The translations under genes and the position numbers were made by a program. The notes beneath the pieces are model-generated. The model had not been told where the DNA came from and did no database searches. It saw nothing but the letters and a program-made list of their open reading frames with translations. A stretch of DNA of 64,000 nt, taken from positions 224,001 to 288,000 of the forward strand of contig CAXXWQ010000002.1 in the NCBI GenBank assembly GCA_963674945.2, read 5' to 3'. The stretch is from an uncultured Desulfosarcina sp. (GTDB lineage Bacteria; Desulfobacterota; Desulfobacteria; Desulfobacterales; Desulfosarcinaceae). Below are positions 1 through 64,000 of this stretch, piece after piece; the stretch's first letter is position 1; each line of letters opens with the position of its first letter.

Positions 1-1978
1 TAATATTTCCCGCCACGTCCGCTAACAGTCCAACCCGGTCATAGGCTCTTACCAGAATCTTGACCGGGTAGGTTTCTTTTATTTCCTGGTTCCACTCCAC
101 TTCGATCTGGCGTTCCGGATTCAATTTCATTGCATTGACACAAGAGGTTCGGTGGATGGTTACCCCATGCCCCCGGGTAATGTAGCCCGTGATGGCGTCG
201 CCGGGCACCGGCTGGCAACACTTGCCGAATCGAACCAGGATATCGTCGATCCCCTTTACGATAACGCCGCCTTTCTCCTTTTTCTTTTTTTCCTTGGCGA
301 TGATTTTATTGAACAGGGACTTGTCGTCTTCTTCCTCTTCCTTGGGAGTGATTTTTCGGATGATCTGCAGTGGCGTGATCTTTCCGTAGCCGACGCTTGC
401 GATGAGATCCTCGGTCTGCTTGAATCCGAAACTCTCCACCACTTTTTCCATCTCGTCGGATTTGATCAGCGTGTTGAAATTCAGCCGGAACTTGCGAAAC
501 GCCTTTTCGCACATCTCCCGTCCCAAGGAGATGCTTCTTTCCTTCTCCTGGGTCTTGATCCACTGTCTGATGCGGGATCGGGCTTTGACCGTCTTGACGA
601 AATTGAGCCAGTCCTTGGATGGCTGGTGGCCCTTGCTGGTGATGACTTCGACGATTTCACCCGTCTGAAGCTTGTATTTTAGAGGTACCATCTGGCCATT
701 CACCTTGGCCCCCACACACTGATTGCCCACCTCTGTATGGATCAGGTAGGCGAAGTCAACCGGTGTCGCACCCTTGGGCAAGGACTTGATTTGCCCCTGG
801 GGGGTGAAGACGTAAATTTCGTCAGGAAACAGATCGATGCGAACATTTTCCAAAAACTCGTTTGGATCACGAAAGGCGGCTTGATTTTCAACCAGATTTT
901 GCACCCACGCAAAGGTCTTGGATGCCTTCTCGTCGATGACACGACCCTCCTTGTAACTCCAGTGGGCGGCGATACCAGAGTTTGCCACCCGGTCCATCTC
1001 ATGGGTACGAATCTGGATTTCGATGCGTTCACCGAATGGGCCGATGACCGTGGTGTGAAGGCTCTGGTACATGTTCGGCTTGGGCATGCCGATATAGTCC
1101 TTGAATTTTTTGGCGATGGGTCGCCAAAGGCTGTGCATGAGTCCCAGCGCCTCGTAGCATTGGGGAATGGTGTCCAGGATGATCCGGAATGCGATAATGT
1201 CGTATATCTCTTCGAAGGGCAGGTTCTGGGTGATCATCTTCTGGTGGATGCTGTAAAAGTGTTTGTAGCGTCCCGTAACTTCCGCTTGCAGGTTGTTTTC
1301 GTCCAGTTTTTTCTGTATGTAGCGCTTGACCGTCTCGACGTAGTTTTCCCGGTCTTCCTTGTCCTTGTCCACCCGTTTGCTTATCTCGTTGTAGGTTTCC
1401 GCATCCAGGAATTTAAAAGAGCTGTTTTCCAGTTCGTTCTTGATCCAGTAGATCCCAAGCCGGGCGGCGATGGGGGCGTAGATATCCAGGGTTTCCTGCG
1501 CGATTTTCCGTTTCTTGGCCTCGCTTTTATGGAACTGAAGGGTTCTCATGTTGTGGAGACGATCGGCCAGCTTGATGAGGATCACCCGGATGTCGTCGGC
1601 CATTGCCAGGAGCATTTTCCGGATGCTCTCGGCTTCCCGTGCCTGTGCGCTGTCGAAGGGAAGCATGCTCAACTTGGTGACGCCATTGACGATATGGAGC
1701 ACATCCGGGCCGAACATGTCTTTTATTTCGTCTTCGGTGGCATGCGTGTCTTCGATGACGTCATGGAGCAGGCCGGCGGCGATGCTGACCGAATCCAGCT
1801 TCATGTCCGCCAGAATACCGGCCACCTCCAGCGGATGGGAAAGATACGGCTCGCCCGACAGTCGCACCTGTCCGTCGTGAACCCGGGCGGAGAAGATATA
1901 GGCACGATCGACGATATCCACATCCGCATCGGGATGGTTCTCTGTGACCTTGTCGAGAATGTCGGTGATTCGAATCAT
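1..1978 (-). CDS. relA: RelA/SpoT (p)ppGpp synthetase/hydrolase, runs off the window's left edge
   Basis: Not in the ORF track. Manual translation from ATG 1978 gives MIRITDILDKV..., GEPYLSHP, LLHDVIEDT (HD domain), KLADRLHNMRT, AAHWSYK, and an ACT-domain segment (DRVGLLADV) near base 1. Confidence 0.95.
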   Translation of the reverse strand, partial: MIRITDILDKVTENHPDADVDIVDRAYIFSARVHDGQVRLSGEPYLSHPLEVAGILADMKLDSVSIAAGLLHDVIEDTHATEDEIKDMFGPDVLHIVNGVTKLSMLPFDSAQAREAESIRKMLLAMADDIRVILIKLADRLHNMRTLQFHKSEAKKRKIAQETLDIYAPIAARLGIYWIKNELENSSFKFLDAETYNEISKRVDKDKEDRENYVETVKRYIQKKLDENNLQAEVTGRYKHFYSIHQKMITQNLPFEEIYDIIAFRIILDTIPQCYEALGLMHSLWRPIAKKFKDYIGMPKPNMYQSLHTTVIGPFGERIEIQIRTHEMDRVANSGIAAHWSYKEGRVIDEKASKTFAWVQNLVENQAAFRDPNEFLENVRIDLFPDEIYVFTPQGQIKSLPKGATPVDFAYLIHTEVGNQCVGAKVNGQMVPLKYKLQTGEIVEVITSKGHQPSKDWLNFVKTVKARSRIRQWIKTQEKERSISLGREMCEKAFRKFRLNFNTLIKSDEMEKVVESFGFKQTEDLIASVGYGKITPLQIIRKITPKEEEEDDKSLFNKIIAKEKKKKEKGGVIVKGIDDILVRFGKCCQPVPGDAITGYITRGHGVTIHRTSCVNAMKLNPERQIEVEWNQEIKETYPVKILVRAYDRVGLLADVAGNI

Positions 1979-3498
1979 CAATAGGCCTTGGCGAAGACCC
2001 CCCGCGTGTCGCTGGGTCGACCACAGCAGATACAGGTCCCCGGCTCATTTCCCGTATCAAGGGGAATGCATCGAATGGTGACGTTCAGATCCGTTTTGAT
2101 TTTGTTCTCGCATTCCGGGTCCCCACACCAATGGGACATGGCAAACCCACCGTGGATTTCCGGCTTTTCACTGTTCTCCGGCGTAAACCATTCGTAGAAT
2201 TCGTCCCGATCCGAAACATTTTTGGTGTTTTCTTCCGTAAAGCGGCATGCGCGTTCAAACAGGCTGTCTTGAATCTCGTCCAGCATGGCAGGCAACCGTG
2301 CGATAAAGGCTTCTCGCTTGATGGACTGCTTTTCCCGGTGGGAACGGTCACGTCGGGCGACGAACACGTTGTCCTCTGCCATGTCCCGTGGTCCGATCTC
2401 CACGCGCAGGGGAATGCCCTTCTTGATCCATTCCCATCCCCTTGCACCACCGATATCCCGATCGTCGATTTCCACTACCAGGTCCCGGTCGGCATAGGTC
2501 GTATCCCGCAATGCCTTTGCCAGGCCGTCGACATATTCCATCACTTTCTGGCGCTCCTCGGCCTTTCGGAAGATGGGCAATAGCACTACATGCGCCGGTG
2601 CGACCCGCGGCGGCATGATCACGCCGTCGTCATCGCCATGGGTCATGATCAGTCCGCCGATGAGACGGGTGGAGGTTCCCCAGGAGGTGGTCCAGGCAAA
2701 GGACTCGGTTTCGTTTTCGGTCTGGAAGCGAATGTCCGAGGCCCGGGAGAAATTCTGGCCCAGAAAATGAGATGTTCCTGCCTGAAGTGCCTTGCGATCC
2801 TGCATCATGGCTTCGATGCAAAGGGTGTCTACGGCGCCGGGAAATCGTTCCGCCGGTGTCTTTCGCCCCTGGATGACCGGTATGGCAAGATCCTGTTGGA
2901 CCATATTCGTATACACATCGAGCATCATCTTCGTGCGTTCGATGGCTTCGGTATCCGTGGCATGGGCGGTGTGACCCTCTTGCCATAAAAATTCGCTGGT
3001 GCGCAGGAACAGACGGGTTCGCATTTCCCAGCGCACCACGTTCGCCCACTGGTTGATCAAGAGCGGAAGGTCCCGGTAACTCGTTATCCATTTGGCGAAG
3101 GCGTCGCCGATGATGGTCTCCGATGTGGGTCGTACCACCAGGGGTTCGGTCAGTTGGCCGCCGGGAATCAGGCCCTCCTCCGGCCCTTTTTCCAGTCGGT
3201 GATGGGTGACCACCGCGCACTCCTTGGCAAATCCCTCCACATGTTCGGCTTCCTTTTCAAGAAAGTGAAGGGGAATGAAAAGGGGAAAGTATGCGTTCTT
3301 GACGCCGGTGGCCTTGAACCGCCGATCCATGCGCGCCACGATATTTTCCCACAGGGCGTATCCCCAGGGTTTGATGACCATGCAGCCGCGCACCGGCGAG
3401 CGCTCGGCCATGTCCGAGGCCTTGATGACCTGCTGGTACCATTCCGGATAGTCTTCGCTTCTTGTGGGTGAGATGGCATTCTGCTGTTTTTTACCCAT
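1978..3498 (-). CDS. proS: Proline--tRNA ligase, eukaryote/archaea-like type
   Basis: Motifs VRPTSET, QWANVVRWE, FLRTSEFLWQEGHT, QAGTSHFLGQNF; C-terminal Zn-binding region ending FAKAY. Confidence 0.96.
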   Translation of the reverse strand: MGKKQQNAISPTRSEDYPEWYQQVIKASDMAERSPVRGCMVIKPWGYALWENIVARMDRRFKATGVKNAYFPLFIPLHFLEKEAEHVEGFAKECAVVTHHRLEKGPEEGLIPGGQLTEPLVVRPTSETIIGDAFAKWITSYRDLPLLINQWANVVRWEMRTRLFLRTSEFLWQEGHTAHATDTEAIERTKMMLDVYTNMVQQDLAIPVIQGRKTPAERFPGAVDTLCIEAMMQDRKALQAGTSHFLGQNFSRASDIRFQTENETESFAWTTSWGTSTRLIGGLIMTHGDDDGVIMPPRVAPAHVVLLPIFRKAEERQKVMEYVDGLAKALRDTTYADRDLVVEIDDRDIGGARGWEWIKKGIPLRVEIGPRDMAEDNVFVARRDRSHREKQSIKREAFIARLPAMLDEIQDSLFERACRFTEENTKNVSDRDEFYEWFTPENSEKPEIHGGFAMSHWCGDPECENKIKTDLNVTIRCIPLDTGNEPGTCICCGRPSDTRGVFAKAY

Positions 3499-3508
3499 AG
3501 GTTGTATC

Positions 3509-4585
3509 CTATCTGTCTCCATTTTCAAACTCATCTACGGCTTCGATCACTACGTCCACGAGTCTCTCCTGGGGAAATTTTTTTATTACCTTGCCTTTTT
3601 TGAACAAAATTCCCACGCCGTTTCCGCCGGCGACACCGATATCCGCCTCTTTGGCCTCTCCGGGGCCATTGACCACGCATCCCATGATGGCCAGTTTGAC
3701 GGGGACGGTTCGGGTCAAAAGGGCCTTTTCCACCTGGTCCACGATATCGAACAGGGGGATGTCGCAGCGACCGCAGGTGGGACAGGAGATGATCTCAGGG
3801 CCCCTGTGGCGGATTCCAAGAGCCCTTAAGATTTCAAATCCCACACGAATCTCCTCCACCGGATCACGGGTGAGGGAGACCCGAAGCGTGTCACCGATCC
3901 CCTCCGACAAAAGGGTCCCGATCCCGAGGGCGGATTTGACGATGCCGGCATACAGCCCCCCGGCTTCGGTCACGCCGACGTGCAGGGGCAGGTCGGTCTG
4001 TGCAGAGAGCAGCCGATATGCCGCAAGGGTGCGCGGGACATCAGACGCCTTGATGGAGATCTTGATGTCATGAAAGTCCAGGTCCTGCAGCAATGCGGCA
4101 TGACGAAGGGCGCTCTCCACCATGCCGTCCGCGGTGACGCCCCCGTGTTTTTCGATGATATCCTTTTCCAGGGATCCCGCGTTTACACCGATTCGGATGG
4201 GAACCCGAAAGTCCTTGGCACAGGAGACCAGTGCCTGGATGTTTTTTTTGCTGCCGATGTTGCCCGGATTGAATCGAAGTCCGTCCGCCCCGGCCTTTGC
4301 CGATTGGATGGCCAGGCGGTAATCGAAATGGATGTCCGCAACCAAAGGAACGGTGATCTGTTTCTTGATTTGTCCGATGGCCGTCGCCGCTGCCGGAGCC
4401 GGAACGGCAACGCGGACAATTTCGCAGCCGGCCTGGGTCAAATGGTGGATCTGCCGTATCGTGGCGTCCACATCATCGGTTTTCGTGTTGGTCATGGACT
4501 GGACGCTTATGGGTGCGTCTCCCCCCACGGCAACGCCTCCCACCACGATCTGGCGGGTCTTTTTTCGTTTGATGGACAATGACAT
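3509..4585 (-). CDS. ispG: 4-hydroxy-3-methylbut-2-en-1-yl diphosphate synthase
   Basis: VQSMTNT, ADIHFD, RIGVNAGSL, SCPTCGR, MGCVVNGPGEA. Confidence 0.97.
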   Translation of the reverse strand: MSLSIKRKKTRQIVVGGVAVGGDAPISVQSMTNTKTDDVDATIRQIHHLTQAGCEIVRVAVPAPAAATAIGQIKKQITVPLVADIHFDYRLAIQSAKAGADGLRFNPGNIGSKKNIQALVSCAKDFRVPIRIGVNAGSLEKDIIEKHGGVTADGMVESALRHAALLQDLDFHDIKISIKASDVPRTLAAYRLLSAQTDLPLHVGVTEAGGLYAGIVKSALGIGTLLSEGIGDTLRVSLTRDPVEEIRVGFEILRALGIRHRGPEIISCPTCGRCDIPLFDIVDQVEKALLTRTVPVKLAIMGCVVNGPGEAKEADIGVAGGNGVGILFKKGKVIKKFPQERLVDVVIEAVDEFENGDR

Positions 4586-4611
4586 TATAGTAAACCGAGA
4601 TAAGCGGTTCG

Positions 4612-4762
4612 CCTTGAGCAATTAGCCGTTAGCTCTTTTCTGTTGCGCATTTGCCAGAAATTCAACGTTTACCTTTCGGGTTAAACGCAAAATTTCAGCA
4701 ATTCTTTGAAATTATGCTGCTAATCGCTCAATTTAGTAAAAACAATAGTTACGAGAAACTGA
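4612..4762. repeat. Dispersed MITE/REP-like element family A, copy 1
   Basis: Core aatttcagc..tttgaaattatgctgctaatcgctcaa is shared with 27239-27395 (inverted) and 33552-33650; ends in GTTACGAGAAACTGA. Confidence 0.65.
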
Positions 4763-4798
4763 AAATGTCAAAATATAAAATTTATCCGCAAAGTCGGG

Positions 4799-5449
4799 TT
4801 ATCCCAAGCCACAGAAAGGATTGGTGCGCTTTTCCACGCCGATGGTCGTCGTATTCATGTGGCCCGGATAGACTTTGACGTCATCGTCCAGGGCGAAGAG
4901 TTTGGTTCGGATGCTGTTGATCAAGGTGTCATGGTTTCCACCGGGAAAATCGGTTCTTCCGATGGAGCCGGCAAAGAGGGTGTCGCCGACGAAAACCGCC
5001 TTTTGCACATCTTTTTCCTGTTCATATTCGCAGTAGAGGCAGATGCCGCCGGGGCTGTGGCCGGGGGTATGGAATACGGTCATGGCATGGGTGCCGAATT
5101 CGATGGTGTCGCCGTCCTCGAGCAATCTGTCCGCCGAAGGGGAATTCTCCGCCGACAACCCCCAGGAACTGGCCATGTCCGACAATTGCGAGAGCATCGG
5201 CGCGTCTGCGCCATGGATCATGAGATCCGCTCCGGTTACCTCTTTCAGACGCTTGTTGGCACCCACATGGTCGAAATGTCCGTGGGTGTTGATGATGTGA
5301 ACGACGGTCAGCCGGTCCCCGGCCAGTGTGGTGAGGATCCTGTCGGCGTCATCGCCGGGATCGATAACGACCGCCTTTTGCGTCTTCTCGCATCCCACGA
5401 TGAAACAGTTTGCCTGAATGGGCCCCAGGGCCATTTTTCGAATAATCAC
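4799..5449 (-). CDS. MBL-fold metallo-hydrolase (glyoxalase II-like)
   Basis: THGHFDH, TPGHSPG, GDTLFAGSIGRTD, YPGH motifs. Confidence 0.92.
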   Translation of the reverse strand: MIIRKMALGPIQANCFIVGCEKTQKAVVIDPGDDADRILTTLAGDRLTVVHIINTHGHFDHVGANKRLKEVTGADLMIHGADAPMLSQLSDMASSWGLSAENSPSADRLLEDGDTIEFGTHAMTVFHTPGHSPGGICLYCEYEQEKDVQKAVFVGDTLFAGSIGRTDFPGGNHDTLINSIRTKLFALDDDVKVYPGHMNTTTIGVEKRTNPFCGLG

Positions 5450-5584
5450 GTTGCGCCTCCTAATATAAGCAGAAGATGAGGCCGACTACGCAAACGACGA
5501 ACCCTACATCTTCGATGGGCAATGTATGTGAAACGACGCTACCGTTTCGATGGTATCAACGGAATGATTTCATACCGTTGCCTC

Positions 5585-6025
5585 TCAGTCGGTGTTCTTG
5601 GGTACGGCTTCCACCGTTTGGGCCTTCACGGCGAGCCGAATGCCGTCCAGGATACCGTTGATGAATGCCCCGGACTCTTCGGTGCCGAATCGTTTCCCGA
5701 TGTCGATAGCTTCGTTGATGGAGACCTTGGCTGGAATATCCTCGCAGTAGAGCAGCTCGAAAACGGCAATGCGCAAAACGTTTCGATCCACACAGGACAT
5801 TCGAGACATCCGCCAGTTATCGGAGAATTGCTCGATTACACGATCGATCCGTTTCCGATTTTCTTGTACGCCGTCGATAATCCGATGAAAAAAGGGATGT
5901 GCGTTCCCGTCCTTGACGAAGCTTTTACAGTAATCGCCAACGGGGTCCGTTCCCGGATCACTATGCATGTCCGTATAAAAAAGTGCCTGAAGTGCCTGCT
6001 CCCTGGCGGTTCGACGGGTACCCAT
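5585..6025 (-). CDS. nusB: Transcription antitermination factor NusB
   Basis: MGTRRTAREQALQALF, DRNVLRIA, INEAIDIGK, FINGILD; lies directly after ribH. Confidence 0.95.
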   Translation of the reverse strand: MGTRRTAREQALQALFYTDMHSDPGTDPVGDYCKSFVKDGNAHPFFHRIIDGVQENRKRIDRVIEQFSDNWRMSRMSCVDRNVLRIAVFELLYCEDIPAKVSINEAIDIGKRFGTEESGAFINGILDGIRLAVKAQTVEAVPKNTD

Positions 6026-6027
6026 GA

Positions 6028-6501
6028 CTATTTTTTGCTCACGGTCTCCATGAGATTGGCCATTTCGATAGCGGCGATGGCGGCGTCCCACCCCTTGTTT
6101 CCCGCCTTGGAGCCGGCACGCTCGATGGCCTGTTCGATGGTATCCGTGGTGAGGATGCCGAAGATGACAGGGACCTGGGTCTCCATGGCTGCCTGGGCAA
6201 TCCCCTTGGACGCTTCGGCACATACATAGTCGTAGTGGGATGTTGCTCCGCGAATGACTGCACCCAGACAAATGATGGCGTCGTATTTTCCACTCTTGGC
6301 CATGCCCTGGGCCAGCATGGGAATTTCGAAGGCGCCCGGAACCTTGACGAGGTCGATTTCCTGATCTTTTGCACCGCTCCGCGTCAGCGCGTCGATGGCA
6401 CCGCCGACGAGCCGGTCGGTAATGAAGTCGTTGAATCGGCTGGCGACGATACCGAATCGTTTCCCTTTGGCGGCCAGTCCGGCTTCGATGATATTCGGCA
6501 T
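6028..6501 (-). CDS. ribH: 6,7-dimethyl-8-ribityllumazine synthase
   Basis: [31 protein letters not shown]. Confidence 0.97.
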
Positions 6502-6522
6502 TGAATAAATTTCCTTTATTTA

Positions 6523-7746
6523 TTAATGGGTTGCGGTCTCTTCAAAACTCAGGGTATGTCCCATTTTCAACTTCTTGCATTCTAGATAGCAGCGATTGTA
6601 TTCGTTGGGTGTCACCTCGATGGGGATCTGTTCCACCACGCTGAGCCCATAGCCTTGCAGCCCCACCATCTTCTTGGGATTGTTGGTTAACAGCCGCATC
6701 TTGCGAACCCCGATATTCACCAGCATCTGAGCACCGATGCCGTAGTCGCGCAAGTCATCCTTGAATCCCAGCTTCAGGTTGGCCTCCACCGTGTCCATTC
6801 CTTTGCATCGCTGCAACTCATATGCCTTGAGCTTGTTGATCAGTCCAATGCCCCGTCCTTCCTGGCGCAGGTACAGGATGACGCCTTTTCCCTCCTCGGC
6901 GATCATCTCCATGGCGGTGTGCAACTGGTCGCCACAATCGCAACGCATGGACCCGAAAATATCGCCTGTCATGCATTCGGAGTGCACGCGTACCATGACG
7001 GGCTCTTCCGGATCGATTTCTCCCTTGACCAAAGCGATGTGGGTCAGGTTGTCCACGTCATTTTCGAAGGCGACCATCTTGAAATCTCCGCCATACGCAG
7101 TCGGAATAACGGTCTCGGCGGCACGGTGAACGAAACTTTCCGTTCGAATCCGATACTCTACGAGATCGGCGATGGTGCAGATACCGATGCCGTGCTGCTG
7201 GCTGAACTCCTCCAAGGCGGGCATGCGGGCCATGTTGCCGTCATCGTCCATGATTTCGCAGATTACCCCAGACGGTTTGAGGCCGGCAAGACGGGCTAGA
7301 TCCACGCTTCCCTCGGTCTGGCCCACCCGCACCATGACGCCGCCGTTACGGGCGCGTAAGGGGAAAATATGACCGGGTCGGGTCAAGTCTTCCGGTTTGG
7401 CCCCGTCGGCGACTGCCGCGAGGACGGTGGTGGCCCGGTCGGCGGCCGAAATACCGGTGGTCACGCCGCATTTGGCTTCTATGGAGACGGTGAATCCGGT
7501 CTCGAAGGGACTGGTATTGTTTCGTACCATCAATGGAAGGTCCAATTGATCGCATTTTTCCGCGGTCAGTGAGAGGCAGATGAGGCCACGACCGTATTTG
7601 GCCATGAAATTGATGGCCTCGGGCGTCACCTTTTCCGCGGCCATGGTCAGGTCGCCTTCGTTTTCGCGATCTTCGTCGTCGACGAGAATTACCATTTTAC
7701 CATCGCGAATGTCTTCGATGGCTTGTTCGATGGATATTTGGGGCAT
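6523..7746 (-). CDS. ribBA: Bifunctional DHBP synthase / GTP cyclohydrolase II
   Basis: [47 protein letters not shown]. Confidence 0.97.
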
Positions 7747-7781
7747 GGTGGGTATCTAACTCCTTTAAAAAAAGCTCTTTA

Positions 7782-8441
7782 TCAGATAAATCCGTTTTTT
7801 GCCAGAAAAGCCCTGTCGATTCCGCTTTCCGGCTGCTTGGCCGAATCCGACCGGTCGCCGAGGACGAATCGTTCCACGTATTTCCCGATCATGTCGGTTT
7901 CGATGTTCACCCGGTCCCCCACCTTTTTCATTCCGATGGTGGTGATTTGGGACGTGTGGGGAATGATGCTTACATCGAAGGATCCACGGTCCCGCCGGTT
8001 GATGGTCAAACTGGTGCCGTCCACGGCCACGGAACCTTTTTCGATCATGTACCGGGAGAGTTCCTGGTCAACGGCATAGGTGATGACGATGGCGTTTCCT
8101 GCGGTTTTTCTCTCCCGAAGGGTGCCGACGCCGTCCACGTGGCCGGAGACGAGGTGGCCGTCCAGGCGGTCCGAGAGGCGGAGGGCTCGTTCCAGGTTAA
8201 CCCGTTCACCGGTCCTGACGCCTCCCAATATCGTCCGCGTAAGGGTTTCTGGCGATACGTCAACGTCGAATCGACGGCCCTCCAAAGAAACGGCAGTGAG
8301 ACATGCACCGTTTACGGCGATGCTGTCACCGATGCGGGTTCCCGAAAGGTCAAATTCCGCGGTGATGGTAAAACGGCTTCCCTGGCCTGACCGGTGGATG
8401 GCTGTAATGGCTCCCAACCCTTCGATGATTCCTGTAAACAT
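7782..8441 (-). CDS. ribE: Riboflavin synthase alpha chain
   Basis: N-terminal MFTGIIE; GDSIAVNGACLT, VNLERAL, GHLVSGHVDG. Confidence 0.96.
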   Translation of the reverse strand: MFTGIIEGLGAITAIHRSGQGSRFTITAEFDLSGTRIGDSIAVNGACLTAVSLEGRRFDVDVSPETLTRTILGGVRTGERVNLERALRLSDRLDGHLVSGHVDGVGTLRERKTAGNAIVITYAVDQELSRYMIEKGSVAVDGTSLTINRRDRGSFDVSIIPHTSQITTIGMKKVGDRVNIETDMIGKYVERFVLGDRSDSAKQPESGIDRAFLAKNGFI

Positions 8442-8496
8442 GATCCAAAATAATGTGTAAACGTTTATTGTCAATCAACGGGCCATGCCAAAAGAA

Positions 8497-9603
8497 TCAT
8501 GGCCCACGTGGTGTCAGGTACCCCTGGACCATGATGTCGTCGTCAAACCGTTCCACCGAGATATGGTGGATGGGAAGGCTTTCCTTCATGGTTTCCGGTC
8601 CCGTTCCCCGGCAGATGGGGACCCCGTCGTCGCCGCCCAATAGTTTCGGGGCGTAGAAGAAACAGACCTTATCCACCACTTTTGCAGCAAATGCCGCGCC
8701 GAGAACGGTAGCGCCCCCTTCCATGAGGAGGCTGGTGATACTCATGGCGCCCAGTTTTCTCATCAGGGCGGCAAGATCGATACGGCCATCCATCAATGGT
8801 GCCGTGATGATCTTTGCACCCGTCTTTTCCAAGTCCTGCTGCCTGTCCGACGGGGCGTCTGGTCCGCATACCACCCAGGTTGGCGCCCCGGACGCCTGGT
8901 GCAGCATCTTGGCCGTGGGCGGCATGCGAAGACGGGTATCCAGGATGATGCGCGTGGGGTCCACTCCCTCCTTGTCATCGAGGCGCGTGGTGAGGCTGGG
9001 GTCGTCTTGGATGACCGTCGATACTCCCACCATGATGCCGTCGACAGCGTGACGGATACCATGGACGAAGCGCCGGGCCGCCTGTCCGGTCACCCACCGG
9101 GAATCCCCGGTCCGTGTTGCGATTCTTCCGTCCAGGGTAGCGGCGCATTTTGCGATGACGAAGGGTTTTTTCGTGGTGACCCAGGTGATGAATGCCTCGT
9201 TCAGGTGCCGGGCCTGCTCTTCCATGATACCGGTGATCACGCGGATGCCTTGGCTTTCCAGATGGGCGTTTCCCCCGCCGGTGACGTCGGGATTGGGGTC
9301 TTCCATGGCCACCACCACCTGCCGGATGCCGGCCGTGATGATCTTGTGGGTGCAGGGCGGTGTCCTGCCGAAGTGATTGCACGGCTCCAGCGTGACGTAA
9401 AGGGTCGCCCCTTTGGCCCGGTCACCGGCGTCGTCGATGGCGTTTGCCTCGGCATGGGGTCCTCCCACCCGCTCGTGGTAGCCCTGGCCTACTATCTTTC
9501 CATCCTTGACGACGACGGCACCCACCATTGGGTTGGGGGATGTCCATCCCCGTGCCTGTTCGGCGAGCGCCAGGGCCTTTTCCATGTGATCGTGATGGTT
9601 CAT
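8497..9603 (-). CDS. ribD: Riboflavin biosynthesis deaminase/reductase RibD
   Basis: PNPMVGAV, HAE, TLEPCNH..TPPC, MEGG. Confidence 0.96.
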   Translation of the reverse strand: MNHHDHMEKALALAEQARGWTSPNPMVGAVVVKDGKIVGQGYHERVGGPHAEANAIDDAGDRAKGATLYVTLEPCNHFGRTPPCTHKIITAGIRQVVVAMEDPNPDVTGGGNAHLESQGIRVITGIMEEQARHLNEAFITWVTTKKPFVIAKCAATLDGRIATRTGDSRWVTGQAARRFVHGIRHAVDGIMVGVSTVIQDDPSLTTRLDDKEGVDPTRIILDTRLRMPPTAKMLHQASGAPTWVVCGPDAPSDRQQDLEKTGAKIITAPLMDGRIDLAALMRKLGAMSITSLLMEGGATVLGAAFAAKVVDKVCFFYAPKLLGGDDGVPICRGTGPETMKESLPIHHISVERFDDDIMVQGYLTPRGP

Positions 9604-10064
9604 TTTCGGTTTTGATCACTCAGAAGTTGCTTGAGTTCCGATACGAAATCATTGACATCCTTAAATTCCCGGTAAACCGAGGCGAATCGGACGTAGGCGA
9701 TGTCGTTGAGTTCGTGAAGTTTTACCATGACGCGTTCCCCTATGTCGTGGGAGGGAATCTCCTTTTCGCCTGTTTCCCGAAGATCCCGTTCCAGATTATC
9801 GATGAAGCTTTCGATAACATTCATGCTGATGTCCAGTTTCTGGCAGGCCTTTCGAATTCCCGATCCCACCTTCTCACGGCTGAAGACCTCCCGTCGACCG
9901 TCCTTCTTGATGATCATGATGGGGATCTCTTCGATATGCTCATAGGTGGTGAACCGCCGAGAGCAGTCGATGCACTCTCGCCTTCGACGGATGACGCTTC
10001 CGTCCTTGCTGACTCGTGAATCGATGACCTTGTTGTCGAACTCACCGCAAAATGGACATTTCAT
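9600..10064 (-). CDS. nrdR: Transcriptional repressor NrdR
   Basis: MKCPFC, IRRRREC..C..RFTTYE, ATP cone, AYVRFASVYR. Confidence 0.97.
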   Translation of the reverse strand: MKCPFCGEFDNKVIDSRVSKDGSVIRRRRECIDCSRRFTTYEHIEEIPIMIIKKDGRREVFSREKVGSGIRKACQKLDISMNVIESFIDNLERDLRETGEKEIPSHDIGERVMVKLHELNDIAYVRFASVYREFKDVNDFVSELKQLLSDQNRK

Positions 10065-10133
10065 GAATTCCCTCCCACATCGTTGGGTAAATGGGCCGCC
10101 TTCGGCAAATCGATAATGTTAAAAAGCCCCTTT

Positions 10134-10643
10134 CTACTCTCCCGTGGCCATTGGAATGATTACCGTCTCATTGGCCGGTACCAATTGACGAAAGGTAACA
10201 TTGGCCTGGTGGAACATACGCTTGGCGGCGCGAACGGAATCGGTTTCGGCGTATTTGTCCGATAGGTACACCACCTGGCCGATGCCCGCCTGAATGATGA
10301 CCTTGGCACACTCGTTACAGGGAAACAGCGCCGTGTAGATGGTACAGCCGGTCAGGTTGCCGGGGATGCTGTTCAAGACGGCATTGAGTTCTGCGTGGCA
10401 GACATACGGGTATTTGGTTTCGTAAAAATCTCCTTCCCGGCACCAGGGCAACGTGTCGTCGGAGCAGCCGGTGGGAAATCCGTTGTAACCTACGCCGACG
10501 ATCCGTTTCTGGTCGTTTACGATGCAGGCGCCTACCTGCGTATTGGGATCCTTGCTGCGCTGTGCGGACAAAAGGGCGACGGCCATGAAATAGTCATCCC
10601 AGGAGAGATAGCCTTTCCGTTTACCGGATGATGGTTGGGACAT
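10134..10643 (-). CDS. dCMP deaminase
   Basis: WDDYFM, RSKDP.TQVGAC, HAELNA, PCNEC. Confidence 0.93.
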   Translation of the reverse strand: MSQPSSGKRKGYLSWDDYFMAVALLSAQRSKDPNTQVGACIVNDQKRIVGVGYNGFPTGCSDDTLPWCREGDFYETKYPYVCHAELNAVLNSIPGNLTGCTIYTALFPCNECAKVIIQAGIGQVVYLSDKYAETDSVRAAKRMFHQANVTFRQLVPANETVIIPMATGE

Positions 10644-10718
10644 AAGGTTTGTTTTCCTTCACCGAACTTGGACGGCTTTCGAAACTCGGTTTTTCCATGT
10701 GTTTATCAATCTATAGCG

Positions 10719-11963
10719 CTATTCCGGGTACAATGGAAAGGCATCGCAAAGAGCCTTTACCTCGGCCCTGGTTTTTTTCAGGATCGCTTCGCTTGTAAGA
10801 TCATCCAGTACATCTGCCATGAGATTGCCGATGAGCCGCATCTGTCCGGCCAGCATGCCCCGGCTGGTCACGTAGGGGGTGCCCACGCGGATACCGCTGG
10901 TAACGCCCGGCCCCTTGGTATCGAATGGAATGGCGTTTTTGTTGACCGTGATACCGGCGCGTCCCAATGCCGCCTCCGCATCTTTGCCGGTGATTCCCTT
11001 TCGGGTGAGGTTGATCAGCATCAGGTGGTTGTCCGTTCCGCCGGACACCAGGTCCAACCCTCTTCCCATGAGCGTTTCGGCAAGCGCCTTGGCGTTTTTC
11101 ACGATGTTTTTCTGGTATTGTTGGAACGGTTCTCCCTGGGCCTCCTTGAACGCTACTGCTTTGGCGGCGATGACATGCATCAGTGGGCCGCCTTGAATGC
11201 CGGGAAAAACCTGGCTGTTGATCTTCTTGCCGCACTCTTCCCGGGCCAGGATCAGCCCTCCCCGGGGCCCGCGCAGGGTTTTGTGGGTGGTGGAGGTGAC
11301 CACATGGCTGTGGGGGATGGGAGATGGATGAAGCCCGGCGGCCACGAGGCCGGCGATGTGGGCCATGTCCACCATCAGCAGGGCGTCTACGGCATTGGCA
11401 ATCTGTTCCAGGGCCGCGAAATCGAAAAAGCGGGGATATGCACTGGCGCCGGCCACGATCATACGTGGTCGGTGGGTCTGTGCCAGACGTTCCACCTCAT
11501 TGTAGTCAATGGTCTCCGTTTCTCTGTTCACGCCGTAATGGACGAAATTGAAGAGTCGTCCGGAGAAACTCACCTTGGCACCGTGGGTCAGGTGGCCTCC
11601 GTGAGCCAGGTCCATACCGAGTATCGCGTCTCCCGGTTGTAGAAGGGCGAAGTAGGCGGCCATGTTCGCCTGGGACCCCGAGTGGGGCTGCACGTTGGCC
11701 TCGTCCGCGCCGAACAGCGCGCGTGCACGATCGATGGCCAATTGTTCCGCCCGGTCCACGAACTCACATCCGCCGTAGTACCTTTTTTCGGGGTATCCTT
11801 CTGCGTATTTATTGGTAAGAACGCTCCCCTGTGCCGCCATGACCGCCCGGCTTGCGATGTTTTCCGATGCGATCAGCTCGAGATGGGAGTGTTGACGTCT
11901 CTCTTCGTCCTCGATGACGCGCGCAATTTCCGGATCTACTTGTTTGATCAATTCTATGTTCAA
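10719..11963 (-). CDS. glyA: Serine hydroxymethyltransferase
   Basis: [33 protein letters not shown]. Confidence 0.98.
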
Positions 11964-11978
11964 TGGGACTCCTTCTTT

Positions 11979-12431
11979 TTATACCTTGTCAAATTGGTCC
12001 AGCCGGCGCTGGTGTCGTCCACCTTCGAAGGGCGTGTCGAGCCAGGTCTTCATGATTTCCAGGGCCAGGATGTCCCCGATGACCCGACCTCCCATGACCA
12101 GAATGTTGGCGTTGTTGTGGCGCCTGCTCATGGCGGCGGAGAAGAGATCGTTGCAGAGGGCCGCGCGGACATGGGGAAACTTGTTTGCCACCATGGACAT
12201 TCCCAATCCGGTGCCGCAGAGCAGGATACCCCGTTCGACTTCACCCGAGGAGACCTTCTCGGCCACGGCCTTGCCGGTCTCGGGATAGTCCATGGACGTC
12301 TCGTCGTGGGTGCCTGCGTCGATGACATCGAATCCCCGTTCCAGTAAGTCCGATTTCAGTGTCTCCTTCAGCCGATATGCCGCATGGTCGCAGCCGATGA
12401 TAATTTGTCGGGGGCTGGATGTCTCGGACAT
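11979..12431 (-). CDS. rpiB: Ribose-5-phosphate isomerase B
   Basis: GCDHAA, DYP, CGTGLGM, HNNAN, FEGGRH. Confidence 0.95.
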   Translation of the reverse strand: MSETSSPRQIIIGCDHAAYRLKETLKSDLLERGFDVIDAGTHDETSMDYPETGKAVAEKVSSGEVERGILLCGTGLGMSMVANKFPHVRAALCNDLFSAAMSRRHNNANILVMGGRVIGDILALEIMKTWLDTPFEGGRHQRRLDQFDKV

Positions 12432-12606
12432 GGTAAAATTCCTTTCCACGTGTCGGATCATTTCAATGTTTGTTCGTATTGCGCATCACGGATGTTTGGC
12501 AAATTGTCCGTTTGTGATGGGCAATCGCTAACATGCCTACATATATAGAACCATCGAGGACCGCAAGGAAAAAAAGGGAAGTGATTGGTATCCCACTGTT
12601 TACTGA

Positions 12607-13332
12607 TTACACTGACGAGTCCGCAAACGGTGATATGTCTTGGACCAAAATGGTACCTTCGATCACCGTCCAACGAATATTCAGGTCGTAAAGTCGTATA
12701 CCGAAATCGTTTCGACCGGACCGTCCCTTCACGGTTGCAGGACGGGGGTCTGCCGCCAATACCTGGATGATGAGATCAAAAAGCCCGGGATGCTCCGTTT
12801 CCAACCGCAGACAGGCCTTTTGTGCCGAATCGCTGAAATGAACCACCATCTCCGGGCATGGCGGATCCGCCGCAAACCCGCCGGTTGCCGTTGGAATGCT
12901 GTCGGTATAGGGCAGATACGGCTTGATGTCCAGTACCGGCGTTCGGTCCAAAAGGTCGATGCCGGACAATTCCAAACAGAGACGCCCATGGCGTCGATGT
13001 ACTCGCTGCAATGTCACGGCAGAGATGCCGATGGGATTGGGGCGGAACCCCGATCGGGTCGAAAATACGCCGATTCGCCGGTTGCCGCCGAGGCGTGGCG
13101 GACGGACGGTGGGACGCCAGGTCTCCTTTCCGATGCCGTGGAAGACGAATACGATCCAAAGGTGAGAGAAGGCCGTAAGCTCACGAAAGGCTTCATCCTG
13201 ATCATAGGGTGGCAAAATTTCCAGGGTGGCATGGGCCGCCGGCACCAATCGCGGTTGACGGGGGATGCCGAATTTTTCGCGAAAGCACGAACGTATGATG
13301 CCGATGTGGGTGAAGGAAAACGTGCTGTCCAT
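12607..13332 (-). CDS. trmO: tRNA t6A37 N6-methyltransferase TrmO/TsaA
   Basis: KFGIPRQ, VRPPRLGGN, GVFSTRS..RPNPIG, TPVLDIKPY; AGGAGG SD before ATG 13332. Confidence 0.9.
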   Translation of the reverse strand: MDSTFSFTHIGIIRSCFREKFGIPRQPRLVPAAHATLEILPPYDQDEAFRELTAFSHLWIVFVFHGIGKETWRPTVRPPRLGGNRRIGVFSTRSGFRPNPIGISAVTLQRVHRRHGRLCLELSGIDLLDRTPVLDIKPYLPYTDSIPTATGGFAADPPCPEMVVHFSDSAQKACLRLETEHPGLFDLIIQVLAADPRPATVKGRSGRNDFGIRLYDLNIRWTVIEGTILVQDISPFADSSV

Positions 13333-13753
13333 ACATGGCCTCCTGCCTGTCTTCTTTGTCATAGGGCCTACCACAGGCGCTCGCTGGGGAACAACTGGGA
13401 GATGGTCACGTTTAGGAGAGAAGCATTTTTAAACGTCGGACATTGAACATCCAACGTCAAATGATGCGATCGCTTCGTTCCATCGTCTTTGCAAAATAGC
13501 ATTTTCTACAATTTCCAGGAAGGATAACAAATGAGGGCTTTGTTTAAAAATGATAGAATTCCTTATTCGACGTTCATTAATCCGGTTGCAGACCCATTTC
13601 GCGGGGTTTCATCAAACCGACCTTCACCGGCTTGACCTTTCATCTTGACAATATGGCGTCCCTGCTCAAAATTTGGTACGATCGTGGTAACGGTACCTGG
13701 TATCCATGTCAGGCCCTTGCACGCGAAATTTTATCTAATGAGGGGAGTTCGAA

Positions 13754-14404
13754 ATGATCAATCCGGAGAAACTGCTTGGCGGACTGTTGCGAGGCTCCGC
13801 CCGGGGAAGCGGCAGAGGGTTGGGGGGGCTCGTCACCAGTGGTGTTGCCATGGGGGCATTGGGTGTCGCCATGGAGGCGGTGGAACATTTCTTGGGCAAG
13901 CCAACGGAGGCCTCCCATGCAGGCCCGACAGCCGGTGCTCCGACCATGTCCGGTCCACCACCGCCACCTCCGCCGGTAACGGGAAAGCCACCGGCATCGC
14001 CTCCACCGCCGCCCATGGCGTCGTCCCAGGAGACAACCGAAACCGACGGAAGATCGGATGCCGTGCTGCTCATTCGGGCGATGATCGCCGCGGCCAACGC
14101 CGATGGGATCATCGATGAAAAAGAGCGAGATAATATACTGAAACAACTTGAAATTGTTGCTTTATCACCGGAAGAGCACACCTTCATCGTCAAGGAACTG
14201 CTCTCGCCGGCGGACCTGGACGCCATCGTCGAAGGGGTGGATGCCCCTGAACTGGCACGGCAGGTATACGCCGTGTCCCTAATGGCCATCGAGGTGGACA
14301 CGGATCGAGAACGCGAGTACATGGAAAATCTGGCCCGCCGTTTGAAACTGGACGATGCTGCCATCGAGCAGATCCAAAACGGCATGGGGCTGAAATTATC
14401 GTAA
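13754..14404 (+). CDS. DUF533 / TerB-like tellurite-resistance-family protein with polyproline linker
   Basis: LLIRAMIAAANADG.ID..E, VYAVSLMAI.VD...E..Y...LA..L; P7 and P5 runs. Confidence 0.8.
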   Translation: MINPEKLLGGLLRGSARGSGRGLGGLVTSGVAMGALGVAMEAVEHFLGKPTEASHAGPTAGAPTMSGPPPPPPPVTGKPPASPPPPPMASSQETTETDGRSDAVLLIRAMIAAANADGIIDEKERDNILKQLEIVALSPEEHTFIVKELLSPADLDAIVEGVDAPELARQVYAVSLMAIEVDTDREREYMENLARRLKLDDAAIEQIQNGMGLKLS

Positions 14405-14417
14405 GGAGGAGTTTGAA

Positions 14418-15425
14418 ATGACCCAGTGGTATTTGAGCTTTGATGGAAATCAGGTGGGCCCCATGGAGTTGTCCGAAGCCGTCGCCACGGCCCGGGAAAA
14501 TCCGGAAGGGTTTGCATGGCGGGAGGGGTTTGCCCAGTGGCAGCCCATTGCCAGCATCGCCGAACTCAACCCTTCGACAGGCGTTCCGGTGCCCGGCCCC
14601 CCACCAATGGCGGGTGGAGGCACGCGGGCGGATGAAATCGACTATACGATTTTCGGAGCCGAGATGCAGTTCGTGGAAGTGGAGCTGGATCCCGGCGAAA
14701 GCGCCGTGGCCGAGGCCGGCGCCATGATGTACAAGGACAGCAGTATCGACATGCAGACCGTGTTTGGGGATGGGTCTGCCCGTTCCGGCGGGGGTGGATT
14801 TATGGATAAGCTGCTGGGGGCGGGCAAACGGCTGCTTACCGGGGAGAGCCTCTTCATGACCGTGTTTACCCATACCGGTCAAGGCAAGGCCCACGTATCC
14901 TTCGGTGCTCCCTATCCGGGGAACATCATTCCCGTGCCCCTGACCAGTGTCGGCGGGTGCCTGATCTGCCAAAAGGATAGCTTCCTTTGTGCGGCAAAGG
15001 GGGTTTCCATCGGCATTCACATGCAAAAGAAAATCCTCACGGGACTATTCGGCGGCGAAGGCTTCATCATGCAAAAGCTGGAGGGCGATGGCATGGTCTT
15101 CGTCCATGCCGGCGGCACCGTAGTGGAGCGTGAACTCAAACAAGGAGAAGTCCTGGACGTGGACACCGGCTGCATCGTGGCCTTGGAGCAGAGCGTCAGC
15201 TTTGATATCCGTCAGGCGGGAAACATCAAGACGGCCCTGTTCGGCGGCGAAGGCCTGTTCTTTGCCACCTTGCAGGGACCCGGACGGATTTGGCTTCAGA
15301 GCCTGCCCTTTTCCCGCCTAGCCGGCCGCATGCTCCAGGCGGCACCCCAGAAAGGGGGAAGCCGGGGCGAAGGGTCCATCCTCGGCTCGTTGGGGGGGCT
15401 GATCGATGGTGACAACCGTTTTTAG
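14418..15425 (+). CDS. TIGR00266/AIM24-family protein with N-terminal GYF_2-like domain
   Basis: N-terminal WY....GNQVGPM..WREGFAQW; AEAGAMMY, TGESLF, FGGEG repeats, WLQSLP. Confidence 0.88.
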   Translation: MTQWYLSFDGNQVGPMELSEAVATARENPEGFAWREGFAQWQPIASIAELNPSTGVPVPGPPPMAGGGTRADEIDYTIFGAEMQFVEVELDPGESAVAEAGAMMYKDSSIDMQTVFGDGSARSGGGGFMDKLLGAGKRLLTGESLFMTVFTHTGQGKAHVSFGAPYPGNIIPVPLTSVGGCLICQKDSFLCAAKGVSIGIHMQKKILTGLFGGEGFIMQKLEGDGMVFVHAGGTVVERELKQGEVLDVDTGCIVALEQSVSFDIRQAGNIKTALFGGEGLFFATLQGPGRIWLQSLPFSRLAGRMLQAAPQKGGSRGEGSILGSLGGLIDGDNRF

Positions 15426-15550
15426 AATACCCTTGCGCTACATTACGCATTTGGCTGCGTAATCAGAAAGGGGGACGTGTCCGCGGGAGCTGAGATGGTT
15501 TTTTTGCAGCGCTGCCGGTGATTTTATCGGCGTTGTTTCCATTCTTGGTA

Positions 15551-15889
15551 TTACCGCCATTGTTGAAATCCCTCATATTCCGACGTGCCTGCGGCGGTTT
15601 TTTTCCATTCAAGCCATTGCTGATAGGATTCAAATTCTTTATGAGCAGAGCGGGCCGGCTCGTTGGCAACGGCGTCAGGAGAAGATTGTGCATCTGTTCC
15701 CTCACTTGCCGGAAACAGGCCGTCTTCGTTGGAATCATACAGCACGATTCCATCATCGTCCTTGGATATTACACCTGGACCGGCAGGGATTTCATCAGAC
15801 CGGGGCGGGTCAAATGGATTGCCTGCGCAATTCCAGGTAACGATGGAAATATAGAACAAACCAAATAACAGCAGATTATTCGTGTTCAT
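15551..15889 (-). CDS. Hypothetical lipoprotein, possibly with a premature stop
   Basis: Hydrophobic N-terminus ending TWNC; C-terminal E-F/Y-QQW repeats. Confidence 0.6.
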   Translation of the reverse strand: MNTNNLLLFGLFYISIVTWNCAGNPFDPPRSDEIPAGPGVISKDDDGIVLYDSNEDGLFPASEGTDAQSSPDAVANEPARSAHKEFESYQQWLEWKKTAAGTSEYEGFQQWR

Positions 15890-16217
15890 GAGATCCTTGT
15901 TGTCGAATTGATCGAACACGTATTTGCAGGTGGCGCTCCATCGAGAGCGTATCGTTATCACTGATATACATTAAAAACCAAGGAAGCGGTACACCGCTCC
16001 CGTAATCATTGCCATCGTCTATGCGCAACCGGAATGTCAAAATTTGACACGGGTGCCGATCATCACGAGATTGATGTCTTCGATGTCTGAATGGAATCCA
16101 TCCGAAAACCAGCGACGGATGGATTCCAATCGGAGGGAGGTGTCAATCCAAAACGATCCCAGACCCATGGAAAGACGATACTTTTGAGTAAGACAACCCT
16201 TTCTGCGTCAGATCATC

Positions 16218-16583
16218 TCAGGCGAAAATATCCTGGGGCATATACGGATGGGCGCCTTCAATTACCTCTATTCCGGCTTTTGCCTTTACTTTTCGGATGA
16301 TGGCTTCACTGTGGGGACAGTGATCCGTAATGCAGGGTGCAATATGCACACGGGTCGGTTTTTCGGCCATCGGTTTGTTCCAGAGGCTCAATTGCGCCAG
16401 TCGTGTAACGATTGTGGCTCCAGGACAATCTCCGCAGCTGAGAAGGCCAATCACTTCAGCCTCTTTCCCGGCATACCTTTCAAAGGCGCCTTTTCTACGA
16501 TTAAATCCCACCAAACATCGCGAACATCCAATGCAAACTTCGTTCATGGCTCTTTGACAACCAACAATGAGTATCTTTTCCAT
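16218..16583 (-). CDS. CGGC-domain Cys-rich protein
   Basis: IVGC, CIGCSRC, SCGDCPG, HIAPC..HCP, EGAH. Confidence 0.8.
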   Translation of the reverse strand: MEKILIVGCQRAMNEVCIGCSRCLVGFNRRKGAFERYAGKEAEVIGLLSCGDCPGATIVTRLAQLSLWNKPMAEKPTRVHIAPCITDHCPHSEAIIRKVKAKAGIEVIEGAHPYMPQDIFA

Positions 16584-16652
16584 GGCCACTCCAATCGTTA
16601 CTGGTAAAAAGGTCGAGGCGGATCGAAAACCACAATTCAGAATATAACGGGC

Positions 16653-18506
16653 TTACATGTGACTCGCATTGATCAGCAGATGAACGATAATGCTGGCTGC
16701 ATAGCCAATGGCAATGATGGGGGTCCACTTGAGATGGGCGCCGAAAGTGTATTTCCCACGGGCTGTGCCCATCAGGGCCACACCGGCTGCCGATCCGATG
16801 GACAGCAGGCTGCCGCCCACGCCGGCCGTCAGGGTTACCAACAGCCACTGGCCGTGAGACATCTCCGGCGACATGGTGAGCACGGCGAACATTACCGGAA
16901 TGTTGTCCACGATGGCCGACAGGAGGCCCACCATGGTGTTGGCCCAGGTGGCGCCTAAATCGTGGTAAAGAAACTGCGAGACGGCTGCCAGGTAGCCGAA
17001 CTGGGCCAAGCCGCCAACACAGAGAATGACGCCGTAGAAAAAAAGCAGCGTGTCCCACTCCGCCTGGGCGATGCGCTTCATGATATCGAAATGGGCCATA
17101 CTCTTTTTCTGGTTGGTGAAATCCTGTAGGACCTCCATGGCGCCGATCACGTTGCCGCCGATATCCTTGAGCGGAAGGGCAGAAAAGGTGATCCACTTGC
17201 CGCCGTCATTCAATTCAGGGAAAAACGCGCTGGCATCGTATGTATCCTTCACGCGGGGATTTTTGCGGTAGCCTTGTTTGTAGTGCTCGCTGATCACCTT
17301 TTCCGGCTGGTAGTCGAGGATCAGGTCGGCCATGCAGGGTCTCTCGCTCGGATAAAAGGGTTTCCACTGGTTGTTGGTGCCGATCATCTCCTCGGCCTTG
17401 AGGCCGGTCAGATCTTCCATGGCCCTGTTCCAGTGGGTGATCACATGATTCGTGTCGATGGCAAAGGTCGGTTCGGGCATGCGATTCATGAATTTGTCGA
17501 TGCTCACTCTGCGTTCGATCAACCGGGTCAGTGGCTGCAATGTCATGTCGGTCCCGGTGCCGAGAATGCCGTCATAGGATTCACTACGCCCCTCGTAGCG
17601 TTTGATGTAGTAGGAAAAGGCACCCAGGTACGCCATGCCGAGCATCATTCCGGCGGCCGGCGGCAAGTGCAGAAAATTGTGGAAGCTCACGGCGGTGATG
17701 ATGGTGGCCAGAAACAGACCGATGATCACGAAACCGCCGAACTTCACTCTTACCTTCTCCTTGACCTGCTTGGGCGGTTCCTTGCCCACTGCAAGGCTCA
17801 TGACAACCGCCGGAACCAGCCAGTTGACGGCCGAGGGGACGAAAATGGAAAAAAACTCAATAAAATCAACTTTTCCTTTTTGCCACACCATCAACGTGGT
17901 GATGTCGCCAAAGGGTGAAAAAGCACCTCCAGCATTGGCGGCCACCACCACATTGATGCAGGCCAGTGCTACGAACTTGATGTTGTCGCCGGCAACGGCC
18001 ATCACCACCGCACCCATCAACAGGGCGGTGGTGAGGTTGTCGGCCACGGGCGAGATGAAAAATGCCAACAGGCCGGTGACCCAGAAGATCATACGCAGGG
18101 AAAAGCCGCGGGTGACCAGCCAGGCGCGCAGCGCCTGGAACACGTTGCGTTCTTCCATGGAGTTGATGTAGGTCATGGCGGCCAACAGGAATAAAAACAG
18201 CTCCGCGTACTCGAGCAGGTTGTTCTTGATGGCCTCGTGTGCGCTGTGGGTGTCACCGATCTTAATATAGGCGACGGCCAGCAGCACCCAGATAATACCG
18301 GCGGCAAAAAGTACCGGCTTGCTTTTACGCAGGTGGATGTTGTTCTCCAACGGCACAAGGCAGTAGGCTGCCACAAAGATAAAAATGCCCAGATAGCCGT
18401 AAATCGTATGGGTCAGATCGGCCGGGGCGGCACCATGCCCTTCCGAAGCGAAAGCGATCGCCGGCATGGCCAAAAAGCAAAAAAGCATCCGTACAATAGT
18501 TCTCAT
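16653..18506 (-). CDS. nhaD: NhaD-family Na+/H+ antiporter with inserted PAS domain
   Basis: LRKSKPV, FLFLLAAMTYIN, SPVADNLTT, AANAGGAFSPFGDITT, EWDTLLFFYG, SAIVDNIP, GGSLLSIGSAAGVALMG; PAS at about 17105-17500. Confidence 0.9.
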   Translation of the reverse strand: MRTIVRMLFCFLAMPAIAFASEGHGAAPADLTHTIYGYLGIFIFVAAYCLVPLENNIHLRKSKPVLFAAGIIWVLLAVAYIKIGDTHSAHEAIKNNLLEYAELFLFLLAAMTYINSMEERNVFQALRAWLVTRGFSLRMIFWVTGLLAFFISPVADNLTTALLMGAVVMAVAGDNIKFVALACINVVVAANAGGAFSPFGDITTLMVWQKGKVDFIEFFSIFVPSAVNWLVPAVVMSLAVGKEPPKQVKEKVRVKFGGFVIIGLFLATIITAVSFHNFLHLPPAAGMMLGMAYLGAFSYYIKRYEGRSESYDGILGTGTDMTLQPLTRLIERRVSIDKFMNRMPEPTFAIDTNHVITHWNRAMEDLTGLKAEEMIGTNNQWKPFYPSERPCMADLILDYQPEKVISEHYKQGYRKNPRVKDTYDASAFFPELNDGGKWITFSALPLKDIGGNVIGAMEVLQDFTNQKKSMAHFDIMKRIAQAEWDTLLFFYGVILCVGGLAQFGYLAAVSQFLYHDLGATWANTMVGLLSAIVDNIPVMFAVLTMSPEMSHGQWLLVTLTAGVGGSLLSIGSAAGVALMGTARGKYTFGAHLKWTPIIAIGYAASIIVHLLINASHM

Positions 18507-18652
18507 CGCACCACCTTTCATCCAGTAAGCCAGATAAATGAGTAAATATTTTCGCCACCCAACCAAAAAAAAGGCTTCAATCTATTCCTATCAAAACGCT
18601 AGGTCAAGGAAAAATTCGGAGAGATATTGATTGAGGGCAAACCGAAATCGAA

Positions 18653-19052
18653 TTGCGTTTGAGCGAGGAACGCTATCGAAGGTTCTTCGAACAAGACATT
18701 ATCGGGGACCTGTTGACATCAATGGATGGCAAAATCATCTTTTCACCACCAAGGATAAGGCGGAGGGAACAGGGTTGGGGTTTCCCGTGGTTCACGGTAT
18801 TTTTACCAAGTCCAAAGGGGGCGATCAAAGTGGCTTCCTCGCATAAAGGGACCCGATTCGACGTCTTCTTGCCCTATCTGGATGACGATGTGTCGAACCT
18901 TCTTCCCAAAATTTACAATCGATTCCCACGGGAAGTGAAACCATCGTTATCGCGGATGGCGAGGACTTCATCGTTTATATAGAAACACAGGTGCTGACAT
19001 CGCTTGGCTATCATGTCACCGGGTTAACAAGCAGCGCTGAGGCCCTGCAATA
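18653..19052 (+). pseudogene. Remnant of a hybrid PAS/histidine kinase/receiver gene
   Basis: Frameshifted fragments: LRLSEERYRRFFE (PAS start), FTTK..EGTGLG..VHGI (HATPase), GTRFDVFLP, GSETIVIAD..LGYHVT..SSAEAL (receiver). Confidence 0.75.
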
Positions 19053-19109
19053 GGTAGCGGAACAAACAGATGCGGATAGGAGCGGTTCGAGAAAATAGTG
19101 AATGTCCGT

Positions 19110-19166
19110 TTACTTTTCTCTCATTATCATCAAGTACTCTCTAATCATGTTCTTGTTTTCGTTCAT
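19110..19166 (-). CDS. Small ORF (18 aa, MNENKNMIREYLMIMREK), leader peptide or truncated gene
   Basis: Strong SD AAAGGAGG upstream of ATG 19166, directly after the structured RNA. Confidence 0.35.
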   Translation of the reverse strand: MNENKNMIREYLMIMREK

Positions 19167-19181
19167 TTGAACCCTCCTTTC

Positions 19182-19251
19182 ACCAGGACCCGGATGCCGT
19201 GGCACCGGAGACAAGGAGTTATCTCCTGCATCAAGGGCTGATGCGCCTGGT
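19182..19251 (-). ncRNA. Candidate structured cis-regulatory RNA (four-way junction)
   Basis: Closing stem ACCAGG/CCUGGU encloses three hairpins; G-U pairs form only on the minus strand. Confidence 0.5.
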
Positions 19252-19594
19252 CTGATTACCTCTAAGCATAACTGAAACGGTCTGTATGCGATGAATATCA
19301 TATCGTTTTTAGGTATTCGCGGGCTGTCGTCCAGCGGAAAACCGAAATTGATCTGGGTGTATGCGTTTGTACAAACTTGCCCGTGACAACTGCGCATATT
19401 AACGATTGGTGATTCCTGAAACGGTCCGTTGACAATGCCTATGCCAAGGGGTATCAATACAAAATCGTTGCCGATGATTAGACCGGCCTTGTCCTCCCCA
19501 TGGTTGTATCTTTTTGTTGCACTGCGATCGTCTCTTCTTACATGCACGGACAACCCTGCCGGACGCAAATTCGATTTTCTGGAAGGAAGGAGAT

Positions 19595-20170
19595 ATGCAA
19601 GCCAAAGCGATACGATGGTTTTCATTGGGGCTTATCGTAATTGTCACGGTGGCTTCTTCGGTGGATGGATATGAAACGCCGGGGGAAGGCGCGTACTTGC
19701 CTGATTTCGAGCTTGAAGTCCCTCAAAGTCAGACAGCGCGCCAATATCTCGGCCTGTCGGGGGAAGGACGCTTTCGAATTTCCCAGATCATGGCCGATTT
19801 CGTTATCATGGAAATATTCAGCATGTATTGCCCCCATTGCCAACGGGAGGCGCCGACGATGAATGCGTTTTACCACCGCATCGAAAGCTCACCAAAATTG
19901 CGTGACCGGGTAAAACTCATCGGCATCGGTGTGGGCAACTCCCCCTTGGAGGTGGACTTTTTCCGAGAGCAGTACAACGTTCCCTTCCCCTTGTTCGCTG
20001 ACGGCGATTTTGCCATCCACAAGCTGATCGGCGAGGTACGCACACCCTATTTCTTCGGCGTCGCCATTACACCAGATGGTTCGCAGCGGATCTTTTTTTC
20101 CGGGCTCGGCGGTGCAAAAGATGCCCAGGCGCTGTTGGATGAGATGATCCAAAAAACCGGCTTGGAATGA
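19595..20170 (+). CDS. Exported TlpA-like thioredoxin-fold redoxin
   Basis: Signal peptide, FSMYCPHC, cis-Pro motif RTPYF. Confidence 0.85.
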   Translation: MQAKAIRWFSLGLIVIVTVASSVDGYETPGEGAYLPDFELEVPQSQTARQYLGLSGEGRFRISQIMADFVIMEIFSMYCPHCQREAPTMNAFYHRIESSPKLRDRVKLIGIGVGNSPLEVDFFREQYNVPFPLFADGDFAIHKLIGEVRTPYFFGVAITPDGSQRIFFSGLGGAKDAQALLDEMIQKTGLE

Positions 20171-20179
20171 GAAAGGAAC

Positions 20180-20788
20180 ATGAGGGCCATGATACCCATT
20201 CACAGGATTGGGCTGGTTACGGCGTGGCTATTGCTGTTTTGGGTGCAACACGCATCCGCAATCTCGGCGTCATTCAAAGACGACATTTACAATCCCGGTG
20301 CGCTGAAACCCATCGACAGCGAAATTCGGGTCGCCGTCGGGGAGGAGGCGCCGGGGTTCAGCTTGCCTTCACTTTCGGGAAGCCGTGTCTCTCTTGCTCA
20401 GTTCAAAGGCAAACAAAATGTTGTGCTCTCCTTCGTGCCGGCTGCCTGGACGCCGGTGTGCTCCGACCAGTGGCCGGGTTATAATATTGCCAAATCGCTC
20501 TTCGATCAGTACGAGGCCGTTCTGCTGGGCATTACCGTGGATAATCTGCCGACCCTCTATGCCTGGACCAGGCAGATGGGACAGCTGTGGTTTCCTGTGC
20601 TCTCAGACTTCTGGCCCCATGGGAAGACCGCGGCAAAATACGGCTTGCTGCGGTCGGACGGCACCAGCGAGCGGGCCCTGATCTTCATCGACAAGCTGGG
20701 CATCATCAGGCATATTCACGTGGAAGACATCAACCGGCGCCCGAAGTTGGAAGTCATCGTCGAGGCCCTGAAGAAGCTTCAATTTTAG
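20180..20788 (+). CDS. Exported peroxiredoxin (AhpC/TSA, AhpE-like)
   Basis: Signal peptide; FVPAAWTPVC peroxidatic motif; LSDFWPHG, SERA. Confidence 0.87.
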   Translation: MRAMIPIHRIGLVTAWLLLFWVQHASAISASFKDDIYNPGALKPIDSEIRVAVGEEAPGFSLPSLSGSRVSLAQFKGKQNVVLSFVPAAWTPVCSDQWPGYNIAKSLFDQYEAVLLGITVDNLPTLYAWTRQMGQLWFPVLSDFWPHGKTAAKYGLLRSDGTSERALIFIDKLGIIRHIHVEDINRRPKLEVIVEALKKLQF

Positions 20789-21660
20789 AAATGATATGCT
20801 GGTGGTTTGAACCCCTTCTCCCGGGCCAGCAGATCGAGATGCAAGGTCGCCACCTCCTCCAACGGCAGATGCATGATGCGGTCCACCCGGCGCACATCCA
20901 CGGTTTTCAGATAGGCGTGACACCGGTTGCAGGTGTCGACGCGATACTCGGGTTCGTCCTCGTTGTAGAAGTATTGCAACGTCTTTTGCTCCCGGTTTTC
21001 ACAAAACGGGCAGAAAATCCTCTGGACGGTCCATTTGTGCCGGCAGAAATGGCATACCAGGATGCGATTGCCCTTTTCTCCCAGAATTGCCAAACCAGGT
21101 GCACTGCCGCAAACAGGGCAATCACCCTTGGACCAGGATGCGGTCTTCGGATCATTGCCAAGCAATTGGCGAACATACTCTTTGATGGAAGGTGTAACGC
21201 TGCTGTAAGCAAGAAAAGACAGCACTTCCGCCTGCACTTCGATTTCTTTAGAAAGCGCCTTCATGGGAGCACGGCTGTCGGTGACCAGTTTTTCGAAAAG
21301 CAGATCGATGCAAATGTTGTCACCATCCAACGCCTTCATGATATTGGTCACCGAATCCGCCATCGTCGGATTGGCCTTGCCGGCGATGTGGCACAAACGT
21401 TCGAGCAGGGAAGCGGAGGCGTCGCTGTCGATTGCAAACTGGCGCAGTGAGATCAAAGGAAAACCGGTCTCCAATTTTTTAGACACACCATCCTGTGGAA
21501 ATTGGATCATTGCGGGCATGATCCGATGGCTCGATTCTATCTGGGCGATCAATACCTTGCCATGAAAGTCCAGAATCTCACAGCAAGCCGGCCGAAGCCG
21601 TTTCAACATGGCGATGGCACGGTGGGTTTCCTCCGGCGTGGGAGCAACCTCTGCAGACAT
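20785..21660 (-). CDS. fdhE: Formate dehydrogenase accessory protein FdhE
   Basis: CPVCGS, CHFC..W, CPFC, C..C..YLK, LHLD; downstream of fdhAB. Confidence 0.9.
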   Translation of the reverse strand: MSAEVAPTPEETHRAIAMLKRLRPACCEILDFHGKVLIAQIESSHRIMPAMIQFPQDGVSKKLETGFPLISLRQFAIDSDASASLLERLCHIAGKANPTMADSVTNIMKALDGDNICIDLLFEKLVTDSRAPMKALSKEIEVQAEVLSFLAYSSVTPSIKEYVRQLLGNDPKTASWSKGDCPVCGSAPGLAILGEKGNRILVCHFCRHKWTVQRIFCPFCENREQKTLQYFYNEDEPEYRVDTCNRCHAYLKTVDVRRVDRIMHLPLEEVATLHLDLLAREKGFKPPAYHF

Positions 21661-21708
21661 GTTTCCTCCTTCAGCCACCTGCACGTTCCCATCTCGGGGG
21701 ATGCAGGC

Positions 21709-22428
21709 TTACACGAGGCGGGAAGATAGTTGGATCAGTGGACGCAGCATCCTCTTCAACGCCGCGTGCCTGGTAATGTCGCAGGCAGATCGTGCCGCCA
21801 CTGCATAATCATGGTACAGCCGGGGATTATACGCCGTCAGATAGATGACATTCACATCGTCTGCGTTGAGAAGTTCCGCCTTGGGGTACTTGGATTTGGC
21901 CGCGGACAATTCCCGGTTGGCCAATTCGAGCATGTCATCCCGTTCACCAAAATTCATGCAGCCCGTGGGACAAGTCTTCACACAGGCAGGCTGCAACCCG
22001 TTGGTGACCCGATCGATACACATGTCGCACTTTGCCAGGGTCCCGTCAGTACCCTTTCTGGGGATATTGTAGGGGCAAGAATCGATGATCTCGTCGGCGT
22101 CGAGGTAGCGGGTGTTGGCCGTGTAGACAATGGCACCGGTTGCCGGGTGTCTGTAGATGGCCTCCTCGTCGTTGGCGGTCTCGTAGCAGGGCGCTTCGAT
22201 ACAGTGACGACACTGATCCGGAAAGAAAAGCCACTGGATCTTGCCATCGATTATCTCCTCCTGCATGCGAACGAGTTTGTAGGTATCGAAGGAGAGATCC
22301 TGCGGATTCTGGAAACTTCCGACATTCGTGGTCTTTTCCGCTGGCAGATTATGCCATTGCTTGCAGGCGATCTGGCATCCCCTGCACGCGGTGCAAAGAA
22401 TCGTATTGATAAAAAATGATTTCGGCAT
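21709..22428 (-). CDS. fdhB: Formate dehydrogenase iron-sulfur subunit
   Basis: CTACRGCQIACK, QCRHCIEAPC, CPYNIP, KCDMC..R...PACVKTCP. Confidence 0.92.
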   Translation of the reverse strand: MPKSFFINTILCTACRGCQIACKQWHNLPAEKTTNVGSFQNPQDLSFDTYKLVRMQEEIIDGKIQWLFFPDQCRHCIEAPCYETANDEEAIYRHPATGAIVYTANTRYLDADEIIDSCPYNIPRKGTDGTLAKCDMCIDRVTNGLQPACVKTCPTGCMNFGERDDMLELANRELSAAKSKYPKAELLNADDVNVIYLTAYNPRLYHDYAVAARSACDITRHAALKRMLRPLIQLSSRLV

Positions 22429-22442
22429 TTTGGATCACCTCC

Positions 22443-25400
22443 TCAAATTTTGGTTACATTGACCATAAAGGCTTTGGTTTCGGGGATACGGGTATTGGGA
22501 TCGCCGGTGGATGGCGTCAGCAGATTTGCCGAATCGCCTCCGTCTTCCGGATGCACCCAGCCGTAGTGCCAGGGAAGGCCGACCTGGTGAACCGGGATGC
22601 CCTGTACCTGGAAGGGCCGGAAACGATGGGTCACAATCGCCACCGCTTTCAATTCTCCCCGGGCGGACGTTACCATTACCATTTCGCCGTTTTGAATGCC
22701 CCTTAAATCGGCCAGCTCATGACTCATCTCCACGAACATCTGTGGCTGGGTCTCCAGGAGCCATGGCTGCCACCGCGTCATCACACCCGTCTGCCAGTGT
22801 TCACTGACCCGGTAGGTCGTCGCCACGAAAGGAAATCTTGGATCGCAGGTCTTGTAAACATCCATCTCGGTGCCGTATTTGGGCGCCGTGGGGTTGGTCA
22901 ACTGGCTGGACAGCAGGTTTTTTTCCACCGGACATTCAATGGGCTCGTAATGCTCGGGAAAGGGTCCGTCCGCTCTGCCCGGCCCGAAAATATGGGCGTG
23001 GCCTTCGGGTTTCATGATGAAGGGATAACGGGTGTTGGGATTGGGCGTGCCGTCCGGGTTCAGCATGGGCGGCCAGCCGCCGTCGGGCACGTCTCCAACC
23101 CAACCGCCTTTGCCGCCTTTGGCCGCCGGATCCCATTGGATCACCGGTTGCTCCGAATCCCATGGTTTGCCGTACATGTCTACGGAGGCTCTGTTGTAAA
23201 TGATTCTTCGGTTGACCGGCCAGCACCAGGCCCATTCAAGGTTCAGTCCAATGCCGGACTTTTCGCGGGTGCGTCTGGCCGCCATATTGCCCTTGCTCGT
23301 GTAGGAGTTGCAGTACAGCCAGTTGGCGCTGCTTGTGGTGCCGTCATCCTGCAGATAGGCAAAACTGGGTACGAGATCCCCCTTTTTGAACGCTTCTCCT
23401 TTGATGGTTACGTCTTTCTGGAAATAGCCGTTGATCTCCTTGGCCATTTTGTGGGAATCGAAATGGCCTCCGGTCGTATAGTCCCATTTCAAGTTGAGGA
23501 TCGGTTCCGGAAAAACAGGCGCCTTGCCTTGTTTGAGATCATTTTTGTAGAGCCATTTCACCATGCGCATCAGTTCCACCAGGATTTCACCGTCCGGTTT
23601 GGCTTCTCCCGGCGGTTGTGCGGCCTTGTAGCGCCATTGGCTCCACCGGCCGCTGTTGGTGATGGAGCCCTCTTTCTCCACCGAGGCGGCACAGGGCAGC
23701 ATGAAGACCTCGGTCTTGATGCTCTCAGGATCCATACCGGGTCCCCTCCAGAACGAGCCGGTTTCGTTGTCGAAAAGATTGACGTTGACCAGCCAGTCGA
23801 GATTCGCCAACGCCTTTCTGGTCTTGTTGGCATTGGCGCCCGAGGCTGCGGGATTCTGGCCCCAAGCGAATAATCCGGTGAACTGGTTTTTGTACATGGC
23901 ATCGAAAATATCCAGCCATGAATAGGTTTTGCCGGCATCCAGTTTCGGCATCCAGTCGTAGCCAAAATCGTTGTCCGGCGTGGCGTTGTCGCCGAAATAA
24001 GACTTGAGCAGACTCACCATATATTTGGGTTCGTTCTGCCACCAGTTGGCACTCAACGGATCGGCGCTCTTGGGACGACGGTTGAGATAATCTTTCAGGC
24101 TAGGCCAGTTGGTGCTAGGTGTCGCCAGGTAGCCGGGCCAGATGTGAAAGAGAATGCAGTGATCGGTGGATCCCTGCACGTTGGATTCTCCCCGCAGGGC
24201 GTTCACCCCACCTCCCGCGACGCCCATGTTTCCAAGAAGCAGCTGGATGATGGCCATGGTGCGGATATTCTGAACCCCTACGGTGTGCTGGGTCCATCCC
24301 ATGGCATACATGATCGTTCCAGCCTTGCCTTTTTCTCCCGTGGCGGAGTAGATTTCATAAATTTTCTTCAGATCTTTTTTGGGGGTTCCCGTCGTGGCGG
24401 AGACGGTGTCCAGATCGTAGCGACTGAAATGGGTTTTCAGCTGCTGAAAAACACAACGGGGATCCTGGAGGGTGTGATCCTTCAAGGGAAGTCCGTCGGC
24501 ATCCATGTTGAAAGACCACTTCTTCTTATCGTATTTACGGGTTTTCGGATCATAGCCGGAGAACAGGCCGTCGTCGAAGGCATACGCGTCGCCCAAAATA
24601 AAAGCGGCGTTGGTATACTGGGAGACGTATTCCTTGAAATACTTCTCGTTTTCGATGATGTATTTGATCATGCCACCCAAAAAGGCGATATCGGTGCCCG
24701 ATCTCAATGGGGCGTAAATGTCGGATTTGGATGAAGACCGGGTGAAACGGGGGTCGACATTGATGAGTTGTGCCCCCCGCCGCATCGCTTCGTTGATCCA
24801 TTTAAAAGAGATGGGATGGTTTTCCGCCGCGTTGGAACCCATGATCATGATGGCATCGCTGTTTCGAATATCGATCCAGTGATTGGTCATTGCGCCGCGT
24901 CCGAACGACTCTGCCAGAGCCGCAACCGTTGCGCTGTGTCAGATCCGGGCCTGGTGTTCGATATACACCAGCCCAAGTGACCGCATCATCGCCTGAACGA
25001 GCCAGCACTCTTCGTTGTCCAGCGCGGCGCTGCCCACCTCGGCGATTCCATCGGTGCGATTGACCACTTGGCCCTTTGCGTTCTTGTGGGTGAAACTTTT
25101 GTCCCGGCTGGACTTGATCCGTTGGGCAATGGTCCACAGTGCCCAGTCCCATGACACCTTCCGCCAACTGTTACCGTATGGCTTTCGGTACAATGGCATG
25201 GTCAGACGATTCTCGTTATTGACCAGTTGACGTAAGGCGGCTCCCTTGGAACAAAGCGCCCCCTCGTTGATGGGATGGTCCGGGTCACCCTCAATATTGA
25301 TCACCCTTCCTGCCCCGGTAAGCCCCGTATGCACGATGGCACCGCATCCTACGGCACAATAGCAGCATATGGTCGTCGTCTCACGTGCATACTTCGTCTT

Positions 25401-25514
25401 CAGCATCTGCGCGTGGGCCCTGACCGGTTTGAGATCGAATCCCAGGCTACTCACGGCAACGCCTGCGGCGGTTGCACCAGAGATCTGAATGAATTGTCTC
25501 CGATTTACATTCAT
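22443..25514 (-). CDS. fdhA: Selenocysteine-containing formate dehydrogenase alpha subunit (Mo/W-bisPGD), Tat-exported
   Basis: Two track ORFs join in frame across TGA 24939-24941 (EHQARI-U-HSATVAALAESFGRGAMTNHW); Tat motif NRRQF; CCYCAVGC; LRGESNVQG. Confidence 0.95.
24905..24923 (-). promoter_or_regulatory. Bacterial SECIS hairpin
   Basis: GCGGCUCU-GGC-AGAGUCGU stem-loop starts 15 nt 3' of the in-frame UGA. Confidence 0.8.
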
Positions 25515-25821
25515 CTTGCCTCCTTTCCATGCCTACGTGATGTATGGTTGTTATTCGCGGCCATCGTTACCGATAACAGGCAACGATAGAAGCAAGCCTA
25601 TTTGCATTTGAAATTGCGCCCGCACATCAACAGACACAAATGGCATGTCAGCAGCGATAGAGGATGGGGTAAGACGAAAACAAGAGCGCGAACACTTCGA
25701 TAGGAATAAAAATCGCCGGTACAGTTGGCAGGAGACTCAACGCACTTTGTAGCAAAAACTTGAAAATCGGATGATGGATACTGCTTCTGTAGTTGTTAAA
25801 TCGGAAGATGCGTTTTAACAG

Positions 25822-25852
25822 ATTATATGCCGAAATCTTGATAGGTTGTCAA
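25822..25852 (-). promoter_or_regulatory. Putative sigma-70 promoter of fdhA
   Basis: TTGACA-19 nt-TATAAT about 300 nt upstream of fdhA. Confidence 0.45.
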
Positions 25853-25937
25853 GGAACCATCGGCGCAACATCAAGGCAACCGTATTTGGCGGATTCATAA
25901 AGGATCATATTATCCTGTTCGTTCCGGTTGGAATGAA

Positions 25938-26963
25938 TCACGAGTCGTTTCGATTGCCTGTAAACATAGCAGCCATGACCTTTTCGTACCAGCCGGAAAG
26001 TCGCCATCCATTCACGAATCCGTTATGGCCGCCATGGTGCTGAACCACCAGGTGGACCGTCTTGCTTTCTCCGGTTTTGTAGAAATCCCCGATGGGGATG
26101 ATGGGATCATCCCGGGCGGTGATAATGGTGGTAGGAACGCGAATGTTTTTGATATTGGAATTGGTGATGGTGTAGTCGTTGAAATAGGCCTTTGCATCGT
26201 CATAGTCACTGTACCTTGCCAAAAGCCGCTCGGTCATTTCGCGGATGCTGTTCAATTGCATCATTGAGGAAAAGTCGTATCGGTCGGGAAATCGCTTTTG
26301 TTTGATCCGAAGGGACCGTCGCCACTTTTTCAGAAAATAGTAGCAGATGAATCGGGTTTTATCGATACGGTCCGTGGTTTTTTCCGGGTCCAGTACCGGA
26401 CTGATGCTCACCACCTGTTTCAATCCCTCGATGGGCAAGGTGGCACAACGTCGGGCGATGCGCAGGGCGAAATTGCCACCCAGGGAAAAACCGGCGAGGA
26501 ACACCGGGTGTGGGGCGGCTATTCCGGCTACCTGGCGGATGGCATCGAACACCTCATCCAGTAAAACGGCGTAGAACATGCCGGTGTTCAGATGATGGCT
26601 GGGGCCATGGTCCCGAAGGTTGAGTCGAAACACATCGAAACCGCAATTAAACAGGAAACGTCCGGTGGTTCGAATATAGGTGGAATCCGAGCTGCCTTCC
26701 CATCCGTGAAGCAGGATGACCACGCCATTGTGATGGGGACGGGGATGGCGGCTCATGTATCCCAACAGGCGGACGTCATTTTCGGTGGTGAGGATCGTTT
26801 CCCGGGAAGCAGTCACCATCGGGTTCCCTCCCAGGGCCCGAAAACGGCTGCTGGCCAGAATGGTCTGGATGGCAGGTGGTCTCAGGAAAAACGGCGGGCG
26901 AAACGGATCCCAATGCGTGTCGGCCGCAAGGGTGTTCGTTTGCGCGTTGTCGTTGTCCATCAT
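25938..26963 (-). CDS. Alpha/beta hydrolase (YheT-like)
   Basis: LHGWEGSS, GFSLGGN nucleophile elbow, DDPII, GGHNGF. Confidence 0.9.
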   Translation of the reverse strand: MMDNDNAQTNTLAADTHWDPFRPPFFLRPPAIQTILASSRFRALGGNPMVTASRETILTTENDVRLLGYMSRHPRPHHNGVVILLHGWEGSSDSTYIRTTGRFLFNCGFDVFRLNLRDHGPSHHLNTGMFYAVLLDEVFDAIRQVAGIAAPHPVFLAGFSLGGNFALRIARRCATLPIEGLKQVVSISPVLDPEKTTDRIDKTRFICYYFLKKWRRSLRIKQKRFPDRYDFSSMMQLNSIREMTERLLARYSDYDDAKAYFNDYTITNSNIKNIRVPTTIITARDDPIIPIGDFYKTGESKTVHLVVQHHGGHNGFVNGWRLSGWYEKVMAAMFTGNRNDS

Positions 26964-27232
26964 CCGGCACCCAGTTTCTTCAGGGCGGCGGCCATCTCTT
27001 CTTCGGATATGCGTTTGAGCATCCGCTGCGTGCACCGGGGGCACCGGCTTCCCGTAAGATCTTCACGGGTGCGGGTGAGATGGCCGCAGTTCATGCACTG
27101 CCATGGATCACCGGCGTTCTTATCCCTCGCGGTGGCACTGATCAGTGGCGCCATGCAGGCCTGGATGGCCGTCAGCGAGAAAAAACCCAACATGCCCGAT
27201 ACGATCTTTTTCACAAAATTCCGTCGTGTCAT
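26960..27232 (-). CDS. Small Tat-signal (lipo)protein with rubredoxin-like zinc ribbon
   Basis: MTRRNFVK twin-arginine motif, IQAC, WQCMNCGH...CPRC. Confidence 0.7.
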   Translation of the reverse strand: MTRRNFVKKIVSGMLGFFSLTAIQACMAPLISATARDKNAGDPWQCMNCGHLTRTREDLTGSRCPRCTQRMLKRISEEEMAAALKKLGAG

Positions 27233-27238
27233 AGAAAC

Positions 27239-27395
27239 CTCGTAACCCTTAAAATGGATATGACAGAAAACAAGCTGTGCGCGATTAGCAGCATGATTTT
27301 TAAAATGGCTGAAATTCTGCATGTAAACCAATGGGTGGTTGTTTGAAACAACCGATAGATGCCCGGCACATAAATGCTATCAGCTCATTGCTAAG
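27239..27395. repeat. Element family A, copy 2 (inverted)
   Basis: Reverse complement aligns by eye with 4612-4762, including the terminal GTTACGAG. Confidence 0.6.
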
Positions 27396-27752
27396 AGCTC
27401 ACCTTACCAGCCCTGGAAATCACAGGTCAACAACCAACGCGACCAGGCCCTTCTTCTAAGGAACTCGGTCATTATTACAAATTAAAAAAATTTAATAAAA
27501 AGCGTTTCCCATTCAATTCATCGACCCAAAAATACAAAAAACGCGCTTCTTTCGTACTACTGTTTTGCCATCGTTGGCCTGGAAAAGCTATTTGGCAAGA
27601 CGGCATTTCTATTGACAGAAACACGATTTTCGACGTACAAGCCAACGTTGAGGAACCGGTTATCATATCCGTATCGTCAACCCATGCCTGCGGATGGAGG
27701 GTGGTCGGAAACTGGCGGCCCGGATCACATTTTCACCAAGGAGGAACCTTAC

Positions 27753-29129
27753 ATGAAAGCGAGAAGCATACTTCTGACCAAAGACGAGATCCCGAAAAAG
27801 TGGTACAATATTCTGGCCGACATCAAATTGAATCCGCCCCTGGGACCCGATGGAAATCCTGTGTCGCCGGATATGCTGGCTCCGGTGTTTCCCATGAATC
27901 TTATCGAGCAGGAGGTGAGTTCGGATCGGTGGATCGACATCCCGGAACCGGTGTTGGATGTACTGGCCCTCTGGCGGCCTTCGCCCTTGACGCGCGCGAC
28001 GGCTTTCGAGAAAGCGTTGGATACGCCTGCGAAGATCTACTACAAACACGAAGGGATGAGCCCCCCGGGCAGTCACAAACCCAACACGGCCGTTCCTCAG
28101 GCGTACTATAATAAAATTTTCGGTATCGAAAACATCACCACCGAGACCGGTGCCGGTCAATGGGGCAGTGCCCTCTCTTTCGCGTGTGCACAGTACGGGT
28201 TGAACTGCAAGGTCTACATGGTGAGAATCAGTTTCGATCAAAAACCCTATCGCAAAGCCATGATGGAAACTTGGGGTGGAAAGTGCATTGCCTCGCCCAG
28301 CAGTGAAACCAAAGCCGGTCGAGAGGCGTTGGAGAGAGATCCCGATACGCCCGGCAGCCTGGGCATCGCCATCTCCGAGGCCGTTGAGGCCGCGGTCAGC
28401 GATACCAGCGGGAAAACCCGGTACTCTTTGGGCAGCGTCCTCAACCACGTCATGCTCCACCAGACCGTCATCGGCTTGGAAGCCAAAAAGCAATTTGAGA
28501 TTGCCGGCGAATACCCGGACATCGTCATCGGTTGCGCCGGAGGCGGCAGCAACTTCGCCGGCCTGGCCTTTCCCTTCGTTCTGGACAAGATCAATGGCAA
28601 ATCCATCGAGATTTATCCGGTGGAGCCCAAGGCCTGTCCTTCCATGACCCGGGCACCTTTTGCCTATGATCACGGTGATACCGCCGGTTACACGCCTCTT
28701 TTGCCCATGCACAGCCTCGGACACAATTTTGTGCCGGCGCCTATCCATGCTGGAGGATTACGGTATCACGGCATGGCGCCCACGGTCAGCCAGTTGGCCA
28801 ACGAGGGGTTGATCACACCCAAATCGGTGGGCCAGATGGCTTCCTATGAGGCCGGTGTCCTCTGGGCCCGCACCGAAGGGTTTATCCCCGCACCGGAAAC
28901 CACAAACGCCCTGGCCCAGGTGGTGGCGGAAGCGAAGCTGGCCAAAGAAGAGGGCAAGGAGAAAACCATCGTGGTCAACTTCAGCGGACACGGCCTTCTT
29001 GACTTAGGGGCTTACGAAAAATATTTCTCGGGAGAACTCTTCGATTATACACTGGATGATGCCGATATCGAGAAATCCACAGAAGTTCTCAAGAACTACC
29101 CCAAACCGCAGGACTTAAAGAGTATCTGA
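27753..29129 (+). CDS. trpB2: Tryptophan synthase beta-like protein TrpB2
   Basis: [54 protein letters not shown]. Confidence 0.93.
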
Positions 29130-29395
29130 TGGAACCCGATGGTCTCGAACGCAGATGTCCCCGACTGGGCGGCGAAGTAAATTTTGGTTACTGCCAGACT
29201 TGCGGTGAGAATCGAATCCCCTGTTTTAAGATCTTCGACTGTTGGTGGGAACGTTTTGATGTTGTGGCTTATTTGAAGGCCCACCTTTCCCCAAAAGCCT
29301 TCGAATCCCTATCCAAAAGCACCCGCCCGCCGGACAAGGTGGCCAGCCTGGTGGATCTGATACAACAGGCCCAGAAGAGGGCGGAAACGAAGTAA
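29129..29395 (+). CDS. Small Cys-rich hypothetical protein
   Basis: RRCPRLGGEV.F.YC....PC..I.DCWW; start overlaps the trpB2 stop. Confidence 0.75.
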   Translation: MEPDGLERRCPRLGGEVNFGYCQTCGENRIPCFKIFDCWWERFDVVAYLKAHLSPKAFESLSKSTRPPDKVASLVDLIQQAQKRAETK

Positions 29396-29463
29396 TATAC
29401 GGGTGAAGACGGCCTGCCTTTTTGTTCTCCATGGAAGGGGATACGCTGCGGGCGCGGGAAATT

Positions 29464-29587
29464 ACAGGAGACAGAAGCCAGAATTCAGGAGTCAGAAGAA
29501 TATTGAAGTCGCTTCGCTCCGTCGATTGGATAAGAGGGATCTATCCGAAGGCGGATACCTTATTCTGGATTCTGACTCCTGGATTCT
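29464..29587. repeat. Heptamer-armed palindromic element family B, copy 1
   Basis: Arms agaattcaggagtcagaa / ttctgactcctggattct; core gtcgcttcgctcc..ccgaaggcg is shared with 54223-54345. Confidence 0.8.
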
Positions 29588-29659
29588 CGTGGCAATTCTA
29601 CAGTAGAAATATTTATTTTTTGATTTAGCCCAGAGAAATTAGTTTTTTTTGACCGAAAA

Positions 29660-29707
29660 AGAAAAGCCATACCCACCCATTGAAGAATGGGTGGGTATGG
29701 CTTTTCT
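29660..29707 (-). terminator. Rho-independent terminator of groEL, possibly bidirectional
   Basis: Perfect 22-bp stem agaaaagccatacccacccatt/aatgggtgggtatggcttttct with T-tracts. Confidence 0.85.
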
Positions 29708-29725
29708 ACTTACAGACGATACTGA

Positions 29726-31357
<1,632 letters not shown>

Positions 31358-31645
31358 TTATCCGATTACTCCCAAAATATCGTCCTCACGCATAAAAAGG
31401 TGTTCCACATTATCGATCTTGATTTCGGTTCCGGCATACTTGGAAAAGAGTACCCGGTCACCGGTCTTGACATCCATGGGCACCCGGTTTCCTTTTTCGT
31501 CGCACTTTCCGGGACCGGTCGCCACCACTTTGCCTTCCATGGGTTTTTCTTTCGCCGTGTCCGGGATGATGATACCGCCGGCCGTTTTCTTTTCCTCTTC
31601 CTGGCGAACAACAAGAATTCTGTCATTCAAGGGCCTTACCTTCAT
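31358..31645 (-). CDS. groES: Co-chaperonin GroES
   Basis: [30 protein letters not shown]. Confidence 0.98.
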
Positions 31646-31803
31646 TGATGCCTCCTACACGTGTTGCAGTTATCGGTCAAATATCCCGTTGGCGGCTTCG
31701 ATTCCGCCATCCGGTCCTTGTCAGATCGCTCGTTTTAAAAAAAAGTCTGTCCCCGAAATGGGGAAGGGATGGTGCAAGGTCAGCGTTACATTGACGTAGC
31801 GGA

Positions 31804-31831
31804 AATTTAATTCGAAAATTGTCGTTGTCAA
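31804..31831 (-). promoter_or_regulatory. Putative sigma-70 promoter of groES
   Basis: TTGACA-16 nt-TAAATT. Confidence 0.45.
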
Positions 31832-31908
31832 GGCAGACGAGAAAAAAAATTAGTAAAACAAATACAGATGGTTATTGTACGTTGTAGGTCGCTGCGGCGG
31901 TAGGCGAG

Positions 31909-33351
31909 CTATCTTGTTGGACTGCCCTTAAAGGACCGTTTGTCCAGTTCGTATTTGTTCATCAGCTTGTTCAATTGCCGTGTGCCCACGCCTGCCTCCA
32001 ATGCCGACTGGTTGATTTTTCCCCTGTTTCGGGAAAGAAGTTCTTTGAGATAGCGTCGCTCGATTTCCGCCAACCCTTTTTCCCGGACCATTGCCAGCGT
32101 TTCGGTTGTATTGACGGTGATTTCGGTCATGGGTTCGAAGGTCTCGAAAAGTTCGGATGGAAAGCTCTCAGGCGTCAATTCATATGAGGTTTCGAGAATA
32201 TACGCGCGTTCCAACAGATTCTCCAGTTCTCGTATGTTTCCCGGCCAGTCGTAGTTCATCAATGCATCCATGACATCCGGATGGATGGACCGGATCGTCT
32301 TGGTGTTGAACTGGTTGAACCGCTTTAAAAAGGCGTTGGCAAAAGAGGGGATGTCCTCTTTGCGTTCGTGAAGCCGGGGGATGTGAATGGGGAAGACGTT
32401 GAGCCGGTAGAAGAGGTCCTTTCGAAACTGTCCCTGGTCGCACATCTCTTTCAGGTTAGCATTGGAAGCGGCGATGACCCTTACATTGGCTTCCAGGTTT
32501 CGTTCTCCGCCCACCCGCTGGTATATCCCCTCCTGGAGAACGGTGAGGAGTTTTACCTGGGCGGCTTTGGAAATCGTGCCGATTTCATCCAGGAAAATCG
32601 TTCCCTGTGAAGCCAATTCAAATTTACCCATTTTCCGTCGGTGGGCGCCGGTGAAGGCGCCCTTTTCGTGCCCGAACAATTCGCTTTCTATCAGCGTGTC
32701 CGGGATTGCGCCGCAATGGACGCTGATGAACGGGCCGTTTTTTCGATTACTGTGCCGATGGATGAGTTTGGCGTTGAAATTTTTCCCTGTACCGGTCTCG
32801 CCAAGAAGCAGTACGGTCGTCTTCGTGGGGGCGACGGACCGGACATTGTCATACACTGTTTTCATTTTTGGGCTTAACGTCCGGACGATGTCGGACCCGT
32901 CTTCTTGCAACAACTGCTCCCGAAGATAGGCCAATTCCGACTGCTGGCGTCGATCCCGCAACATCTCCTCCAGTACCAGTCTGACCTCATGGGCATCCAC
33001 GGGCTGTGTGATATAGTTGCTGGCTCCATTTTTCATGAAGGTGATAGCCCTGCGAATTTCGGTTGTCCTTACGAGGACGACGATGTCCATGAGGGGGCGC
33101 GCCGATTTTAGGTTCCTTATCAAACCTTTCGGATCTTCGTTGGCGTTATAAGCGGCATTGGCGTCACCGTCTGCCGAAAGCCCCTCCAACTGCGAAAGAT
33201 CGATAATGAGGCATTCGCATGGCAGGGTGTCGATATGTTCCCACAACTGATTCGTCGTGTTGGCGACGGCGATGCGGTAATCCGAGGATAGGACGTCACA
33301 AATGGTTTGGCGGGTTTCTCGATTTTGCGTCGATAAAAGGATGGTTTCCAT
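31909..33351 (-). CDS. Sigma-54-dependent enhancer-binding protein (receiver-like, AAA+, Fis HTH)
   Basis: GETGTGK, ESELFGHEKGAFTGA, FLDEI, FRKDLFYRLNV, WPGNIREL. Confidence 0.93.
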   Translation of the reverse strand: METILLSTQNRETRQTICDVLSSDYRIAVANTTNQLWEHIDTLPCECLIIDLSQLEGLSADGDANAAYNANEDPKGLIRNLKSARPLMDIVVLVRTTEIRRAITFMKNGASNYITQPVDAHEVRLVLEEMLRDRRQQSELAYLREQLLQEDGSDIVRTLSPKMKTVYDNVRSVAPTKTTVLLLGETGTGKNFNAKLIHRHSNRKNGPFISVHCGAIPDTLIESELFGHEKGAFTGAHRRKMGKFELASQGTIFLDEIGTISKAAQVKLLTVLQEGIYQRVGGERNLEANVRVIAASNANLKEMCDQGQFRKDLFYRLNVFPIHIPRLHERKEDIPSFANAFLKRFNQFNTKTIRSIHPDVMDALMNYDWPGNIRELENLLERAYILETSYELTPESFPSELFETFEPMTEITVNTTETLAMVREKGLAEIERRYLKELLSRNRGKINQSALEAGVGTRQLNKLMNKYELDKRSFKGSPTR

Positions 33352-33551
33352 ATGGGCAAAAGCGGTATATTGTCCATGGACAGAATGCGGCACCGATCCA
33401 AAGATCACCCGCAGACAGGTGCCCGAATGGATCGATCCCACACGATTGCATAGATTTGTTAAAGCAGGGTAATCCCCGCTGTGTCAATATTTATCACGAT
33501 GGGCGGTGCGTGCCTTGCCCATATCGTCGGATGATCGAAACCAACGGTGAG

Positions 33552-33650
33552 CGCTCAGCTTCTCGTAATTAGCCCGTTTCTATTGAGTACTGATCAACAA
33601 TTTTTTGAAATTATGCTGCTAACAGCCAATCGCTCAATTCGGGAAAACAA
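33552..33650. repeat. Element family A, copy 3 (partial)
   Basis: tcagcttctcgtaatt (inverse of the copy 1 end) and tttgaaattatgctgctaa..aatcgctcaatt. Confidence 0.55.
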
Positions 33651-33698
33651 GAACCAAAAATTCCGATTCTTTTCAAACCAGAACGGCCACTTCTTGTT

Positions 33699-34064
33699 TC
33701 AATAGCCGATGACTTTTTCGTAGGCCTCCCTGCTGCTCTTGCAGGCGATGCAGAATCTGGCCACCGGACGGGCTTTGAGCCTATTTATGGAAATCGGCTC
33801 TTCACAGTCTTCGCAAATGCCATAGGTACCGGCGTCGATGGCGTTAAGGCTGTTTTTGATTTTACTGATCAGGCGGCTCTCCCGGCTGCGAATGCGATAG
33901 GCGTTGTTTCTGGATAATTCCGATGTGGCGCGGTCCAATGGGTCGGCTTGGGCATCCGGATCGGATCGAACCAACTCCAAGACTGTGTCCTCCGCCTTTT
34001 CAAGCAAGTGCGCCAGTTCCGCCTCGAGTATCTGGCGAAAAAATTCGAGATCTTTCTTTTTCAT
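33699..34064 (-). CDS. dksA: DksA/TraR C4 zinc-finger protein
   Basis: DPLDRA coiled-coil tip; YGICEDC..RLKARP...CIAC. Confidence 0.85.
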   Translation of the reverse strand: MKKKDLEFFRQILEAELAHLLEKAEDTVLELVRSDPDAQADPLDRATSELSRNNAYRIRSRESRLISKIKNSLNAIDAGTYGICEDCEEPISINRLKARPVARFCIACKSSREAYEKVIGY

Positions 34065-34160
34065 GGCCCATCCTCTCTGTTCGGTGTTTTGGCGTTGACG
34101 CGACCGGTCGATTGCTGCCATCCGATAATCATCATGAAACGGCCGTATCCATCCGTTTTT

Positions 34161-34424
34161 TTACTCCGCATAGGGAAGTGCATCGAGCAACTCAAATTTT
34201 TTGATGTTGATCATGCGGTGCGCTTTCTTGCTCGTTTTCACAAAGCCCACGGTCCGTATCGGTCTGGTCACCAGATCCAGGAAACGTCCGCTGTTTTCAA
34301 TGCGATACTCTTCATCATCCGTGGCAAATAGCGATACCTGGGAAACCTGGTCGTGTTCATCCCATGCACAGGGTGTAACGATGCCGGTTAGGGTTCGTAT
34401 GGAATCATTTGTCTTCTTTTTCAT
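34161..34424 (-). CDS. Small hypothetical protein
   Basis: 87-aa ORF with AAGGAG SD; GIVTP..WD motif; downstream of a sigma-54 site. Confidence 0.7.
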   Translation of the reverse strand: MKKKTNDSIRTLTGIVTPCAWDEHDQVSQVSLFATDDEEYRIENSGRFLDLVTRPIRTVGFVKTSKKAHRMINIKKFELLDALPYAE

Positions 34425-34453
34425 GGTGACTCCTTCGGGTTTGTTCGCATACG

Positions 34454-34469
34454 AGCAATAGATGGGCCA
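34454..34469 (-). promoter_or_regulatory. Sigma-54 (-24/-12) promoter
   Basis: TGGCCC-ATCTA-TTGCT matches TGGCAC-N5-TTGCW, 30 nt upstream of ATG 34424. Confidence 0.7.
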
Positions 34470-34757
34470 AAAATATAACATGTTTAAATCATATTAAATA
34501 TTTGATAAGTTTGGGGCTCGTGATGGCAAAGGGCCCAAAAATCGGAATCAATGGTTCCGAATTTTTTCCCGGTTCGCCATCCGAAATGGTGAAGTGGGAA
34601 AAGTAACGGGAGGATTTTTTCTAACCATTCGTGATGATTGATAAAATAAAAAAGAAAAAAATGTCTGATATCGGAGACATCTGTCATGGAATTTGCTATG
34701 GACGTTTTTTAACATGATTGGACCGATCCGTGTCCATGGCACCAGAAAAGGGGCGGA

Positions 34758-35858
34758 ATGATGTCTACGGGAAACGATCATATCACGGAGCCGTTTGGTC
34801 TGATGGACGGGGCATCCGGAATGTTTGCGCAGATTCAACAGGACGTGAACCGGCAGCGGGAAATCACCATCGATTCTTCCCAGCCACTGGAAATGCGGTT
34901 GGAAGCCTACGAAGATATCATCGATTCGGAGGTCGGCGACACCGCGTTTATCCGGGCGCGCAATATCGAGCGGGAGACCGGCCTTCGCCAGATTTTTCTG
35001 AAGTTCGAAGGAGGCAATCCCACCGGTACGCAAAAGGACCGAATCGCCTTTGCCCAGGCCATGGATGCGCTGCGACGCGGATTCGATACCATCTCGGTGG
35101 CCACCTGCGGTAACTTCGGGGTGGCCCAGGCATTGGCAGCGTCCCTTGCCGGCATTCGTTGCGTGGTTTTTATTCCTAAAAATTACCATACCCGGCGTGT
35201 CGGTGAGATAGAAGCGTTGGGTGCACGGATCGAGCGGGTGGGAGAGGATTACGAGGAGGCGGTGAAGGCAGCCGTAAAGCGGGCGGAAAAAGAGGACTGG
35301 TACGACGCCAATCCCGGCGGTCGCAATACGATCTTGCAATTGGGGGCCTACGGCGGCATCTCCTATGAGTTGTACGACGAACTGGGCGATGCGCCGGCCG
35401 CGGTTGCCGCACCGGTCTCCAACGGAACCACATTCGCCGGAATATTCAAAGGATTTGCCAGCTTGTACCGACGGGGCAAGACCTCCCGCATGCCAAAGAT
35501 GGTGGCGGGGTCCTCTTTCAGGAAGAATCCCATCATTCAGGCGGCTCTTAAGAACAAGCCCGCCTGCGAGGACCTCAAACCGGATCGAATTCGGGAAACG
35601 CAGGTCAACGAACCGCTGATCAACTGGCATGCCATCGACGGCAACCTGGCCCTGCGCGCCATTCGCGAAACTGACGGATGGGCCGGTGACGCATCGGACA
35701 AGTCCATGCGCTGGTGTTCCAAATTGATTCGCGAAAGAGAAGGGCTGGATGTCCTGCCCGCCTCCACGGCCGGACTCATCGCCCTCATCGAGCGTCACAA
35801 AACCAATCCTTTGCCCAACGACAGATACGTTGTCGTGTTGACGGGGAGAAAATCATGA
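34758..35858 (+). CDS. PLP-dependent fold-type II enzyme (threonine synthase-like)
   Basis: LKFEGGNPTGTQKDR (Schiff-base Lys), ATCGNFG, PVSNGT, LPASTAG, VVLTG. Confidence 0.88.
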   Translation: MMSTGNDHITEPFGLMDGASGMFAQIQQDVNRQREITIDSSQPLEMRLEAYEDIIDSEVGDTAFIRARNIERETGLRQIFLKFEGGNPTGTQKDRIAFAQAMDALRRGFDTISVATCGNFGVAQALAASLAGIRCVVFIPKNYHTRRVGEIEALGARIERVGEDYEEAVKAAVKRAEKEDWYDANPGGRNTILQLGAYGGISYELYDELGDAPAAVAAPVSNGTTFAGIFKGFASLYRRGKTSRMPKMVAGSSFRKNPIIQAALKNKPACEDLKPDRIRETQVNEPLINWHAIDGNLALRAIRETDGWAGDASDKSMRWCSKLIREREGLDVLPASTAGLIALIERHKTNPLPNDRYVVVLTGRKS

Positions 35859-36934
35859 GACCGGAAGGAAACGCCATCGTCTATTGTGAAGGCGCATTTG
35901 CCACCCTGAACGGCAAAACGGCACACGGCCTGGTGCGTTTTTGCCGAAGATACCGGATTATCGCCGTGGTGGATACCCGTTACGCGGGAGCCGATGCCGG
36001 AGAAGTCCTGGACGGTAAGAAGAACGGGATCTCCGTGGTGGGATCCATCGAGGCGGCCGTGGACATGGCAGATCGTGCCGGAACCAAGGCCACCCACCTG
36101 GTGATCGGCATCGCGCCGGACGGCGGGCGTTTGTCGAAAGATGCCCGCCAGGATGTGGTCCGGGCCATCGGTCTCGGATTGAACGTGGACTGCGGCCTCC
36201 ATGATTTTCTGTCCGAAGACAATGAGATCGCGGAAAAGGCCCGTGAGTGCGGTGTCAGCCTCCGGGATATCCGCAAGCCACCGCAGCGAAAGGATCTTCA
36301 CTTTTTTTCCGGCAGGATCGAATCGGTACAGGCGCTTACAATCGCCATCCTGGGAACCGATTCGGCCGTGGGCAAACGGACAACGGCCTGGCTTCTGGTG
36401 CAGGCGCTGGAGAGGCGCGGTTACCGGGCCGAGATGATCGGAACCGGGCAGACCGCGTGGATGCAGGGAGCGCGCTACGGAATGATTCTGGATTCCCTGG
36501 TCAACGATTTTGTCTCCGGTGAGATCGAACATGCCGTTTGCCGGGCCTGGGAGGAACAGCGACCTGACGTCATCGTCATCGAAGGGCAGGGAAGCTTGAT
36601 GAACCCGGCCTACCCGGGCGGTTTCGAGATACTGGCGGCGGGGCGGCCGGACATCGTAATTCTGCAACACGCCCCGGCCCGGAGAGACTACGACGGTTTT
36701 CCCGGCTATCCCATTCACCCCCTGTCCAGGCAGATTCAGGCCATCGAGATCCTGTCGGGAAAGCCGGTTGTTGCCGTTACCATTAACCATGAAAATCTTT
36801 CCGACGAACAGATCCCTTCGATTCTGGGTGCCATCGAGACGGTGGTGGGGCTCCCGGCATTCGATTCCCTTCGCGACGGGGGGGACTCGTTGGCCGAGGT
36901 ATTGGTTCCCCGTATTCCGAAAGGAGAACGTTGA
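35855..36934 (+). CDS. DUF1611 P-loop protein (DgcN-like)
   Basis: GKTAHGLVR, GLHDFL, GTDSAVGKRTT, TGQT, DFVSGEIE, IEGQGSL. Confidence 0.9.
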   Translation: MRPEGNAIVYCEGAFATLNGKTAHGLVRFCRRYRIIAVVDTRYAGADAGEVLDGKKNGISVVGSIEAAVDMADRAGTKATHLVIGIAPDGGRLSKDARQDVVRAIGLGLNVDCGLHDFLSEDNEIAEKARECGVSLRDIRKPPQRKDLHFFSGRIESVQALTIAILGTDSAVGKRTTAWLLVQALERRGYRAEMIGTGQTAWMQGARYGMILDSLVNDFVSGEIEHAVCRAWEEQRPDVIVIEGQGSLMNPAYPGGFEILAAGRPDIVILQHAPARRDYDGFPGYPIHPLSRQIQAIEILSGKPVVAVTINHENLSDEQIPSILGAIETVVGLPAFDSLRDGGDSLAEVLVPRIPKGER

Positions 36935-39297
36935 CCATGTCGGATGATACTTCTACGATTTCTTCTTTCGACGACCCATTGGAAACGCTCGTTGTTTTCG
37001 ATCGGTTGGTGGTCGGCCCCGTAAAGCTGTCGCCTCGCCGGCTGGTGGCCCCCTATCGCCTGGAATGGGATGGAAAAACGGAACAGACGGAACTGATCTA
37101 CAATTACGAAGAGGATGTATTCGATCGCCGATCACCTGAATCAAGGAACCTGGCCGCCATGATCGCCGCCCAGGTGGCCCTGAATTACGGTCTCTTCTGT
37201 CGCAAGATTGTCTTCCATGGACACTTCGATAAAACCGACCGTCAATTTCTCCGTGAGATGGCCGAAAATACCGCCCGGGAGATTTTCGTAAAGAAGTTTA
37301 TAGAGCCCAATCCCTTTCTGGTGGGTGACGCGGTGGGGCTGCCGGCAGTCAAGCCCAGGGCCTATCTTAGGGCGAAACTTTACTTTCCTGAAAAGGTTCG
37401 CGGTGATGGATTTCACAGGTGGAAGACGGATAAGGGCCGCTACTGTGTACTTTCTTCCGGTGGCAAGGACAGCCTGCTCAGTTATGGCCTGCTCGACGAA
37501 CTGGGAAAAGACGTCCATCCGATTTTCGTCAACGAGTCGGGGCGTCACTGGTTCACCGCCTTGAATGCCTATCGCCATTTCCGGGACAATATCGCCAACA
37601 CGGCCCGGGTCTGGGTCAATGCCGACCGTCTCTATGCCTGGATGCTCCGCAGGATGCCCTTTATCCGAAAAGACTTCTCCAGTGTTCGTGCGGACGAATA
37701 TCCCATCAGACTTTGGACGGTGGCGGTGTTTCTCTTCGGTGTTCTTCCATTGATGCGTAAACGGGAGGTGGGGAGCCTCGTCATCGGAGACGAATTCGAT
37801 ACCTCCCGGCGGATCACCACCTCCGGTATTCGCCACTATGACGGATTGTACGATCAGAGCATCTGGTTCGATCAGCAGCTTACCCGATATTTCCATCACA
37901 AAGGGTGGTCCATCGTCCAATTCTCCCTATTGCGGCCCCTTTCCGAACTCTTGATCGAGAAAATTCTGGTCAAGCGCTATCCCCATCTCCAGACACATCA
38001 GATGTCCTGCCATGCCACCCACAAGGACGCAGAACGCGTCTTGCCGTGCGGCAGATGCGAAAAATGCCGTCGCATCGTAGGCATGCTCACCGCACTGGGA
38101 GAAGATCCCGGCCGATGTGGCTATACCGTTCAGCAGGTGGCGGATTGCTTTGCCGCCCTGTTCGAAAAGGGCCTCTACAGCCAACCCTCGGCAGAGGCGG
38201 GACACCTGTTTTTTTTACTGTCACGATCGGCTGCGGCAGTGTCCATGCCCGCCGATGTCGCAAGATCCGGCAGGGCATGCCCTGAAATCATGCAGTTGCG
38301 TTTCGATCCCAAGGTCTCTCCCATGGATGGTATCCCTCTGGATCTGCGGGCGGCGTTGTATGCTCTGTTCCTCGACCATGCCGATGGCGCGGTTCAGCGC
38401 CGCGGGTCCGCCTGGCAGGCGGTGGATGCGTTGTCCCATCCGGATTTGAAAAATCCCTTCGGTTTCGAATCGACACAGGGTGAGAAAAAGTCGATTTTTC
38501 AGTCAGAGGCGGCCATGGACACCTATTTCTGGGGAGAGTTGTGCTGGCCTGATGCCGACAATCGACTTCAGATCGTGGATACGGCACTTTTACCGGTGGG
38601 AGCCATCGAACAGCACGGCCCTCATCTGCCCCTGGACACGGACGCCCACGATGCGGCCTATCTGGCCAGGCGGGTGGCAGAGGATTGCAGTGATCCCAAA
38701 CCGCTGGTGCTCCCCCTCATCGCCTACGGCGTATCCTATCATCACGAGGCGTTCAAGGGCACCATCAGCATCAACAACGACACCTTGTCCCAGCTGGTAT
38801 ACGACGTGGGGATCAGCCTGGCCAAAAACGGCATCCAGAAACTGGTGATCATCAACGGTCATGGGGGAAACGCCCCTTCGTTGAACTTCGCCGCCCAGCG
38901 CATCAACCAGGATGCCCGCATCTTCGTCTGTGTGGATACCGGCGAGACCAGCGATGTGGACGTGGACGACCTCATCGAGACACCCAACGATGTCCACGCC
39001 GGGGAGATCGAGACCAGCACGAGCCTTGCCAATCGGCCGGAAGGAGTGCGCATGGATCGTCTTCACATGGAGGTTCCCGAATTTACCAGTCGTTATCTGG
39101 ATTTTTCTTCCAAGCGAGGGGTCGCCTGGTATGCTCATACCCACAAAATATCCAACAGCGGTGTCATGGGGGATCCCACCAAGGCCAGTGTCGAGAAGGG
39201 AGAGAAAATTTGGGCCGCCATGGTCGGGCATCTGGTGAATTTCGTGGATCAGATCAAGAGTATGACGCTTGAAGAGATCTACCAGAAGAAATATTGA
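36931..39297 (+). CDS. Fusion of a PP-loop adenine-nucleotide alpha-hydrolase domain (QueC/MurL-like) and a creatininase-family amidohydrolase
   Basis: [19 protein letters not shown]; from about 38515 [31 protein letters not shown]. Start is TTG 36931 or ATG 36937. Confidence 0.85.
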
Positions 39298-39299
39298 AC

Positions 39300-40367
39300 A
39301 TGAGAATTAAGAGATTAGAAGCCTGGCCGGTCACCATGAGACTGGCAGAACCGTATACCATCGCCTACGAAACGATTACCTCGGCCACAAACGTGTTTCT
39401 GCGGATCGAGACCACCAGCGGCATCGTCGGGTATGGGTGTTCGGCACCGGATGCGGCGGTGACCGGAGAGACCGCCGAAACGGTAATGGATGCCCATCGC
39501 CGGGTCATCGACCCAGCCTTTACGGGTTCCGATCCCCTGCGACCGGTCATGCTGACCGAGCGGATTCGCTCCCAACTGAAAGCTGAGCCCGCGGCCATGG
39601 CCATGGCGGACATGGCTCTTTTCGACATCATGGGAAAAGTAGCCGGTCTTCCTCTTTTCCGAATGCTGGGGGGATATCGGGATCGCATGCGTACCAGCGT
39701 CACCATCGGGATTCTTCCCGTCCGCGAAACCGTGGACAGGGCATCGGCATACGTGAGCCAGGGCTTTCGGGCGTTGAAGATCAAGGGGGGCGGTGACGTG
39801 GACCTGGACATCGAGCGGATGCTCCGGGTGCGGGAATCCGTGGGTGAGAAGATCGCGCTTCGTTTCGACGCCAACCAGGGGTATGACGAGGCGGACACCC
39901 TTCGTTTCGTCATCGCAGTGCGGCCGGTGCGGCTGGAACTGTTGGAACAGCCCACGCCTCGGGCCAAAGAGCGTCTTTTGGGGAGGGTAACCCGGCAGGT
40001 GACCCTTCCCGTCATGGCCGACGAGAGCCTCATGAATCTTTCGGATGCCCTTCGGTTGGCGAGAAGAGAGATCGTAGACATGGTCAACATCAAACTCATG
40101 AAGGTGGGCGGAATCAACGAGGCCCTCAAGATCAACGCCGTAGCCCGCGCAGCCGACCTGGATGTGATGGTCGGCTGCATGGATGAATCGGCCTTTGCCA
40201 TTGCCGCCGGGCTTCATTTTGCCCTGGCACGGCCCAATGTCGCCTATGCGGACCTGGACGGTCATCTGGATCTCGTGGAGGATCCCGCTTTTGGTGCCGT
40301 CATTTTGAAAAAAGGGATCTTGTATCCCACGGGGCGACCAGGGATCGGTCTGGATCCCCGTCATTGA
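39300..40367 (+). CDS. Dipeptide epimerase (L-Ala-D/L-Glu epimerase-like, enolase superfamily)
   Basis: [41 protein letters not shown]. Confidence 0.9.
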
Positions 40368-40489
40368 CGACTTCGGTAAAAATCCGATATCTGCGTTATG
40401 CTTCATCCCTCGTCACTGCGGCGTATTTATGTATACGACTCATTCCTCGGGATTCGCAAGCCTTGCTCTCGGACTTTTATCGAAGTCGT
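40367..40489. repeat. Palindromic MITE/REP-like element family C, copy 1
   Basis: Terminal inverted repeats acgacttcggtaaaa/ttttatcgaagtcgt; homologous to 61203-61296. Confidence 0.8.
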
Positions 40490-40544
40490 TCAAAATCAAT
40501 TTCGTTTGTATCGTTACTTTGAACGAGGAAAAGAGAAGATAGAC

Positions 40545-41807
40545 ATGATCCAAGCCATGGGCGCCTTCGGCAGTTTGTTCGCCGCTGTTTTTATGTTATT
40601 GACCGGAAACGGTCTGCTCAACACCTTACTCAGTACGCGGATGGCCATGGACGGGTATCCCATGGTCACCATGGGTGTCGTCCTCTCCTGCTATTTTTCG
40701 GGGCTGTTGGCCGGTTCATTCGTCTGCCATCGTCTCATTCAACGGATCGGGCACATTCGCGCCTTTGCCGTCTTCGCAGCCGGTACAACAGTCATAGCTC
40801 TCTCACATGGACTATTTCTGTCTGCTTGGGTTTGGGGTGGGCTGCGCTTTTTCTGCGGTGTCACCTCCTTCGGACTGTTCATGACCATAGAAAGCTGGCT
40901 CAACGAATGCACCGATTCGGGATATCGGGGGCGGGTTTTCTCCATCTATATGATTCTCTGCTATTTGGGCATCGGCGTCGGTCAGCAGCTCCTCAATGCC
41001 GGGGACATCCAGGGTAACGAGCTTTTCCTCATCGCCGGGATCATCTTCGCCCTGTGCCTGATTCCCGTGGCGGCCACCGAAGGTGTGCATCCGAAGTTAC
41101 CCGGTCGAGCACGGTTCAGTTTTACAGCCATTTTTCGAAGGGCACCCTTGGGCATGCTTGGCAGCGTGGCTGCCGGGCTCACCAATAGTGCCTTTTACGC
41201 CATGATGCCGGTGGTGTGCAACGCCGTGGGCCTGAGCCATCATCAGCTCTCCTGGATCATGTCCATCACGGTATTTGCCGGCCTGTCCGCCCAATGGATC
41301 GTTGGGGCCGTTTCGGACCGGTTTGACCGAACCCTGGTCCTTACCATTGTTGTTATCGCCATCGTGGCAGTCAGTGGATTCATGTTCATCTACAAAGATT
41401 CCTCGTTTGTTGGACTGGCTTTCAAAATGGCGCTGGTCGGCGCCCTCATCTTTTCCGTCTATCCACTTGCCGTGGCCCGGACCCACGATATCTTCGGTGG
41501 TCAGGATGCGGTTGCCGTCAGCACCGGCCTGTTGTTCGCCTATAGTATCGGAGCCAGCGTGAGCCCTCTCCTTGCGTCGGGGATGATGACCCTGGTTCAC
41601 ACGCCGTTGGGTCTTTTCGCCTTCTGGTGCTTGGTTTATAGTATTTTTACCGGGTTCATCTTCTATTTGAGAAAAAAGGAAAAAATAGAAATCGTACCTG
41701 TGGATGATCAGGTCTCCTTCGTTCCGATGAAGAGTACCTCTCCGGTGGCCATGGTACTGGATCCGCGAACCGATCCTGAGGATGATGGTAAAGAGCATTT
41801 AGTGTGA
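40545..41807 (+). CDS. MFS transporter (YcaD-like)
   Basis: About 12 hydrophobic segments; RIGHIRAFA, IESWLN, RGRVFSIY, SDRFDR. Confidence 0.9.
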   Translation: MIQAMGAFGSLFAAVFMLLTGNGLLNTLLSTRMAMDGYPMVTMGVVLSCYFSGLLAGSFVCHRLIQRIGHIRAFAVFAAGTTVIALSHGLFLSAWVWGGLRFFCGVTSFGLFMTIESWLNECTDSGYRGRVFSIYMILCYLGIGVGQQLLNAGDIQGNELFLIAGIIFALCLIPVAATEGVHPKLPGRARFSFTAIFRRAPLGMLGSVAAGLTNSAFYAMMPVVCNAVGLSHHQLSWIMSITVFAGLSAQWIVGAVSDRFDRTLVLTIVVIAIVAVSGFMFIYKDSSFVGLAFKMALVGALIFSVYPLAVARTHDIFGGQDAVAVSTGLLFAYSIGASVSPLLASGMMTLVHTPLGLFAFWCLVYSIFTGFIFYLRKKEKIEIVPVDDQVSFVPMKSTSPVAMVLDPRTDPEDDGKEHLV

Positions 41808-41877
41808 GATGGTTCATCTTGTCCTACATAGCATGGTTGAAAAGAGAGTATTGAACAGCCGAATTCGCAGGCTCCCG

Positions 41878-42759
41878 TTACTGAACCACTACTCGCATTC
41901 GACCGATGTTCTGGACGAGGGCGTAGGGTGTTTCGGTATCCCCCTCCCTCTGCGAAGCGACGCGAATCACGGGAAAATATGTCCCAGGTTCCGAATAGGC
42001 ATACGTGGCAGATAACATCACCTGATTGCCCGATGTGTCGATATTGCCAAGAGGCGCCGCAACCGGATCGGTGCCGGCACCCTCGAAATCCCATTGCGCG
42101 GAAACAACCTTTCCCGTATTTGGCGGTACTTCGATGACCGCCGAGAACGCGACAGTCTCTCCGGCCGCAATCTCAACGCGTTCTTTTCCATCGGCACTCA
42201 GGGTTACAACTGGCTGAATGCCGCTATGCTCCGCAGCTGTCTCAGGTACTTCCACTTGGCCATCGATCACCTCATACGTAGTACTCATAGGTGGCGGAAC
42301 GCCGTCTTCGACCCATGCACTTAGCTCACGCAGCGCCTGTTCTATCGCTCCTATGTAGTCAACGGTGTGCGCTTGGGCGATAAGATCACTCTCCTCAGGC
42401 GTTTTGTGCTGGGCATGATCGATAAACCAGAGTCGGTGATTATCGTCAAGGTTCGATCCCAGCGCTTCTTCGACTCGCGAACGATACCAGTCGGCCTGCC
42501 AGGGGAGGGAATCCATATCCATCAATGTCTGCACCACGATTATCTTTCCATCAAATTGACCCGTCTGGTGAGACCCTGCCGCATTGAATGCACCAACCGG
42601 ACCCAGCAGGACATCTCTCTGTGGGTATATCGGAGTGCCATCGGGTTTTCTGAATTGATCCCATACATACATGTCAGGTGTCGGAATATAGTGACGGTGA
42701 TAGGTTTGCAGGGCGAGATAATCCGAAGAAAACATTCTATTCAACCTCGATTCCGACAC
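41878..42759 (-). pseudogene. C-terminal remnant of an alpha/beta-hydrolase (tannase-like) plus PKD-domain protein
   Basis: GKIIVVQ..D, HRLWFIDHAQH, WVEDGVPP, WDFEG, YSEPGTYFP; begins abruptly, overlapping the upstream gene's end, with no SD or signal peptide. Confidence 0.55.
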
Positions 42760-44350
42760 AGCCCAATCCAGATATCACCTTCGCAATAATTTCGTCGAAT
42801 TTGATATAGTGCCGTATCAAGACGCGGCCGCGTTTGGGAAAGTCGGGTTTGCATGCAAGCAGGTCTTTGCCGGCTTGAATTCCCTCTTCGATTCTTCCCA
42901 ACAAACCCAATATAGCGGCTTTCATGAGTGGCTCCCAAAATAGCAGGGGCCTTTTGAAATGAAGGGTTTCATCGTACGCCCGGTCGTATTTCTCCTGCCG
43001 GACCCAATCGACCCACAACGCGTAGTGAACGGTAATGTTATAGTACGGGTTTTGTTCGATGGTTTGCCTGATGAGCGCCGGACCCCGTTGCCAGTCGCCG
43101 AAAAGGGTCATGAGGTATCCAAAATTTTCAAGAAAAACCAATGAGTTCGGATTCAATTGCAATGCACGGTCGACCTCGGCCAGACCCGCAGAGAGTTCAT
43201 TTTCAAACAACAGAATGAAGGCCATGACTGTCCTGACCCGTTGGTTGGCCGGTTCGAGTCTTACACTTTTCTCGGCATAGATTTTGGCTTTGTCGATGGG
43301 TGTTTTTAGGTCGAGCAATTCCAGGCTGTAATTGAGGGAATAGAGGCGGGCGAGCATGCTCCATGCGAGTCCACACTCCGGCTCTTTTTCACACGCCTGC
43401 CGGAGTGCCGCAAAGGAATCCATAAAGGTCTGGGGGGAAAAGTCCATCAAAAACTGGTAAAATCGCAGGATCGCCTGGTGGGTACTAAGCTCCAAGGGGG
43501 GGATTCTTTTGGACTCAATCGACAGGGTTTTCACGATCACCCCATCTTCACTGGTGATCTTACCGACAACCGCCGCGGCAATTCTCTCCTCGAAGGAAAT
43601 CAGCCGGGAGGGGTTGAAATCGGATTGATACGCGTCCATCCAGATATGAATGCCCGTTTGTGCGTCGGCCAGACTGACGATCACTTTCAGGCCGGTCATA
43701 TCCTTGTTGACACTTCCGCAGAGCACGAAGCGTGCCCCGATATCCGTGGCACGTCGCAGACCTTTCTCGGGGCTTTGCCGCAGAACACGGATCTCCTGGT
43801 AGCGCGTGATTTCCAGGGCGATCTCCGTGGCGATACCAATCCCGATGTAATCCAACTCCCCATTGCCGGTAAGGTTCTCCAGTGACTGAACGAGGATTGT
43901 GGGCCAGACGTTGGCTTCGGATGACGCAAGTTTTTCGTTGGGTTGAATCGGTCTTTGAAAGCCGACATTTTCTGTCCGGTGAAATACGGGGACGTAGGTG
44001 CCCTTGGGGATGTCGATGCGGATGGGATCGTTTCGGCCGGCCACCAGATAGTAGCGTTCAAGTGCCCTCCGGAGCTTGTTGGCCTGAATGCTCACGATGG
44101 GATCGGTTGCCTGGTCGAAATCATCTTGCCGACCGAACACCTCGGTTGCGACCGTGTATCCCTTGATTTCGTCCGCCTGCCCGGCCAGGGCTTTGTTGAT
44201 CACATATTGGAAGAATGCGCGCTGGGCATCCGTGGCTTTGAACTCGGCAGAGTTCAAGATACGGTCCGACTGCGCATGAATGGCCGAAGGTGGAAATTCG
44301 GCGTCCTCCACATGGGCCGTTACCGGTTTCGTTATTTTACTCTTGGGCAT
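42737..44350 (-). CDS. Putative regulator: N-terminal helical DNA-binding-like domain, TolB-like domain and TPRs
   Basis: IKGYTVATEVFGR..FD...DPIVSIQANKLRRALERYY..IPKGTYVP; C-terminal TPR helices. Confidence 0.8.
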   Translation of the reverse strand: MPKSKITKPVTAHVEDAEFPPSAIHAQSDRILNSAEFKATDAQRAFFQYVINKALAGQADEIKGYTVATEVFGRQDDFDQATDPIVSIQANKLRRALERYYLVAGRNDPIRIDIPKGTYVPVFHRTENVGFQRPIQPNEKLASSEANVWPTILVQSLENLTGNGELDYIGIGIATEIALEITRYQEIRVLRQSPEKGLRRATDIGARFVLCGSVNKDMTGLKVIVSLADAQTGIHIWMDAYQSDFNPSRLISFEERIAAAVVGKITSEDGVIVKTLSIESKRIPPLELSTHQAILRFYQFLMDFSPQTFMDSFAALRQACEKEPECGLAWSMLARLYSLNYSLELLDLKTPIDKAKIYAEKSVRLEPANQRVRTVMAFILLFENELSAGLAEVDRALQLNPNSLVFLENFGYLMTLFGDWQRGPALIRQTIEQNPYYNITVHYALWVDWVRQEKYDRAYDETLHFKRPLLFWEPLMKAAILGLLGRIEEGIQAGKDLLACKPDFPKRGRVLIRHYIKFDEIIAKVISGLGCVGIEVE

Positions 44351-44610
44351 TATTCGCCCCTTATCTTCACAGTGTGTTTCCAGCCAATGGGAATTCTGGC
44401 GGTGTCACAACCGGGCGTGATCTGGTGCCCGTCAGGAAATCCCTTTTCGGGATAGTTGTTCGCATTTTAATCAGGGAACTGTTAGCGGCGTGCTAAAAAA
44501 ACGAGACGTAATTTAACCTATAATAGGTTTTCATGGTTCCCATTTCCTATTACATAATTTTTTGAGATATTCAATATTCTATGCCCCCCAAAGATGCAAC
44601 GGGTGAATTT

Positions 44611-44862
44611 ATGTCGGTGATCCAACCAGGTCTGTTTTTGGTCATGATGCGATTTCCACCGTACAGAGATAGACTACGCCGCATGTATCGAAACCACCAG
44701 TCGTTTCAGTCCCTCTGCGAAGATTATGAAAAATGCTCCCGTGCAAAGGCATACTGGATGAGGTCCAGGCATGATCAGGCGGAACAGAGGTATCGCGAAT
44801 ACCAGAAATTGATAGAAGAGCTGGAGATGGAGATCCGGCAGCGTATCGATGAGATGCGATAA
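44611..44862 (+). CDS. Small hypothetical protein
   Basis: RFP....FQSLCEDY..C.....YW...Y..L..ELE.EI pattern; divergent from the regulator. Confidence 0.7.
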   Translation: MSVIQPGLFLVMMRFPPYRDRLRRMYRNHQSFQSLCEDYEKCSRAKAYWMRSRHDQAEQRYREYQKLIEELEMEIRQRIDEMR

Positions 44863-44903
44863 ACCACTCAACCATTTTCCGTGAAAAAAGGAGAGGCACC
44901 CCA

Positions 44904-46010
44904 ATGAAAAAAGGAAGCAGCTGCATTTTCGCAATCCTCATCGCCGTGATTGCGTTGACCTCAATCGACACCCAGGCCTTCGAGATCATCACCCGTGAGA
45001 TGATGGAAAGAGAGGTCGTCACGGAAGTCGATCTGATTCGAACCGTGGACAATTTCATCATCCTGTTCGATACATCCGGTACGACCAACCAAATGGTGCC
45101 CGGCACCTCCATTTCGAAAATCCAGGCCGCCAAGGCATTTTTGAAGGAACGCAATAGCTGGCTGCCGGAGCTGGGCTTTGAGGCGGGTCTGTACGAGTAC
45201 ACCAACAATGAGACCCTTGCCGGAACCTTCAAGGAGATCTACGGGATGAGGCCGTATGACCGCGAATCTTTCGCTGCGGCCATCGACCAACTGCCGGAAA
45301 AGGGCCAGGGACCGGCCATGCTGGGGGAAGGTCTTCGTGGCCTGCGCAAGGTGCTCGCCGGTCTTACCGGAAAGACGGCGGTCATCATGTTTACCGACGG
45401 CAGCTTCACGGTCAATCGCGGCACCAAGCGTCCCTTGCAGATCGCCCAGGAGATCGCCGCACAGCACGATGTCTGTTTCTATCTGATCAGCAGTGCCACG
45501 GAATCGGTCAATGTCCAGTTGCTGGAAGCGGTTTCTAAGGTCAACGCCTGCTCCCGCGTCGTTCCCATCCAGCTGTTTATAGAATATCCGCAATATCTGG
45601 GCGGCGCCCTGTTTACCGTCAGATCAACCAGCTATGAACGTCTGCGGCCAACCACCAAAGTCGTCGGTTTCGTCGCCCAGGATATGCTGTTCGATTTTGA
45701 CAGTCCGCAGATCCGGGAAGATTATTTCGAAAAACTCGGCATGCTGGGCGATTACCTGAAAAAAAATCCCAAGGCTTACGTGGTGGCTGCGGGCTTCACC
45801 GACGACACCGGCGACGAGGATTACAATCTGGCGCTCTCAAAGCGGCGTGTCTCCAGCGTCAAGGATCATCTCGTAACAAACTATGGAATCGATCCGGACC
45901 GTATCGTGACCCTGTGGTTCGGTGGGTTTAATCCCGTCGCCGATAACGGCACCCCCCCAGGCCGGCAGCGAAACCGCCGGGTTGAGGTTGCCGTGGGCAC
46001 CGGAAACTAA
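44904..46010 (+). CDS. vWA-like plus OmpA peptidoglycan-binding domain protein
   Basis: Signal peptide; FDTSGT (MIDAS-like), FTDG; FDFDS, GFTDDTG...YN..LSKRR, NRRVE. Confidence 0.88.
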   Translation: MKKGSSCIFAILIAVIALTSIDTQAFEIITREMMEREVVTEVDLIRTVDNFIILFDTSGTTNQMVPGTSISKIQAAKAFLKERNSWLPELGFEAGLYEYTNNETLAGTFKEIYGMRPYDRESFAAAIDQLPEKGQGPAMLGEGLRGLRKVLAGLTGKTAVIMFTDGSFTVNRGTKRPLQIAQEIAAQHDVCFYLISSATESVNVQLLEAVSKVNACSRVVPIQLFIEYPQYLGGALFTVRSTSYERLRPTTKVVGFVAQDMLFDFDSPQIREDYFEKLGMLGDYLKKNPKAYVVAAGFTDDTGDEDYNLALSKRRVSSVKDHLVTNYGIDPDRIVTLWFGGFNPVADNGTPPGRQRNRRVEVAVGTGN

Positions 46011-46029
46011 CCAATCCTGGAGAATCCTC

Positions 46030-47559
46030 ATGGGAAAATCTTTCACAATCAAACTCGCTCTACTCCTTATCTTCTCGGTGGTGGGGAGCGGGTGTGTCCA
46101 CACCGTCGCCCCTCCCCAAATGCGCATGACCACACAGATTCCTGAATCGATCATCGTTCCGGACAAGATCGAGACAAGATTGGGTACACTCGAGTTCTTC
46201 GACGGGTTCCCTGCGGATGAAACCGTCCAGAAAATGCATGACTATCTCTATTTTCACAGGGCCGTCGATGTGTTTCTGGATGAGATGAGCGCGGCTTCCA
46301 TTTTCGCAATTCGTGAGGGACTCAAAAGTGTCGGGGTCCATGAATGCCACCAGATGGCCCTCTTCGAAAGCCTGATGGATTCTAAAGCGCTGTGGCTGAC
46401 CGCCAATACGGAAACGGTATATGCCTCCAATTTTCTCGATCTGAAAAAAGACGGGCCCGTCGTGATCGAATCTCCGCCCAATGTCCTGGGCATTTTAGAC
46501 GACATGTGGATGCGCTATGTGGGCGATATCGGCAATGCCGGCCCGGACAAAGGACAGGGCGGCAAATTCCTGATCCTTCCTCCCGGGTTCGACGGCGATG
46601 TTCCTGAGGGTTACCACGTGTTTCGGTCCAGAACGTACGGCGTGTGGTTTATCGTCAGGGGGTTTTTCGTCGATGGCGATCCCGGACCGGCAGTGGAAAG
46701 CTTCCGGCGTGACCTCCGCATCTATCCTCTCTCAGCAGCCGACAATCCTCCGGCCATGGCGTTTATAAATGCCTCGGGTGTGCCTCACAATACCATCCAC
46801 GCCAATAATCATATGTTTTATGAAGAGCTGAACGCCGTTGTGCAGGAGGAACATGAGGACGCCATCGATGCCGAAAGAAAAGGCAGACTGGCCCTGCTGG
46901 GCATCATCAAAGGCCATGCCTTCAACCCGGCTGAGCGCCTGAAGTTGATCATGGATGAATCGGCCTATACGGGCGCCGCCATTGCCAGGACCCTCTCCTG
47001 GGCATCCACCGACCCAACGGTCTTTTTCTACGAGGATGATCCCACCTGGTTCAGCGCCTTTGCCATTGGAAATCATGAGTTCTTGTCCAAAGAGGGATGG
47101 CTGCACCGGGATGCCCGCACCATGTTCATGTACAACGCCATCGGCATCACCCCGGCCATGGCGGTGGCCATGCCGGGCGTCGGCTCTCAATATGCTGCCG
47201 CGGCAAAGGATTCGGAAGGGAACTGGCTGGATGGGAGCAAAACCTACAAACTGACATTGCCGCCGAATGTGCCGGCCAAGGATTTCTGGTCGGTGGTGTT
47301 GTATGACCCCCAGACCCGCTCCATGCTGCAGAGCGATCAACAGTTCCCGAGCCTCAACAGCCAGAGTGGAAAGGTTGAGATAAACGATGACGGTTCAACC
47401 GATGTTTATTTCGGTCCCGAAGCCCCGGCATACAAGGAGAACAATTGGGTGCAGACGGTTTCCGGTAAAGGTTTCTGGCTCATTCTTCGGTTGTACGGTC
47501 CTTTGGAACCCTGGTTTGACAAAACCTGGCGGCCGGGAAAAATTGAATTGATTGAGTAA
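46030..47559 (+). CDS. DUF1254/DUF1214 lipoprotein
   Basis: Lipobox GSGC; LTANTETVY, GPDKGQGGKFL, GSQYA, FWSVVLYD, LRLYGPLEPWF. Confidence 0.9.
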   Translation: MGKSFTIKLALLLIFSVVGSGCVHTVAPPQMRMTTQIPESIIVPDKIETRLGTLEFFDGFPADETVQKMHDYLYFHRAVDVFLDEMSAASIFAIREGLKSVGVHECHQMALFESLMDSKALWLTANTETVYASNFLDLKKDGPVVIESPPNVLGILDDMWMRYVGDIGNAGPDKGQGGKFLILPPGFDGDVPEGYHVFRSRTYGVWFIVRGFFVDGDPGPAVESFRRDLRIYPLSAADNPPAMAFINASGVPHNTIHANNHMFYEELNAVVQEEHEDAIDAERKGRLALLGIIKGHAFNPAERLKLIMDESAYTGAAIARTLSWASTDPTVFFYEDDPTWFSAFAIGNHEFLSKEGWLHRDARTMFMYNAIGITPAMAVAMPGVGSQYAAAAKDSEGNWLDGSKTYKLTLPPNVPAKDFWSVVLYDPQTRSMLQSDQQFPSLNSQSGKVEINDDGSTDVYFGPEAPAYKENNWVQTVSGKGFWLILRLYGPLEPWFDKTWRPGKIELIE

Positions 47560-47589
47560 GAAAAAAGTACACGAAAGGGAGAGATCAAT

Positions 47590-49128
47590 ATGAATGATTT
47601 CAAAAAAATGAGCAAAGGATTTCTCGTTGCCTGCATGGTCACTCTTTTCCTGTCAAGCATCGTCGGCGCAAAAGAAATTCCAAAGGGCTATAACACACCG
47701 ATTCCCAGTTCCATCATGACACCGGACAAGGTGAAAACCCGCATTGGAACGCTCGAATTCTTTGACGGTGTCCCGTCCAAAGAAACAGCGAAAGTGGCTC
47801 TTGATAACTTGACCTTTCTTCGCGGCGTGGAGGCCTTTCTCAACGGCGTGCCCATGGCATCCATCCATGCGCTTGTGGAAGGATATAAAAGTATCGGGGT
47901 CACGGAAGCGAACCATATGATCGTGACCGATAAATTGATGGACTCAAATCCGCTCTTTCTCACAGCCAACACGGATACGGTGTATGCCTTCAGTTTCTTC
48001 GATCTGGAGAAAACCGGGCCGCTGGTCATTGAAGTCCCGCCGGGAACAGGGCCGGGAACGGTCAATGACGCCTATTTCCGTTTTGTTGTGGATATGGGAG
48101 CGCCGGGTCCGGATCGAGGCAAAGGCGGAAAATACCTGATCCTTCCTCCGGGTTATGAGAAAGAGGCGCCAGAGGGGTACTTTGTCGCGAAATCGCCAAG
48201 CTACATCAACCTGTTCGTTCTCAGAGGATTTCTTGTGGACGGCAAACCCGATTCAGCCGCCAAAATGTTCTCCGAGCAGGTGCATGTCTATCCGCTCTCC
48301 CAAAAAGACAACCCGCCCAAGATGGTGATCACCTCGGGATCGGGCGTCTCATACAACACCATCCACGCCAATGACTTCACCTTTTATGAAGAGATAAACG
48401 ATGTGCTGCAAAAAGAACCCGTTGATTTCATCGATCCGGAACTGCGCGGCCTGTTCGCCGGTATCGGCCTGCAAAAAGGCAAAGAATTCAAGCCGACGCC
48501 AGAGCTTAAAAAGATCCTGACCGATGCGGTGGCCGTGGCCAATGCCACGGCACGCGCCTTGATTTTCCATACTCCCCAGAAAGAGGCCTACCTGTATGAG
48601 AACTCCTATTGGAAGACAGCCTTTATCGGCGGCAACCATGAGTGGCTCAAAGATGAAGGCACGGGCGGACGCTACCTGGATGCACGCACCCTCTTTTTCT
48701 ATGGTGCGACGGTGAACACCCCTGCCATGGTGATGCAAATGGTGGGTGTGGGATCGCAATACGCCATGATTACCCAGGACAGTAAGGGGAACGTTCTGGA
48801 TGGCGGGAAAACCTATAAGTTGAATATCCCGGCCAACGTACCGGCCAAGGATTTCTGGTCGGTTGTGATCTATGACCCGCAAACGCGATCAGAACTACAA
48901 ACCTCCAATCCCTTCCCGAGCAAAAACAGCGAGGCCGACAAGATGGTCGCCAATGCCGACGGGTCCATCGACCTCTACTTCGGGCCTGAAGCACCCAAAG
49001 GCAAAGAAAACAACTGGATAGAAACCGTGCCCGACAAATCCTGGTTTCCGATCCTGCGCCTTTATGGCCCCCTGGAACCATGGTTTGAGAAGACCTGGAA
49101 ACCTGGTGAGATCGAGCTGGTCAAATAA
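47590..49128 (+). CDS. DUF1254/DUF1214 exported protein, tandem paralogue
   Basis: Same motifs: LTANTDTVY, GPDRGKGGKYL, LRLYGPLEPWF. Confidence 0.9.
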   Translation: MNDFKKMSKGFLVACMVTLFLSSIVGAKEIPKGYNTPIPSSIMTPDKVKTRIGTLEFFDGVPSKETAKVALDNLTFLRGVEAFLNGVPMASIHALVEGYKSIGVTEANHMIVTDKLMDSNPLFLTANTDTVYAFSFFDLEKTGPLVIEVPPGTGPGTVNDAYFRFVVDMGAPGPDRGKGGKYLILPPGYEKEAPEGYFVAKSPSYINLFVLRGFLVDGKPDSAAKMFSEQVHVYPLSQKDNPPKMVITSGSGVSYNTIHANDFTFYEEINDVLQKEPVDFIDPELRGLFAGIGLQKGKEFKPTPELKKILTDAVAVANATARALIFHTPQKEAYLYENSYWKTAFIGGNHEWLKDEGTGGRYLDARTLFFYGATVNTPAMVMQMVGVGSQYAMITQDSKGNVLDGGKTYKLNIPANVPAKDFWSVVIYDPQTRSELQTSNPFPSKNSEADKMVANADGSIDLYFGPEAPKGKENNWIETVPDKSWFPILRLYGPLEPWFEKTWKPGEIELVK

Positions 49129-49261
49129 CTGCCGCAGGTTGTCCCAGGAATCGGCAACAGCCTGCTGCCCTATAGGCCACGGTCAGATTAACGTGTGACA
49201 TATTGCTGCTCCAATACAGGGATCAACGGTTCGAGAGAAATTATACCATTAAGGAGGTATC

Positions 49262-51736
49262 ATGAAAGTATTGAAGACCGTAATTATCTTTTTAGGAATT
49301 CTCTTCATTGCGTCCTGCAATCAGGCGGATGTCGCTCAAAAAACTGAAGACAGCAATCAGGTGGCCGTCGATCAAAAGATCGGAGACAGCAACGCCATCC
49401 CCTATCCGTTGGAGGAATGGAAAGGAGTCCAGGGCAAAACACTGGCGGACTCGAAACCCGATTTTATCGGACAACCCAAAGCGCCTGAAGGGGCTCCCAA
49501 TGTCCTGGTGATCATGCTGGATGATGCCGGTTATTCGAGTGCGACATCCTACGGGGGCGTCATGCGCACCCCCACGTTCGACCGTCTGGGGGACGAAGGC
49601 ATTCGATACACGCACATGTCCGTGGCTGCGGTTTGTTCACCCACCCGGGGCTCGCTGTTGACCGGCTACAATATTCACCAGATCGGCACCGGCATCATTT
49701 CAGAGTTTGCAACCGGCTATCCGGGGTACAATTCACAGATCGACTACACCACCCCATCCATTGCCAAGATTTTAACCGACAATGGATATGCCACGGCGGC
49801 TTTCGGCAAATGGCACAACACCCCCATGGAAGAGGCCTCGCCTGCCGGTCCTTTCGAGAGCTGGCCCACGGGCATCTGGGGGTTCGAGTATTTCTGGGGC
49901 TTTTTGGGCGGCGAGACCAACCAGTTCCACCCCTTATTATACGAAAACACCACGGCCATTGAAACTCCGAAAACCAATGCCGATGGATCGGAATTCCATT
50001 TATCCCAGGGTATGGCCGACCAGGCCATCAAATGGCTGGACAACTGGAAAGGGCTGCGGGATGTGCCTTTCTTTGTCTACTACACGCCGGGTGCGGTTCA
50101 TGCGCCCATCCAGGTACCCAAAGAGTGGCGCGACAAGTACAAGGGACAGTTCGATGAAGGCTGGCATGCCTATAGGGCCCAGCAACTTGAACGCCAGAAA
50201 AAGCTGGGTCTGGTTCCCGAAGATGCCAAAATGGTTGATTGGCCTGAATCCATTCCCAAATGGGATTCCTTCAGCGAGGAGGGGAAACGGTATTTATCAC
50301 GGCAGATGGAGGTCAATGCCGCTTTTCTGGAACACGTCGATTATCACATCGGACGGGTTATCGACCATATCGAGGAAATGGGCGAGCTGGACAACACCCT
50401 GGTGATTTATCTGACCGCGGACAACGGCTGCACCGCTGAAGGAACGCCCACCGGAACATTTTCCGAGCTGTTGATGCAGAACGGGTTCCCGCCACTGACC
50501 ATGGAACAGCAGCTGGAAAAACTCGAAGAGTTCGGAGGAATGGATGCCTGGGGCGGGCCGCACCTGGCCAACCATTATTCGGTCGGATGGGCGTATGCCT
50601 CATCCACCCCGTTCCAGTGGACCAAGCAGATGGCGTCCCATTTCGGCGGGACCATGTCCGCCACGGCCATACGATACCCCAAAGCCATTAAGGCCAGAGG
50701 AGAATGGCGAAGACAATTTCAGAACGTTACTGATTTGGTTCCCACGATTCTGGAAGTGACCGGTGTTCCTGCTCCCGATTATGTAAACGGACAGAAAAGA
50801 AAAGAATATCCGGGTAAATCGCTGACCTATGCATGGAACAATCCCGATGCCAAAACCAACCATCCCACCCAGTATTTTGAAATGCTGGGCTTCATGGGAC
50901 TGTATCATGACGGCTGGACCCTCTCCGGGAAGCCTTATCGTATTCCCTGGTCAGTTGATCCCGCGGCCCTTGCAAACTTCGATCCCCTGAATACAGAATG
51001 GGAACTGTATAATATTAATGAAGACCCCATCCAGCAGGTGAATGTGGCGGACAAGTACCCGAAAAAAGTTAAAGAACTGGATAAACTGTTCTGGGAAGAG
51101 GCGGACAAGTACGATGTGTATCCGATTGGTGGATCAATGGGTAAAATGCTGCAACCGGAATCCAATGCGCAGCAGGCAGCAAAACGGCATTGGGAGTTGA
51201 CGCCCAATGTATACCGGGTGCCCGAACTGGCAGGGCCCGAGATCAAATCCACCAACTATGAGGTCAATGCCTACATCACGGCCGACGAAACGACCGAGGG
51301 CGTGATTTATGCGGTGGGCGAGCATATCGGCGGCCAGGCCCTGTTTATCAAAGACGGGAAACTGAGATACAGCTATTCCACGCTTGGTCTGTACTGGCAC
51401 GATTTCGACGGCGATGTGAAAATACCGCACGGTGATATTAAGATCACCTTGAAACATACCATGAAAGAGCAAAAACTGAACGGCCCCTCTACCGTTGAAT
51501 TCTTCATCAACGATAAAAAGGTGGGTGAAATGGACATTACCGCGACTGTATATGGTTCTTATACAGCTCACGAAACGTTCGATATCGGCCGTGATGAAGG
51601 CATGCCGGTGAATGAGGAATATGCAGACCAGGGTAAATTTGAATTTACCCCGGGCCAGTTGCACAAGGTGGTGTTCGACATCAAGAATCCCGACGACCAG
51701 GAAACGAGTGCCACTGAGTACAGCATTATTGACTAG
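49262..51736 (+). CDS. Cys-type arylsulfatase, lipoprotein
   Basis: Lipobox IASC; PNVLVIMLDD, CSPTRGSLLTG, GKWH, DNG. Confidence 0.93.
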   Translation: MKVLKTVIIFLGILFIASCNQADVAQKTEDSNQVAVDQKIGDSNAIPYPLEEWKGVQGKTLADSKPDFIGQPKAPEGAPNVLVIMLDDAGYSSATSYGGVMRTPTFDRLGDEGIRYTHMSVAAVCSPTRGSLLTGYNIHQIGTGIISEFATGYPGYNSQIDYTTPSIAKILTDNGYATAAFGKWHNTPMEEASPAGPFESWPTGIWGFEYFWGFLGGETNQFHPLLYENTTAIETPKTNADGSEFHLSQGMADQAIKWLDNWKGLRDVPFFVYYTPGAVHAPIQVPKEWRDKYKGQFDEGWHAYRAQQLERQKKLGLVPEDAKMVDWPESIPKWDSFSEEGKRYLSRQMEVNAAFLEHVDYHIGRVIDHIEEMGELDNTLVIYLTADNGCTAEGTPTGTFSELLMQNGFPPLTMEQQLEKLEEFGGMDAWGGPHLANHYSVGWAYASSTPFQWTKQMASHFGGTMSATAIRYPKAIKARGEWRRQFQNVTDLVPTILEVTGVPAPDYVNGQKRKEYPGKSLTYAWNNPDAKTNHPTQYFEMLGFMGLYHDGWTLSGKPYRIPWSVDPAALANFDPLNTEWELYNINEDPIQQVNVADKYPKKVKELDKLFWEEADKYDVYPIGGSMGKMLQPESNAQQAAKRHWELTPNVYRVPELAGPEIKSTNYEVNAYITADETTEGVIYAVGEHIGGQALFIKDGKLRYSYSTLGLYWHDFDGDVKIPHGDIKITLKHTMKEQKLNGPSTVEFFINDKKVGEMDITATVYGSYTAHETFDIGRDEGMPVNEEYADQGKFEFTPGQLHKVVFDIKNPDDQETSATEYSIID

Positions 51737-51758
51737 ATGATGATTCATCTTAAAAAAA

Positions 51759-51804
51759 GCCGCAAGGGCTGTGGCCGCTATCCGATGGCTGCACCCTTGC
51801 GGGC
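51759..51804. terminator. Stem-loop after the sulfatase gene
   Basis: gccgcaagggctgtggcc...ggctgcacccttgcggg with an A-tract upstream. Confidence 0.5.
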
Positions 51805-51869
51805 CTTATCCCCGTTGCACTGGGCGGCGTATACCACTAGGCGGCGACGGGCAGGACATATGAGGTGTT

Positions 51870-52244
51870 ATGCACCAACTGAACATGGGCAACAACACCA
51901 GCGTCGCTGAAATCGCGACCTACAAGCCCGTGACGATCGCCCGGAACAGTGGGTTGGGTTGGAACAAGGGTACGACCGTGATTCTCCTGGACGATGCTGA
52001 AGGCAACACCTGGGTCATGAAAGGGTTCGAGTTGGGCCTCGAACCGCAATATACGTACGATGAATTCCTGGCCGCCTTGCCAGGCGTTTACCAGAAGCTC
52101 CCGGAGGGGTGGAAGGTTCGGGTCAAGACGCTGGAGGAGGATCTGATCGAGAAGCCGGAAGGCGGAGTCGCCACCATCATGAAGGACGAATTCTTCAATG
52201 TCTATGACAAGACCGGACCAGGCATGACCAACTACAAGCCCTAG
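51870..52244 (+). CDS. Hypothetical protein, probably 5'-truncated
   Basis: 124-aa ORF with coding-like composition; no signal peptide, unlike its neighbours. Confidence 0.5.
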   Translation: MHQLNMGNNTSVAEIATYKPVTIARNSGLGWNKGTTVILLDDAEGNTWVMKGFELGLEPQYTYDEFLAALPGVYQKLPEGWKVRVKTLEEDLIEKPEGGVATIMKDEFFNVYDKTGPGMTNYKP

Positions 52245-52374
52245 TCATCCGACATTGGGTCGAACGAGACACAAGCAAGGATGACTACCATGAAAACTAC
52301 GCTTCTTTCCCTGGCTCAAAATAAGAAAGATAAGCCCTATGAAAAAGAGCCCGGATAGGACAGGCAAAGTGTAC

Positions 52375-52782
52375 ATGAAACAAACAAGATTAAGCCCATG
52401 GGCATTTATCGCCGTCTGCCTGGTCCTGATGCTGACGGCCGCCGGCGTCGCCGCGGCCCAACCGCTGGATTTTAAGGTCATTGCCGGGAAATGGGCCCGC
52501 ATCGACGGCAGTTACACCCTGCAGGTCGAAGATATCACGTCCCAAGGCGCGGTAAACGTGCGCTACTTCAATCCCGGCGAAATCCATGTGGCCCAAAGCC
52601 AAGCCGGCACCCAGGAGGGCCGGATCAGGCTGTTCGTCAAACTGCAGGACAAGGGCTACCCGGGCTGCACCTACACCCTCTTCTATTATCCCGAACAGGA
52701 CGCACTGGCCGGCGTGTACTATCAGGCGGCTGTGGGGCAGACGTATGAGGTGATATTCGTCAGGCCGGGAGTAAAAAAATGA
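52375..52782 (+). CDS. Exported hypothetical protein
   Basis: Signal peptide; GKWARIDG.Y, YFNP, GYPGCTYTL.Y. Confidence 0.75.
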   Translation: MKQTRLSPWAFIAVCLVLMLTAAGVAAAQPLDFKVIAGKWARIDGSYTLQVEDITSQGAVNVRYFNPGEIHVAQSQAGTQEGRIRLFVKLQDKGYPGCTYTLFYYPEQDALAGVYYQAAVGQTYEVIFVRPGVKK

Positions 52783-53714
52783 GAATGGCAGCTTTTGTCG
52801 GCAGTGCCCTATGCATCGCCATGCTGCTGGTGTCCTGCATGAAGCAGGCAACGCCGCCTCCCGGTGCGCAAACCGGAGGCATTGAAGGCATCCAGTGGTA
52901 TCTGACGGAGGTGGGCGGGTCGCCGGTATCGCCGATGGCAGATGATAAGCAGCCCCACATTCTGCTGGATCCGGCAGAGAACCAGGCGACGGGTTTTGCG
53001 GGGTGCAACAACTTCTTCGACAGGTACGAACTTAACGGGTCTTTGCTGGCATTCGGCCCAATGGGCGCAACCCGCATGGCATGCCCGGATCTGGAGACGG
53101 GTCTGCAAACAAGCGTTTTTGATGCGCTGGAAAGGACCCGCAAATGGAAAATCGAGGGCGGGGATCTGCTGCTTCTCGATGCCGATGCCGTTCTTGCCCG
53201 CTTTAGTCAGGAGAAATACATATCCCTTGTCGGGTCGGTGCTCGCCGCGCAAAGCAAGGACGGCGCGACCGACGTTTCACAAACCTACCGGACCAAAACC
53301 GGCAAGACCATCGTCGTATCGGAAACCCACCCCGCCGGCCGGAGCCTCGGCACCATCGAGGTCAGCACCGAGGGCTTCGAGCACAATTACGGGGAAGTGT
53401 TCGAGGACCGGGACCCCATTTCGGATATCTTCACGGCGGATCTGGACGGCAACGGCTTCGACGAGATCTACATCGTCACCACGGGGGCGGGTTCCGGCAG
53501 CTATGGCACCGTCCTGGGGTTCGCCTCGAACAAGGACAAGAGCCTCTCCATGATCCATTTCCCCGAAGTGCGGGAAGGCGACTATCCCGTGTCACAGATC
53601 GACCTGCTGCCGGAGAATCAGTGCCATGAGGCGGCCTGTTCTATCGGTGACGCAGAAATATTTGGAAACGTCTGGAAAGTTTTCAGACCAGGAGAAGTTG
53701 CTCAGGTACTTTAA
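52779..53714 (+). CDS. META (HslJ)-domain lipoprotein with additional C-terminal domain
   Basis: Lipobox LVSC; GFAGCNNF, ATRMAC; DLDGNGFDEIY..GSGSYG (PliI-like). Confidence 0.8.
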   Translation: MRMAAFVGSALCIAMLLVSCMKQATPPPGAQTGGIEGIQWYLTEVGGSPVSPMADDKQPHILLDPAENQATGFAGCNNFFDRYELNGSLLAFGPMGATRMACPDLETGLQTSVFDALERTRKWKIEGGDLLLLDADAVLARFSQEKYISLVGSVLAAQSKDGATDVSQTYRTKTGKTIVVSETHPAGRSLGTIEVSTEGFEHNYGEVFEDRDPISDIFTADLDGNGFDEIYIVTTGAGSGSYGTVLGFASNKDKSLSMIHFPEVREGDYPVSQIDLLPENQCHEAACSIGDAEIFGNVWKVFRPGEVAQVL

Positions 53715-53741
53715 TCTGATCATTTAAAGAAGGAGGAAATT

Positions 53742-54152
53742 ATGTTTAAAGCGTTGGGTATGTTGACGGCATTGGCGGCAGCAATGATGTTTTCAACAAC
53801 GGCTTTTGCCACGGACCCCTTGACCGAAACCGTTAAAAATGGATGCAAAGCAGAACTGGAAAGCTACTGCAAGGGGGTTACCCCCGGCGAGGGACGGGTG
53901 CTGGCCTGCCTTTACGCTCACGGGGATAAATTGAGCGCAAAATGCGAATTTGCCCTGTTTGACGCCGCGGTCCTGCTTGACCGGGCGGTCTCCGCCCTGG
54001 CTTATGCGGCCTACGAATGTGAAGACGACCTGGAGAAGTATTGCGCCGACGTGCCCGTGGGTGAAGGGCGTTTGCTGGACTGCATCACAAAAAACAAGAA
54101 AAAGGTCAGCAAACGCTGCCTGGATGCGCTGACCGAGACGGGATTGAAGTAA
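53742..54152 (+). CDS. Exported cysteine-rich-repeat protein
   Basis: Two repeats of C..E/DL..YC..V..GEGR.L.C.......S..C. Confidence 0.85.
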   Translation: MFKALGMLTALAAAMMFSTTAFATDPLTETVKNGCKAELESYCKGVTPGEGRVLACLYAHGDKLSAKCEFALFDAAVLLDRAVSALAYAAYECEDDLEKYCADVPVGEGRLLDCITKNKKKVSKRCLDALTETGLK

Positions 54153-54222
54153 AGTCCCGGGTCTATCGGGCCCAGCCTTGGGTTTCCCTGGAAGGGGCGA
54201 TGCACTGCGTTCACGGAATGCC

Positions 54223-54345
54223 ACAGGAGTCAGAAGCCAGTATTCAGGAGACAGAATGAATCCGATGTCGCTTCGCTCCATCGATCGGATAATATGGATC
54301 GAGCCGAAGGCGAATCCTGCTTCTGGATTCTGACTCCTGGATTCT
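54223..54345. repeat. Element family B, copy 2
   Basis: Collinear with 29464-29587. Confidence 0.8.
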
Positions 54346-54439
54346 TGTAGTATTCATACAGCAAAGCCAATGAACGCTGATCTGGCCCAGGGGATCAGGT
54401 TTTCCACACCTTACCTGCTTTATAAAAAGGTTTGCCATC

Positions 54440-54664
54440 ATGCTCACCCGCTTTGGTTTCATCTGCAACGTGCACTGGCACAGTGACGTGGTCCAAGGGC
54501 GTTTCATGGGCGCTGCCGTTGTCGCACGACTGCACGCCGATCCCCAGTTTTGCGCGGATTTACAGGCGGCCAGGGCCGACTATGCCAAGGTTCTCGAAAA
54601 AGGCCTTTCGCCCACAAGGGATTGCCGGGCGGAGGCCCAGGCACTGGAGCACCGGGATCCTTGA
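54440..54664 (+). pseudogene. C-terminal remnant of a class A acid phosphatase (PAP2)
   Basis: ICNVHWHSDV..GR..GAAVVARLHADP.F..DL.AA, the C3 motif of PhoN-type phosphatases; N-terminal motifs absent. Confidence 0.7.
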
Positions 54665-54756
54665 AATTGTTTTATTTTCTGTCTGCATCTCGACGTCGTC
54701 AAACGCAGGACTTCTTTGTGGGCCGGAATTTTGTTGGATCTCAAAAGGATTAGAAC

Positions 54757-55842
54757 ATGATGCGAATTTACCTACTGTTTTCCTTGCTTCTCTGTTTTTT
54801 ATTGAGTTTTCCCACAAGCGCCAGGGCGGAAGAAGAAACGGCCAAGATTGATCGAGGAAAAAACTTCGCCTTTGCTCCCATCGTTATCTCCAATCCCAAT
54901 ATCGGCAGCGGCCTGGGAGCGGCGGGAATGTATTTCTTCGACATCGGCGATTGGCGCGAGGAGGATCCCCGGTCCAGCGTTCAGGCGATAGGGGCGTACA
55001 CCAACACCGACTCCTATTTTTATGGACTGCTGAGCAGCCTGTACCTTAATAATGACAGTATTCGTGGCAATTTCGGCATTTTCCAGGCGACCGTCAACAA
55101 CGAATACGATATTCCCTGGGGCGGTGAGGCCAAATTTTCCACGGGAGCCCTGGCCGTGTTGGGTCTGCTCACTTATCAGGTATGGGATAATGTTTTTATC
55201 GGCGGGCAAGCGTTGGTGATCGACGTCAACTATGATCCCGACACCCCCGCCGATGGTGATTACCTGGAATTGGTGGGAGCGGAGGATTCCACAACGACGG
55301 GTGTCGGGCCGGTGATCAGTTACGACACGCGGGACAATGTCAACTACCCCTCCGCCGGAACCCTGGTCGAACTCAAAGGGTACTATAAACCCGAGGCCTG
55401 GGGCAATGAAGCGAATTATGCCGTGGGCGATCTGGCCGCGAACCACTTTATCGGCCTCACCGAGACGCACATCCTGGCCCTGCGCGCCTATGGCCGCACC
55501 GGTACGGAAGACACGCCCTACTCGGACAAATCCCGCCTGGGGCAACAGAGCGATTTGAGAGGATTCAAATCCGGCGAGGTTTCCGGCCGCACGCTGCTAT
55601 CCGGCCAGGTGGAAATCAGGTGGCAATTTACCGAGAAAATCGGTTTCGTGGCCTTTGCCGGCCTGGCCAAACTGTGGGATGACGAATTGGAGGACCTGAT
55701 CACCGAGGACCTTTACTACAGCGGCGGCGTTGGCTTTCGGTATATGCTCAACCCCGATCAGAAGATCAACTTCCGCATCGATGCGGCCGTGGGCAATGAC
55801 GATAACGAGGGGATATATGTCGGTATTCAGGAGGCATTTTAG
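54757..55842 (+). CDS. Omp85/BamA-TamA-like beta-barrel without POTRA domains
   Basis: Signal peptide; YDTRDN..YP, LRGF, GVGFRY, RIDAAVG, C-terminal EAF. Confidence 0.85.
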   Translation: MMRIYLLFSLLLCFLLSFPTSARAEEETAKIDRGKNFAFAPIVISNPNIGSGLGAAGMYFFDIGDWREEDPRSSVQAIGAYTNTDSYFYGLLSSLYLNNDSIRGNFGIFQATVNNEYDIPWGGEAKFSTGALAVLGLLTYQVWDNVFIGGQALVIDVNYDPDTPADGDYLELVGAEDSTTTGVGPVISYDTRDNVNYPSAGTLVELKGYYKPEAWGNEANYAVGDLAANHFIGLTETHILALRAYGRTGTEDTPYSDKSRLGQQSDLRGFKSGEVSGRTLLSGQVEIRWQFTEKIGFVAFAGLAKLWDDELEDLITEDLYYSGGVGFRYMLNPDQKINFRIDAAVGNDDNEGIYVGIQEAF

Positions 55843-55984
55843 ATCGTTTTTGAAAACCCTGTCTAAGCTCCGCTACCGGCGTTGGAAACTATCTCAAAAT
55901 GCTCACATATTACATATATGCTCCGCTTTTGAGCTATTTTCCGCCTTGTTATCGGACCTGATCCAGAGCTTTCAAAAACGATCT
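55841..55984. repeat. MITE-like element D
   Basis: Perfect 15-bp terminal inverted repeats AGATCGTTTTTGAAA/TTTCAAAAACGATCT. Confidence 0.75.
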
Positions 55985-56021
55985 TCGAAAAGAACAAATG
56001 TGAGTATTTTAGGAGGATAAA

Positions 56022-56804
56022 ATGATTTGCCTTACAAGGAAAACAGTTTCAGCGTGGATGGGATCGATGCTTGTTGTTTTTCTTCTTGCCTTACCGGTCC
56101 ATGCAGAATCCGGCGGCAACGACAAGTGGCAGTTTCACATCGCACCCTATGGTTGGCTGTGCGGACAAAAAGGAGACATCGCGACCCAGCCGGGATTGCC
56201 GGCCTCGGATGTGGATGTCGATTTTTATGATGACATCGCCGGTAACATCAACAGTTCCTTTTCCCTGATTGGCGAGGCCCGCAAGGGTCGATATGGCGTC
56301 GTGGTCGACATCGATTATTCGGATATCGAGGACGATGAAGCAACTCCCGGCCCGCTTTATTCGAGCCTCGCTGTCCAGACAAAATCCTGGATTGTCTCCA
56401 CGGCGGGCATTTATCGGCTGATCCAAAAGGACCGTGCCTTTCTGGATGCCATGGTCGGTTTGCGGTATTGGTCCGTGGATTCCACCTATAAATTGGGTGC
56501 GGGCATATTACAGGGGAGAGAATTGTCCAACACGGAGGATTGGGTGGATCCCGTCATCGGCATCAAGGGACTGATGCCCCTGGGAAATTCAAAGTTTTTC
56601 ATAAATGGGGTGCTGACCATCGGTGGATTCGGCGTCGGTTCGCGCTTCATGTGGGACGCAATGATCAACCTGGGGTACCAATGGACAAAAATGTTCGCCA
56701 CCACCGTCGGATACCGCTACATGGCCGTTGATTACGATGATGACGATTTTTTGTATGATGTTTCGCAAGATGGCTTGATTCTTGGGTTGTCCTGGCGATT
56801 CTAA
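56022..56804 (+). CDS. Outer-membrane beta-barrel protein
   Basis: Signal peptide; WQF.IAPYGW, WVDPVIG, GYRY, C-terminal WRF. Confidence 0.8.
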   Translation: MICLTRKTVSAWMGSMLVVFLLALPVHAESGGNDKWQFHIAPYGWLCGQKGDIATQPGLPASDVDVDFYDDIAGNINSSFSLIGEARKGRYGVVVDIDYSDIEDDEATPGPLYSSLAVQTKSWIVSTAGIYRLIQKDRAFLDAMVGLRYWSVDSTYKLGAGILQGRELSNTEDWVDPVIGIKGLMPLGNSKFFINGVLTIGGFGVGSRFMWDAMINLGYQWTKMFATTVGYRYMAVDYDDDDFLYDVSQDGLILGLSWRF

Positions 56805-56833
56805 CCAATTTATTACCAGAGGAAGGATTAAAA

Positions 56834-57667
56834 ATGAGAAATGCGATAGCGATCATCACTTCTCTTCTTGCTCTTTTGATCATCCTTGCACCTGCAGGAG
56901 TTGCCCTGGCGGAAAACACACGACGTGGTGAGGACGCCGAACTTGCCCAGGAACTGACCAATCCCGTGGCGGAACTGATGACGATTCCGATTCAAATGAC
57001 CTACGATTCCGACATCGGCGTGAACGACGACGGCTGGCGGCTGCAAACCAATCTTCAGCCGGTGATCCCCTTTAATTTGAATGCCGACTGGAACCTGATC
57101 ACGCGAACGATTCTGCCCATCACCCATCAGGACGAGATCGTACCGGGAACCGGCTCCCAGTTCGGCCTGGGCGACCTGAGCCTGAGCCTGTTTTTCTCTC
57201 CCGACGACCCCTCGCCCGGCGGTTTCATCTGGGGCATCGGTCCCATATTGATGCTGCCCACGGCCACCGATGACCTTCTCGGAACGGAAAAATGGTCCGC
57301 AGGGCCTGCGCTGGTGGCCCTGACCATACGCGGACCCTGGACAATCGGGATGCTTGCCAACCACAACTGGTCCTATGCCGGCAACAGCGATCGCCAGGAC
57401 ATCAACGTTACCTTCTTGCAGCCCTTCGTGGCGTTTACCACACCCGGCGCCTATACGATTGCATTCCAGCTGGAAAGCACCTATGACTGGGAGTCCGAGA
57501 ACTGGTCCGTGCCGATCACCGGCTCTATTGCAAAGATCGTTCGCCTGGGGAAAATGCCGGTGAGCCTGCAGGCCGGCGTAGGGTATTGGGCCGATTCGCC
57601 GGAAACCGGCCCCGAAGGCTTTCGCTTTCGGCTCCAGGCCAATTTCGTGCTGCCCAAATTCTTTTAA
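56834..57667 (+). CDS. Outer-membrane channel (MetA-pathway/'neuromedin U'-like)
   Basis: LAQELTNPVA, QPVIPF, GLGD, WGIGP...PTAT...GTEKW..GP. Confidence 0.8.
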   Translation: MRNAIAIITSLLALLIILAPAGVALAENTRRGEDAELAQELTNPVAELMTIPIQMTYDSDIGVNDDGWRLQTNLQPVIPFNLNADWNLITRTILPITHQDEIVPGTGSQFGLGDLSLSLFFSPDDPSPGGFIWGIGPILMLPTATDDLLGTEKWSAGPALVALTIRGPWTIGMLANHNWSYAGNSDRQDINVTFLQPFVAFTTPGAYTIAFQLESTYDWESENWSVPITGSIAKIVRLGKMPVSLQAGVGYWADSPETGPEGFRFRLQANFVLPKFF

Positions 57668-57698
57668 TCGTATCTGAATGTAAGGACGGAAGTGTCTG

Positions 57699-59042
57699 AT
57701 GATGGGTGAGAACTTGACGATAAACAAACAACTGAATACTGTTTTTGGGGTGCTGCTGATTTCCTTTCTCATGCTCATCGGCCACGATGTGCGTTGTGAG
57801 GAGAAGACACCCGAACGACAAAATGTCCATGCACCCGAAAAGTGGGGCATCGCCATGGGGATCCGTTCGGCATCGATTCCGTTCGATGCCGACAAAAGTG
57901 CGGTAAACGACGTCGTGCCCTTGATTTTTTACAAGAACGGCAGGCTGTTTGTCGATGGCCTCGAATTCGGGTACAGGCTTTTCCAAACCGAAAAATGGCA
58001 ACTGAGTCCCTTTGCCAGATATCGGTTTTTCGATATTCCCAAGGAGTATCAGAACGAGATCCGTGAATCCGGGTTGGATCTGGGGGGGCAGTTCAGATAT
58101 CATTTTACGGACTGGTTCCATACGGACCTCGAGGTGCTGAGCGATCAAAGCGGGCGATTCTACGCAAATCTGACACCCGGTTTTGAAGTAGAAAGAGAAA
58201 ACTGGGAGTTCAGGCCCCATGTGCGGTTTCGTTGGAAAAGCGCCGATTTCAACGACCGCTATTATGGCCTGGAAAGAGAAGAACCGGGAAGCGCAATGGA
58301 CGTCCAGATCGCCGTGGACATCCGCTTTCACGTGTGGCGAAACCTGTACCTTTTAGGAAGGGGCAGTATTCTCTTTCTGGATAGCGATACCCGAGACGTC
58401 TCTTTTGTCGATGATTCCACACAAGCCGAGGGGTTTGTGGGATTCGGATTTTTCGATGACAAAGAAAATCCCGTAACCACGCTGGCATCCAAACCCTATG
58501 TTCGTCTGGCCCATGGGTGGGGAACCGAATCCAATCTGGGCGAAATCATGAGCGGGAATACAGAGAGCGACCCCTACAACAATCAGCTCTCCTCTGTCTT
58601 TTTCGGCGTTCCCCTGGCCGATGAACTGTTTAGCCTGCCCATCGCCACCTATCTGACGCCCGGCATTGTCCATCACCATTCATCGGATGTGCAGGACCGG
58701 TCCACCGAATACGTTCTGGCGGTCAAACTCTACTACACGATCAAATGGCCCACGCCGTGGCGGTTGGGTTTTGCCGAAGGCTTGTCATATGTTGACAGGA
58801 TCCCCTACCTGGAAGAAAAAGACATGGTGGAAAAGGGATACAGGCCCAGCCAGCTTCTGAATTTCCTGGACTTCTCCCTAGACTTGAGCCTGGGACACCT
58901 TTTTCGCGTAGACTGGATGGAAGAGTTGTGGCTGGGATACAGCATCCACCATCGCTCCGGGATCTATTCGAAATCTTCTGCCTTCGGACGAATCTCCGGT
59001 GGCAGCAACTACAATACGGTATATCTACAGTATCATTGGTAA
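57699..59042 (+). CDS. MipA/OmpV-family outer-membrane protein, extended form
   Basis: VPLIFY, SADFNDRYYG; C-terminal IHHRSGI..GGSNYN. Confidence 0.78.
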   Translation: MMGENLTINKQLNTVFGVLLISFLMLIGHDVRCEEKTPERQNVHAPEKWGIAMGIRSASIPFDADKSAVNDVVPLIFYKNGRLFVDGLEFGYRLFQTEKWQLSPFARYRFFDIPKEYQNEIRESGLDLGGQFRYHFTDWFHTDLEVLSDQSGRFYANLTPGFEVERENWEFRPHVRFRWKSADFNDRYYGLEREEPGSAMDVQIAVDIRFHVWRNLYLLGRGSILFLDSDTRDVSFVDDSTQAEGFVGFGFFDDKENPVTTLASKPYVRLAHGWGTESNLGEIMSGNTESDPYNNQLSSVFFGVPLADELFSLPIATYLTPGIVHHHSSDVQDRSTEYVLAVKLYYTIKWPTPWRLGFAEGLSYVDRIPYLEEKDMVEKGYRPSQLLNFLDFSLDLSLGHLFRVDWMEELWLGYSIHHRSGIYSKSSAFGRISGGSNYNTVYLQYHW

Positions 59043-59076
59043 TTCGACTATAAACCCAACCAGTAGGGGCTTTGCG

Positions 59077-60156
59077 ATGAAAACATCGGTTGTATTCACG
59101 GAGAGACGTCGCCATCGGTATCTGGCGAACCGGATCATTTGGCTCCTGACATTGAGTATTCTGGTCGTCGCGCTAAACGGTTGTGCGACAATGAAAGAAA
59201 AGTTCACGTCGAGCACCAAGGCGAATATCGGTCTGTTCACCGATAACACCATTGCCATGCTAAGCGATTTGCAGTTGGATATTTCCCGAAATGAAACCAT
59301 AATCACCCGGCGCTTTTTAGACCCGTCAGAACCGGAAGAGCAGAATATGATGGCCCTTGCGGATCAGACACGAAAGGGAATCGGCAGGATTGCAAAATAT
59401 TCGATCACACTCGTCTCATTGGCCGAATCCTCCGGAAGCGAACAGGAGAAGGTGGATTCCTATGCAGACTTTATCGCCTCTTTCAAATCCAGTGTGGTGG
59501 AACGGCTGGATTTGGAGCCGCAGCACTATGATGACCTGATTGAAGAGATCCGTGAGCAGACCGACTTTCTGTCAGCCCTGCAGACAGCCCAACCGATCAT
59601 CAACGGGGCAGTGATGGCGGGCATCATGCGCCTCGGCGAACTCAGCAGGGCGATTGGGGTTTTGGCGGAGAAGATCGATGGTAAGATCGAGGCCGAATAC
59701 GTTGATATCATTCGCTACCAGCAGAAGCTGGAAGACGAGAAGTTTCTTATTCTAGGTGCCTTCGAAACCATCTACGATGCCTATCGCACCGATGATCCAA
59801 ATCTGAGCAAATTATCGGAAAACGGTGTGATCTGGGTGCCGGAGATCGTTCCCAAGGGCCGGGCGACACGAAAAGAGCTGCAGGCCATCGCCGTTCATTT
59901 ACAAAACCGTATGGACGCCATGCACAAAGTCCAGCAGGAGATTCAGCCGGATTGGGAAGAGTACCGAAGTGCACTGCGGGAGGTGGATCGTGTGACGACT
60001 GCCGCCGTGGAGCGGATCAACCAAATCCGACTGATTTTACTCGTATGGGTCCGTGCCCACCAGAAGATGGCATCCGGTATCGTCGAACCGGCCGAGTGGT
60101 TCGATGTCAACGATACCCCACGCCAGCTGATCAACCTTGGGATGAAAGCATTGTAA
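59077..60156 (+). CDS. Hypothetical helical lipoprotein
   Basis: Lipobox LNGC after a hydrophobic stretch. Confidence 0.7.
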   Translation: MKTSVVFTERRRHRYLANRIIWLLTLSILVVALNGCATMKEKFTSSTKANIGLFTDNTIAMLSDLQLDISRNETIITRRFLDPSEPEEQNMMALADQTRKGIGRIAKYSITLVSLAESSGSEQEKVDSYADFIASFKSSVVERLDLEPQHYDDLIEEIREQTDFLSALQTAQPIINGAVMAGIMRLGELSRAIGVLAEKIDGKIEAEYVDIIRYQQKLEDEKFLILGAFETIYDAYRTDDPNLSKLSENGVIWVPEIVPKGRATRKELQAIAVHLQNRMDAMHKVQQEIQPDWEEYRSALREVDRVTTAAVERINQIRLILLVWVRAHQKMASGIVEPAEWFDVNDTPRQLINLGMKAL

Positions 60157-60170
60157 AAGGATTTATCGAC

Positions 60171-61205
60171 ATGTACAACAATGACTCCCACTCAAAATCA
60201 AAACACTATCTGCGAACAGCCCTTGAGATGATCGGCAAACATGGACTTTCTCCGGAACCGATGATTTACCATGTCTGGTATGAATATGCCGCAGGACAAA
60301 ATGAAACGCTCAATGCAGCCATTGATCGATACCTTCAAGAAAATAAACGCCTGTCCGAAAATATTCTTCACCAGATCTATAATCAGCACATTGCAGACGG
60401 TGAGCAAAAAATCACATCGTTGGTCAAAAAACAGCTGAAAACGGTACTCACTGAAATTATCGAGACAATCACATCCGCCGACAATCATTTCACCGGGTCG
60501 AGTGAAAACCTGACCGCCATTCAGAAATCCATCGACCTTATTTTGTCAGAAACGGATCTGGAAGCGATCATCGGCAATATTAAAAAAGAGATAAGCGGTC
60601 TCAAGTCGACGAATGATGCGTTCAGAGAACAGCTTCAACAGGCAAGTGAAAAAATATCCGAACTAAATGAAAAGCTGGCCCAATATCACGAGCAAGCCCA
60701 TAAAGATGCGTTGACCAGATTGGACAATCGCCGTTCCTTCGAAAAAAAACTGGTCGCGGCAATTGTTGAATCCGACAATGCGGCAGACGCTGTCTGCCTG
60801 ATTCTTGCCGACATCGATCACTTCAAGAAGATCAACGACACACACGGCCATCTGGTCGGCGACAAAGTTCTCAAAATGGTGGCGGCCACCATCAAAGAGT
60901 CGGTCAAGGGACGGGACACGGTTGCCCGGGTCGGTGGCGAAGAGTTTGCCATTCTCTTAACCGGTACACCAATCGAAGGTGCCGTGAAAGTGGCCAATGA
61001 TATTCGATCTGCATTCGAGCGTCTGGATTTGAAAAAGCGAAACACCGGCGAAAGGATAGGCCAAATTACGCTCTCTTTCGGAGTTGCCCGCTATCATTCC
61101 GGTGAAGATGTGAAAGACTTCATAAACAGGGCGGATGTGGCATTGTATCAGTCGAAAGAAAATGGCCGAAATCGGGTAACCGTCCAACCCATGAATCAAA
61201 ATTGA
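60171..61205 (+). CDS. Cytoplasmic diguanylate cyclase (GGDEF)
   Basis: P..Y.VWYEY N-terminal domain, coiled coil, DALT.L.NRR, DIDHFK.IND, RVGGEEF. Confidence 0.93.
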   Translation: MYNNDSHSKSKHYLRTALEMIGKHGLSPEPMIYHVWYEYAAGQNETLNAAIDRYLQENKRLSENILHQIYNQHIADGEQKITSLVKKQLKTVLTEIIETITSADNHFTGSSENLTAIQKSIDLILSETDLEAIIGNIKKEISGLKSTNDAFREQLQQASEKISELNEKLAQYHEQAHKDALTRLDNRRSFEKKLVAAIVESDNAADAVCLILADIDHFKKINDTHGHLVGDKVLKMVAATIKESVKGRDTVARVGGEEFAILLTGTPIEGAVKVANDIRSAFERLDLKKRNTGERIGQITLSFGVARYHSGEDVKDFINRADVALYQSKENGRNRVTVQPMNQN

Positions 61206-61296
61206 CGGCTTCGTAAAAAATCCGATATCGGCGTTACGCTTCATCCTTCGTCACTGCGACGTATCCTAAATACGCCTCATGTCATGATTCGCACGA
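61203..61296. repeat. Element family C, copy 2 (partial)
   Basis: tgacggcttcgtaaaaaatccgatatcggcgttacgcttcatccttcgtcactgcg matches 40365-40420. Confidence 0.75.
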
Positions 61297-61986
61297 TTGT
61301 AACAAACTGTTACGATATAGTTACCCAAATTCAATAAAGTCTACTCATATAAGGGGCAAAAAGAATACTATGATAGTCCCGTTTGATCGATCAAACCAGG
61401 AGGAGTTGTATATCGCCGGGCGAAATCCATAGCCGGATGCCGATGTGACGGTGCACTCGGGACAATTTTTTCATGCAGGAGAACGATGATGAGTGGAATC
61501 GCAAATGTGCTCGCCAATTCACCGACATGTGAAGCGTCCAAGACAGTCCTTGATGAAGCCGATGCTTCGAATATTTTTTCCGCTCTCGCCAATCAGCAAA
61601 ACGGAATGGAGGATTTATCCAACACCTATTTGGAAACCGGTATTACGGAATACTCCATATGAAGGCCATCGACATCGATCCCTCCTTTTACGAGGCATAC
61701 GCCGAGACCTATAATTTCGGAGATGAAATTCCGTCCACCGAAATTACACTCTGCCCACATATCCAGATTATGTGACTTACGATGCGGATTCCTATACGGC
61801 AACCATCGGTTTCACGATTCATCAAAACGAAACAGCAGACGGAACCATCGATCCATCCCACATTGTCTTCAAATTCGACGGCGAGGATGCCTACGGGGTG
61901 TCCATGGACGAGGATGCGGACGAATACTCCGGTTTTTCCGGCGTGGCATGAATCAATTTGGCTGCTGCTCGTCTTTTCATTTCACA

Positions 61987-62316
61987 CTAGTGTGTATTGG
62001 CAGGAGGCCGAAGCGGTTCAGGAACCACGGGAGAGGGTCCCCAGATCCGAATATCGACGTGGGTGGCCAGCGAAGTTCCCAACTTCTCAATGAGTTCCGC
62101 CCAGTCTCCGGAATCGGCAAAGCCGGCCCAATCAGACAGCGTTTCCCACACCGTGATCAGCAGGATATGCGGAGAACCAAGCAGATTTCGATGGGCCTTC
62201 AGCTCCACAAACCCCTTGCGTTTCATTACGGGAACAATCGCCTTTCTCTGCCACTCGGAATAGGCCTCCGGATCAGATTGGGGCAACAGGTCATAAGTGA
62301 TGTGAACCTCTATCAC
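61987..62316 (-). CDS. ABM-like (dimeric alpha+beta barrel) small protein
   Basis: Y..W....KGF...HRN....ITVWETL.DW; AAAGGAGG SD before GTG. Confidence 0.65.
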   Translation of the reverse strand: MIEVHITYDLLPQSDPEAYSEWQRKAIVPVMKRKGFVELKAHRNLLGSPHILLITVWETLSDWAGFADSGDWAELIEKLGTSLATHVDIRIWGPSPVVPEPLRPPANTH

Positions 62317-62458
62317 GGCTTCCTCCTTTCCGGTCTCGTTTGAGACGGCCTCAGTCTATGAATGAATTGTGTTACCAAGCCATTACCATAATAATATGAT
62401 ATCCCATGAAATAACAGTCCAATTTGTTCTTAACTGGTCAACTTTCGTGAGGCTGATT

Positions 62459-63379
62459 CTACCCTTTCATGCATTTCCAATCAGGCCGGGTCTTTTTAAT
62501 AAAAACTGTTTTCACCTTATCCATAAAGCTTTCTAATAGAGGCGAGATCCATTTTCCTCGGCACCATATCATCAGGACAGCAGTTTCAATAGCCTCTTTC
62601 TCCCAATTCAGGGAGGTTAGGTTACCTTGAGAAATTTCTGCTTCTGCTGCTATATCAGGCATTATGGTAATTCCGAGGCCCTTTGAAACACATTGTTTGA
62701 TTGCTTCTATGCTGTTCATTTCCACCAAAGACCCTGCTTCTATTTTTTCTTGGATGAGCCATTGCTCAAACATCATCTTATAACTGCAATCATGCTTAGG
62801 TAAAAAGATGGTTTCACCAGATAAGTCTGTAATTGAAACTCTTTTTTTTTGAGCTAGGTTATGATTAGGGGCGCTAAGCACTACCAACGTCACTGTTCCT
62901 AAAAACTCAGTTTTCAGTTCTGAAAAATCAACAGCGTCAGCCAAAAGAAAAGCAATGTCGGTTATTCCGGTTTTAAGTTCGTTTGGAAGGTTTTGATATT
63001 CACAGCTTGCCACGTCAAAGTCTATACTAGGATAGGATTTGTAAAATTCCTGCAGGATGTCGGGAAGAAAATAGGTTCCAAGGGTTTGGGGAATTCTTAA
63101 CGATAATTTCCCTTGGGGTGTTTTTGTCTCAGATACTTTTGCAACGGCTTCTTTCTCTATGGCAACGATTTTCTGTGCATATTGTACAATATCTCTGCCA
63201 GCCTCAGTTAGATCAATGGTTTTGCCCTTCCTTTGAAAAAGGGGTTTCCCCAACTCCTCTTCTAAGATTTTTATCTGGGCAGATACAGTGGATTGGGCAT
63301 AGTTCAATGTCTCAGCAGATTTTCTGAAATTAAGCAACCTCGCCACAGTTAAAAATGTTTTCAGGTTTCGGATCTCCAA
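62459..63379 (-). CDS. LysR-family transcriptional regulator
   Basis: LKTF, SAETLNYAQSTVSAQIK.LEEELG..LF.R, LTEAG; TTG start after AAAGGAG. Confidence 0.95.
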   Translation of the reverse strand: MEIRNLKTFLTVARLLNFRKSAETLNYAQSTVSAQIKILEEELGKPLFQRKGKTIDLTEAGRDIVQYAQKIVAIEKEAVAKVSETKTPQGKLSLRIPQTLGTYFLPDILQEFYKSYPSIDFDVASCEYQNLPNELKTGITDIAFLLADAVDFSELKTEFLGTVTLVVLSAPNHNLAQKKRVSITDLSGETIFLPKHDCSYKMMFEQWLIQEKIEAGSLVEMNSIEAIKQCVSKGLGITIMPDIAAEAEISQGNLTSLNWEKEAIETAVLMIWCRGKWISPLLESFMDKVKTVFIKKTRPDWKCMKG

Positions 63380-63389
63380 GCGATCTCCT

Positions 63390-63410
63390 TTGATCAATAA
63401 TTTCGATCAA
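63390..63410. promoter_or_regulatory. LysR recognition site (T-N11-A)
   Basis: Palindrome TTGATC-N9-GATCAA adjacent to the lysR ribosome-binding site. Confidence 0.7.
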
Positions 63411-63561
63411 ATACTTCAATTTATTTCATTGGACACAAAAATATCGATAATATATATAAACCCGAAATTCAAATAATTTCTGCAGAAATTTTCAATTAAC
63501 AGCCTGTCGATGACTCATAACGGGCTTCATTTACTATGAATAATGAGTAAAGGAGAAAATC

Positions 63562-64000
63562 GTGAAAAAGCAAATACCGTTAGTAACATTGCTGATAGTT
63601 AGCATCGTTCTTTGTAGTCCACTGGGGGCCTTAACTGGTGAAAACCCTGCGCCTTATCAAGTAAAGGTTACAAGCCGCGAAGTGGCAAACCGGATTGTTG
63701 AATCCTGTGTCCGAGGCCATAAGGTGTTGGCCGATCAGCCTAAAAATTTTGGTGCCGATGATTTGGCTCCCACCCCGCCGGAATACTTGGCCGTAGCCTA
63801 TAGCACCTGTGTTGTATCCACCCTTCGGTTTGTGGCTATACTGGACAAACTGGACATCAAAAATATTGAAGTCCAAGTGGAAGGAGAGGTTGACTTCTCA
63901 AAAGCAATGGGGCTTGCTACGACGAAAAGGGCTGGGTTTTCTGGCTTGAAGGTCATGATCAGCTTTAAATCGACCATGACGAAAAGCGAACAGCAAGCAT
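63562..64000 (+). CDS. OsmC/Ohr-family protein with signal peptide, runs off the window's right edge
   Basis: Not in the ORF track. GTG 63562 after AAGGAG; DQPKNFGADDLAPTPPEYLAVAYSTC; VEGEVD..GL...RAGF. Confidence 0.85.
   Translation, partial: MKKQIPLVTLLIVSIVLCSPLGALTGENPAPYQVKVTSREVANRIVESCVRGHKVLADQPKNFGADDLAPTPPEYLAVAYSTCVVSTLRFVAILDKLDIKNIEVQVEGEVDFSKAMGLATTKRAGFSGLKVMISFKSTMTKSEQQA

Follow-up and report, generated by a model that had tools for sequence, protein, structure and literature searches.

An NhaD-family transporter in an uncultured Desulfosarcina carries an in-frame PAS domain, a likely built-in sensor

The window analyzed here, a stretch of 64,000 nucleotides from the genome of an uncultured Desulfosarcina sp., contains on its minus strand an open reading frame (16653..18566 in window coordinates) for an NhaD-family transporter with a PAS domain set into it, followed on the same strand by a gene for a CGGC-domain protein. 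The transporter gene, which we call nhaD-PAS, starts at 18506 (MRTIV...), in agreement with the starts of its homologues and behind an AGGTGG-like ribosome-binding site, and its product has 617 amino acids. The features of the locus are given below in the order of transcription.

18579..18607, minus strand: promoter-like site (TTGACC, 17 nt, TAGATT) upstream of nhaD-PAS, from a consensus scan
16653..18506, minus strand: nhaD-PAS coding sequence, 617 codons and a TAA stop; NhaD_1 at 582.7 bits, with CitMHS and PAS families
18444..18506, minus strand: N-terminal hydrophobic segment, residues 1-21 (...AIAFA/SE), from the sequence; helix 2-22 in the model
17595..18404, minus strand: transporter core part 1, residues 35-304, from DSSP of the model, ArsB superposition and charge count
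17496..17594, minus strand: linker before the PAS domain, residues 305-337, with a clade-specific EGR..YD.ILG, two short helices and a stretch predicted to be disordered (308-318)
17109..17495, minus strand: PAS domain, residues 338-466, from PF00989, PF08448, model strands and matches to PAS structures
17058..17108, minus strand: segment after the PAS domain, residues 467-483, two short K/R-rich helices into TM8
16656..17057, minus strand: transporter core part 2, residues 484-617, from the second NhaD_1 and CitMHS stretches, the model and ArsB
16218..16589, minus strand: CGGC-domain gene (123 aa), PF08821 at 94.1 bits, downstream of nhaD-PAS
15982..16001, minus strand: terminator-like hairpin after the CGGC gene, 8 pairs, 6 of them G-C, with a T-run

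A sequence-only reading of this DNA had proposed that the gene encodes an intact NhaD transporter into which a whole PAS domain is set in frame, and both profile matches and a structure model agree with that description. The NCBIfam equivalog model NhaD_1 (NF038006) gave the product 582.7 bits, where the cut-off is 80, in two stretches separated by the insert, the first of which pairs residues 59-305 with profile positions 1-247 of 405, and the Pfam CitMHS match was likewise split in two. The older and narrower NhaD model TIGR00775 gave 414 bits and did not reach its curated cut-off of 577.1, which suggests that the PAS-bearing clade is a divergent NhaD branch. Like the NhaD antiporters of Vibrio and Halomonas (TC 2.A.62), NhaD-PAS passes NhaD_1 and keeps the hairpin-tip and loop motifs; its family assignment would make the exchange one of Na+(Li+)/H+. 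Among 33 PAS-bearing forms, D156, N157, D201, D534 and N535 are invariant, with D156-N157 and D534-N535 at the hairpin tips and D201 in L1; in IT transporters, polar residues at the tips of both hairpins and in the two broken helices make up the ion site. In an alignment of 63 rows that also takes in forms without a PAS domain, N191, G193, G194, G200 and D201 are invariant throughout, and N157 and N535 are kept in at least 90% of rows.

The nearest relatives that lack the PAS domain are NhaD proteins of 473-488 aa, 61-65% identical to NhaD-PAS in the membrane parts, and these, rather than the characterized Vibrio and Halomonas sequences, which were left out of the alignment, are the basis of our NhaD comparison. 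The loop at the insertion site, which the sequence-only reading had described as short in characterized NhaD proteins, consists in these relatives of 35-50 hydrophilic residues, in place of which NhaD-PAS has about 170 extra residues of linker and PAS domain. The linker residues E305, G306, D312 and L315 are invariant in the 33 PAS forms and absent from the PAS-less relatives, whereas the FDI...AEWDT segment is also kept in relatives without the domain.

We modeled the protein from 63 aligned sequences (pLDDT 88.5, pTM 0.75). The best structural match was ArsB of Leptospirillum ferriphilum (PDB 10tp; PMC13381914), whose chain 10tp_A superposed on the model with a Z of 37.4 and an rmsd of 2.9 Å over 397 of 428 residues; the two share 15% sequence identity, and the substrate of ArsB is a different one. 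DASS transporters matched the model at Z 20-30, with NaS1, NaCT, VcINDY and Pho90 at Z 24-30, and the review PMC9408914 assigns NhaD to the IT superfamily and gives its predicted fold as VcINDY-like. Model and superposition both point to the IT-superfamily elevator fold, an inverted repeat with five TM helices and a re-entrant hairpin in each half, arranged into scaffold and transport domains; hhalign detected no sequence-level repeat between the N-terminal and C-terminal halves (probability 0.7%). ArsB has the same inverted repeat, with 10 TM helices and 2 hairpins. Core part 1 of NhaD-PAS comprises the first repeat (ArsB TM1-5 and hairpin 1, tip D156-N157), a K/R-rich linker between the repeats (residues 238-257), and TM6 and TM7 of the second repeat, while core part 2 comprises TM8/8c, hairpin 2 (tip D534-N535), a broken TM9a/L2/TM9b and TM10. 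This ArsB numbering comes from helix order and the overall superposition instead of a residue-level alignment, and the polar residues of NhaD-PAS are equated with ArsB N111/D112/N337 by helix order only. The N-terminal hydrophobic segment lies upstream of the ArsB-aligned part, since residues 37..616 of the model superpose from ArsB residue 1 onward; residues 1-21 resemble a signal peptide, which would presumably be cleaved, or an extra first helix. ArsB has neither this segment nor a soluble domain between TM7 and TM8.

In the model, helices 283-304 and 484-503, the counterparts of the scaffold helices TM7 and TM8 of ArsB, flank the inserted PAS domain. A placement in the central loop between the repeats was considered and rejected, because the helix order relative to ArsB assigns that position to the linker 238-257 and puts the PAS domain one helix pair later. 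The ArsB report (PMC13381914) describes a protein with both termini in the periplasm, its halves connected through a cytoplasmic linker, a scaffold made of TM1-3 and TM6-8, which is the dimerization part of IT transporters, and a transport domain that protrudes on the cytoplasmic side in the inward-facing state. In NhaD-PAS, at least 24 K/R residues fall in the predicted cytoplasmic segments versus 2 in the periplasmic ones. Given the published ArsB topology, this K/R distribution, and the fact that a LuxR-type DNA-binding regulator also uses this PAS subfamily, we predict that the PAS-bearing loop faces the cytoplasm. Structure prediction, which the sequence-only reading had suggested for the topology of this loop, places the domain between TM7 and TM8. 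A first model, made from 33 close homologues (pLDDT 65.7), had shown one continuous helix running from the PAS domain into the membrane. That helix is gone from the 63-row model, where it is broken into 464-470, 475-480 and 484-503 and residues 461-480 average a pLDDT of about 71-72, and so a rigid signaling helix is not supported.

The bounds first proposed for the PAS domain (about 17105-17500) agree with the residues we assign to it, and the insert passes PAS profile models, with PF00989 at 38.7 bits (cut-off 22.6), PF08448 (PAS_4) at 36.6 bits (cut-off 23.1) over residues 341-467, PF13188 at 22.7 (cut-off 21.8) and TIGR00229 (sensory_box) at 31.6 (cut-off 22.9). The predicted strands 347-351, 356-359, 423-429, 437-447 and 453-462 have block pLDDT values of 80-97 and, together with helices, agree with the five-stranded antiparallel sheet of the PAS fold, and the PAS structures of WalK, BvgS, CitA, VqmA, PYP and LOV proteins match the model at Z 9.6-11.5. 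When the PDB was searched by sequence and by profile, the matches were phytochrome PAS domains (phytochrome B at E 9e-9) and other PAS entries, and no transporter. On the N-terminal side, pLDDT drops below 50 at residues 308-318; on the C-terminal side, the segment that follows the domain has four K and R residues, and its surroundings form the short helices 464-470 and 475-480. Many polar and aromatic PAS residues are invariant in the 33 sequences, among them F348, H354, W359, N360, W381, F384, D394 and Y409.

Several PAS families carry recognizable cofactor marks, such as the adduct Cys of LOV domains, the PYP Cys, the CXXCH of c-type haem, and the proximal His on the F-alpha helix of FixL and DosP, and the PAS domains of NifL and Aer bind flavin through flavin-contacting residues. 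No Cys is invariant or near-invariant in residues 338-466 of the 33 sequences, and conserved Cys were likewise absent from the ten domains of this PAS subfamily encoded by the genome; at the position of C391 in NhaD-PAS, homologues have A, T, V, S or P. The helices 392-408 hold no invariant His in the 33 PAS forms. H354 is invariant and H358 nearly so, both near the A-beta/B-beta turn, and H354 is not on the F-alpha helix. DosP and NifL appeared among generic fold matches only, and residue conservation revealed no cofactor or ligand signature in this PAS domain. For the redox gating suggested earlier, a redox cofactor finds no support; no Cys is conserved in the domain.

The architecture recurs in many relatives of this organism. 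The best 120 database clusters are all of about 600-740 aa at 65-89% identity, and 116 of them have a precomputed PAS family. Full-length NhaD-PAS turned up in 22 of 250 genomes sampled from the order, spread over 13 families, and in 13 of 40 relatives; a phylum-wide sample of 300 genomes had none. In a quick tree of the transporter core, 34 PAS forms fell on one side of a branch with an SH-aLRT of 99, and the clade apparently acquired the domain once. Median dN/dS values over 66 pairs were 0.194 for the PAS domain, 0.175 for the linker, and 0.093 and 0.082 for the two cores, which indicates that the PAS part is under purifying selection. It had also been claimed that no PAS-containing NhaD has been described. 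Our literature search indeed found no paper on an NhaD with a PAS domain or on a PAS domain inside such a transporter, but the protein is not a one-off, as more than 100 NhaD-PAS clusters already sit in databases under automatically assigned labels, 'sodium:proton antiporter NhaD' and 'PAS domain-containing protein' among them. The analysis confirms that the architecture is real and conserved among many sulfate-reducer relatives.

The inserted domain also has close kin in its own genome. Run against the ORFs of this genome, an HMM of the insert scored 231 bits on NhaD, 157-171 on eight further domains, then 86, and then at most 25. Six of the eight domains are repeats of a 1595-aa kinase, while an 816-aa hybrid kinase and a 493-aa PAS-PAS-GerE (LuxR-type) regulator contribute one each, and they share with the insert the signature PTF.I..H..THWN...LTG...GT..W..F...RP..AD...Y...FFP..G..G.W..F.A.P...G..GA.E...D.T. 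Judged by these scores, the NhaD PAS is a member of a sharply delimited subfamily that otherwise appears in cytoplasmic signaling proteins. A homologue search with the PAS region yielded 104 candidates, of which 31 were matches, namely NhaD-PAS, kinases and one sigma-54 activator; no other transporter family was found, although the search was word-limited and this result is not evidence of absence.

We consider it likely that NhaD-PAS is an NhaD-family, ArsB-like elevator transporter in which one PAS domain between scaffold helices serves as a built-in sensor for a cytoplasmic signal that tunes Na+/H+ exchange, and regulation of the putative antiporter by such a sensor is the most economical reading. 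The PAS domain, in its predicted cytoplasmic loop, would perceive a cytoplasmic signal and act on TM8 and the horizontal arm 8c, the elements from which the chain enters hairpin 2 of the mobile transport domain, or it may instead block the cytoplasmic face, where the transport domain would protrude in the inward-facing state. Either route could bias the elevator cycle, so that Na+/H+ exchange would be switched or tuned. More tentatively, and as something we regard as possible but would not bet on, a metabolite or the redox or energy state of the cytoplasm may directly brake or release the elevator, and the same PAS domain may pair with the repeats of the six-PAS kinase, coupling flux to two-component signaling.

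That the gene could be a product of misassembly, or one in decay that has taken up junk sequence, is an explanation to which we give almost no credence. Nothing was found in its favor. Logan contigs do end inside the gene, at 17019-17046 and 17878-17912, but these ends are in the transporter parts and away from the PAS junctions. Against it, an identical contig piece of 889 nt (17019..17907) from two public runs of one sample, possibly the source sample of the genome, spans both junctions; the 120 best clusters are without exception of the same length class and architecture and come from many sources; 22 genomes of 13 families have this architecture too; the reading frame is intact; and the PAS dN/dS is 0.19. 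The chimera that had been raised as a concern is thereby dismissed. Two minor contig joints, one from 17157 to 17421 and the other from 18184 to 18313, are no more than 21-23 letters long on each side and are taken as short words common to other sequences instead of deletions. A different proposal looks outside the transporter, to the CGGC gene, which had been described as following 70 nt downstream and as a potential partner. The gene is indeed directly downstream, though the gap is 63 nt, and no terminator-like site was detected in it, while a strong one, the likely transcript end, follows the CGGC gene (15982..16001). From this arrangement the two genes are probably co-transcribed in this genome; the promoter-like site upstream is weak, since such sites are no commoner than in shuffled sequences. 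A functional two-gene unit, in which the Cys-rich protein delivers a redox or metal signal to NhaD-PAS, is nonetheless very doubtful. When we searched 11 relatives' nhaD-PAS loci with the CGGC protein (tblastn, 1.5 kb on either side), it was beside none of the copies, which speaks against a conserved partnership, and the neighbors there were instead an SLT transglycosylase (7 of 11), ChaN (4 of 11) and a Fer4 protein (2 of 11).

Two further explanations accept the domain and deny it the role of an autonomous sensor. It may be a structural or assembly element with no signal input, which stabilizes the dimer or scaffold or sets membrane insertion while transport is constitutive. Its lack of recognizable cofactor residues, its position in the scaffold, the dimerization part of IT transporters, and the tolerance of the site for unrelated inserts, such as the loop of low-complexity sequence, about 100 aa long, in one NhaD protein (P0125), would all fit. 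We nevertheless judge this unlikely, as the insert is a complete PAS fold, rich in invariant polar and aromatic positions and kept under purifying selection, and the same subfamily serves sensor kinases and a transcription factor. That last kinship is also what recommends the other explanation, about as improbable in our estimate, in which the domain is a docking module that pairs with same-subfamily PAS domains of the six-PAS kinase or other signaling proteins. In that case the kinase would either be informed of the state of the transporter (Na+/H+ flux) or exert control over it, in the manner of a transceptor or co-sensor. DctA and DcuS form such a pair. The insert is 38-49% identical to the PAS domains of the 1595-aa kinase, the 816-aa hybrid kinase and the 493-aa regulator, with nothing in between; such kinases occur in most relatives searched, and the six-PAS kinase gene adjoins a gene for another IT-superfamily transporter (CitMHS_2) and Usp genes. 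However, that kinase gene is about 83 kb from nhaD-PAS on the contig, and many relatives have the kinase without NhaD-PAS, so the kinase does not depend on NhaD-PAS.

The built-in sensor that we favor would follow a principle common among transporters and channels with cytoplasmic regulatory domains, the fusion of a soluble sensor to a membrane transport protein. Examples are TrkA_C/RCK_C in IT-superfamily permeases, KTN on KefC, CBS on CLC and MgtE, and STAS on SulP, and the KCNH (EAG/hERG) channels, which have an N-terminal PAS domain, show that PAS can modulate an ion pathway. NhaD-PAS differs from those fusions in that a PAS domain is housed in a secondary antiporter and sits between scaffold helices instead of at a terminus or in an inter-repeat linker. 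It differs also from the multi-PAS histidine kinases of Desulfobacterales, where PAS domains of the same subfamily are strung along soluble signaling proteins whose outputs are of the kinase, GAF, receiver or DNA-binding type, while NhaD-PAS holds a single copy inside a transporter.

The known controls on NhaD, NhaA and NhaB antiporters are either transcriptional or a matter of pH sensing by the membrane domain itself, and here a whole NhaD clade gained a dedicated soluble domain, a likely sensor, apparently once. Na+/H+ cycling is central to the low-energy bioenergetics of sulfate reducers. If the PAS domain controls transport, it would offer a handle both on allosteric gating of elevator-type transporters from the scaffold side and on the cytoplasmic cue by which sulfate reducers adjust this cycling. 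The system is compact, consisting of a single gene with PAS-less relatives at 61-65% identity as natural controls, and a ligand of this PAS subfamily would also annotate many kinases. A PAS-braked elevator, if true, would make NhaD-PAS the first secondary transporter to be gated by a PAS domain, and it would offer a natural template for transporters that a ligand can switch. The same genome also has one NhaA and five Na_H_Exchanger (CPA) genes, and these other antiporters make conditional use of NhaD-PAS plausible.

The gene, which we call nhaD-PAS, was recovered in an ORF search of the window, and profile matches delimited a PAS domain within it.

16653..18566, minus strand: nhaD-PAS open reading frame
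17109..17495, minus strand: PAS domain of nhaD-PAS (residues 338-466)

A start at 18506 (MRTIV...) agrees with homolog N-termini, is preceded by an AGGTGG-like ribosome-binding site, and gives a product of 617 aa. The NCBIfam equivalog model NhaD_1 matched this protein at 582.7 bits (cut-off 80) in two stretches, the first stopping at residue 305, and the Pfam CitMHS match was split in the same way. The region separating these transporter stretches scored above the cut-offs of Pfam PAS (38.7 bits), PAS_4 (36.6 bits, residues 341-467), PAS_8, and TIGR00229 (31.6 bits), and the sole matches in a PDB sequence search were plant phytochrome PAS domains (E 9e-9, residues 338-473). The sequence-only reading had proposed an NhaD antiporter with a complete in-frame PAS domain at about 17105-17500, and both the architecture and the position are borne out by these matches.

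We examined how widely this architecture occurs using the 120 best database matches, clustered at 90% identity. These clusters were 65-89% identical to nhaD-PAS, and almost all were about 615 aa long. A precomputed PAS family was annotated in 116 of them, and inspection of P0095, P0100, P0105, and P0106, for which PF03600 alone is listed, revealed the same insert. They are named either "sodium:proton antiporter NhaD" or "PAS domain-containing protein," and they come from Desulfobacteraceae, Desulfatitalea, Desulfobacterales, and one Desulfofustis, the last belonging to a different class from Desulfatitalea in the NCBI taxonomy. Full-length nhaD-PAS was present in 13 of 40 relatives' genomes and in 22 of 250 evenly drawn same-order genomes (13 family labels), which also held one TAA-split copy, one truncated match, and one PAS-less form. 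A phylum-wide draw of 300 genomes yielded no copy, and in seven of those genomes the only NhaD genes were PAS-less (471-534 aa). Two public sequencing runs of a single sample, which may be the source sample, yielded an 889-nt contig that matches the window exactly and spans both PAS junctions. Given this contig, the 120 similar clusters, and recurrence in many genomes, we rejected the assembly chimera that had been raised as a concern.

Some relatives carry unusual copies. One short contig (G030:C105) has two inverted copies with identical scores, 2647-4491 (-) and 5636-7480 (+), separated by 1.1 kb, which may be a palindromic assembly artifact or a genuine inverted duplication. Another genome has two paralogs (G470:C2, 3012743-3014584 and 1811216-1813057) that share 82% and 79% identity with the gene in the window, and a third has a copy in two pieces with a TAA within the match (G490:C17:1015727-1017558).

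At 50% clustering, the PAS form collapsed to a single full-length representative (P0121). The next-nearest NhaDs (P0123, P0124, P0126, P0127, and P0137; 473-488 aa) have membrane parts 61-65% identical and a hydrophilic loop of 35-50 residues at the PAS site. In a quick maximum-likelihood tree of core columns only, built from 34 PAS forms and 29 PAS-less forms chosen by length with fragments excluded, the PAS forms all fell on one side of a branch (SH-aLRT 99), and PAS was apparently acquired once.

A first structural model, from 33 close homologs, was poor (pLDDT 65.7). A better one came from a 63-row alignment with PAS-less NhaDs added (pLDDT 88.5, pTM 0.75; means of 80-97 per ten-residue block over residues 331-460). 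It superposed best on the arsenite efflux pump ArsB of Leptospirillum ferriphilum (PDB 10tp; Z 37.4, rmsd 2.9 Å, 397 of 428 residues aligned), followed by the DASS transporters NaS1, NaCT, VcINDY, and Pho90 (Z 24-30). ArsB is described as having 10 TM helices and two hairpins, periplasmic termini, a cytoplasmic linker connecting halves TM1-5 and TM6-10, a scaffold of TM1-3 and TM6-8, and a transport domain that protrudes on the cytoplasmic side when inward-facing (PMC13381914). The predicted segments below follow helix order in the model relative to ArsB rather than a residue-level structural alignment.

Residues 35-50: TM1
Residues 62-83: TM2
Residues 86-132: TM3 and 3c
Residues 137-172: hairpin 1
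Residues 176-209: TM4a/L1/TM4b
Residues 216-237: TM5
Residues 238-257: inter-repeat linker
Residues 258-278: TM6
Residues 283-304: TM7
Residues 305-483: linker, PAS, and post-PAS segment
Residues 484-517: TM8 and 8c
Residues 519-545: hairpin 2
Residues 551-581: TM9a/L2/TM9b
Residues 595-612: TM10

By this helix count, the PAS domain is predicted to lie between scaffold helices TM7 and TM8; helix order ruled out a position within the inter-repeat linker. Predicted cytoplasmic segments contain at least 24 K+R residues versus 2 in predicted periplasmic segments, and the hydrophobic segment at the N-terminus (...AIAFA/SE) resembles a signal peptide, consistent with a periplasmic start of TM1. From these features and the ArsB-based mapping, we infer that the PAS domain is cytoplasmic. 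It is connected to TM8 in the better model by two short helices of moderate confidence, with no single rigid helix.

We ran an HMM built from the insert on all ORFs of the window's own 7.08-Mb genome. NhaD itself scored 231 bits, and eight further domains scored 157-171 bits.

Six tandem repeats: 1595-aa PAS/GAF/HisKA/HATPase kinase
One domain: 816-aa hybrid kinase
One domain: 493-aa PAS-PAS-GerE regulator

One more domain scored 86 bits, and no other ORF in this genome exceeded 25 bits. By this score gap, the subfamily is sharply delimited and otherwise used in cytoplasmic signaling proteins. Its members share PTF.I, H..THWN, LTG, GT..W..F, RP..AD, FFP, G.W..F.A.P, and GA.E...D.T. Neither the homolog alignment nor the own-genome subfamily domains showed a conserved Cys in PAS, which excludes LOV, PYP, or c-heme-type chemistry, all of which depend on Cys motifs; the predicted F-alpha helices lack an invariant His. 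A C-terminal D-[FIY]-[TS] that follows the final PAS strand is similar to the output motif "DIT" found in PAS kinases. The six-PAS kinase (G000:C2:321500-329500, outside the window) has tandem-Usp genes on both sides, upstream of which lies a gene for a CitMHS_2 transporter, another IT-superfamily member, and the PAS subfamily may have links to IT transporters both in cis and in trans.

Hairpin-tip and broken-helix residues of the core are conserved in homolog alignments, and nhaD-PAS encodes an intact NhaD-family elevator-type core with a conserved PAS domain of a signaling subfamily in a scaffold loop. In our favored interpretation, PAS probably senses a cytoplasmic cue and thereby biases the elevator cycle. 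This bias could pass through TM8 and arm 8c, which together lead directly into the transport domain at its hairpin 2, or could arise if PAS occupies the cytoplasmic face where the inward-facing transport domain protrudes. The genome encodes one NhaA and five CPA-type exchangers, with no NhaC or second NhaD found, making a specialized, conditionally active antiporter plausible.

Alternatively, PAS could be a docking or transceptor module directed towards the homologous kinase PAS repeats, which we consider improbable, or it could be purely structural, which we regard as equally doubtful. 

Several loops of the NhaD fold tolerate large insertions: P0125 has ~100 low-complexity residues at the PAS insertion site plus a ~200-aa C-terminal tail, and in the PAS-less P0146 and P0152 the first hairpin is followed by long, acidic, low-complexity inserts (roughly 140-200 aa). 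Median dN/dS over 66 pairs of 12 genes, distant pairs being near saturation at synonymous sites, was 0.194 (PAS), 0.175 (linker), and 0.093 and 0.082 (the two core parts), and PAS values were about 0.08-0.23 in the six closest pairs. These ratios indicate that the insert is maintained by selection.

Within the literature collection searched, no publication joined NhaD and "PAS domain," nor did any treat this architecture, in agreement with the initial remark that no described PAS-containing NhaD was known, and the NhaD passages of a 2022 review of prokaryotic Na+/H+ exchangers make no mention of regulatory domains (PMC9408914). Since such proteins are already in public databases under automatic names, NhaD-PAS is unstudied rather than unseen. 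It is a variant of transporters with a built-in regulatory domain, and because the built-in-sensor hypothesis is directly testable, it should interest both transporter and signaling specialists.

The sequence-only reading also suggested a downstream CGGC gene as a possible partner. This gene is real (PF08821, 94.1 bits). It is encoded downstream on the strand of nhaD-PAS, across a 63-nt gap free of terminator-like sites; a strong site of this kind follows the CGGC gene, so the two genes are likely co-transcribed in the window's genome. The partner role did not hold up, as a CGGC gene accompanied nhaD-PAS at none of 11 relatives' loci (tblastn). Neighbors there included an upstream SLT transglycosylase (7/11) and, downstream, a convergent ChaN gene (4/11) or a Fer4 protein (2/11), and no conserved partner gene was found among the 11.

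Divergent from nhaD-PAS, at 18635-19053 (+), we recognized by eye a hybrid histidine kinase remnant over three reading frames, comprising a PAS start (LSEERYRRFFEQ...), a HATPase G2-box (GTGLGFPVVHG) with C-terminal end, and a receiver start (IVIADGEDFIV...); it looks like a decayed gene, and its 109-aa ORF had no Pfam match. A proline-rich stretch is present in a DUF533/TerB-like gene (13754-14404, +), which, together with the GYF_2 and AIM24 gene that follows it (14418-15425, +), appears unconnected to the nhaD-PAS finding. On the strand opposite nhaD-PAS and some 1 kb upstream of it, an ORF matching Pfam AhpC/TSA (19514-20170, +) adjoins one that merely looks peroxiredoxin-like by eye (20180-20788, +).

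What the first reader, a model, noticed from the sequence alone, without database searches (positions are those of the whole stretch)
34758..41807. Uncharacterised amino-acid/peptide pathway: PLP enzyme, DUF1611, PP-loop-creatininase fusion, epimerase and MFS
Four genes are tightly coupled (ATGA overlap at 35855, TTGA overlap at 36931, 2-nt gap before 39300) and are followed by an MFS transporter. Established: DUF1611 plus an enolase-superfamily epimerase form the DgcN/DgcA D-glutamate route (N-acetylation, racemisation, then deacetylation). Here the pair is joined by a threonine-synthase-like PLP enzyme with non-canonical motifs (GTQKDR, TCGN) and an adenylating enzyme fused to an amidohydrolase. 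Inference: an extended, undescribed route to make or degrade a D-amino-acid or N-acyl/dipeptide metabolite (muropeptide-derived, osmolyte or small natural product). This is the best candidate for a new system in the window.
Basis: partly seen in the sequence, partly recalled or inferred. Interest (0 to 1): 0.82.

Follow-up and report, generated by a model that had tools for sequence, protein, structure and literature searches.

The report
Orphan amino-acid handedness-flipping operon
Four tightly linked enzyme genes, kept together in bacteria of several phyla and in shorter forms elsewhere, likely tag an unidentified, probably basic, amino acid with an acyl group, flip its handedness, untag it and break it down, by a route not found in the papers searched.

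Summary
The genes and junctions are as described. The four enzyme genes recur in the same order in 25 of 42 uncut related loci across several phyla; the MFS is a local add-on (4 of 42). They are a ThrC-derived PLP enzyme (A), DUF1611 (B), a QueC/MurL-like PP-loop domain (N) fused to a creatininase-fold hydrolase (C), and an enolase-family epimerase (D). None reaches the cut-off for ThrC, DgcN, DgcA, MurL or creatininase. A lacks ThrC's phosphate ligands, and D has acids where Ala-Glu epimerase binds glutamate, so D-glutamate is unlikely. A is the hub (42 of 42). Shorter forms occur: A-B-D without N-C (10 Bacteroidota genomes), A-B-N without D (archaeal-type contigs), A-N-C without B-D. So N and D look like alternative epimerases. 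Best reading (0.4): acylate, flip, deacylate, then PLP elimination of a probably basic amino acid; substrate and direction are inferred, and the biosynthetic reverse is the main rival. No description found in eight literature searches. This scan reported the same operon before on other genomes.

The parts
34758..35858 (+). Gene A: fold-type II PLP enzyme of the uncharacterised PRK06381 family, ThrC-derived; Schiff-base Lys93 (GTQK93DR), invariant Cys117 (TCGN); ThrC phosphate ligands replaced; likely an elimination (lyase) enzyme; the hub of the system
   Evidence: PF00291 and NF004996 406 bits > 266, TIGR00260 88 < 167; model closest to ThrC, Z 35.8 vs 31.6 for the next family; column counts; present in 42 of 42 uncut loci
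35855..36934 (+). Gene B: DUF1611 protein, distant DgcN relative; predicted N-acyltransferase (or ATP-dependent acyl ligase); P-loop GxDxxxGK, TGQT and EGQGS kept
   Evidence: PF07755 + PF17396; NF041892 157 < 480; PDB 2g0t, 2obn, 7xrj; motif columns; one DUF1611-N fusion, P0124
36931..38499 (+). Gene C, N-terminal part (N, about 520 aa): QueC/MurL-like adenine-nucleotide alpha-hydrolase; SGGK[D/E]S loop and C-x12-CxxCxxC site; predicted to adenylate a carboxylate
   Evidence: No Pfam hit, weak MurL NF041275 E 2.4e-5; 27 of 30 Atlas feature hits are MurL clusters; AF2 pLDDT 92.6; QatC/QueC/Cap9 top; QueC Z 13.1, rmsd 3.0, 188 aligned; both motifs in 46 of 46 homologues
38518..39297 (+). Gene C, C-terminal part (C): creatininase-fold binuclear-metal amidohydrolase, MftE-like NGHGGN; predicted deacylase/peptidase; a separate gene in some relatives
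   Evidence: PF02633 E 3e-68; MftE 159 < 172, creatininase 106 < 235; E31, H33, H36, D42, H115, H160, E165 invariant in 12 of 12; unfused in L020-L022, L042
39300..40367 (+). Gene D: enolase-superfamily dipeptide/N-acyl-amino-acid epimerase with an acidic side-chain pocket (E24, D51, D295) and the DxD motif
   Evidence: Best PDB hit 3rit, E 3e-70; K160, K162, D190, E216, D241, K265, D295, D318, D320 in 42 of 42; same pocket in operons without gene C
40545..41807 (+). MFS transporter (PRK03633-like); accessory, beside the cluster only in part of the window's genus
   Evidence: PF07690; NF002962 134 < 361; adjacent in 4 of 9 congener loci and 0 of 3 non-genus loci, 4 of 42 uncut loci overall
34682..34697 (+). 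Imperfect sigma-54-like box (TGTCAT-N5-TTGCT) upstream of A; possible promoter, untested
   Evidence: Similar word 75-78 nt upstream of the start in the window and 2 of 8 congeners by pattern, weaker look-alikes in others; the -24 GG is not intact

Best explanation
The four genes form a conserved modular operon that likely works as a handedness-correcting funnel for one unidentified, probably basic, amino acid X: B would N-acylate X, the alpha-carbon would be flipped by D or, with ATP, by N, C would remove the acyl group, and the PLP enzyme A would break the product down by elimination. Shown: linkage, conservation, folds, intact catalytic motifs, the reduced gene sets, and the loss of the glutamate and phosphate pockets. 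Inferred from relatives: B as acyltransferase (DgcN), N as adenylating epimerase of an N-acylated residue (MurL), C as deacylase. Inferred from pocket residues only: that X is cationic (Lys, Orn, 2,4-diaminobutyrate, Dap or a dipeptide ending in one), and that A keeps the ThrC-type gamma (or beta) elimination with a non-phosphate leaving group, giving a 2-oxo acid and ammonia or an amine. The direction (D to L, degradative) is the weakest step.
For: A is in 42 of 42 uncut loci; every one of the 39 that has B also has N or D: 26 both, 10 D only, 3 N only, the pattern expected if N and D fill one role. A-B-D genomes lack N genome-wide (A in 14 of 301, N in 4 of 301 Bacteroidota) and the 5 tested lack a close C (26-32% paralogues or none). 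D's pocket is unchanged without gene C, so its substrate is not made by N. N's only hit among named enzyme families is MurL, an ATP-to-AMP epimerase of an N-acylated terminal residue (PMC8788868); a 33% identical N homologue sits directly behind a KamA-like mutase and a Ddl-like ligase (L030), a ligase-plus-epimerase layout like MurD2-MurL. B+D resemble DgcN/DgcA (PMC11747546, PMC12363236). Where A stands without B, N, C and D it lies two genes from an AstE/AspA-family deacylase (L048). A is not needed for threonine: a true thrC lies elsewhere.
Against: No substrate or activity was measured. N and D occur together in 26 of 42 loci, which is unexplained if they are redundant and would risk a futile cycle. 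MurL runs L to D, the biosynthetic direction, and its score here is 23 bits against a cut-off of 700; the solved structures closest to N are amide-forming ligases. D keeps the DxD motif, which I recall binds a free N-terminal amine, pointing to a dipeptide rather than an N-acetyl amino acid. No importer or regulator is conserved beyond the genus, odd for catabolism of an outside substrate. A-N-C (Lewinella) has no operon-type B (only a 42% paralogue). The roles of pocket residues are recalled, the primary papers were not held, and 3rit itself keeps Arg24.
Confidence: 0.4

Rival explanations
1. Same chemistry run forwards: A makes an unusual (di)amino acid by beta/gamma replacement, B acylates it, N drives L to D with ATP as MurL does (D is the reversible stand-in), and C releases a D-amino acid or trims the product; the end product is a D-amino acid or N-acyl diamino acid used as osmolyte, signal or envelope building block.
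For: MurL is one-way L to D and spends ATP, which fits synthesis; no conserved importer; A is first in the operon and ThrC-derived; ppk2, which could recycle AMP/ADP, lies next to A in L010 and L048.
Against: No conserved exporter, carrier or downstream user; a reversible D would not give a one-way product in the 10 A-B-D genomes; characterised DUF1611+epimerase pairs are degradative.
Confidence: 0.27
2. N is an amide ligase like QueC/Cap9/QatC: it adenylates a carboxylate and joins it to ammonia or an amine (amide, dipeptide, lactam or nitrile); C supplies the amine or reverses the product, like the glutaminase subunit of an amidotransferase, and D epimerises a dipeptide.
For: Top structural matches are QatC, QueC and Cap9; N occurs alone, beside C or fused to C, the pattern of amidotransferases such as GMP synthase (PMC13329287); fusions of N to DUF1611 and to a methyltransferase exist; D keeps DxD.
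Against: None of the QueC catalytic motifs is present; D is retained unchanged where N is lost; N and D replace each other among B-bearing loci.
Confidence: 0.17
3. One reading: B and D are DgcN/DgcA acting on D-glutamate or L-Ala-D-Glu from peptidoglycan, C is the deacetylase, and A is a spare threonine synthase; or N replaces glutamate racemase.
For: Family-level likeness to DgcN, DgcA and Ala-Glu epimerases; the genome has no MurI over the cut-off.
Against: Cut-offs missed by wide margins; Arg24 to Glu and Ile to Asp295 in D; ThrC Thr88 and Arg160 positions are F/Y and Q/D in 54 of 54 and 55 of 55; MurI is present in 3 of 11 genus members with N and 4 of 14 without, so no link; archaeal-type loci carry A-B-N.
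Confidence: 0.07
4. Sulfur relay: A uses its invariant Cys117 to pass sulfur from cysteine to N, which makes a thiocarboxylate or thioamide (LarE/YcfA-like), or A uses such a thioacid as nucleophile.
For: Cys117 invariant beside the PLP site; thiolases NcsA, TtuA, YcfA and LarE are in the fold list at Z 8-9.5; all uncut loci with a close N hold A.
Against: A is kept with Cys117 in 10 genomes lacking N; thiolases score well below QueC/Cap9; N's four cysteines fit a QueC-type zinc site; no sulfur carrier gene nearby.
Confidence: 0.05

Closest known systems
DgcN-DgcA D-glutamate route (EC 2.3.1.312 + EC 5.1.1.25; Yu et al. 2023, seen only through PMC10845958, PMC11747546, PMC12363236)
   Same: DUF1611 protein encoded with an enolase-family epimerase; acylate, flip, deacylate logic
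   Different: Both genes far below the family cut-offs; epimerase pocket acidic, not glutamate-binding; tied to a PLP enzyme in every case and usually to a PP-loop/creatininase protein
[quoted passage not shown]
   Same: Only named enzyme family that N and its sister family hit by profile; similar size; 27 of 30 Atlas feature hits
   Different: 23 bits vs cut-off 700; no MurD2 or other mur gene among conserved neighbours; fused to an amidohydrolase; no link to MurI loss; found on archaeal-type contigs
QueC and the QueC-like ligases Cap9 and QatC (PDB 3bl5, 2pg3, 9nto, 9y02; PMC13329287)
   Same: PP-loop SGGxDS, four-cysteine site, core fold (Z 13)
   Different: Cys spacing x12 not x8; YxQxHxxE, VPxRN and YPDC absent; extra N-terminal 160 and C-terminal 130 residues; no deazaguanine or defence genes nearby
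Threonine synthase ThrC (TIGR00260; PDB 2zsj, 1uim)
   Same: Closest fold (Z 35.8, rmsd 2.1, 302 aligned); PLP lysine kept
   Different: 25-27% identity; below cut-off; phosphate ligands replaced; Thr85 position is an invariant Cys; chain ends just after the last strand; a true thrC lies elsewhere
Dipeptide epimerases of the MLE subgroup (PDB 3rit, 3jva, 1jpm) and N-succinyl-Arg/Lys racemase (2p88; names of specificities recalled)
   Same: Two catalytic lysines, three metal ligands, DxD; GCMDES shared with 3rit
   Different: Glu at the Arg24 position, unlike both YkfB and 3rit; fixed partnership with A and B
Creatininase family: creatinine amidohydrolase, MftE, ArfB
   Same: Fold and metal ligands; nearest model MftE, 159 vs 172
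   Different: NGHGGN instead of creatininase NGHYEN; fused to or beside a PP-loop enzyme

Membership tests
Threonine synthase ThrC | TIGR00260 score over 167.1 | tested here: not met
   87.9 bits; another gene of the genome scores 184
Threonine synthase ThrC | Fold-type II PLP fold with Schiff-base lysine | tested here: met
   K93 in 55 of 55; Z 35.8 to 2zsj
Threonine synthase ThrC | Substrate-phosphate ligands Thr88, Ser155, Arg160 (T. thermophilus numbers; roles recalled) | tested here: not met
   Aligned; F/Y in 54 of 54, Pro or Gly by gap placement, Q in 51 and D in 4 of 55
PRK06381 'threonine synthase' (NF004996) | Score over 266 | tested here: met
   406 bits; archaeal-type A 415; none of 14 control genomes passes. 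The name is an annotation, not a tested function
DgcN | DUF1611 N and C domains | tested here: met
   PF17396 and PF07755
DgcN | NF041892 score over 480 | tested here: not met
   157.2; 157.4 in an A-B-D operon
DgcN | Acetyl-CoA-dependent N-acetylation of D-Glu | not testable with these tools
   Needs an assay; the primary paper was not held
DgcA / L-Ala-D/L-Glu epimerase | KxK, second lysine, D/E/D metal ligands, DxD | tested here: met
   42 of 42; lysine roles in PMC5808125
DgcA / L-Ala-D/L-Glu epimerase | Family cut-offs (NF042940 400, NF041118 500, NF011708 343) | tested here: not met
   154.5, 217.8, 95
DgcA / L-Ala-D/L-Glu epimerase | Arg24 for the glutamate side chain (YkfB; role recalled) | tested here: not met
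   E in 39, Q in 2, G in 1 of 42
MurL | NF041275 score over 700 | tested here: not met
   23 bits, E 2.4e-5; relatives 14-31 bits
MurL | Shared fold and active-site residues with MurL | tested here: inconclusive
   Atlas feature score 0.96 to MurL clusters; no MurL sequence or structure was obtained for a residue comparison
MurL | Encoded with MurD2, replaces glutamate racemase | tested here: not met
   No mur gene among recurrent neighbours; MurI in 3 of 11 with N, 4 of 14 without
MurL | ATP-to-AMP one-way epimerisation | not testable with these tools
   Needs an assay
QueC (PF06508) | SGGxDS loop and QueC-like core fold | tested here: met
   SGGKDS 40, SGGKES 6 of 46; Z 13.1 to 3bl5
QueC (PF06508) | C(x)8CxxCxxC, YxQxHxxE, VPxRN, YPDC (PMC13329287) | tested here: not met
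   Spacing is x12 in 46 of 46; the other three motifs are absent from the window's protein; no PF06508 hit
Creatininase (creatinine amidohydrolase) | PF02633 fold with binuclear metal ligands | tested here: met
   230 bits; ligands invariant in 12 of 12
Creatininase (creatinine amidohydrolase) | TIGR04448 over 235 and catalytic Glu of NGHYEN (role recalled) | tested here: not met
   106 bits; NGHG[G/D]N here against NGHYEN in 1q3k

The most novel reading that the evidence does not exclude
N founds a family of ATP-driven, one-way amino-acid epimerases working outside peptidoglycan. Fused to its creatininase-fold deacylase it is a single-chain stereo-inverter that can replace an enolase-type racemase, and with the PRK06381 PLP enzyme it runs an unknown D-diamino-acid pathway shared by sediment bacteria of several phyla and by wall-less archaea.
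Probability: 0.3. Interest if true: 0.8.

Novelty: new variant of a known kind. Interest (0 to 1): 0.62.

Why it matters
It would assign functions to three orphan protein groups at once: PRK06381 (now labelled threonine synthase), a large non-DgcN branch of DUF1611, and a MurL/QueC-like family with no Pfam model (3016 relatives among 8000 candidates scored). It would extend ATP-driven epimerisation, known from MurL, beyond cell-wall synthesis, and add a route to D-amino-acid turnover in sediments. The natural deletion series (A-B-D, A-B-N, A-N-C, full) and cultured, harmless carriers (Eudoraea adriatica with N and C unfused, Lewinella cohaerens, Desulfosarcina alkanivorans) make the question directly testable. 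A one-way stereo-inverter could also be a useful biocatalyst.

Tried and rejected
MurI replacement: rejected, no correlation in the genus. A and N as the invariant pair: my early reading, dropped when 10 Bacteroidota genomes showed A-B-D without N. Complex prediction of A with N: no answer, score 0.00, no evidence either way. No RNA holder listed; no habitat or expression claim is drawn. No Rfam match in 33400-42000. Sigma-70 and terminator scans not above chance (2 vs 4.4; 10 vs 7.6). No PDB sequence hit for N (profile only E 0.04 or worse); MurL is not listed in the fold searches, which does not exclude it. No N on plasmids. Attempts to get a real MurL sequence failed. The first trees lost the A-B-D rows through my duplicate filter and were replaced. 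Papers on DgcN (Yu 2023) and dipeptide epimerase specificity (Lukk 2012, Kalyanaraman 2008) were not held; the search for ThrC ligand numbering gave nothing usable. One search was swamped by unrelated terms. No supplements were read; supplementary neighbourhood tables (for example of PMC13329287) could mention this operon.
Full report
Observation. The ORF list shows five co-directional genes at the stated places, and the sequence shows the ATGA overlap at 35855, the TTGA overlap at 36931 (with an in-frame ATG at 36937) and the 2-nt gap before 39300. I call them A (PLP enzyme), B (DUF1611), N and C (the two halves of the 788-aa protein), D (epimerase) and E (MFS). Pfam gives PALP, DUF1611 N+C, creatininase for residues 536-772 only, MR_MLE and MFS_1. 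GC content is like the rest of the window. The closest relatives of N-C are Desulfosarcina and uncultured deltaproteobacteria at 74-77%.

Conservation. A scan of species genomes with N-C returned 22 loci from Desulfobacterota, Bacteroidota, Gemmatimonadota, Eisenbacteria, Planctomycetota and Bacillota, by their record titles; clustering all their ORFs found no broadly shared neighbour other than A, B and D. Over 54 loci, one per genome or contig, 12 were cut within 500 nt of the cluster and set aside. Of the 42 left, 25 have A-B-N-C-D (3 of them with E), 10 A-B-D, 2 A-N-C, 2 A-B-N, and one each A-B-N-D, A-B-N-C-E and A alone. This set is biased by how it was gathered (many were found with N-C, and about seven of the ten A-B-D genomes share flanks and are kin), so it shows which forms exist, not their frequency. 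In an even sample of the window's phylum, N matched 10 of 301 genomes (8 close, 2 distant) and A matched 8 of 301, the same 8. In the genus draw N matched 11 of 25. In a Bacteroidota sample N matched 4 of 301 but A 14 of 301; the ten extra genomes all carry A, B and D with no gene C, and 5 of those 10 that were tested have only 26-32% creatininase paralogues or none. On an A tree these forms lie among full operons and are not one clade (p-AU 0.007; the group was named after a first tree, so the test is lenient), which suggests repeated loss of gene C. Four metagenome contigs found with a protein that NCBI assigns to Thermoplasmatota carry A-B-N without C or D, beside archaeal-type genes. E lies beside the cluster in 4 of 9 congener loci and 0 of 3 others.

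Gene A. It passes the cut-off of NF004996 (PRK06381; 406 vs 266) but not thrC (88 vs 167), and the genome has a true thrC elsewhere. Its model (pLDDT 86) is closest to ThrC (Z 35.8, rmsd 2.1, 302 aligned; next family 31.6). Against T. thermophilus ThrC, Lys61 is kept (K93), Thr85 is Cys117, Thr88 is Phe/Tyr, Ser155 has no serine counterpart and Arg160 is Gln (51) or Asp (4) in 55 sequences, some of them repeats of one genome. That Thr88, Ser155 and Arg160 bind the substrate phosphate is recalled. Several acids (D183, E280, E285, D294) are invariant. I infer a ThrC-type elimination with a neutral or cationic leaving group. Cys117 sits where serine racemase has its second base and diaminopropionate lyase its Asp (recalled), so racemase or D-specific activity is possible. 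On a Chondrinema plasmid A stands without the others, followed by ppk2, an AstE/AspA-family deacylase and a 2OG-Fe(II) oxygenase.

Gene B. Both DUF1611 domains are present, but the DgcN score is 157 vs 480. The P-loop GxDxxxGK, TGQT and EGQ are invariant in 49 of 49 rows, three outside paralogues included, so they do not separate an acyl-CoA transferase from an ATP-dependent ligase. One protein fuses DUF1611 to N (P0124).

Domain N. It has no Pfam hit and no PDB sequence hit. The model is confident (pLDDT 92.6); Foldseek ranks QatC, QueC and Cap9 first (E 1e-6 to 5e-4) and the wide search gives QueC Z 13.1 and Cap9 13.0, ahead of thiolases at 9.5; the first 160 residues were barely tested. SGGK[D/E]S and C-x12-CxxCxxC are in 46 of 46 homologues, while QueC's own catalytic motifs (PMC13329287) are absent. 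The only named enzyme profile hit is MurL (E 2.4e-5); 27 of 30 Atlas feature hits are MurL clusters; a sister family linked to N at 99.7% probability hits MurL in 11 of 11 proteins tested, as does 1 of 5 distant N proteins. MurL adenylates and inverts an N-acylated terminal Glu, L to D only (PMC8788868). A 33% identical N homologue follows a KamA-like gene and a Ddl-like ligase (L030). N is not a MurI substitute here: MurI passes its cut-off in 3 of 11 genus members with N and 4 of 14 without.

Domain C. Metal ligands are invariant (12 of 12); it has NGHG[G/D]N like MftE rather than creatininase NGHYEN, and misses both cut-offs (159 vs 172; 106 vs 235). It is a separate gene in Lewinella and Eudoraea loci. 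A deacylase or peptidase is the natural reading.

Gene D. All catalytic residues and DxD are invariant (42 of 42). The best solved relative is 3rit, which I recall as a Lys-Arg dipeptide epimerase and which shares GCMDES. YkfB Arg24 is Glu in 39 of 42, Asp51 in 41 of 42 and Asp295 in 42 of 42. With the recalled roles of these positions this argues against glutamate and for a basic side chain; 3rit keeps Arg24, so the match is not exact. The pocket is the same in the ten operons without gene C.

How it likely works. All 39 uncut loci with B also hold N or D, and D's pocket does not depend on N. The simplest reading is that N and D are alternative ways to invert the alpha-carbon of B's product, C (or a housekeeping deacylase) frees the amino acid, and A, present everywhere, commits it. 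This is the DgcN/DgcA logic with a different substrate, an ATP-driven option and a PLP end step (0.4). The weak points are the joint presence of N and D in 26 of 42 loci, the L-to-D direction of MurL, the DxD motif that suggests a free-amine dipeptide, the lack of a conserved importer, and the Lewinella form without B. Rivals: the biosynthetic reverse (0.27), N as amide ligase (0.17), true D-Glu/ThrC chemistry (0.07), sulfur relay (0.05).

Literature. Seen: PMC8788868 (first third of the text), PMC5808125, PMC10845958, PMC11747546, PMC12363236 and bioRxiv 10.1101/2022.03.03.481873 (passages), PMC13329287 (first fifth, section 8 and passages; no mention of creatininase, MurL, DUF1611 or epimerase in its main text). 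No supplements were read. Yu 2023, Lukk 2012 and Kalyanaraman 2008 were not held. Searches showed no paper on this operon; DUF1611 occurs in two papers, seen as listings only. The library lacks most subscription journals.

Verdict. Real, conserved, modular and undescribed in what I could search; the overall logic has a precedent, the parts and substrate do not. New variant of a known kind, interest 0.62. Earlier notes of this scan report the same operon on other genomes; they are not independent support, and the lines shown do not mention the A-B-D form or A as hub.

Noticed in passing
window 34542-34560: Palindrome TCGGAA-N7-TTCCGA, with look-alikes at the same place in most of 8 congener loci, between gene A and the divergent small ORF-dksA-sigma54 activator genes; a possible activator site.
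   Followed up: partly
window 34161-34481 (-) and 33699-34064 (-): A 106-aa ORF with no Pfam or NCBIfam hit precedes a dksA-like gene; the pair is conserved in congeners and has a second copy in the genome (C4:1679296-1680032); the genome holds at least four dksA-like genes.
   Followed up: no
G000 whole genome: No glutamate racemase over the TIGR00067 cut-off in this genome, and only 7 of 25 genus members have one; one Asp/Glu racemase-family gene at C4:2756942. How these bacteria make D-Glu is open.
   Followed up: partly
L030:71-3226: KamA-like radical SAM gene, Ddl-like ATP-grasp ligase and a stand-alone N homologue in a row: a second, unrelated context for the family, possibly a beta-amino-acid dipeptide pathway.
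   Followed up: partly
L031:3082-4443 (-): A sister MurL-like family (about 83 proteins, mostly deltaproteobacteria) with SFGKDS and four cysteines and no named neighbour of known function.
   Followed up: partly
L048:8881-12495 and L010:5020-6900: ppk2 lies directly beside gene A in two Bacteroidota lineages; in Chondrinema with an AstE/AspA deacylase and a 2OG-Fe(II) oxygenase.
   Followed up: no
L044:4026-4829 and L047:2078-2869: A D-aminoacyl-tRNA deacylase-like gene (scanned in L044; an ORF of like size and place in L047, not scanned) lies just upstream of A on the archaeal-type contigs; may be mere synteny among kin.
   Followed up: no
L029:10157-11225 (-): Gene B is split over two frames near codon 300 in this genome, which also lacks the creatininase part; sequence error or decay.
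   Followed up: no
P0123: N domain fused to a SAM-dependent methyltransferase in place of the creatininase.
   Followed up: no
window 45922-51736: Tandem DUF1254/DUF1214 proteins followed by a sulfatase.
   Followed up: no
window 27612-29129: TrpB-like (TrpB2-type) PLP enzyme next to groEL/groES; PALP hit only, subfamily name recalled.
   Followed up: no
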